Assembly (NCBI RefSeq): GCF_000619845.1
Contig: NZ_JHUX01000003.1
Coordinates: 90,001 to 122,000 of the forward strand
Direction: 5' to 3'
DNA from: Alkanindiges illinoisensis DSM 15370
GTDB lineage: Bacteria > Pseudomonadota > Gammaproteobacteria > Pseudomonadales > Moraxellaceae
Length of the DNA: 32,000 bases
Both the position numbers and the translations under genes were made by a program. Below the pieces are notes generated by a model. The model did no database searches and was not told where the DNA came from. It was given only the letters and a program-made list of their open reading frames with translations. Numbering within the stretch: position 1 is the stretch's first letter; each line of letters starts with the position of its first letter. This document shows positions 1 through 32,000 of this stretch, piece after piece.

Positions 1-1
1 G

Positions 2-3000
2 GTGATCGACGATCAGGTTGATGCCGAGTTACTTGAAATCTTCATGGAAGAGGCCGAGGAGCTGGTTAATGAAATTGACCAAAGCTTTGTAGTATGGCAA
101 CACAATCCTTCTGATATTGAACCGTTGAAAGTCCTGCAACGCCATTTACATACCTTAAAAGGCGGCGCAAGGATGGCACAGGTTAGCAGTCTGGGTGATT
201 TTGGCCACGAGCTGGAAACGGTATATGAGCGACTGGTCAATGGGACATTACAGTCAACACCGGCATTGATTCAGTTTATGCGTCATGCACAGGATATTGT
301 GGCCGAGCAGGTTGAACAGCTACAACTGCAGGGTACTTCTTTCTATGCCCAAACCGAGCTGGACTTGCTGCGTACTTACTTGCATACAGGTAACGACAGT
401 ATTCTGGTTCAGGGAATTAATACTGTATCGGCAACGTCGGCAATTGCCACGCCTGATATCTCTGCAGCAACAACACAAAAACCGGATGCCAGTCAAAGCG
501 CCAATAATCTGGCACAATTGGCTGATCAGGGTGAAATTACCAAAGCACCTGTTGCCACAGAAACGACGCAGCCTGTGCCAGAGCAAGCCAAGCCAGAACA
601 GCAGGTATTACCGCAGCAAATTATTACAAGTAGCCCTATAGGCGGGGCACGCGGTTCGTATGCCAGCGCGCAGGAATGGAATGATGAAGACCGTCCTGAT
701 GCGGACATGTTGAGCCTGTTCCTTGAGGAAGCTCAGGAGCAGGTTGAACACAGTAATCAGTTATTGCAGCAATGGCTCAAAGACAGCAAAGACAAGCGTG
801 CCTTGCTGGAACTGCAACGGAGCCTGCATACCATGAAAGGTGGTGCCCGCATGGCAGGCATTACCAGCGTGGCCAACTTTGCGCATGAACTTGAATTCGT
901 GTATGAAGATCTGGCTACTGTGCAAAAAACGGTACCCGCACTGGTTGGTAGTCTGCTGCAACTATGCCATGACTGGCTGAATGATGCGATTACTGTACTG
1001 GAACATAACCAGCAACCACTTGAGCCTGTTGCCCTGATCCAGACCTTACAACTGTTCCGTAAGGATGCTGACAGTCTCACCAGTCTGCCACGCTTTGATG
1101 AGGCAAATCAGCAGTTCCGTCAGGATTATGCAGGACAAACCCTGTTTGAGCAGGAAAGCATTACTGAGGTACATGGCGATGGTACTGAGCCGCCTTCCAT
1201 GTTTGGTTTATTTAATAGCCAGAATACTGAGCAGGCATCCAGCAATGAGATGATTCGTGTTTCCGCCAGTCTGATGGAAAAAATGATTAACCTTGCTGGT
1301 GAAAATGCGATCAATCGTGGCCGCATTGAAATGGGTGTCAATAACATTGGCTTTGTGCTTGATGAGATGGGGCTGACCATTGCCCGTCTGGCTGAACAGC
1401 TGCGCCGCATGGAAGGCGAGCTTGAGTCACAGATTCTGGCCCGTCACGAGCAGGAACGTGGGCAATATACTGACTTTGACCCACTGGAAATGGATCAATA
1501 TTCTTCGCTTAACCAGTTGTCAAAATCGCTGGCAGAATCTGCTTCTGACCTTGTGGATTTTAAAAATACCCTGACAGATAAAATCCGTGATACTGAAAAC
1601 CTTTTACTGCAGCAATCACGTATTCAGTCCGAGTTGCAAGATGGCCTGATGAATTCCCGTCTGGTTCCATTTTCCAGAATGTTACCCCGTCTACAGCGGG
1701 TAGTGCGTCAGACCTCAGGCGAGCTAAACAAGCCTGCTGAACTGATCATTAATAATGCTGAGGGCGAACTGGATCGTACTATTCTGGATCGTATGGTGGC
1801 ACCACTTGAGCATATGTTGCGTAATGCGGTGGATCATGGTCTGGAAACTCCGGAGCAGCGTCAGGAAGCCGGCAAGCTGGCCGTTGGCCAGATTGAATTA
1901 AATATTGAACGGCAGGGTAATGAAATTATCCTGACGCTTGAAGATGATGGCAAAGGCATTAATATTCAGGCAGTGCGTCAAAAAGCAGTTGAGCGTGGCC
2001 TGATTAGTGCCGATTCCAAATTAAATGACTACGATGTCATGCAGTTTATTTTCCATGCTGGTCTGTCTACAGCAGACAAGATCACCCAGATTTCTGGCCG
2101 TGGTGTGGGCATGGACGTGGTTCAAAGCGAAATCAAGCTGCTGGGCGGTACTGTGCACGTCGATTCTGTGCAGGGTAAGGGCACACGCTTTACTATGCGC
2201 TTGCCACTAACAGTTGCCGTTGCAGATGCACTGATGGTGCGTGTGGCGGATCGCCAGTTTGCCATTCCATTGTCACAAATTGACCGTATTGTTCGGGTAT
2301 CACCAGTGGCACTGGAACAATATTATCAAAGCCATGATGAAAGCTTTAACCTGGATGGCCAGAACTATCGCCTGAGATATTTGGGTGAATTCATTCAGGG
2401 CATAAAAGCACCAAACCTTCAATCACAAAGTATGTCCCTGCCTGTATTACTGGTAAAAGGCATGGGTCAATCCACAGCAATCCAGGTTGACCAACTGGTG
2501 GGTTCACGTGCCGAGATTGTGGTAAAACCAGTAGGCCAGCAGTTAACTTCCATTGACATGATTTCAGGTGCAACCATTGTGGGCGATGGTTCGGTTACTG
2601 TGATTCTGGATGCACAGGCGCTGGCACGTCGTGCTTCTGCCACAGCCCGTAACCAGGCAGTCAGCACTCAGAAAGTTACTGAAACAGCACCAAGACAGGA
2701 AAGCAAAAAACGTACAGTCATGGTGGTGGATGACTCTGTAACTGTACGCAAAGTAACGTCGCGCTTGCTTGAGCGTCAAGGCTATGATGTGGTAACTGCT
2801 AAAGATGGTGTGGATGCCATTGAGAAGCTGGAAGAGGTAACACCAGACATCATGCTGCTTGATATTGAAATGCCACGCATGGACGGTTTTGAGGTTGCCA
2901 CGCTGGTACGCCATAACGAGCGTACCAATGAACTGCCAATTATCATGATTACATCCCGTACTGGTGAAAAACATCGTGAGCGTGCATTTCTGACAGGCGT

Positions 3001-3082
3001 AAATGCTTATATGGGTAAACCGTTCCAGGAAGCTGAGTTACTACAGAATATTGAGGAATTACTTGCCGCAGCAAGCAATTAA
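2..3082 (+). CDS. chpA: ChpA/PilL-type hybrid CheA histidine kinase of the Pil-Chp chemosensory system (5' end lies outside the window)
   Basis: The frame is open from the window edge. It has two Hpt signatures (LHTLKGGARMA near nt 149, LHTMKGGARMAG near nt 830), an HATPase N-box HMLRNAVDHGLE and G-boxes DDGKGI and GRGVGMD. A CheW-like segment and a C-terminal receiver follow (VMVVDDS...MLLDIEMPRMDG...MGKP). Confidence 0.9.
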   Translation: MIDDQVDAELLEIFMEEAEELVNEIDQSFVVWQHNPSDIEPLKVLQRHLHTLKGGARMAQVSSLGDFGHELETVYERLVNGTLQSTPALIQFMRHAQDIVAEQVEQLQLQGTSFYAQTELDLLRTYLHTGNDSILVQGINTVSATSAIATPDISAATTQKPDASQSANNLAQLADQGEITKAPVATETTQPVPEQAKPEQQVLPQQIITSSPIGGARGSYASAQEWNDEDRPDADMLSLFLEEAQEQVEHSNQLLQQWLKDSKDKRALLELQRSLHTMKGGARMAGITSVANFAHELEFVYEDLATVQKTVPALVGSLLQLCHDWLNDAITVLEHNQQPLEPVALIQTLQLFRKDADSLTSLPRFDEANQQFRQDYAGQTLFEQESITEVHGDGTEPPSMFGLFNSQNTEQASSNEMIRVSASLMEKMINLAGENAINRGRIEMGVNNIGFVLDEMGLTIARLAEQLRRMEGELESQILARHEQERGQYTDFDPLEMDQYSSLNQLSKSLAESASDLVDFKNTLTDKIRDTENLLLQQSRIQSELQDGLMNSRLVPFSRMLPRLQRVVRQTSGELNKPAELIINNAEGELDRTILDRMVAPLEHMLRNAVDHGLETPEQRQEAGKLAVGQIELNIERQGNEIILTLEDDGKGINIQAVRQKAVERGLISADSKLNDYDVMQFIFHAGLSTADKITQISGRGVGMDVVQSEIKLLGGTVHVDSVQGKGTRFTMRLPLTVAVADALMVRVADRQFAIPLSQIDRIVRVSPVALEQYYQSHDESFNLDGQNYRLRYLGEFIQGIKAPNLQSQSMSLPVLLVKGMGQSTAIQVDQLVGSRAEIVVKPVGQQLTSIDMISGATIVGDGSVTVILDAQALARRASATARNQAVSTQKVTETAPRQESKKRTVMVVDDSVTVRKVTSRLLERQGYDVVTAKDGVDAIEKLEEVTPDIMLLDIEMPRMDGFEVATLVRHNERTNELPIIMITSRTGEKHRERAFLTGVNAYMGKPFQEAELLQNIEELLAAASN

Positions 3083-3140
3083 CCCGTGGTAGCCTTTAAG
3101 CAGTACTTTGATATGGCATTAACGCTGTAGTAGTGGTGAG

Positions 3141-4127
3141 ATGATTCCAAAGTTAATCATCGTTGCAGATGACGCACGGCAACGCCACGCCCTGACTGAT
3201 GTGAGTCAGGCGTGTGGCTTTGAAATCATGCATTGTCTGGCCTCACGCCAGTTTGACGCCACAATTGCCCAGCAACAACCGGACCTGTGGATTATTGATG
3301 TTGAAAATGAAGATGACCTACTGGAGCAGATTGGCTTTGACCAGCCCATGCTCATGGGAATGACAGCAGCCCCAGCCTTTACCGAACAAATACTTTATAA
3401 ACGCTGGAAGCAAGCCATTAGTCGCAAGCTGCTGACCTTGTTAAGTGATAAGGTGCCTATTTTAAACAATGCAGTTGCCTTGAACTCTGCATTGGCGGGT
3501 AATGCCAAACAGATCCTAAGTGCCAGACTGTTGCCAGCAGCATGGCGTGTGGTTTTACTGGCTGCTTCGATGGGCGGACTGGAGGCGGTAAAGGCATTTC
3601 TGGATAAGGTTTCGCCTGATTTGCCGGTGATTTTTTTGCTGGTACAGCACATTGATCCTTACATGCAATCACAGCTTCCCCGCATTTTAAGCCGCCATAA
3701 CCAGTGGACATTTGAAATGCTGAATCGCTCTGAAATGCCACTGGACATGGGAAAGGTCTATATTGTTCCTGCCCAGCACCAGATTAACTTTGACCGGCAG
3801 GGGCGGGTGGTGATGCAGACTGATAGTTGGCCTGGTGCTTATCAGCCCTCTATTACCACCATGATGCATCGTGCCAGTACCGTGTTTAGAAACCAGCTAC
3901 TGACCATTGTTTTTAGTGGCATGGGGGATGACGGCAGTCATTCAGCGGCTTATCAGATTAATTGTGGTGGCAAAATCTGGGCACAAACCTCGGAAAGCTG
4001 TGCCTCAGCTAGCCAGCCGGATCAGATGCGTGCCACAGGGCAAGTCTGTTTTAATGAAACACCGGAAGGGCTGGCACAACAGCTTGCCTTGGAATATAGA
4101 CAAAGTAGGGAGAACAGTAATGAGTAA
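3141..4127 (+). CDS. chpB: CheB-like protein-glutamate methylesterase with an N-terminal receiver-like domain (ChpB-like)
   Basis: The methylesterase triad contexts are present: AASMGG (Ser), LVQHID (His), SGMGDDG (Asp). The N-terminus has receiver-like IVADD and LWIIDVE. It starts 58 nt after chpA and is preceded by GGTGAG. Confidence 0.8.
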   Translation: MIPKLIIVADDARQRHALTDVSQACGFEIMHCLASRQFDATIAQQQPDLWIIDVENEDDLLEQIGFDQPMLMGMTAAPAFTEQILYKRWKQAISRKLLTLLSDKVPILNNAVALNSALAGNAKQILSARLLPAAWRVVLLAASMGGLEAVKAFLDKVSPDLPVIFLLVQHIDPYMQSQLPRILSRHNQWTFEMLNRSEMPLDMGKVYIVPAQHQINFDRQGRVVMQTDSWPGAYQPSITTMMHRASTVFRNQLLTIVFSGMGDDGSHSAAYQINCGGKIWAQTSESCASASQPDQMRATGQVCFNETPEGLAQQLALEYRQSRENSNE

Positions 4128-4560
4128 TAATCACGAGGCCAGCTATACGATGAGTCTGCTCACTACAACAACAGGCTTTGTTGATGTCTATGTGATTGAT
4201 GCAGACCAGCAACTGCCCTGGCTAATTCCACAAAATTTGGTGCTGGCAGCCTTGAGTGCAGAATCCGGTATTCAGGAAATTGAATGGCGTGACAACAATT
4301 TGCCTGTATTAAGTCTGGTGAATACCCAGATTGCCAAGCCAGTGGCACTGGTGATTGAAAGTTTAAATGGTCAGCGCTTTGCCCTGCTAACTGAAAAAAT
4401 GCCGGATTCCCAGCGCGTCCGTATTTCAAGCTTGCATGATGAGGACCAACAGCCTGCCAATGATCCTTTCGTGTTTCAGGTAGTTAAAATGCAAGAACAA
4501 TCCTATCAGGTGCCGGATTTTGAAAAAATCAACCAGCATCTGGCCTCACTGGCTTCTTAG
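4120..4560 (+). CDS. CheW-like coupling protein (ChpC-like), 146 aa
   Basis: ATG 4120 overlaps the chpB-like stop (ATGAGTAA, 8-nt overlap), which suggests translational coupling. Size and position after chpA/chpB match ChpC. The tracked ORF start at 3907 would overlap chpB by 221 nt, so I trimmed it. The CheW assignment rests on size, context and weak by-eye similarity only. Confidence 0.5.
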   Translation: MSNNHEASYTMSLLTTTTGFVDVYVIDADQQLPWLIPQNLVLAALSAESGIQEIEWRDNNLPVLSLVNTQIAKPVALVIESLNGQRFALLTEKMPDSQRVRISSLHDEDQQPANDPFVFQVVKMQEQSYQVPDFEKINQHLASLAS

Positions 4561-4596
4561 GTTTTAATCTTGCTTTAAAGTAATAAAATAAAAAAT

Positions 4597-4618
4597 AGCC
4601 AGCTTAGGTAAGCTGGCT
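4597..4618 (-). terminator. Rho-independent terminator of dapE (may also stop the convergent chp operon)
   Basis: Perfect 9-bp stem AGCCAGCTT/AAGCTGGCT with loop AGGT. On the minus strand it is followed by a T-rich run (plus-strand AAAAAT at 4591-4596). Confidence 0.6.
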
Positions 4619-4647
4619 GTGATTAACCATCAATTATTTAAAAAAAT

Positions 4648-5814
<1,167 letters not shown>

Positions 5815-5920
5815 TTAATCAAATATATGTTAAACCGTTGCGATATCATAACATTGATTAATTTATTGCAGTATTGATGACTAAGCGTGCCCAATAAAAA
5901 GCTGTCTGTATCAAAGCATT

Positions 5921-5955
5921 GTTACTAACAAAAAGCTCAGTTACTAACAAAAAGC
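5921..5955. repeat. Perfect 16-nt tandem direct repeat GTTACTAACAAAAAGC x2 (period 19)
   Basis: The copies are at 5921-5936 and 5940-5955, separated by TCA. The second copy supplies the A/T tract of the adjacent terminator. No function is assigned. Confidence 0.9.
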
Positions 5956-5978
5956 CCATTATCGAATTGACAATGGGC
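5949..5978 (-). terminator. Rho-independent terminator of the entericidin-like gene
   Basis: Stem GCCCATT (5954-5960) pairs with AATGGGC (5972-5978). On the minus strand it is followed by TTTTT (plus-strand A-run 5949-5953). Confidence 0.6.
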
Positions 5979-6007
5979 TAGTCTATTTAAGCTGAATAAA
6001 GGCTTAA

Positions 6008-6145
6008 TTACATTTTGTGCTGGGTATCAGCAGCAGTATCAGTTACTTTGTCGCCTGCTTTTGAAACGTCCTGACCAAAACCTTTCATGGTGTTACAGCC
6101 AGTTAGAACAACACCTACCAGCGCAAGAGCAGCGATTAATTTCAT
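6008..6145 (-). CDS. entericidin EcnA/B-family small lipoprotein (45 aa)
   Basis: Hand translation gives MKLIAALALVGVVLTGCNTMKGFGQDVSKAGDKVTDTAADTQHKM. It has a lipobox (LTGC), and GGAGAG lies 5 nt upstream of the ATG. A terminator lies downstream. It is below the 60-aa cutoff of the ORF track. Confidence 0.7.
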   Translation of the reverse strand: MKLIAALALVGVVLTGCNTMKGFGQDVSKAGDKVTDTAADTQHKM

Positions 6146-6186
6146 GTTTCTCTCCAGAAAATACAATATAGTTTGTAGCTCTAAAC

Positions 6187-7170
6187 TTATATGATTGATA
6201 TCTGATTGAAAATATCTGCTGCGTTAGGGTTAGGTTTCAAAGTGTTATGATTATTGAGGAATTTATGGCTTTTGTCAGTAATCCGTAACATGAAATGTAA
6301 AACTACTTTGTTTTCAGCGTTTAACAACAAATAAAGGCCATTGCGCCAATATACAGGATAGTGAATTGATTTGGCGTTCTGCGGAATTTCATTGGAAGGA
6401 AAATGCGTGTTTTCTACCATCCATTCCTGTCGGCTGGCATAATGCCATTTAAACCCTGCCGGTGCAGGCGGGACGGTATAGCTCCAAAACCCGGTTAAAT
6501 GCTCGGGCGTTGACCACTCAGGGAAATCTACAGTAGTGCCAGCCGGATAAAATAAACGACCTTTAACAATAGCACGACGCAAGTTGATGGTGTGATCATC
6601 GGTATGGCTGACATTAAACTGGTGCTGGCACAAATGTTTAAGTTTTCGATCCAGACTATCGCGCCGGTTAGGACCTAGCCATTGTTCTGCACACAAATTG
6701 CCTTCACCCAGATAAAACTTGATGGCAACTTCCCAGTGTTCTATGTTCCGCGTGTCCTGATTTAAAATTAAAAAATCTATTTCACCTAATGTACGTTGTC
6801 CTTCCATACGTTTAATACCCCGACCCAGCAAGGTAAAAGGATGATAGGCACTATCCTGTAGCCAGAATGCCAGTAAATGTTCAAACCGGATGCCCAACCT
6901 TGTATTGCGCAAGGTGAGCATATGCTGTTCAAGTGGCAGCGGATGAGCATCCAGTTGCTGTAAGCGCGGCAGGTAATTGGCAAAGTGCTTTTGCCAGAAG
7001 CTGTCGTCTGGCAACGCAATATCTTGCGTCGGCATTAAATGATTTGTCGTTAATGCCAGCGATTCAGGCCAGTGCGCGAGCAGGGGTGGACTCGCAATAC
7101 TAAAGGCCAGTTCGCGTACTAGCGGATGTTTGAATAATAACCAAGGCTGATTAGTACCAAAAAAGTCCAT
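6187..7170 (-). CDS. DUF1853-like hypothetical protein (possible PD-(D/E)xK-fold)
   Basis: A 327-aa ORF whose GEIDFLILN ... HWEVAIKFYLG block resembles the DUF1853 core as I recall it. No function is known. Confidence 0.65.
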   Translation of the reverse strand: MDFFGTNQPWLLFKHPLVRELAFSIASPPLLAHWPESLALTTNHLMPTQDIALPDDSFWQKHFANYLPRLQQLDAHPLPLEQHMLTLRNTRLGIRFEHLLAFWLQDSAYHPFTLLGRGIKRMEGQRTLGEIDFLILNQDTRNIEHWEVAIKFYLGEGNLCAEQWLGPNRRDSLDRKLKHLCQHQFNVSHTDDHTINLRRAIVKGRLFYPAGTTVDFPEWSTPEHLTGFWSYTVPPAPAGFKWHYASRQEWMVENTHFPSNEIPQNAKSIHYPVYWRNGLYLLLNAENKVVLHFMLRITDKSHKFLNNHNTLKPNPNAADIFNQISII

Positions 7171-7330
7171 TATTTTTTGAAAAATTTAAGAGAGCGGCAG
7201 AATAGCAGTAAATTTTCAGGAGTTGAAATAGGGAAGGGGAAAATAAGCCATAAATAAAAAAACTACCAGACCCTGTAATATTAAAGGAGGCACTTTTATG
7301 ACAATTTTTTAAATATGAACTTTTGAAGAA

Positions 7331-7417
7331 TGGTGCCCCGAGCCAGAATCGAACTGGCACGCCCGTTAAGGCGAGGGATTTTAAATCCCTTGTGTCTACC
7401 GATTTCACCATCGGGGC
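7331..7417 (-). tRNA. tRNA-Leu (anticodon TAA)
   Basis: The reverse complement is GCCCCGATGGTGAAATCGGTAGACACAAGGGATTTAAAATCCCTCGCCTTAACGGGCGTGCCAGTTCGATTCTGGCTCGGGGCACCA. It folds as a cloverleaf with a long variable arm, anticodon loop TTTAAAA and an encoded CCA. Confidence 0.93.
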
Positions 7418-7450
7418 CAAGTTGATAACAACAGGTTTCTAAAAAGAAAC

Positions 7451-7524
7451 TGGAGGCGCGATCCGGAGTCGAACCGGACTAATCGGATTTGCAATCCGGT
7501 GCATAACCGCTTTGCTATCGCGCC
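7451..7524 (-). tRNA. tRNA-Cys (anticodon GCA)
   Basis: The reverse complement is GGCGCGATAGCAAAGCGGTTATGCACCGGATTGCAAATCCGATTAGTCCGGTTCGACTCCGGATCGCGCCTCCA. It is very close to E. coli tRNA-Cys, with anticodon loop TTGCAAA. Confidence 0.93.
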
Positions 7525-7729
7525 AACTGATTGCATGACTGGCATGGTTGCCTGTCTTGCCAGCGAAAAAGCATTGCTTTATGACCGCTGTTCAGGCCGA
7601 CAATATTATCAGCCTGAAAAAAAAATACAAGCAAATCAGGCTGACATTATGGCTAAAAAGACAGCATTCACGTCAAAACTTATGCCTGCATTTAAGGTAT
7701 CATGCGCATAGTCATAAAATTGCGGAGAA

Positions 7730-8584
7730 ATGATTGTGGCAAACTTGCTGGATGGTCGTGCATTAGCTGCAAAAATTGAACAGGATTTAAGCCAGCGCGT
7801 GGCAGCCTTAAAAGAAAAAACCGGACGTACGCCAATTCTGGCCACGATTCTGGTCGGTGATGATGGCGCGTCGGCTACCTATGTGCGTATGAAAGGCAAC
7901 GCCTGCCGCCGCGTGGGTATGGATTCGCTCAAGATTGAACTGCCGCAATCCACGACCACCGAGCAATTACTGGCTGAAATTGAAAAGCTGAATGCCAATC
8001 CGGATGTGCATGGCATTTTGCTACAACACCCGGTGCCTGAACAAATTGACGAGCGTGCCTGTTTTGATGCCATTAACCTGAATAAAGATGTAGATGGCGT
8101 CACTTGTCTGGGTTTTGGCCGCATGAGTATGGGCGAGCCAGCCTATGGTTCTGCAACACCGCAAGGCATTATGACCATTTTAAAAGAGTACGGCATTGAG
8201 ATTGCAGGCAAGCATGCGGTAGTCGTTGGCCGTAGTGCGATTCTGGGCAAGCCGATGGCCATGATGCTACTGGCTGCCAATGCCACCGTGACCATTTGTC
8301 ATTCCCGTACCCGGAACCTACCTGTGCTGGTGAAGCAGGCAGATATTGTGGTTGGTGCAGTGGGTAAGGCCGAGCTGATTAAAAAAGACTGGATCAAGCC
8401 AGGTGCAGTGGTGGTTGATGCTGGTTTTCACCCACGCGCGGACGGTGGCGTTGGCGATATTGAGCTGGTTGGCATTGAAGCCATTGCCAGCAGCTATACG
8501 CCTGTACCGGGCGGGGTGGGACCAATGACCATTACCACGCTCATCCGCCAGACTGTCGAAGCGGCTGAAAAGGCACTGGGTTAA
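7730..8584 (+). CDS. folD: bifunctional 5,10-methylenetetrahydrofolate dehydrogenase/cyclohydrolase
   Basis: FolD hallmarks are present: [59 protein letters not shown] and [10 protein letters not shown]. Confidence 0.93.
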
Positions 8585-9277
8585 ATGCAGGCAGTGTCCA
8601 GTATAGGAGCGCAGCAAGCGCCAGCATCAGCGCCTGAAGTGTTGTTACAGGCGTTACATCAGGTGATTCCAGCCACGGGTTTAAGTTGCCAGCGTTTGCC
8701 CGGCACATTGATTGATTTGTGGTTAATTCCACCGGATTTGCCAACAGAGCGCATGGATGATGAAGTGGTGCGGCGCATCTGGAATGACACGCCATACTGG
8801 ATTTTCTGCTGGGCTTCCGGGCTTGCGATGGCCCAGTGGTTACTTGCTGAACCGCATCATGTAAAAGATAAAGAGGTACTGGATTTTGGTGCAGGTTCTG
8901 GTGTAGTAGCCATTGCCGCAAAAATGGCAGGTGCCAAACGGGTGATTGCCTGTGATATTGACCAGATTAGCCTGATTGCCTGCCGGGAAAATGCCTTGCT
9001 GAATCAGGTTGAGCTGGAATATCTGGATGACCTGTATGCCTATACTGAACAGGCGGATGTGCTGTTAGCTGCCGATGTGCTGTACGATCAGAGCAACCGG
9101 TTTTTTCTGGATGAATTTTTGAAATTTGGCAAACAGGTCTGGGTGGCTGATTCGCGGGTAAAGAATTTTTCACACCCGGCTTATGAAAAAGTGGATGAAC
9201 GTAGCGCGACCACCTGGCCTGATCTGGATGAAGCGAAAGAATTCAGGAATGTAAGTTTTTATCGCACTATCAAGTGA
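8585..9277 (+). CDS. class I SAM-dependent methyltransferase (PrmA-like)
   Basis: SAM-binding motif I VLDFGAGSGVVAIAAKMAGAKRVIACDID and an acidic post-I loop. The ATG abuts the folD stop (TAAATG). Confidence 0.75.
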   Translation: MQAVSSIGAQQAPASAPEVLLQALHQVIPATGLSCQRLPGTLIDLWLIPPDLPTERMDDEVVRRIWNDTPYWIFCWASGLAMAQWLLAEPHHVKDKEVLDFGAGSGVVAIAAKMAGAKRVIACDIDQISLIACRENALLNQVELEYLDDLYAYTEQADVLLAADVLYDQSNRFFLDEFLKFGKQVWVADSRVKNFSHPAYEKVDERSATTWPDLDEAKEFRNVSFYRTIK

Positions 9278-9481
9278 CTATAAATTCTGTGGTTAATGAT
9301 TAAGAAAATTTAATGCTGGGCGCATTTTATCGGCAAAAGATGGCATTTCAAGGTTAAATTTGGCTATATTAGCAGTCGGTTGAACCTTGAAAAGCTTTTT
9401 ATAGGGCGCTCACGGTACACATTTAAAATTAGAATCAGTCACTTATCCAGTGAACACCTAAAATATTAAAGGCATATTACT

Positions 9482-10147
9482 GTGAAGTATTATCGTTATA
9501 CCGATTTAGTCTGGTTAAATCGTTGCTTATACACTCTGCTTTTCCCCCCTGCCATATTGACCATCATTGGCCTGCTGCATGGTTTATACAGCTTGCAGCG
9601 CTTGCGTGGGCAGTCATCGCTGGCCGCACTGGACAGCTTGAATCCTGACCTGTCACACATGCTAATGCTGGATGGCATTTTGCGGGTTTCCCAGATTAGC
9701 CTCACCATCCTCATGCTGACTTTCTTTGCCTTCTGCTGGTTATATTACGCCAAGCGAAACCTGATTGCGCTGTTTCAGCAGGTGGAGCACTGTTTGATTA
9801 ATAATCTCAAGCAATTTGCCAACCTGTTTATCAGCATTTTCTTTTCCTTACGCATGATGCGGGAATTATGGCGCACCAGTATTCCCAAAAACCATCGTCA
9901 TGGTATTCAGCACTGGCTGGTTCCAGTGTGGTGGGTAATTCTGATTGCAGCCAATACCTGTAAAATCGTGGCAGTGGTGCTACTGGCTAAGGCCGCCACA
10001 GTAGGCGACTGGTTTAATGGCTATGAGTGGATGCTGGCCGCTTACTGCTTTTATTTTCCCTTGTATATTTTGACCTGGCGACTGGCAAACCAGTTGGCCC
10101 GTTACCAGAAAATCCAGTGGCAACAGCTGATGACCCAAAGCGCTTAA
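9482..10147 (+). CDS. hypothetical multi-pass membrane protein (possibly DUF4328-like)
   Basis: GTG start. The product has several hydrophobic segments and a Trp-rich HWLVPVWWVILIAA block. The family call is tentative and there is no clear SD. Confidence 0.55.
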   Translation: MKYYRYTDLVWLNRCLYTLLFPPAILTIIGLLHGLYSLQRLRGQSSLAALDSLNPDLSHMLMLDGILRVSQISLTILMLTFFAFCWLYYAKRNLIALFQQVEHCLINNLKQFANLFISIFFSLRMMRELWRTSIPKNHRHGIQHWLVPVWWVILIAANTCKIVAVVLLAKAATVGDWFNGYEWMLAAYCFYFPLYILTWRLANQLARYQKIQWQQLMTQSA

Positions 10148-10221
10148 GTAAAAAATAACTGCTTAAGCAATATCGCATCATCCACTGGTTTTAATGGGTT
10201 GATTAAAGTCTTGCCCAAAAA

Positions 10222-10253
10222 AGCCCGCTGCTCAATAGCATCGGGCTTTTTTT
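10222..10253. terminator. Bidirectional rho-independent terminator between convergent genes
   Basis: AAAAAAGCCCG-CTGCTCAATAGCA-TCGGGCTTTTTTT. The stem AGCCCG/CGGGCT has an A-run on one side and a T-run on the other. Confidence 0.65.
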
Positions 10254-10266
10254 ATTTTCTATATTC

Positions 10267-10779
10267 TTAACGTAAGCAGGCAGCCGTAACTTGCTTTAAA
10301 GTATTGGGACTGGCATTTAGCATGTCCATTCCTGCGGTATTACTGCTATTTGATAGTTTGGGCGTGGCAGACAAGCCAAATGAAGTGCGCTCACTATTAC
10401 CTAGCGGCACAGTGCTGTTATTGACGTTATTGTTAAAGCTTTCCTGCTGGTTGAGATTGGCAAATTCTTTTTGATCCAAAATATTAATGTTCACTGGCGT
10501 GTTCAGGGCTAATCCCAGTTCTTTGGCACAGGCTTTTTGCAGCTTCTGGCTGATTATCTGATCGGTAGTTTTGCTGTCCAGTGTATAGCTGATAATCACC
10601 TGATCCGGATTACTGGGTTCACGCTGATAACCGGTTTTTCCATTATAAGGTTGAATGCTTTGGCAGGCCGTAAGTCCCATAGCCGCCATCATTAAACCCA
10701 GTAGCGTAGCTTGTGACCACGCGGCCTGTTTTAGCCTTGTTTTAGCAATCCGATTGTTGTTCTCGTCATTTTTTATCAT
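10267..10779 (-). CDS. hypothetical lipoprotein
   Basis: Signal peptide with lipobox (LLGLMMAAMGLTAC|QS) and an Asn/Ser-rich C-terminal half. I recognise no family. Confidence 0.6.
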   Translation of the reverse strand: MIKNDENNNRIAKTRLKQAAWSQATLLGLMMAAMGLTACQSIQPYNGKTGYQREPSNPDQVIISYTLDSKTTDQIISQKLQKACAKELGLALNTPVNINILDQKEFANLNQQESFNNNVNNSTVPLGNSERTSFGLSATPKLSNSSNTAGMDMLNASPNTLKQVTAACLR

Positions 10780-10948
10780 GAGGGTTATCCTTTAATTGGG
10801 GTGGTAGGCAAAACGTTCAGAAATTATTGCACAAGATTTAAAAACAAAATTTCCTGAATTGTGCAAATGATGTCATTAAAAGCCGGCTGTACTAAAAATC
10901 AATTACTCTTAAAAAATGGATGATCTTGAAAAAGCAAATAGCAGGCAT

Positions 10949-10973
10949 AAAAAAGAGCCGCCAAAGCGACTCT
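10949..10973 (-). terminator. Rho-independent terminator of pckG
   Basis: On the minus strand, AGAGTCGC-TTTG-GCGGCTCT (8 bp including one G-U pair) is followed by TTTTT(T). Confidence 0.6.
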
Positions 10974-10990
10974 TTTAAAGCAACCTGAAA

Positions 10991-12823
10991 CTAGGCTACT
11001 TTTTCAACATTAATAGCCTGAACCAACTGTTCACGGCGCGCTTTCAACGCTTCTGGCACATGGTTGCCGATTTTATCAAACAGTTCAGCATGGCTCTCCA
11101 GCTCTGTGTTCCACTGTTCTGCACTTTGTGAGGTCACTTGTGCAAATTGTTCAGCAGTGAAGTCAGAACCTGTCCAGTTCAGTTGTTCATAGCTTGGTAC
11201 ATAGCCAATTGGGGTTTCAGTGGCTTCAGCACGGCCTTCGCAACGGTCAATGATCCATTCCAGAACGCGCATGTTCTGACCAAAACCTGGCCAGATAAAG
11301 TCGCCATTTTCATCACGACGGAACCAGTTCACATTGAAAATCTTGGGCAGCTTGGCACCGGATTGTTCCAGTTTTTCGCCCAGATTGAGCCAGTGCTGGA
11401 AGTAGTCACCCATGTTGTAGCCAGCAAATGGCAGCATGGCAAACGGATCACGACGAACAATACCTTGCTGGCCAACAGCAGCAGCAGTGGTTTCAGAACC
11501 CATGGTCGCAGCTTTATATACGCCATCCACCCAGTCAAATGCTTCTACCACTAAAGGTACAGTATCGGCACGACGTCCACCAAAGATAAAGGCAGAAATC
11601 GGGACACCGGCTGGGTTTTCCCAGTCCGCATCAATGGATGGACACTGGCTGGCAGATACGGTGAAGCGGGCATTTGGATGCGCAGCCTTGCTACCAGATT
11701 CAGGTGTCCACGGCTTGCCAGTCCAGTCTGTAAGACCTGCTGGTGCTTCTTTGCTTAAACCTTCCCACCATACTTCGCCATCTTCAGTCACCGCAACGTT
11801 GGTATAAATCACGTTCTGGTTCAGGGTAGCCATACAGTTCGGATTGGTTTTGGTATTAGTACCTGGCGCAACACCAAAGAAACCAGCTTCGGGGTTAATG
11901 GCATACAGCCGGCCATCTTCACCCGGCTTAATCCAGGCAATATCGTCACCGACGGTTTCAACTTTCCAGCCTTCAAAGCCAGCTGGTGGAATCAGCATGG
12001 CAAAGTTGGTCTTGCCACAGGCAGATGGGAATGCTGCCGCAACGTAATGTTTTTCACCTTGTGGACTGGTTAAGCCCAGAATCAGCATGTGTTCAGCCAG
12101 CCAGCCCTGATCGCGGCCCATGACTGAAGCAATGCGCAGCGCCAGACATTTTTTGCCCAGCAATGCATTACCACCGTAACCTGAACCATAAGACCAGATT
12201 TCACGGGTTTCAGGGTAGTGAACGATGTATTTGGTATCGTTGCACGGCCAGGTAACATCTTGCTGGCCAGCTTCAAGCGGCGCACCCACTGAATGTACGC
12301 ATGGCACAAACTCACCATCAGTACCCAGCACGTCGTACACCTCTTTGCCCATACGCGCCATCATACGCATATTGACAACTACATAAGGAGAGTCAGACAG
12401 CTCAATCCCAATGTGTGCAATATGGCTTCCCAGTGGACCCATGGAGAAAGGAACCACATACATGGTGCGGCCACGCATACAGCCTTCAAATAGACCATTC
12501 AAGGTTTGACGCATTTCAGCCGGATCAGTCCAGTGATTGGTTGCACCGGCATCTTCCTGCTTTTCAGAGCAGATAAAGGTACGGTCTTCAACACGGGCAA
12601 CGTCAGATGGGCTGGAATTAGCAAGATAGGAATTTGGATGTTTTTCTTGGTTTAGTTTGCGCATAGTGCCGTTTGCAACCATGAGGTCCAGCAGGCGTTG
12701 GTTTTCTTCTTCACTGCCGTCGCACCATTCAATGCGGTCAGGTTGCGTCAATGCTGCAATTTCTTCCACCCAAGCGATCAGTTTAGGGTGGCGAACGAAT
12801 TCAGGTGCGTTCACTTTGGTCAT
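10991..12823 (-). CDS. pckG: phosphoenolpyruvate carboxykinase (GTP)
   Basis: GTP-PEPCK blocks are present: [30 protein letters not shown]-like ([17 protein letters not shown]), [13 protein letters not shown] and FNVNWFR. I chose MTKVNAPEF (ATG 12823), not the 14-codon-longer tracked start at 12865. Confidence 0.92.
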
Positions 12824-13240
12824 GGTGAGGCCTATCTTTAATGTAGAAGCGCATATTCGGATCACGAATTACAGCGCCAGAAAAATTGTTGGTCTATTAA
12901 ACCACAAAAGCAGTTTTTATTTAAGATACCTTTTTATACCAATAAGTGACTTGCTATATTAAAAAATCTTTAAAAATCAATTGATTGATTTGTAAATTAG
13001 GCAAAGTATTTAGGTAAAATATGATTATGTTATACTCATCATTTTAAATTATGATATTAATAAGTTATTGTTAAAGTTAATTTTTATAGAAAATCTATAC
13101 TACGTAAAATTTTGTAGAGCCGATAAAGCGGTGTTTTTGGCCTAGGTTGTGGCAAATAATGCTAATAAATTTTGGATGAATCTCAGGTATGATTTTTCGG
13201 TTTTTAGATGAATCCCCTAAGTGGTAATAAGGAGCAGGTA

Positions 13241-14023
13241 ATGCATTTACAGGATAAAGTGGCCATTGTTACTGGTGGCGCGTCAGGTCTGGGCTTGGCA
13301 ACGGTAGAAGCCTTTGTAAACAAGGGCGCCAAGGTGGTGATTTTTGACCTGAACCAGCAGCAAGGCGATGAAGTAGCGAATCGTTTAAATGCGGCACATG
13401 GCGATAATGTGCGTGCTTTAGCCGTTGATGTAACCGATGAAGTGGCTGTGCATGCAGCGATTCAGCAAGTGGTGTCTCTGTTTGGTGGCTTACATATTTG
13501 TGTGAACTGCGCTGGCATTGGTTCGGCAACGCGTACCGTGGGTAAAAATGGGGCGCATCCGTTAAGCACGTTTGCCAAGGTAATTCAGATTAACCTGATT
13601 GGCACGTTTAACGTCACCCGTCTAGCGGCTGAAGCCATGCAGCATAATACACCGGTTAATGAGGATGGCGAGCGTGGCGTGATTATCAATACTGCATCCG
13701 TGGCAGCTTTTGATGGTCAGATTGGTCAGGTGGCGTATTCAGCATCTAAAGGCGGTGTTGTTGGGATGACCTTACCGTTAGCGCGTGATCTGTCAGTGAT
13801 TGGCGTGCGAGTAAACTGCATTGCACCGGGAATTTTTAATACCCCGCTGATGAATAGCTCACCTGATTCGGTGAAAATGCCATTGATTGAAATGACCCAG
13901 TTTCCCAAGCGTTTAGGACATCCGAGTGAATATGGCCAATTTGCCGTGCACATCGTTGAAAACAGCTTTATGAATGGTGAAACGATTCGTCTGGATGGTG
14001 CAATCCGTATGGCACCGCGCTGA
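13241..14023 (+). CDS. SDR-family 3-hydroxyacyl-CoA dehydrogenase type II-like oxidoreductase
   Basis: TGGASGLG cofactor motif, NCAG, and the catalytic YSASK. ATG 13241 is preferred because AAGGAG lies 6 nt upstream. The tracked start is 13208. Confidence 0.85.
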
Positions 14024-14147
14024 TTCGTAATGTTGCAATGACAGTGGGGTATCAGACTTCACTGTTATTGATAAGAATAAAAAATCATAATTGCTTTGTT
14101 GAGCCATCCATTTTAGGCTTAACGAAAATTTCAATCTTTAACCTATT

Positions 14148-14627
14148 ATGACCGAACCACAAACACCTGCCAGTTTTCATTTATGGATTGATGCCGATGC
14201 TATTCCTCGCATTTTGCGCGATATTATTTTTCGGGCATCGGATCGTCACTTGCTGGGCGTTACGTTTGTCGCCAATCAGCCACTGGGCATTAAGCCGTCT
14301 ATCCGGATTAAATCCATTCAGGTGACGCATGGAGCGGATAGTGCAGACCGTGAAATTGTCGAGCGTATGCAGGCTGGTGATATTGTGGTGACACAGGATA
14401 TTCCACTGGCCGCACAGGTGATTGAAAAAGGCGGCACTGCCATTCATCCGCGTGGAGATATTTACACACCGGACAATGTACGTGCACGTTTGCATTTGCG
14501 TGACTATATGGAAGTACTGCGTGGGGCAGGGGTACAGACTGGCGGGCCACCACCCATTTCGGATAAGGAAAAAAAGGCCTTTGCCGATTCGCTGGAAAAA
14601 ACCATTCAAAAGCAGAGGCGTCAATAA
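14148..14627 (+). CDS. YaiI/YqxD-family protein (UPF0178/DUF188)
   Basis: [10 protein letters not shown]...[41 protein letters not shown] is the conserved UPF0178 core. Confidence 0.85.
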
Positions 14628-14656
14628 ATTTACACTTCTGCTAAGGCGTAGAAGTG

Positions 14657-15190
14657 CTACTGTTGAGCGGATTTATTGAAATAGGTTTTAAGATCATGCT
14701 GAAGGTTAGATGATTGCTGATTAATCACACCAGAAATGATGTTATTGATTTTCCAGTTATTGTTAATTTTTAGAAATTCAAAAGTTACCTGAGTTGGTAC
14801 ATGAAAGTTTTCAAAATTTACTTTGAGATAACCTTTATTTTTATCGGTTATAAACTTTGAAATGGTTAGTTTTTTAATTTCATAATCTTGTCCAGCAACA
14901 ATAAAGTCGTGATCCAATGCACAGATTCCTTCCTGCTGCGTGCAAGTGTTTTCCAGTTTTAATAATTTGGTTAACTGAGGAGTAGCACGATGAATAATAA
15001 CATCCGTAAAATTTTCAGGTTGATTTATCGCTGCTGTGGAATGTTGTGCGGCGAGGTAGGATGCGTAGATTTGGCCAACCCAGACTTTTGGTTCACTGGT
15101 GGCAGAATAAGGCGCAGGAGCAGCATTACTTATTGATATGGTTGAAAGCAGTATTAAAGAAAATAAAGTGTAAAAATTTAAAATTTTCAT
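14657..15190 (-). CDS. secreted hypothetical protein (tentatively DUF3828-like)
   Basis: The start was moved to MKILNFYTLFSLILLSTISISNA|AP, which is a clear Sec signal. The LDHDFIVAGQDY block resembles DUF3828. The gene is AT-rich. Confidence 0.6.
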   Translation of the reverse strand: MKILNFYTLFSLILLSTISISNAAPAPYSATSEPKVWVGQIYASYLAAQHSTAAINQPENFTDVIIHRATPQLTKLLKLENTCTQQEGICALDHDFIVAGQDYEIKKLTISKFITDKNKGYLKVNFENFHVPTQVTFEFLKINNNWKINNIISGVINQQSSNLQHDLKTYFNKSAQQ

Positions 15191-15306
15191 ATTGATAGCT
15201 CTGACTAAAACAATTATATAAGTTTCGGATATTCCTAAAATGGAACGTTTGCTTTGTATCAGCAAACGAAAGTAAAAAACAGATGATTATGAATTAGGAC
15301 AGCGTG

Positions 15307-15510
15307 ATGGAAACCAGTCAGCTACTGCTCGGTGTACTATTTAGCTCAATTGGATTGGGTTACTTTATCTACGGCAAAAAGCAAAAAACCATTGTGCCAT
15401 TTTTATGTGGTCTGATATTAATGATTTTTCCGTATTTTGTGGAAAACACAGGATTGCTCATTTTAATTGGAGCGGTGATATCGGCAGTGCCTTATTTCAT
15501 CAGGTTATAA
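15307..15510 (+). CDS. small two-TM membrane protein (67 aa)
   Basis: Two hydrophobic helices separated by YGKKQK. AGGACAG lies upstream. The start could be GTG 15304 or ATG 15307. Confidence 0.5.
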   Translation: METSQLLLGVLFSSIGLGYFIYGKKQKTIVPFLCGLILMIFPYFVENTGLLILIGAVISAVPYFIRL

Positions 15511-15617
15511 ATATTTAAATTTGAGTATGTATACAAAGTTATTGGAAATTATTTTAATAAGCAGTATAAATCAACTAATAACAAATTAAACGTAGTAAGC
15601 CCTGTTAGGAGCTTGTA

Positions 15618-16575
15618 ATGATAGAAAAAATTGAAATAGCTCGCATCAAGATGCAAAGTCCTTTAACCAATGCGGTTGATGGGCAGGTGAGATGGTCACC
15701 TATAAAATCATTATGGATTTTCACCCATCTAGCCATTACTATCATTGGTGGAATCTATACCTTTTCTTTAGAGACTTTACTGGTATTTTTGTTTACGACT
15801 GCTGCAACGCTATGCTTTGGGCACTCATTAGGAATGCATCGTAAGCTAATCCATCACAGCTATCAGTGCCCTAAGATTTGTGCATTTAGGGACACTTGTT
15901 GGCCTGGCTGGACCTTTCGGGATGGTATACACCCATGATTTAAGAGATTGGGCACAACGGCAGGCAGATTGCCATTCTTATTTACGTCATGGCGAAACGA
16001 TCTGGAAAGATGGTTGGTGGCAATTATATTGTGATTTAAAGCTCAAGCATCCGCCTGTTTTTGTACCTGAAAAGTCTTTAAGAGATAATCCAGTTTACCG
16101 CTTTATGGAAAAAACATGGATGCTGCAACAGCTTCCATTACTGCTAATCTTATTTGCACTTGGAGGTATATCTTGGGTTATCTGGGGTATTTCTGCAAGA
16201 ATTGTGGTTTCTGTAACAGGGCATTGGCTGATTGGCTATTTTGCCCATAACCATGGTGAAATGGACAATGAGGTCGTAGGAGCGGCTGTGCAGGGGCATA
16301 ATGTAAAATGGGCTTCATACATTACCATGGGTGAATCCTGGCACAACAATCATCATGCCTATCCAGAATCAGCAATTTTAGGAATTTATGATAATCAGCC
16401 TGATCCAGGTTGGTGGGCGCTAAATGCATTAAGTAATTTAGGTTTGGTTTGGAATATTGTTTTGCCTGAGAATTTACCGTACCGCAAAAATCTGAAGGCA
16501 TTAACCTATAGGGCAATTGATGGCGCAGGTACGAAAGTACCTTATAAATGTCCTGTGTTAGGTTTATTACGTTAA
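15618..16575 (+). pseudogene. acyl-CoA (delta-9-type) fatty-acid desaturase family gene, split by a frameshift near 15876
   Basis: His box HRKLIHHSY (nt 15837-15863) is in the 15618 frame. The GESWHNNHHAYPESA box (nt ~16330-16375) is in the 15880 frame. The two ORFs overlap at 15880-15938 in different frames. Confidence 0.7.
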
Positions 16576-16582
16576 AGGTTTA

Positions 16583-16614
16583 AATACCTTAATGAAAAAA
16601 TTCATTAAGGTATT
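16583..16614. terminator. Bidirectional hairpin between the convergent desaturase and speH genes
   Basis: Perfect 14-bp arms AATACCTTAATGAA / TTCATTAAGGTATT with loop AAAA. The right arm overlaps the speH stop codon (16605-16607). Confidence 0.55.
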
Positions 16615-16967
16615 CCTCTACTGTAATTACTTAATTTACTGTGTTCGGCTTCAAAAGCTTCTTGTAAATAGCTTAAAGCCACCTCAATCTGATGTTCTCC
16701 ACACATAAAAATGTCAATCGCGGCAAATTGATATTCTGGCCAAGTATGAATACTCATGTGCGATTCACTCAGCAGCAAAACACCAGTAACGCCCTGATAC
16801 AGGCCAAAAGAGTGAAAATGTGATTGCAAAACAGTGGCATTGGCAATTTTTGCAGCATGACGAAGTATAACTTCAATTTTTTCAGTATTGCAGGCCAGAT
16901 CAGCGTTAATCCCATAAAGATCTAATAAGCTATGCTGTCCAATTGCAATTAAATTCTGGCTATTCAT
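16605..16967 (-). CDS. speH: S-adenosylmethionine decarboxylase proenzyme, small SpeH (pyruvoyl) type
   Basis: GQHSLLDLYG, the self-cleavage site LLSESHMSIHTWPE, and AAIDIFMCG. I chose ATG 16967 (120 aa). The tracked GTG 17042 extension overlaps a better-placed small ORF. Confidence 0.85.
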   Translation of the reverse strand: MNSQNLIAIGQHSLLDLYGINADLACNTEKIEVILRHAAKIANATVLQSHFHSFGLYQGVTGVLLLSESHMSIHTWPEYQFAAIDIFMCGEHQIEVALSYLQEAFEAEHSKLSNYSRGIP

Positions 16968-16968
16968 A

Positions 16969-17115
16969 TTATTTATGCCAGCTTCCGGTATTGCTGTAAT
17001 GGCCGCCCCCTGAGGTGCTGGAGTTCCAGCCACGATTCTCACTGACCAGCCAGTAATTAAATAAGGTAGCTAATATAATAATGGCTACATAAAACCAGAA
17101 ATATGTCTCTTTCAT
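16969..17115 (-). CDS. candidate 48-aa single-TM peptide embedded in the operon
   Basis: Hand translation gives MKETYFWFYVAIIILATLFNYWLVSENRGWNSSTSGGGHYSNTGSWHK. Its ATG is 2 nt after the DUF4178 stop and its TAA is 1 nt before the speH ATG. It is below the ORF-track cutoff. Confidence 0.4.
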   Translation of the reverse strand: MKETYFWFYVAIIILATLFNYWLVSENRGWNSSTSGGGHYSNTGSWHK

Positions 17116-17117
17116 TA

Positions 17118-18725
17118 TTATGCTTCTTGATCAAATGGCTTTCCTAAAAGCACATAAATAAGATAACTGACCCCACAAACAATGAGCAGGCTAATCGTGC
17201 TGGAAAAACTCATAAAAAATGCCGGAAGATTAATTAATCCATAAGCTAGTAGCAAGAATATGGCGGCTCCTTTACCGGACTTTTGCTGGAATTTATTTTT
17301 ACGATTAACCCGATTAAGGGCAGCCCGATTACGCTGTTCTGTCGTTGTTCGCTGTCCTGCCGTTGCTGACAGCAATGTTGGTTTTTGAAACCATGTGGCT
17401 ACCTGCTGAGCGCTGACTGCCTTACTGCTACTCCATGCCATCTCGTACTTGCTATATTCAGCACAAACCTTGAGTTGTTCAGTGCCATAATCACTATAAC
17501 AGGTGATGTCATCAGGCTGAATCTGCCAGTAAAAAGCGCCTGCTGCATAATCAACCCGGCCCCCGTAATCATATAACTTGCCCATCAGTTGCCCATTATC
17601 ATTGTAGGGCTGTTGATTCAGGTTCAATTTTGGCCATTGATTTAAAGTGGTTGAGATTGCCCACTCATGCTGGGTTGTTTCAATTAGCCATAGAAAACCT
17701 TTTTTCGAGTTATACAGCAGGTATTCCAGCCAGCCCTCTGTAGTGATAGACATGCGGCTACTTTCACCCAACATGATGCGCCATGCATCGCTGCTTTCAA
17801 TTTCGGTTTTTTTAACCAGACCAATGACTGTCCAGCATACGTCATCAATCTTGCCAGTCTCACCCAGTGACAGGCTAAAGGCCTTTTCAGTCTTTTGGCG
17901 AAAATTATAGACTTCGATAACACGAGCCTGATCGGTGCTTAAATCAATATGCGCATGACAACTTTTGCAAATGGCATCCTCGGTCATCTGCTGCGCCCAG
18001 ATAATCCGGCTGCCACACTGTGGACACTGGCTGGCTTTTTGCTCACCTTTTAACTTGCCTGCCTGTTGCAGTATGGTGTCTTTGGAGCGCAAATTCTGGC
18101 AGTGAAGCGTATCCAGTGTGGTCACTGTGCCTGCGTAGACAATGGGCTGCTGGCCATTTTCACTAAAGTCCAGGGTAATAAAGCGCTGCTCGCTGCGAAA
18201 GTCTGCAACTTTTAAAGCCTGATCCTGTTTAACTGGATAGGGGAGTTCGCCCTGTGCATTGGCCTGAGCTGCTGTAGCTTGCCGCACATCGGCTGCCATA
18301 TAGCGTACGGTTTGATAGTTAAGGACGCTTTTGCCTGCTTTTAGCTGCTGAAACGATAGTTTATAGGCAGGGGGCAGCTTGCCTTGCAAGCGGGTAAACA
18401 CATACTGATCGCCTGATTCTGACAGCCAGCCATAGCTGCCATCACTGAACAGGGCATACCATTCATTCCATACGCCGCGGTCATAACGGATTTGTGAGCG
18501 GCCAATCAGGGTAAAGGCCTTGCCCTCAAAAGTGCCTGAGCTATACAGTTGAAGTGGAGAGTAATCCTCAATGATCGCGGATTTTTTACCACTATCAGTG
18601 AGGCTTTGCTCTGTGCGCACCAGTGAGCTTTGGCAATATTGGCACACCACCACCACTGCAGTTGCCGAATAGACTGCTACTGGTGCACCACAACAGGGGC
18701 AGACTGTTGAAAAAATTGAATCCAT
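17118..18725 (-). CDS. DUF4178 domain protein with two zinc ribbons and a C-terminal TM hairpin
   Basis: CPCCG...CQYC is followed by a DUF4178-like block (GKAFTLIGRSQIRYDRGVWNEWYALFSDGSYGWLSE). CPQCG...CKSCH is followed by a second block (WTVIGL...GWLEYLLYNSKKGFLWL). The C-terminus is hydrophobic (AAIFLLLAYGLINLPAFF...LLIVCGVSYLIYVLLG). Confidence 0.8.
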   Translation of the reverse strand: MDSIFSTVCPCCGAPVAVYSATAVVVVCQYCQSSLVRTEQSLTDSGKKSAIIEDYSPLQLYSSGTFEGKAFTLIGRSQIRYDRGVWNEWYALFSDGSYGWLSESGDQYVFTRLQGKLPPAYKLSFQQLKAGKSVLNYQTVRYMAADVRQATAAQANAQGELPYPVKQDQALKVADFRSEQRFITLDFSENGQQPIVYAGTVTTLDTLHCQNLRSKDTILQQAGKLKGEQKASQCPQCGSRIIWAQQMTEDAICKSCHAHIDLSTDQARVIEVYNFRQKTEKAFSLSLGETGKIDDVCWTVIGLVKKTEIESSDAWRIMLGESSRMSITTEGWLEYLLYNSKKGFLWLIETTQHEWAISTTLNQWPKLNLNQQPYNDNGQLMGKLYDYGGRVDYAAGAFYWQIQPDDITCYSDYGTEQLKVCAEYSKYEMAWSSSKAVSAQQVATWFQKPTLLSATAGQRTTTEQRNRAALNRVNRKNKFQQKSGKGAAIFLLLAYGLINLPAFFMSFSSTISLLIVCGVSYLIYVLLGKPFDQEA

Positions 18726-18761
18726 CAGGTTTTCCGCTAAGACCTCTGCAATTAGTCCAAA

Positions 18762-19799
18762 TTACTGACTCAATAATTTTTTCAAGACTTCCGCTTTGGC
18801 ATCATCATAATCCTGCTGGGAAATCAGGTTTTGTTCCAGCAAGGTTTTCAGGGTTGCCAGTTTTGCCTGAGGATTTTCATTGCCTGATGGCTGTGTTGCG
18901 GTGGCCGCTTGCGGATTATGCGCAGGTGTTTGGCCCGATAGAGAAGCATTCATAGCATTGCCCATCAGTTGTCCCATGCCCATGCCAGCCGCCAAACCTG
19001 CACCAATACCTGCAAGTCCACCTTCATTCTGGGCAGCCAGCGGAATACTGGTGGCTGTCTGGTACTGGGTATAGCGGTTCATGTCGCCAATAATGCCCAT
19101 TGAAATACGTTCTTCCAGCTTCTTTTGCAGCGTTTCGGGCAGGGTAATACTTTCTACGGTAAAGCTGTCCAGTAATAGGCCCAGACGCTCGAATGAAGGC
19201 GCCAGCACTTCAGTCATCTTCTGGGACAGCAACACCTGATTGGCTGCCATGTCAATAAAGGGAATGTCCGAGTTACCAAAGGCACTACTTAAATGGGTCA
19301 CAATGATATTGCGCAGTTGTTCTTCCAGCATAGCACCTGTGTATTCACTGCCAACACCGCTAACTTCACGAAAAAATAGCGCAGGATTGACCAGCCGGTA
19401 GCTATACATGCCAAAGGAACGCAGGCTCACCATGCCAAAATCCTGATCGCGAACAGTAACAGGTTGCGCCGTACCCCAGCGTCTGGACAGTTGCAATCGA
19501 GTATTAAAAAAATACACATCCGATTTAAAGGGTGATTCAAATAGCTTGTCCCAGTGTTTCAGGTTGGTCAGCACCGGAAGTGTACGGGTATTTAAAGTAT
19601 ACAAACCCGGCGCAAGGGCATCGGCAGCAATCCCTTCATTCACAAACAATGCCATTTGTGATTCACGCACCGTCAAACTGGCGCCGTTTTGAATTTCCTC
19701 ATCCTGCATGGGAAAGCGCCACATCAACAGCTCGTTATCGGGTTTTGCCCACTGGATGACGTCAATAAACTGTTTCTTGATAAAGCTGCCGAGTGACAT
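18762..19799 (-). CDS. SPFH/Band-7 family protein (YdjI / virion-core-like subgroup) with a C-terminal SHOCT-like domain
   Basis: The N-terminal ~270 aa look like the SPFH subgroup (FIDVIQW...LMWRFP...I.NGA.L.V.ESQ.A.F...G). A Gly/Ala/Met-rich linker follows, then KLATLKTLLEQNLISQQDYDDAKAEVLKKLL (SHOCT pattern). TAGGAGAA provides a strong SD. Confidence 0.85.
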   Translation of the reverse strand: MSLGSFIKKQFIDVIQWAKPDNELLMWRFPMQDEEIQNGASLTVRESQMALFVNEGIAADALAPGLYTLNTRTLPVLTNLKHWDKLFESPFKSDVYFFNTRLQLSRRWGTAQPVTVRDQDFGMVSLRSFGMYSYRLVNPALFFREVSGVGSEYTGAMLEEQLRNIIVTHLSSAFGNSDIPFIDMAANQVLLSQKMTEVLAPSFERLGLLLDSFTVESITLPETLQKKLEERISMGIIGDMNRYTQYQTATSIPLAAQNEGGLAGIGAGLAAGMGMGQLMGNAMNASLSGQTPAHNPQAATATQPSGNENPQAKLATLKTLLEQNLISQQDYDDAKAEVLKKLLSQ

Positions 19800-19880
19800 T
19801 GTTGTTCTCCTAAAGGTGATGCAAGTCAGTTGTTATAATCAAATAAATTCAATAAACCCATATCATGGGATATGTGTAGT

Positions 19881-20279
19881 TTAACTCAGGCAAGCGGCAT
19901 TGATTAGCCCAACAGACAGTGACAGGGAGCCAAACAATGCACCCACTGCAATATTATTGTTCTGCAAGTGCATGCTGGCATCCCGAATCAGGCGACTGCC
20001 AGCAAAGAAAATCAGGATTTGCACTAGCGCTGCTGCAAACGACCAGACCAGAAAGCTGGGAATATTCATGGTATGCATGATGCTGGAAGCCAGGGTAATA
20101 CTAAAGCCAATCTGTGCACCGCCAAATGATAAGGCACAGGCAATATTACCTTCACGGATGAGAGTAATTTCCTTAACCGGAGTGACCTTAACGTAAACCA
20201 CCGCAAAAATCATGAGTACAAACAAGCTTAAGCCCATGTATTTTAGATATAAAAGATATTGTGTCAGTATGATTGTCAT
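19881..20279 (-). CDS. DUF350 (YjfL-family) four-TM membrane protein
   Basis: A 132-aa protein with four hydrophobic helices and the EITLIREGNIACALSFGGAQIG motif typical of DUF350. Confidence 0.8.
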   Translation of the reverse strand: MTIILTQYLLYLKYMGLSLFVLMIFAVVYVKVTPVKEITLIREGNIACALSFGGAQIGFSITLASSIMHTMNIPSFLVWSFAAALVQILIFFAGSRLIRDASMHLQNNNIAVGALFGSLSLSVGLINAACLS

Positions 20280-20420
20280 TTAAGTTCCCACAAATGGGTA
20301 TTGTCAGTATTTGCCTCAGCCCATCGTTACCTAAGATGTGCCTTGCAGTAATGGGAGTCAGGCGATGTGAATCAAGCTATGTTAAGCTACTTTATAATAA
20401 ACAAATGATTAATATTTTAA
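20280..20420. promoter_or_regulatory. Shared 141-bp divergent control region of the two arms of the polyamine/SPFH module
   Basis: Inferred from divergent gene geometry only. I could not identify a specific operator. Confidence 0.4.
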
Positions 20421-21932
20421 ATGCTTAATCGAACTTTAATTATTTCAGTCTTTGTGGTGGCATCCTGTGGGTTGGCGTATGAACTGGTTGCTGCTGCACT
20501 GGCCAGTTACCTGTTGGGGGATTCTGTTTTACAGTTTTCATCCATTATCGGGGCTTATTTGTTTGCGATGGGAATTGGCGCCCATTTGACCCGTTATATT
20601 AAAGATGAAGATATTTTACACCGTTTTGTGGATATTGAGCTTCTGGTTGGCTTGATTGGCGGACTATCGGCACTGCTGCTATTTATTATTTTTTCATTTG
20701 CCGATGCACCATTTCGCATGGTGCTGTATGCGGTGGTTTTGCTGATTGGGACTGTGGTCGGCATGGAAATTCCACTGGTAATGCGGGTTTTAAACCAGCA
20801 TCAGGCCGAGTTTAAGGAAATTGTTAGCCGGGTGCTCACCTTTGATTATCTGGGTGCACTGGCGGTTTCACTGTTGTTTCCACTGATTTTGGCACCAAAA
20901 CTGGGCATGGCACGGACAGCATTACTGTTTGGGATCTTAAACGTACTGGTTGCCATGCTGACGATCCGGGTATTTAGGCACCAATTGCAGTATGCCAGAC
21001 AGCTTCAACTCAAGGCATCGGTGGTATTACTGATGCTGGTAACCGGTTTTTTATTTGCTGACCGACTCACTTTCTGGGCTGAACAATCCTATTTTGGCGA
21101 TCCAGTGGTTTATAGCAAAAGTACGCGCTACCAGCGTATTGTCCTGACGCGCTGGCATGATGATGTGCGCTTGTTTTTAAACGGCAATTTGCAGTTTTCG
21201 TCGAGGGATGAGCATCGCTACCATGAGGCGCTAGTGCTGCCTGCAATGGAAATGGTCCCACATGCCAGACAGGTGCTGATCTTGGGTGGTGGTGATGGTT
21301 TGGCTGCCCGGGAAGTTTTAAAATATCCAAAGGTTGAAAAAATTACCCTGATTGACCTTGATCAGCAAATGACTGATTTATTTAAACAGTCAGCAACTCT
21401 GGCCCAGTTGAATCACAATTCCTTTCGTAATCCTAAAATGCACATTGTGCATGCTGATGCAGGACAATGGCTGGAAAGCAATCGACAACAGTTTGATGTG
21501 ATTATTATTGATTTACCTGATCCCTCCAATTTTTCACTGGGGAAGCTGTATTCAGTGCCGATGTATCGCATGGTACTCCGGCATTTGTCTGAACATGGCA
21601 AGCTGGTAGTGCAGTCAACCTCACCCTATTTTGCGCCACATGCCTTCTGGTGCGTAGTAGAAACCCTAAAAACAGCCGGAGCTTATACCAAACCCTATCA
21701 TACCTATGTGCCTTCATTTGGTGAGTGGGGATTTGTGCTGGCAGGGCGAATTAATGATTTTAAGATTCCACGCAGTTATCAGGTGCCAACCCGTTTTCTG
21801 GATCAGGCATCCACTCAGGATATGTTTATTTTTCCCAAGGATATGCAGCCCAAACAGGTGCAGCCCAATTATCTGAATACACAGGCACTGGTCAGCTATT
21901 TTGAGCAGGACTGGCACCAGAACATACGCTAA
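20421..21932 (+). CDS. speE: membrane-anchored polyamine aminopropyltransferase (spermidine-synthase family, about 7 N-terminal TM helices)
   Basis: Seven hydrophobic segments lie in aa 1-215. A catalytic domain follows with YQRIVL, HEALV, VLILGGGDGLAAREVLKY, IIIDLPDP and SFGEWGF. Confidence 0.88.
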   Translation: MLNRTLIISVFVVASCGLAYELVAAALASYLLGDSVLQFSSIIGAYLFAMGIGAHLTRYIKDEDILHRFVDIELLVGLIGGLSALLLFIIFSFADAPFRMVLYAVVLLIGTVVGMEIPLVMRVLNQHQAEFKEIVSRVLTFDYLGALAVSLLFPLILAPKLGMARTALLFGILNVLVAMLTIRVFRHQLQYARQLQLKASVVLLMLVTGFLFADRLTFWAEQSYFGDPVVYSKSTRYQRIVLTRWHDDVRLFLNGNLQFSSRDEHRYHEALVLPAMEMVPHARQVLILGGGDGLAAREVLKYPKVEKITLIDLDQQMTDLFKQSATLAQLNHNSFRNPKMHIVHADAGQWLESNRQQFDVIIIDLPDPSNFSLGKLYSVPMYRMVLRHLSEHGKLVVQSTSPYFAPHAFWCVVETLKTAGAYTKPYHTYVPSFGEWGFVLAGRINDFKIPRSYQVPTRFLDQASTQDMFIFPKDMQPKQVQPNYLNTQALVSYFEQDWHQNIR

Positions 21933-21953
21933 GGCTAAAAACCAGAAATTTGC

Positions 21954-23615
21954 ATGAAAATACCCTATTTTTCCCGACGTCGATTTATGGCTCATGCATT
22001 GGGCTTAAGTGGTGCAACCCTGATTCCCTGGTCGATTTATCAGCATAAATTCGGTGGCTTGCCGCCAGTTAATGTGGATTATCCGGGCATGGCAGCGGGG
22101 CATTATTTGCGGGATCACCCGATACATCATAAACCTGTGACTGAGCATCAATGCGATATCCTCATTTTAGGGAGTGGCGCCGCAGCACTAACTGCCGCAT
22201 GGCAGCTAAAGAAACAGGGAAAAATTGGATTTGTGATGCTGGAAGGACCAGAACCCAATGGTAACAATGCAGGGGGGTATGACCGTGAACTCAGCTTTCC
22301 AACAGGTGCGCACTACCTGAGCTTACCATCTGAACAGTCCAGTCATGTGCGGGAATTGCTGTCTGATCTAGGCATTCTTAAGCAAAATATGGATCAGGCC
22401 AGACCTGCGTATGATGAACGGCTGCTAACCAATGCGCCTGAGGGGCGGCTATTATATCAGGGTCAGTGGCTTAGTGATTTATTGCCTGCGCAGGATCAGG
22501 ACAGCATCCGTTTTTTTAAATTGGTTCACCAGTTAGGCCGTTCGACAGGGCAGGATAAGCAGCCCTTGTTTGCAATTCCAGTGGCGCTTTCTTCACAGGA
22601 TGCACAGTGGCGACAACTGGATCAGCTCACTTTTAGGCAATGGCTGGATCAAAATGACTATCACTCAGCTACGTTGCGTTGGTATCTGAATTACTGCTGT
22701 CGGGATGATTACGGGCAGGGAATTGATCAGGTATCGGCTTGGGCAGGACTGCATTACTTTGCCTCACGGGTGCAGTCCCAAGCGGAACATGCCAGTTATC
22801 TGGTGTGGCCTGATGGCTTGGCAGGTTTGTCCAATAAAATCAGGGCCTATATCAATTTTCAGGGCACAAATATTCAGGAATTTCAATCTCAGCCCATACC
22901 ACAGGCAATGGCTGGTTTTGCCACCAAGATTATTGAACATCCAGATTATGTTGAAGTATGGACAGCAAGCTATTACGGCCAGCAGATACATACTGCCTGT
23001 TTTAAAGCCAGACAGGTGATTTGTGCTATGCCGCTCTATATGGCAGCCCGCCTTGTTGAGAATATTCAGCAGTATGGTTTTGATCCCAGCCAGCACTTAC
23101 CTGCGTATGCGCCTTGGCTGGTGTCCAATTTTACGTTAAAGCAATATCCTGAAGAACTAAAAAATGAGCCACTGGCCTGGGATAATGTGGTGTATGAGGG
23201 CAAAGGACTGGGTTATGTGGTTGCAACCCATCAGTGGATACGGGTGGCGAAACCACCGCGTACTGTCTTCACTGCCTACACAGCGCTTGATTTTGACAAG
23301 CCTGACAAGATTCGTTACTGGTTGCGTCATGCGAGCAAGAAGGAGCTGCTTGAAAAAGCCAGTGATGACTTGCTGCAAGTGTATGGCAAGCGATTTTGGC
23401 AATGTGTTGAGCATGTTAATATCACCGTCCGTGGTCATGCAATGGCAACTCCTTTACCCCGACGCTTTGAAAATACGGGATTGCTTGCCCTACAGCAACA
23501 TCACTCACGTCTGTTATTTGCGCACGCTGATTTATCAGGCTATTCGATTTTTGAGGAAGCTGCCTGGTGGGGTTATCAGGCTGCAAAACATATCATTAAG
23601 CAGGACTTGGGGTAA
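21954..23615 (+). CDS. FAD-dependent oxidoreductase (amine-oxidase-like fold) with a twin-arginine signal
   Basis: The N-terminus MKIPYFSRRRFMAHALGLSGATL has the Tat consensus S-R-R-x-F plus a hydrophobic region. The dinucleotide-binding motif is DILILGSGAAALTAAWQL. It starts 21 nt after speE. Confidence 0.75.
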   Translation: MKIPYFSRRRFMAHALGLSGATLIPWSIYQHKFGGLPPVNVDYPGMAAGHYLRDHPIHHKPVTEHQCDILILGSGAAALTAAWQLKKQGKIGFVMLEGPEPNGNNAGGYDRELSFPTGAHYLSLPSEQSSHVRELLSDLGILKQNMDQARPAYDERLLTNAPEGRLLYQGQWLSDLLPAQDQDSIRFFKLVHQLGRSTGQDKQPLFAIPVALSSQDAQWRQLDQLTFRQWLDQNDYHSATLRWYLNYCCRDDYGQGIDQVSAWAGLHYFASRVQSQAEHASYLVWPDGLAGLSNKIRAYINFQGTNIQEFQSQPIPQAMAGFATKIIEHPDYVEVWTASYYGQQIHTACFKARQVICAMPLYMAARLVENIQQYGFDPSQHLPAYAPWLVSNFTLKQYPEELKNEPLAWDNVVYEGKGLGYVVATHQWIRVAKPPRTVFTAYTALDFDKPDKIRYWLRHASKKELLEKASDDLLQVYGKRFWQCVEHVNITVRGHAMATPLPRRFENTGLLALQQHHSRLLFAHADLSGYSIFEEAAWWGYQAAKHIIKQDLG

Positions 23616-23740
23616 CTGCTTTTTGATTGGTCTTATAAATTGAATTGATTGTGTTGCGTTCAGCAATCCGCTAAAAAACACTGATATAAAAAGTTTTAAT
23701 CATCATTTTTATTGCAAAAACCAAAAATCATTATCGCTAA

Positions 23741-24130
23741 ATGAAGGAATTAAAAACCATGTGTATTGATCATATTGGACTTTCTGTCAGTCATTATAAG
23801 ACCAGCAAGGAATTTTTTTGCAGCATATTAGAGCCGCTTGGCATTCAGCTTATTACTGAAACCCACGGCTGGGCAGGTTTTGGCAAGGATGCAAAGCCAT
23901 CGTTCTGGCTGGGTGAGAAAATTCCGGTACAACAGGGCATGCACCTTGCATTTGTGGCGGAAAACCGTGAACAGGTACGTCAGTTTTATCAGGCTGCACT
24001 GGCTGCCGGAGCAACTGATCATGGTGCGCCCGGTATTCGTGAATATTATCATCCCAACTATTACGGCGCATTTGTCATCGGCCCGGATGGACACAATATA
24101 GAAGCGGTTTGTCATCAGCCAGAGGCTTAG
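23741..24130 (+). CDS. VOC-family (glyoxalase/bleomycin-resistance/dioxygenase) protein
   Basis: IDHIGLSVSHYKTSKEFF...HLAF...GAPGIREYYHPNYYGAFVIGPDGHNIE is typical of small VOC proteins. The start may instead be M7 (23759). Confidence 0.8.
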   Translation: MKELKTMCIDHIGLSVSHYKTSKEFFCSILEPLGIQLITETHGWAGFGKDAKPSFWLGEKIPVQQGMHLAFVAENREQVRQFYQAALAAGATDHGAPGIREYYHPNYYGAFVIGPDGHNIEAVCHQPEA

Positions 24131-24251
24131 CGTTTTGTATTTTTCAGGTCATTAATAATACGATGATCTGACAATGACTAAGAGTTTATTACATTGAGAA
24201 GCTGCTGATGAGCCCCCATTAAAAGCTGATCTGATCATATATGGATAACCT

Positions 24252-24887
24252 TTGTCCCAGAACTGTAGTCGTATTTCTACCACTGATATCTCCCAGGTTG
24301 AAGGCTTGCTTGAGCAGGTTCGGCACTGTACGCAGTGTGCTGATTTTTTGCCACATGGCACGCGACCAATCTTGCAAGTCAACCCGCAAGCAAAAATTCT
24401 GATTGCCTCGCAAGCGCCGGGTCGGAAAGCACATGATAGCGGGATTCCATTTAATGATGCCAGCGGCGACCGCTTGCGCCATTGGCTGGGAATCAGCCGT
24501 GAAACCTTTTACGATGCAAGCCAAGTGGCTATTGTGCCAATGGGGTTTTGCTATCCGGGAAAGGGCAAGTCGGGTGATTTGCCACCACGTCTGGAATGTT
24601 CTAAAACATGGCATGAGCAGCTATTAAAAGCCTTGCCGAATGTTGAGCTCACCATTTTAATTGGCCAGTATGCGCAGGCCTATCACTTAAAAGCAGCCCA
24701 TGATTCGCTCACCAAAAATGTGATGAACTGGCGCGAGTTCTGGCCGCATATCATTCCCTTGCCCCATCCAAGCCCGCGTAATATTTTCTGGTTACGGCGC
24801 AATCACTGGTTTGAAGCAGAAGTTATTCCGGTATTGCAGCAGCGTGTGCAGCAAGTATTGCATTCAGATAGCAACGAGAACCTTTAA
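24252..24887 (+). CDS. uracil-DNA glycosylase superfamily protein
   Basis: CTQCADFLPHG.RP..Q....AKILIASQAPG...H.SG.PFND.SGDRLR.WLG and HPSPRN are UDG-superfamily motifs. The start is uncertain: TTG 24252 is the only upstream in-frame start-like codon I see. Confidence 0.72.
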   Translation: MSQNCSRISTTDISQVEGLLEQVRHCTQCADFLPHGTRPILQVNPQAKILIASQAPGRKAHDSGIPFNDASGDRLRHWLGISRETFYDASQVAIVPMGFCYPGKGKSGDLPPRLECSKTWHEQLLKALPNVELTILIGQYAQAYHLKAAHDSLTKNVMNWREFWPHIIPLPHPSPRNIFWLRRNHWFEAEVIPVLQQRVQQVLHSDSNENL

Positions 24888-25028
24888 CATAAAATTTAAA
24901 AACAGGGCCTGATGTGATTTTAACTTTTGGCGTTATTAATAATTTCAAGGTTTTCCAGTGCTTTAAATTTTTTTGAGTTTATCTGGAAATGTCTTGCACC
25001 TGTCAAAATTTAAGCGCATGATCAGCGC

Positions 25029-25142
25029 ATGAACTTAGTCAAAGTGGTTTCCGTTGTGTCTCCCATCGTATCACCAAATGTGGTACGACCTGTGGCTGCG
25101 CGTATCTGGGCAGCAATTTTGGGAAAATACGAGCGGAAATAA
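25029..25142 (+). CDS. candidate 37-aa Val-rich leader-like peptide
   Basis: Hand translation gives MNLVKVVSVVSPIVSPNVVRPVAARIWAAILGKYERK, with 9 Val in 37 residues. It ends 20 nt before a strong terminator. There is no recognisable SD, so the coding status is doubtful. Confidence 0.25.
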   Translation: MNLVKVVSVVSPIVSPNVVRPVAARIWAAILGKYERK

Positions 25143-25162
25143 GCTTAAAAATTTCGATTTAT

Positions 25163-25187
25163 AGCCGCTCTTAGAGCGGCTTTTTTT
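25163..25187 (+). terminator. Rho-independent terminator upstream of the DMT transporter gene
   Basis: AGCCGCTCT/AGAGCGGCT forms a GC-rich hairpin followed by T7 (25181-25187). Confidence 0.8.
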
Positions 25188-25286
25188 ATGGCTGGATTTT
25201 CTGGTGTGCTGCTTTTTAGCATTGCTAATGCAAGCGTTAGGCAAATCATCAGGGGTAGTGGCGTTTAAAACAGGAGAATCAATATT

Positions 25287-26327
25287 ATGCATACCGACAA
25301 AGTGAGTACCGAAAAACCACCGCAGATGTTGCGGTTACCTGCTGATGCAAACACAACAATAACCGCAGCACAAAACAGTGCGAGCCGCTGGCAGGTAGGT
25401 AGCCGCTATATTTTACTGGTGCTGATCTGGTCAAGTACACCACTGGCGGTGGTATGGAGCGTGCAGGACTTGCATCCCATGTGGGCGTTGACCGCGCGTT
25501 TTATACTGGCGGCTGCATTAGCCTATGCGATTTGCAGGGTGATCCGTTTGCCATTGCCGCGACATAAACTGGCTTTGCAAAGTTATCTAGCCGGGAGCTT
25601 GAGCCTGCTAGGAGCAATGTTACTGACTTATCTGGCAGCGCCGTATCTAGCTTCCGGACTAATTTCCCTGTTGTTTGGCTTTGCACCGCTGGTTGCCGGC
25701 CTGATGTCGTTTGTGTGGACCAAGGATCAGCATTTGTTTGCTGAACAATGGCTGGGCATGCTGATTGCCGTACTTGGGCTGGGTTTTATTTGTTTAAGTG
25801 GCGAGAGCGCCTTCGTGCAGCCGATTGGGATTGGCCTGATTTTTTTAGCGGTATTGTGCTACGTCGGTTCAATGTTCTGGGTAAAAAGCATACAGGCCAA
25901 TCTGCATCCACTGGTACAAACGACGGGTTCGCTACTCGTTTCGGCGATTGGTATTGTCTTACTGATACCCTTGTTCTGGCAGCATTTGCCAACACACCTG
26001 CCATCTACATTAACCATGATGGCCATTTTATACAGCGTAGTGGTGGCGTCGGTGATTGCAATGTTGTGCTATTTTGATCTGGTGCAGCGGCTTAACCCGT
26101 CTACGGTGGCACTCACCACAGTGCTTACGCCGGTGCTGGCGCTGCTATGGGGTGTCTGGTTTAACCATGAGCATATTGGTGCGGGTGTTGTTCAGGGCGT
26201 AGTAGTGGTACTACTGGGTCTGATTCTTTATTTTGTGCGCGAATGGATGGCAGGGTTTAAAGCAACCAGGCTAAAGCAGGGCCGTGCCCAGAAAAGTAGT
26301 CCAGCAAAACAGTCCAGCACTGGATAA
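25287..26327 (+). CDS. DMT-superfamily (EamA-like) transporter
   Basis: About ten hydrophobic helices in two halves, with a basic C-terminal tail. AGGAGA lies 10 nt upstream of the ATG. Confidence 0.85.
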   Translation: MHTDKVSTEKPPQMLRLPADANTTITAAQNSASRWQVGSRYILLVLIWSSTPLAVVWSVQDLHPMWALTARFILAAALAYAICRVIRLPLPRHKLALQSYLAGSLSLLGAMLLTYLAAPYLASGLISLLFGFAPLVAGLMSFVWTKDQHLFAEQWLGMLIAVLGLGFICLSGESAFVQPIGIGLIFLAVLCYVGSMFWVKSIQANLHPLVQTTGSLLVSAIGIVLLIPLFWQHLPTHLPSTLTMMAILYSVVVASVIAMLCYFDLVQRLNPSTVALTTVLTPVLALLWGVWFNHEHIGAGVVQGVVVVLLGLILYFVREWMAGFKATRLKQGRAQKSSPAKQSSTG

Positions 26328-26379
26328 GCCTTAAATTTTTGGATTACGCTTGAATCTGGGTTTGGGTTCAATCTGGTTT

Positions 26380-26410
26380 AACGCTCAGGCGGTATTGCTG
26401 GGCGTTTTTT
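26380..26410 (+). terminator. Rho-independent terminator of the DMT gene
   Basis: AACGCTCAG-(9 nt)-CTGGGCGTT forms a 9-bp stem (one G-U pair) followed by TTTTTT. Confidence 0.7.
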
Positions 26411-26488
26411 ATTTTATTCTTAACCCGGCCTTACCATTATAAAAAATTTACATTTGCGCTTAAGCTTTTGATTTAAAGTGGCCTCTTT

Positions 26489-26508
26489 ATTAATTTGGCC
26501 AAATTAAT
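26489..26508. repeat. Perfect 20-bp palindrome ATTAATTTGGCCAAATTAAT
   Basis: Verified base by base. It overlaps the -10-like TAATTT of a TTGATT-17 nt-TAATTT promoter-like element (26468-26496). Confidence 0.9.
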
Positions 26509-26600
26509 CTGGCAATAACTATTGAGTGATGCGGCAAGGTAGCCATTAAAGCAGTGCTAATGAAGCATATTTTGATGGGTATGGCAGGAAAGGTAAAAAC

Positions 26601-26645
26601 GCATGATTACTGATTTTTCGGAAAAGAATAAATCAGTAATCATGC
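26601..26645 (-). terminator. Probable terminator of the PilZ gene (perfect 16-bp stem)
   Basis: GCATGATTACTGATTT (26601-26616) pairs with AAATCAGTAATCATGC (26630-26645) around a 13-nt loop. On the minus strand it is followed by GTTTTTAC. Confidence 0.6.
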
Positions 26646-26705
26646 TTAAAAACAGGGGTAAATTGCAGGCAGTTTAACTGAAGCTTAGTGTTCAGTAGAA
26701 ATTTA

Positions 26706-27311
26706 TTAGTAATCATCCATGGTCCTGAACTGATCCAGTTCATTTTCTTCAGTCAGCTTTTGATTGATACTTTCAGCCAGCTTGGCGCGGTCATTAGGAT
26801 GCAGGCTAATAAAATAAGCACCTGTTCTAAAACCTTCCAGATCTTCATCCTCGCTGTAAACCACCCGTGCTGTTGCTGCCAGATGAAAGGCATTTTCAGG
26901 ATGGCTTAAGGTCAGGTGAACATGCGAACCGGGTGGAATACGTTCCCGCGCATAAAATGAAAGCCCGCTTTCAGAAATGTTCACCCGCGATGGGCTTGGC
27001 AACATGGTTTCAACCATAGCGTCATATAAAGCACCGGTGATAAGATTCAGCTTTTGATTCATCAGTTGAACCACACGTGCAACCGTTGGGCTTTCCTGTT
27101 GTAGTGCGATTGCTAACTGGCTTTGGACACTGTCAATCTCATCAAGTTCTGCCAGCAGCAAAAAATAGCGCGGCAGTACAAAGCTGGGATCGTAAGGGTC
27201 TTTAAGCGCATCAGTACGGGTAATCAGTTGATAGTTGGTACGTAAGGCAGCATTGATGCGTGACATAAGACGGCGTTCACCTGTGTCTGCTCCCTGCTGT
27301 AAATTTTCCAT
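26706..27311 (-). CDS. PilZ domain-containing protein (PA2989-like, helical insertion between the c-di-GMP motifs)
   Basis: RxxxR (RLMSR, aa 14-18) and NxSxxG (NISESG, aa 111-116) are both present. I chose the start at MENLQQ (ATG 27311) because of the GAGGAAAGAAA SD. The tracked start at 27395 would overlap lolC. Confidence 0.72.
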   Translation of the reverse strand: MENLQQGADTGERRLMSRINAALRTNYQLITRTDALKDPYDPSFVLPRYFLLLAELDEIDSVQSQLAIALQQESPTVARVVQLMNQKLNLITGALYDAMVETMLPSPSRVNISESGLSFYARERIPPGSHVHLTLSHPENAFHLAATARVVYSEDEDLEGFRTGAYFISLHPNDRAKLAESINQKLTEENELDQFRTMDDY

Positions 27312-27332
27312 TTTCTTTCCTCGGATGACTAT

Positions 27333-28568
27333 ATGTTTAAGCCGATCTCGCTGTTTGTTGGGTTGCGATACACTCGAGCACGGCGGAGCAATCACTTCAT
27401 TTCTTTTATTGCTTTAGTGTCCATCATTGGCCTAACGCTTGGGGTTGCAGTTTTGATCACTGTTCTGTCCGTGATGAATGGATTTGACCGTGAACTGAAA
27501 AACCGCATTTTGGGTATGATACCTCAAGCGACTGTGTCGTCTACAGAAATTTTACCCGAATGGCGACCTTTAGTCGAATTAGCGGATAAACAACAACATG
27601 TGGCTGGTTCAGCGCCATTTACCCAGTTGCAGGGCATGTTAACTGCGCAAGGACAGGTTTCCGGCATTCTGGTGAGCGGGATTGATCCAAAGTTTGAGAA
27701 AAAGGTATCCATTGTTCAGGATTACATGACTGCCGGGTCACTGGATAACTTAAAAGATGGTGAGTTTGGCATTGTCCTCGGCAAGGGAATGGCCGATGGA
27801 TTGGGGCTGCGTATCAATGACAAGGTAACACTGGTATTGCCAGAAGCTTCGCCGTCACCGGCAGGGGTGGTGCCACGCTTTAAACGCTTTACTGTGGTTG
27901 GGATTTTTAGCATTGGCGCTGATGTGGATTCCATGATTGGCTATATTGCCCTCAATGACGCCGCCAAACTGTTACGTCTGCCAGATGGGGCGCAAGGGGT
28001 GCGCATGAAGCTGGATGATATTTTTGCAGCGCCGGAAGTATCAAGCAAACTACTGAACCAGTTGCCGCCCAACTATTATGCAACCAACTGGACAGAAACC
28101 CACGGCAACCTGTTTAGCGCCATCCAGATGGAAAAGGCCATGGTTAGCCTGTTGCTGTTTTTAATTGTACTGGTGGCAGCGTTTAATATTGTGTCGTCAC
28201 TGGTAATGGTGGTGACTGACAAAAAATCCGATATTGCCATTTTACGGACACTGGGCGCATCACCTGCCACCATTACCCGGATTTTCATGGTACAGGGGGT
28301 GATCATTGGTGCATTTGGTACGCTGGCGGGTGCGGCATTGGGCATCTTGCTGGCCTTAAGCATTAGCGATGTACTGGGCTGGATTAACAATACCTTTGGC
28401 CTGCATTTGTTTGATGCCTACTTTATTAATTATTTGCCATCCTATTTGCGCTGGCAGGATGTCTTGACTGTGGTGTTACTCTCACTGCTGCTCAGCTTTT
28501 TGGCCACTATTTATCCGGCACGCCGTGCCGCCCAGATTCAACCGGCAGAGGCGCTACGCTATGAATAA
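27333..28568 (+). CDS. lolC: lipoprotein-releasing ABC transporter permease, LolC/E family (single-permease LolF-type arrangement)
   Basis: It starts MFKPISLFVGLRYTRARR and has the four-TM MacB/FtsX-type topology with a large periplasmic loop. It ends ...ATIYPARRAAQIQPAEALRYE. The next gene is lolD, with no second permease gene. Confidence 0.88.
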   Translation: MFKPISLFVGLRYTRARRSNHFISFIALVSIIGLTLGVAVLITVLSVMNGFDRELKNRILGMIPQATVSSTEILPEWRPLVELADKQQHVAGSAPFTQLQGMLTAQGQVSGILVSGIDPKFEKKVSIVQDYMTAGSLDNLKDGEFGIVLGKGMADGLGLRINDKVTLVLPEASPSPAGVVPRFKRFTVVGIFSIGADVDSMIGYIALNDAAKLLRLPDGAQGVRMKLDDIFAAPEVSSKLLNQLPPNYYATNWTETHGNLFSAIQMEKAMVSLLLFLIVLVAAFNIVSSLVMVVTDKKSDIAILRTLGASPATITRIFMVQGVIIGAFGTLAGAALGILLALSISDVLGWINNTFGLHLFDAYFINYLPSYLRWQDVLTVVLLSLLLSFLATIYPARRAAQIQPAEALRYE

Positions 28569-29286
28569 TCCGCAACTGCAAAATCAACTACCTCAAAAGC
28601 ATGCAACCAATGTGGTGTTGTCTGCACAAAGTCTGGGCAAGACTTTTGATGATGGCCGCAATCAGGTTGAGGTGTTGAAGGGCTTGGATTTTTCCATCCA
28701 TGAAGGCGAGTTTGTGTCAATTATTGGCGCCAGTGGCTCAGGCAAAAGCACCCTGCTGCATATTCTGGGTGGACTGGATTTGCCAACCTCAGGCGAGATT
28801 ATCCTCAAAGGCCACGCCATGAACCGCTTGAATGAAACCAAGCGCGGTAACCTGCGTAACCAGTATTTAGGCTTCGTTTATCAGTTTCATCACCTGTTGC
28901 CTGAGTTTGATGCTATTGAAAACGTTAGCATGCCGCTGTTACTGCGTGAAAACAGTACGGTAGAGCAGGCCCGGCAGCGTGCCACTGATCTATTGACCAA
29001 GGTTGGACTCAAGCATCGCTTAACCCATAAACCCGGTGAGCTGTCTGGTGGCGAGCGCCAGCGGGTGGCACTGGCCCGGGCGCTAGTGACTAGTCCGGCA
29101 GTGGTGCTGGCTGATGAACCAACAGGTAATCTGGATCGTCGCACGGCGCTGGACATCATGGATTTGCTAAAAGACTTGCGTAGCGAACTGAACATGGCGA
29201 TGCTCATTGTGACGCATGATGACCAGTTGGCGCATTCGGCAGACCGTATTTTGCACATGCAGGATGGCTTGTGGGTTAATCCTTAA
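28561..29286 (+). CDS. lolD: lipoprotein-releasing ABC transporter ATP-binding protein
   Basis: Walker A GASGSGKST, signature LSGGERQRVALARAL and Walker B VVLADEPTGNLD. ATG 28561 overlaps the lolC stop (ATGAATAA). Confidence 0.9.
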   Translation: MNNPQLQNQLPQKHATNVVLSAQSLGKTFDDGRNQVEVLKGLDFSIHEGEFVSIIGASGSGKSTLLHILGGLDLPTSGEIILKGHAMNRLNETKRGNLRNQYLGFVYQFHHLLPEFDAIENVSMPLLLRENSTVEQARQRATDLLTKVGLKHRLTHKPGELSGGERQRVALARALVTSPAVVLADEPTGNLDRRTALDIMDLLKDLRSELNMAMLIVTHDDQLAHSADRILHMQDGLWVNP

Positions 29287-29305
29287 AATCCCTTATAAAA
29301 CATAA

Positions 29306-29344
29306 AGCCTTGCTTGCGAATCCAAAGCGTGAGCAAGGCTTTTA
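29306..29344 (+). terminator. Terminator after lolD
   Basis: AGCCTTGCTTGCG-(9 nt)-CGTGAGCAAGGCT forms a 13-bp stem (two G-U pairs) followed by a short TTTT. Confidence 0.6.
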
Positions 29345-29382
29345 TATGCAATAAAAAATAAGAAATTTTAGAGTAATAACAA

Positions 29383-31938
29383 GTGATGATGATATTGCTG
29401 GGCTTTATTGCCGGCGTAATAACGATTGGCTATCACAATATTTTTTCTGCATTACTGCCGGTTTCTGGCTGGCTATCAAGCGGCTTTTTATTGCTGCTGA
29501 TGATAGTGGTGTTGACACGTGTTCCTGTGCGGTATTACCTGATTTTGCATCCTGTGATTGATACCATGAGTAGTCTGGCCTTATTTGGTCTGGCTTTTAT
29601 ATTCGGTACAGGTTATGCGCACTGGCAACTCGATCATGCCTTGCAGCAGCGCTTAAGCGAGCCAGTTGAACAAACTGCACTTGTGCGTGTGGTTGGGATT
29701 AGCGATGGCGTAGGCGAAGATTGGCGCCAAGTGGTTGAAACTGTTGCAGTAGAGAATCGGTCACAATCAGGACAACCGTCACAAGAAAGATGGTTGCTGT
29801 ATGGCGCATTTGACTGGACTAAGCACCAATCGATTGCGCCACCAGACATGCAGCCGGGGCAATTATGGCAGGTTAGGGTCAAATTAAAACCAGCACACAG
29901 TAATGCATCACCGGGTGCATTTGATGTGGAAAAGTGGCTGTTGCAGCAGCATATTACTGCCACGGGAACCCTTCAGACAGCGCAGCGATTAACCCCACAG
30001 CAACTTCAGCACTTACAATTAAAGCCTGAGTCATTATTACAGCAGCTACAAAATGTGCTACAGCGCGAGCGATTGCGCATTCGCCAGCATTTTATTCAGT
30101 GGGATGCTAACCTAAGCCACGCTGCTAAAAATGCTGTTGCTGAAAGCCCTGTAGATGAAAGCCTTGTAGATAAAAATCATGCTGTTAAAAACAATGCGGC
30201 CAAAGGCGTACTGTTGGGCCTGCTGACTGGTGATCGTAGCCTGATTGATGCAGACACCACCTTGCTTTACCAACAAATGGGCATTAGTCACCTGCTGGCC
30301 ATTTCCGGCCCGCATGTCATTTTGGCCGCCTTAATCATCACTTGGTTGCTGCAAAAACTGCTTGATCGTTTCCCGGCATTGTATTTAAAAGCTGAACGCC
30401 GCCGCTGGTTATTACCCGTTTTTATGCTGGTGGTGATGCTATACGCAGGCCTTGCCGGGTTTGATATTCCAGCACAGCGCACGGTGCTCATGGTTGGTCT
30501 GGCTGCGGGGTTATTATGGTTTCGTCAGCGCTGGAGCCGCACGTGCATTTTACTGATGTCAGCAAGTATTTTACTGTTGCTTGATCCATTGGCAATCTTG
30601 TCCGCAGCATTCTGGTTGTCCTTTGGTGCGGTTGCGATTTTACTCAGTATGAGTGTGCCACAACCGGGTCAACATGAAACCAGCGTTTCGCATAGCCAAA
30701 TAAAACAGCGGCAAATAAAAGTAATGCAGTTTGTGCAATTGCAATGGCGACTGTTTGTATTGCTGTCCCCGCTGGTATTACTGAGCTTTGCGAAAATTTC
30801 ATGGCTGGCGCCGCTGGTCAATTTGCTGGCTATTCCCTTGTTAAGTGCAGTGGTATTGCCTGTTAATTTACTGGCCTATGCGGTGTCCATGCTGTCACCT
30901 GCGCTGGCCGACATGATCTGGCAACTGGCGTTATGGCTGCTTGATATTTTCCATGTCCTATTGCGTTTCTTAGCAACTACTTTTCCAAAAGCCCTGCAAC
31001 CGTTTTATTTAAGCCCGCTGCAACTGTTGGCATTGTTTGCCATGCTGGTAGTTTTAATATTGCCCAAAGGCCTGCTGCCGCGATGGTGGATGGTGTTTTT
31101 AATGATTCCAGCCTGCTATCCGGCGCGGCCTGTGGCTCCTTTGATCGTTCAGGTGCTGGATGTGGGGCAGGGCTTAAGTGTGATATTGAAAACCCGCAAA
31201 CATGCCATGCTGGTTGATACTGGCGCAAAGCTGGGTCACAGCAGTATGGGAGACAAAGTGGTGATTCCTGCCTTGCAGGCACAGGGCATTCAACGTCTGG
31301 ACAAGCTGATGCTCACCCATCTGGACAGTGACCATAGCGGTGGTGCGCCAGCCATATTGCAGCAACTAGCCGTTAGCCAGCTCACCAGCAGTGAAACATT
31401 TGCGCCGTATCCCACTTATCTATGTGAAGCCGGGCAAAGCTGGCAATGGGATGGCGTACAGTTTCGTGTTCTGTCACCATTACCGGCCCATTTTAGGGCT
31501 ACCGGGAAAATTACAAACTCAAAAAATGAAAAGTCCTGTGTGCTCATGGTTGAGGTACCAGCACAGGCTGATATTCCGGCACAGCGTGTGCTAATTATGG
31601 GAGATGCCGGGCTTTACACTGAGTTTATGCTGCAACGGCAGGCTATACCGCTACAGGCCGATTTATTGATTTTGGGTCATCATGGCAGCCAGCACAGCAG
31701 TTCCAGCCCGTTTCTGTCCAGTGTACAACCGCAGCGTGCGGTGGTTTCTGCGGGCTATCTCAACCGTTATGGTCATCCAAAACCAATTGTACTGGCGCGC
31801 CTGAATGAGCAAGGTATAGCAGTTGATTCCACCATTGATAGCGGCACACTAACGTATGTGCTGGGTCAGCAGAAATACCTCAAACCCCAGCGCTATCGTG
31901 ATAAAAATCTATGGTTGCAACGGATTTTTGATCAATGA
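29383..31938 (+). CDS. comEC: DNA internalization-related competence protein ComEC/Rec2
   Basis: N-terminal TM and OB-like region, a polytopic competence domain (GISHLLAISGPHV) and a C-terminal metallo-beta-lactamase domain (VLDVGQGLS, THLDSDHSGG, GHHGS). The start could be GTG 29383 or ATG 29386/29389. Confidence 0.88.
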   Translation: MMMILLGFIAGVITIGYHNIFSALLPVSGWLSSGFLLLLMIVVLTRVPVRYYLILHPVIDTMSSLALFGLAFIFGTGYAHWQLDHALQQRLSEPVEQTALVRVVGISDGVGEDWRQVVETVAVENRSQSGQPSQERWLLYGAFDWTKHQSIAPPDMQPGQLWQVRVKLKPAHSNASPGAFDVEKWLLQQHITATGTLQTAQRLTPQQLQHLQLKPESLLQQLQNVLQRERLRIRQHFIQWDANLSHAAKNAVAESPVDESLVDKNHAVKNNAAKGVLLGLLTGDRSLIDADTTLLYQQMGISHLLAISGPHVILAALIITWLLQKLLDRFPALYLKAERRRWLLPVFMLVVMLYAGLAGFDIPAQRTVLMVGLAAGLLWFRQRWSRTCILLMSASILLLLDPLAILSAAFWLSFGAVAILLSMSVPQPGQHETSVSHSQIKQRQIKVMQFVQLQWRLFVLLSPLVLLSFAKISWLAPLVNLLAIPLLSAVVLPVNLLAYAVSMLSPALADMIWQLALWLLDIFHVLLRFLATTFPKALQPFYLSPLQLLALFAMLVVLILPKGLLPRWWMVFLMIPACYPARPVAPLIVQVLDVGQGLSVILKTRKHAMLVDTGAKLGHSSMGDKVVIPALQAQGIQRLDKLMLTHLDSDHSGGAPAILQQLAVSQLTSSETFAPYPTYLCEAGQSWQWDGVQFRVLSPLPAHFRATGKITNSKNEKSCVLMVEVPAQADIPAQRVLIMGDAGLYTEFMLQRQAIPLQADLLILGHHGSQHSSSSPFLSSVQPQRAVVSAGYLNRYGHPKPIVLARLNEQGIAVDSTIDSGTLTYVLGQQKYLKPQRYRDKNLWLQRIFDQ

Positions 31939-31942
31939 ATCA

Positions 31943-32000
31943 TTAATAATCTTTGTTGATAAACGCCTGTCGTGCGCTGGCAATGGCAAGTGCAATTTGA
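31943..32000 (-). CDS. 3' end of an unidentified minus-strand gene running off the window
   Basis: The reverse complement reads ...QIALAIASARQAFINKDY-TAA (stop at 31943-31945). Only 19 codons are visible, so this may be chance. Confidence 0.25.
   Translation of the reverse strand, partial: QIALAIASARQAFINKDY

Follow-up and report, generated by a model that had tools for sequence, protein, structure and literature searches.

The window, a stretch of 32,000 nt from Alkanindiges illinoisensis DSM 15370 (contig NZ_JHUX01000003.1), contains seven genes arranged divergently around a short intergenic region (Table 1). The seven open reading frames, their spacings and the 141-bp divergent region lie exactly where the first-pass annotation had placed them, and its domain assignments were upheld. 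On the minus strand the DUF350 and SPFH genes are separated by 81 nt and the SPFH and DUF4178 genes by 36 nt, while gaps of only 2 nt between the DUF4178 gene and the 48-aa ORF and of 1 nt between this ORF and the AdoMet decarboxylase (AdoMetDC) gene suggest translational coupling. On the plus strand the genes for the 7-TM aminopropyltransferase (TM-SpeE) and the flavoprotein are 21 nt apart. An Rfam search of the intergenic region returned no element, and promoter-like matches were no more common there than in shuffled sequence, which counts against the interpretation preferred below.

Table 1. Features of the divergent locus; positions are those of the window.
Feature	Position	Strand	Description
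AdoMetDC gene	16605-16967	minus	120 aa, counted from ATG
48-aa single-TM peptide ORF	16969-17115	minus	Gly/Ser-rich tail, His-Lys (HK) end
DUF4178 protein gene	17118-18725	minus	535 aa; zinc ribbon-DUF4178-zinc ribbon-DUF4178-TM hairpin
SPFH gene	18762-19799	minus	345 aa; Band_7_1 subfamily
DUF350 (YjfL-like) gene	19881-20279	minus	132 aa; four TM segments
Divergent intergenic region	20280-20420		141 bp; shared promoters presumed
TM-SpeE gene	20421-21932	plus	503 aa; N-terminal 7-TM domain, PRK03612 type
Flavoprotein gene	21954-23615	plus	553 aa; flavin amine-oxidase fold (predicted), twin-arginine signal

The AdoMetDC matched the Pfam profile AdoMet_dc (PF02675, E 1.6e-34) and scored 124 bits with the equivalog TIGR03330 (cutoff 75.7). 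Its motif SE-S-HMSIH-TWPE...C carries, at the right spacing, the equivalents of the T. maritima residues S63, H68 and C83, whose roles have been described (PMC10407285), and the protein is, as judged from these matches, a class 1b S-adenosylmethionine decarboxylase of the SpeD/SpeH type. It lacks a signal peptide and is therefore predicted to be cytoplasmic. TM-SpeE matched Spermine_synth in Pfam (E 1.5e-36) and scored 690 bits with NF002956/PRK03612 (cutoff 472); its nearest solved structures are the polyamine aminopropyltransferase of T. thermophilus (1UIR) and a thermospermine synthase (6BQ2). The residues Q258, D263-E264, Y267-H268-E269, G289-G293 and D364-x-P-D367-P368 are invariant. In the AF2 model seven helices precede the catalytic domain, and the K/R residues of the membrane domain are confined to the N-terminus and to loops 2-3, 4-5 and 6-7. 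Because of the seven TM helices and the positive-inside rule, that is, from helix parity and charge bias, the aminopropyltransferase domain is predicted to lie on the periplasmic side. TM7, however, comprises only about 15-17 strongly hydrophobic residues, and were it too short to cross the bilayer, the catalytic domain would be cytoplasmic. Aminopropyl transfer in the periplasm would moreover depend on a supply of decarboxylated AdoMet there, for which, to our knowledge, there is no precedent. All homologues down to 33% identity share the intramembrane residues E21, E116 (GxEIP), D142 and N174, and the TM domain with its conserved buried acidic residues is probably a conduit for a cationic substrate or product.

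For the flavoprotein the Pfam search returned NAD_binding_8 alone, and many of its homologues carry Amino_oxidase (PF01593). In Foldseek searches with the AF2 model (pLDDT 88.9), the top matches were a bacterial monoamine oxidase for which a structure with putrescine exists as well (8P84/9H5P), putrescine oxidase (2YG3) and the P. aeruginosa spermidine dehydrogenase SpdH (7D9J), with E of about 1e-19 to 1e-20. On this model, the protein is of the flavin amine-oxidase fold, which narrows down the earlier description as a flavoprotein with a twin-arginine leader. The leader itself stands: R8 and R9 of its motif SRRRF are at least 90% conserved, and the protein should therefore be periplasmic.

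The remaining large products are putative membrane-scaffold proteins. The DUF4178 protein matched PF13785 in two stretches (E 1.2e-18), and four CxxC pairs (C9, C12, C28, C31, C234, C237, C253 and C256) are invariant in the family alignment; two hydrophobic segments at about 486-531 form its C-terminal TM hairpin. The SPFH protein matched Band_7_1 (PF13421, E 6.8e-71), and its hydropathy profile revealed no TM segment, the N-terminus included. Two features proposed earlier, the double zinc ribbon of the former and the SHOCT tail of the latter, gave profile matches below the Pfam thresholds (17.7 bits against a cutoff of 27 for SHOCT), but both are backed by family conservation, as the invariant cysteines and a Gly/Ala-rich hydrophobic patch with a SHOCT-like C-terminal helix conserved across 60 homologues indicate. 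The DUF350 protein (PF03994, E 1.9e-30) is 35% identical to E. coli YjfL over its full length, in agreement with the earlier reference to DUF350 in yjfIJKLMC.

The 48-aa peptide matched no profile in Pfam or NCBIfam, and ten short homologues were found in a library of 1.84 billion proteins. In 70 of 81 loci the DUF4178 gene is followed by a tail of the form [GS][GS][GW]HK-stop, either on a free peptide or as a C-terminal extension, and the terminal His and the terminal Lys are each present in all 70 tails. In nine loci, including those of N. wadsworthii, Snodgrassella, K. kingae and N. subflava, the peptide is fused to the DUF4178 protein. The ORF had been treated as incidental but is among the most conserved parts of the locus and is a core component of the module, for which the conserved HK tail suggests a testable target.

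The occurrence of the module was assessed in a DUF4178-anchored census of 80 species-representative genomes. The six large genes are found in identical order and strands in 39 of the 80 species loci (36 of the 58 with sufficient flanking sequence), distributed over Neisseriales, Burkholderiales, Rhodocyclales, Cardiobacteriaceae, Wohlfahrtiimonas and Moraxellaceae, and in 60 of 80 related loci the next gene downstream of that for the DUF4178 protein encodes AdoMetDC. Relatives of the DUF4178 protein are encoded in at least 573 species-representative genomes. Rearranged variants on alpha- and gammaproteobacterial replicons retain the module core, and the TM-SpeE and flavoprotein genes still adjoin where other module genes are displaced; in some Neisseriaceae the genes are scattered, so tight operon coupling is not obligatory. 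The arrangement is far beyond chance, and the census bears out the proposal of a single dedicated module recurring across lineages. In line with the earlier statement that the window has no PspA gene, none was found among the flanking ORFs scanned by Pfam (2-14023) or among the gene calls of a near-identical contig spanning about 15700-29800.

The locus is most likely an inner-membrane-coupled system for aminopropyl transfer and oxidation with an SPFH scaffold, as far as can be read from its sequence, and probably not the bulk spermidine pathway of the cell. On balance, and by a modest margin of confidence, it is regarded as a member of a membrane module conserved in proteobacteria, namely the Band-7/SHOCT form, lacking PspA, of the DUF350-DUF4178-7TM-aminopropyltransferase operons, and is proposed to act in four steps. 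The cytoplasmic pyruvoyl AdoMetDC, whose sequence motifs are intact, would supply decarboxylated AdoMet, from which TM-SpeE, likewise with intact catalytic motifs, would transfer the aminopropyl moiety to an amine acceptor at or across the inner membrane. In the periplasm the Tat-exported amine oxidase may then oxidise or cleave the product of this transfer or its precursor, as its fold and signal peptide suggest. Finally, by context and analogy, the zinc-ribbon/DUF4178/TM-hairpin protein, the HK-tailed peptide and the DUF350 protein may assemble into a membrane complex to which the soluble SPFH-SHOCT protein is recruited. In B. subtilis, a zinc-ribbon-plus-TM neighbour recruits a soluble SPFH protein to the membrane (YdjG/YdjH, or SamG/H, recruiting YdjI, or SamI; PMC8581546; bioRxiv 10.64898/2026.02.06.704340), and by this parallel the chemistry would be tied to membrane state. 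The envelope-stress role put forward by the first-pass annotation is overstated, as it derives from gene context only.

The acceptor in the second step could be the HK peptide itself or the equivalent extension of the DUF4178 protein, an unlikely alternative. In chemical terms a C-terminal lysine amounts to a carboxy-cadaverine; aminopropylation of its epsilon-amine would thus leave the membrane-anchored peptide, with its tail facing the periplasm, carrying a spermidine-like group, a modification that the Tat amine oxidase would trim or reverse. The invariant HK end, the position of the peptide gene between those for the DUF4178 protein and AdoMetDC, fusions that place the tail opposite the cytoplasmic zinc-ribbon domains, and the predicted periplasmic side of both transferase domain and oxidase are consistent with this, and Ravi et al. 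also write of "aminopropylation of other substrates" (PMC11237479). A parallel would lie in the sister system yjf, whose ATP-grasp enzyme YjfC ligates spermidine to peptides; YjfC/YgiC are peptide-spermidine ligases by RefSeq name and reportedly in Pederick et al. 2023, and Gly/Ser-rich C-terminal tails also occur on E. coli YjfM and an Alteromonas lipoprotein. The parallel is imperfect, as YjfM ends in Gly-Gly, not Lys, and its tail is predicted to be periplasmic while YjfC is cytoplasmic. The case is purely inferential, we know of no precedent for protein aminopropylation with decarboxylated AdoMet, and a simple scan found no HK peptide in two alphaproteobacterial variants of the module.

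Somewhat less probable still is ordinary polyamine biosynthesis coupled to export, in which the module would convert a free diamine to spermidine, norspermidine or thermospermine and deliver it to the periplasm or cell surface, where it would protect the envelope in the manner proposed for P. aeruginosa PA4773/PA4774, with the oxidase removing excess. The intact SpeD and SpeE motifs, the true polyamine and thermospermine synthases nearest to TM-SpeE, the use of putrescine or spermidine by the closest folds to the oxidase and buried acidic residues suited to polyamine carriage argue for it, but the invariant HK peptide and the obligatory DUF4178 and DUF350 partners are left unexplained. Li et al. 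2019 reportedly saw no polyamine product from such clusters. Their work as cited by Ravi et al. (PMC11237479) also speaks against this reading, as do the products reported for R. pickettii, putrescine and 2-hydroxyputrescine with spermidine not listed (PMC7857480), set at genus level against the full module found in Ralstonia species in the census; the earlier claim that the module makes a polyamine is accordingly somewhat doubtful. Chance juxtaposition of a normal speD/speE pair with unrelated membrane-protein genes, favoured by nothing more than the occurrence of each domain family in other contexts, is extremely improbable in view of 39 species from several orders of Beta- and Gammaproteobacteria with identical order and orientation, a core that survives rearrangement, and the 1-2 nt gaps suggestive of coupling.

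The combined gene set had been taken as undescribed, but such operons were already present in the comparative genomics of Ravi et al. 2024 in mSystems (PMC11237479). That paper describes DUF350, DUF4178 and 7TM-spermine-synthase operons, as well as a PspA-free form with Band-7/SHOCT, AdoMetDC and polyamine oxidase, and refers to Li et al. 2019 on the gene linkages of AdoMetDC and on possible aminopropylation of non-polyamine substrates. Every component of the Alkanindiges module appears there in one description or other; the module mixes traits of the "second" group (7TM-spermine synthase, YjfL/DUF350 protein and DUF4178 protein) and the "third" group. Judging by its genes, the Moraxellaceae locus is one more member of this predicted kind of operon. 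The paper gives these operons one or two sentences, from comparative genomics alone, and mentions neither the HK-tailed peptide nor the Tat signal nor the predicted periplasmic side of the transferase domain; Moraxellaceae examples are absent from the text consulted. New here are the 48-aa ORF as a core component, the flavoprotein fold with its conserved Tat signal and the prediction of a periplasmic transferase domain.

Among known systems, E. coli yjfIJKLMC likewise combines a DUF350 protein (YjfL) with a polyamine-handling enzyme paired with a membrane-remodelling protein, and its periplasmic YjfM has a Gly/Ser-rich C-terminal tail like that of the module peptide. It differs in having PspA-family YjfJ and CesT-like YjfI in place of SPFH and the ATP-grasp peptide-spermidine ligase YjfC instead of AdoMetDC and aminopropyltransferase; where the module has DUF4178 and the peptide, it has DUF2491 and DUF1190, and it has no amine oxidase. 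The B. subtilis pspA-ydjGHI (samGHI) operon, whose YdjI/PspA background as given earlier agrees with PMC8581546, shares a soluble SPFH protein and an adjacent zinc-ribbon/TM protein (YdjI and YdjG, likened by description), whereas it also encodes PspA and a TPM-domain protein and lacks polyamine enzymes, DUF350 and DUF4178. The operons Rv2597-Rv2601 of M. tuberculosis and SO_3765 of Shewanella oneidensis share the triad of DUF4178, DUF350 and TM-anchored spermine/spermidine synthase; their accessories are DUF2617 and DUF4247 in the former and CesT-PspA, a Ctha_1186 lipoprotein and an RHH regulator in the latter, with no SPFH, AdoMetDC or oxidase listed in the operon strings (PMC11237479 supplement). 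With the classical SpeD/SpeE pathway the module shares the class 1b AdoMetDC catalytic residues and the SpeE catalytic motifs, its SpeE differing by fusion to seven TM helices. The flavoprotein, at a sequence identity of just 12-17% to SpdH and putrescine oxidase, resembles P. aeruginosa SpdH in both fold and Tat signal (PMC11107197).

The seven open reading frames were found at the positions reported in the first-pass annotation, which had proposed a divergent membrane module linking polyamine synthesis to SPFH, DUF4178 and DUF350 proteins. On the minus strand the genes are separated, beginning with the DUF350 gene, by 81, 36, 2 and 1 nt, the divergent spacer has a length of 141 bp, and the two plus-strand genes are 21 nt apart. 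Profile-HMM annotation bore out the identities of the AdoMet decarboxylase (AdoMetDC), the DUF4178, SPFH and DUF350 proteins and the membrane aminopropyltransferase (TM-SpeE). Two finer assignments held in part: the SHOCT tail of the SPFH protein remained under the Pfam threshold (17.7 bits), but its C-terminal helix is conserved in the family, and the double zinc ribbon of the DUF4178 protein was under the Pfam cutoffs, but eight cysteines in four CxxC pairs are invariant in the family. The closest homologue of the window DUF4178 protein is 95% identical and belongs to the same 90% cluster as WP_026469918.1.

Coordinates, strands and profile matches of the module genes and of neighbouring features
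Feature	Strand	Position	Profile match or remark
DUF350 protein	-	19881-20279	PF03994, E 1.9e-30
SPFH protein	-	18762-19799	Band_7_1, E 6.8e-71
DUF4178 protein, two DUF4178 stretches	-	17118-18725	PF13785, E 1.2e-18
48-aa ORF (HK peptide)	-	16969-17115	
AdoMet decarboxylase, class 1b	-	16605-16967	PF02675, E 1.6e-34; TIGR03330, 124 bits (cutoff 75.7)
Shared spacer		20280-20420	
TM-SpeE, PRK03612-type membrane aminopropyltransferase (503 aa)	+	20421-21932	NF002956, 690 bits (cutoff 472)
Flavoprotein (553 aa)	+	21954-23615	
Fatty-acid desaturase-like gene	+	15618-16575	Two overlapping ORFs in different frames, 15618-15938 and 15880-16575
CheA-like hybrid kinase and CheB methylesterase	+	2-4127	Kinase with Hpt, HATPase, CheW and receiver domains
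Two tRNA genes	-	7334-7524	

The flanks scanned with Pfam (2-14023) contain ordinary chromosomal genes, among them the CheA/CheB-like pair, which is unrelated to the module, FolD, PEPCK and an SDR protein. The desaturase-like gene is split identically in the gene calls of a near-identical public contig and may be frameshifted or a pseudogene. No regulator gene was found in these flanks or in the gene calls of the near-identical contig (about 15700-29800). A scan with Rfam gave no match in the window beyond two tRNA genes, which are unrelated to the module; the shared control region accordingly has no riboswitch and no other element known to Rfam. Matches in a scan for sigma-70 promoters and terminators were not enriched over shuffled sequence and are uninformative on regulation.

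Recurrence of the module was assessed by a pattern scan of one genome per GTDB species with the DUF4178 protein as anchor. Relatives of this protein were detected in at least 573 species-representative genomes, the best 80 loci of which were fetched and scored by tblastn with the seven window proteins. All six large genes were present in identical order and on identical strands in 39 of these 80 best loci, and in 36 of 58 when only loci with sufficient flanking DNA were counted. Conserved loci occur in Neisseriales (N. wadsworthii, Snodgrassella, Jeongeupia, Chitinilyticum), Burkholderiales (Ralstonia, Cupriavidus, Janthinobacterium, Massilia, Saezia), Rhodocyclales (Zoogloea, Uliginosibacterium) and Gammaproteobacteria (Cardiobacterium, Wohlfahrtiimonas, Agitococcus). 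The linkage of SPFH, DUF4178 and DUF350 genes with polyamine genes thus recurs across lineages, and the conserved order, together with the variants that retain the core, excludes a chance juxtaposition. Long ORFs that seemed to join TM-SpeE, the flavoprotein and AdoMetDC in GC-rich loci were spurious and resulted from the start codons chosen.

Several variants were observed. In a Novosphingobium plasmid the genes for SPFH, DUF4178, TM-SpeE, oxidase and AdoMetDC are all located on the same strand. A distant version on the Alteromonas mediterranea plasmid MCP49-600 (comparison locus L084, 8941-15599) comprises TM-SpeE (33% identical), speD, a hypothetical gene, TelA, a single-domain DUF4178 protein, a lipoprotein and an 8-TM DUF350 protein; here the TelA 'toxic anion resistance' protein occupies the slot of SPFH or PspA in other versions. 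On R. solanacearum megaplasmids the halves of the module are split by an IS3 element and a Liv-type ABC transporter. In strain SL3730 (locus L088, 1543384-1559670) the divergent halves lie about 9.5 kb apart, and the insert holds, besides an IS3 transposase gene and a hypothetical gene, five genes for an ABC importer of the branched-chain-amino-acid type, which are co-directional with TM-speE. In some Neisseriaceae the module genes are scattered over the chromosome. Some genomes of Neisseriaceae and Cardiobacterium (L016, L019, L036, L037; L082) contain a DUF4178 gene without partners within 10 kb, and Neisseriaceae bacterium B1 has a solitary TM-SpeE gene about 130 kb from its DUF4178 gene. 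Five further loci from Neisseria flavescens, N. subflava and other Neisseria (L014, L017, L034, L056, L073) encode a second DUF4178 paralogue (35-37% identity) downstream of AdoMetDC, followed on the same strand by the flavoprotein gene, with no TM-SpeE gene within 10 kb.

The 48-aa ORF is a core component of the module. Between the DUF4178 and AdoMetDC genes, 70 of 81 loci have either an ORF of 45-70 aa or a C-terminally extended DUF4178 protein. In the HK peptide a short, basic N-terminal stretch precedes a single TM helix and a Gly/Ser-rich tail; the tail has 63% G+S and always ends with [G/S][G/S][G/W]-His-Lys-stop, both His and Lys being present in 70 of 70 cases. The 11 loci without the peptide are of the Kingella/Conchiformibius/Alysiella type; two lie on very short contigs, and none or nearly none of the other module genes are present in these loci. 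In 9 loci the peptide is fused to the DUF4178 protein behind its TM hairpin, and the fused tail is placed in the periplasm because the zinc-ribbon and DUF4178 domains are cytoplasmic. The automatic gene calls of the near-identical public contig missed the 48-aa ORF and extended AdoMetDC across it. A search of a library of 1.84 billion proteins with the 48-aa peptide returned 10 matches, eight of them with a length of 45-48 aa, and no informative new fusion partner among them.

The catalytic motifs of both polyamine-type enzymes are intact. In the SES-HMSIH...C motif of AdoMetDC the processing Ser, the His and the Cys have the spacing of S63, H68 and C83 in the T. maritima enzyme, the residue roles of which were taken from PMC10407285. 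TM-SpeE contains seven hydrophobic helices within residues 1-225 and a Spermine_synth domain at residues 264-440; hydropathy and the AF2 model agree with the proposed 7-TM anchor followed by a catalytic domain, and TM7 is a long helix that continues into this domain. The motifs YHE, GGGDG and D-x-P-D-P are invariant, and the closest solved structures are the T. thermophilus polyamine aminopropyltransferase 1UIR and the thermospermine synthase 6BQ2. The protein scored below the equivalog cutoffs for soluble SpeE (TIGR00417, 124 vs 250; NF002010, 160 vs 260). Among 46 homologues, lysine and arginine are confined to the N-terminus and loops 2-3, 4-5 and 6-7 (means 3.1, 1.8, 4.0 and 2.1, respectively), and loops 1-2, 3-4 and 5-6 have none. 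Therefore the N-terminus is placed inside, and by helix parity the catalytic domain is predicted on the periplasmic side, with the caveat that the strongly hydrophobic residues of TM7 number only about 15-17. The buried TM residues E21, E116 (in GxEIP), D142 and N174 are invariant down to 33% identity, a pattern that would fit a conduit for cationic species.

The confident AF2 model of the flavoprotein (pLDDT 88.9) identifies it, at the level of the predicted fold, as a flavin amine-oxidase-fold enzyme. Its top Foldseek matches (E about 1e-19 to 1e-20, probability 1.00, target-normalised TM-score up to 0.73) were a bacterial monoamine oxidase also solved with putrescine (8P84/9H5P), putrescine oxidase (2YG3) and P. 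aeruginosa SpdH (7D9J). Residues G73 and G75 of the N-terminal GxGxxG are invariant, and many homologues match PF01593, the window protein itself not at E <= 0.01. Comparison with solved structures by sequence gave matches to the dinucleotide-binding motif only. The twin-arginine leader proposed in the first-pass annotation was confirmed, both arginines of SRRRF being at least 90% conserved and several homologues being named Tat-signal proteins by NCBI; judged by this leader, the flavoprotein should be exported. The P. aeruginosa spermidine dehydrogenase SpdH is likewise Tat-signalled (PMC11107197). In the near-identical public contig the flavoprotein is called from Met12 (542 aa), so that window positions 21954-21986 (+) and with them SRRRF are lost; the 553-aa start is right because the motif is conserved in homologues.

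With its parts conserved and its catalytic motifs intact, the module can be read as follows. The membrane aminopropyltransferase would receive decarboxylated AdoMet from cytoplasmic AdoMetDC, its product would be formed at the inner membrane or moved across it, and a periplasmic amine oxidase may act on this product or on its precursor; the oxidase gene stays beside TM-speE even in rearranged loci. The DUF4178 protein, the HK peptide and the DUF350 protein would together serve as a platform in the membrane to which the soluble SPFH-SHOCT protein is recruited, in analogy to the recruitment of SamI by SamG/H. This general scheme as a whole is somewhat favoured.

The nature of the aminopropyl acceptor separates the alternatives. 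The invariant C-terminal lysine of the HK peptide, chemically a carboxy-cadaverine, is an unlikely but interesting candidate. An improbable extension is the polyamination of a ribosomal peptide: decarboxylated AdoMet would pass via the 7-TM region to the periplasmic transferase, the lysine epsilon-amine would be converted to a spermidine-like group, the Tat oxidase would edit or remove it, and the DUF4178/SPFH/DUF350 complex would control the process. If true, this would account for a 'polyamine-independent role for AdoMetDC', and it would be the first example both of a protein being aminopropylated by decarboxylated AdoMet and of an enzyme outside the cytoplasm that depends on an AdoMet derivative. 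The module and the YjfC peptide-spermidine-ligase operons would then be united as alternative routes to a periplasmic tail with a polyamine tip. Plain polyamine synthesis and export is similarly unlikely. Heterologous expression of such clusters by Li and coworkers in 2019 reportedly gave no polyamine product. Ralstonia species carry the full module, and for R. pickettii putrescine and 2-hydroxyputrescine were reported and spermidine was not listed (PMC7857480), which argues, as far as the genus can stand for this species, against bulk spermidine synthesis. An anti-phage defence system was rejected, PADLOC giving nothing except a generic methyltransferase-domain match on SpeE.

The combination had been regarded as uncharacterised. 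In the literature searched, DUF4178 was found in Ravi et al. 2024 only, and there is therefore essentially no experimental literature; the gene set was, however, already described and interpreted by comparative genomics in that publication and is itself not a discovery. The genomes with DUF4178 relatives include human-associated Neisseria, Kingella, Eikenella and Cardiobacterium, the bee symbiont Snodgrassella and plant-pathogenic Ralstonia, and a distant version of the module is present in M. tuberculosis. The module bears on the role of AdoMetDC and a membrane aminopropyltransferase in bacteria seemingly without spermidine, the title question of Li et al. 2019, and on how SPFH and PspA-type membrane scaffolds are linked to small-molecule chemistry. 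The invariant His-Lys tail and the predicted periplasmic side make a non-polyamine role of the two enzymes directly testable.

In comparison with known systems, the canonical Psp system encodes PspA/IM30, whereas none was found among the seven products, in the Pfam-scanned flanks (2-14023) or in the near-identical contig's gene calls (about 15700-29800). The background cited for B. subtilis was correct: YdjI is needed for PspA localisation, aided by YdjG/H (PMC8581546), and the three proteins were renamed SamGHI in a 2026 preprint. E. coli yjfIJKLMC is likewise as described, and the window DUF350 protein is 35% identical to YjfL over the full length. The current annotation of YjfC is peptide-spermidine ligase, a function attributed to Pederick et al. 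2023 by papers citing that work. Low-complexity tails rich in Gly/Ser/Arg also terminate the periplasmic partners in sister DUF350/polyamine operons, E. coli yjfM (...ARGHWGG; locus L085, 8388-9026) and the Alteromonas plasmid lipoprotein (...RNRGPSSGK; L084, 13192-14724), and resemble the HK peptide tail in composition. Homology between DUF4178 and YjfK (DUF2491) was not significant in hhalign (probability 1.3%). A short W/Y-EYLL-(Y/L)...W..S motif aligns between residues around 330-362 of the DUF4178 protein and 178-207 of YjfK; given the profile result, it is only a lead for remote homology. No solved structure was matched by sequence for the SPFH protein, and for the DUF4178 protein only zinc-ribbon noise was obtained. 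With the classical SpeD/SpeE pathway the module shares a pyruvoyl AdoMetDC with Ser/His/Cys catalytic residues, but SpeE is soluble and cytoplasmic there and the window enzyme is fused to seven TM helices. The flavoprotein shares the two-domain FAD fold and GxGxxG with the PF01593 flavin polyamine/amine oxidases, and may act on a polyamine. An operon group with 7TM-spermine synthase, YjfL/DUF350, a DUF4178 protein and CesT-PspA was described by Ravi et al. 2024 (mSystems, PMC11237479), a paper that cites Li et al. 2019 and in its supplement includes versions from Shewanella (SO_3765) and M. tuberculosis (Rv2597-Rv2601). The window module likewise unites a 7TM-fused spermine/spermidine synthase, DUF350 and DUF4178 in one cluster, and it shares with the PspA-free form a Band-7 protein with a C-terminal hydrophobic region and SHOCT-like helix in place of CesT-PspA, as well as AdoMetDC and a putative oxidase with the amine-oxidase fold. 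It is a Moraxellaceae member of the DUF350-DUF4178-7TM-aminopropyltransferase operons, in their PspA-free Band-7/SHOCT form.
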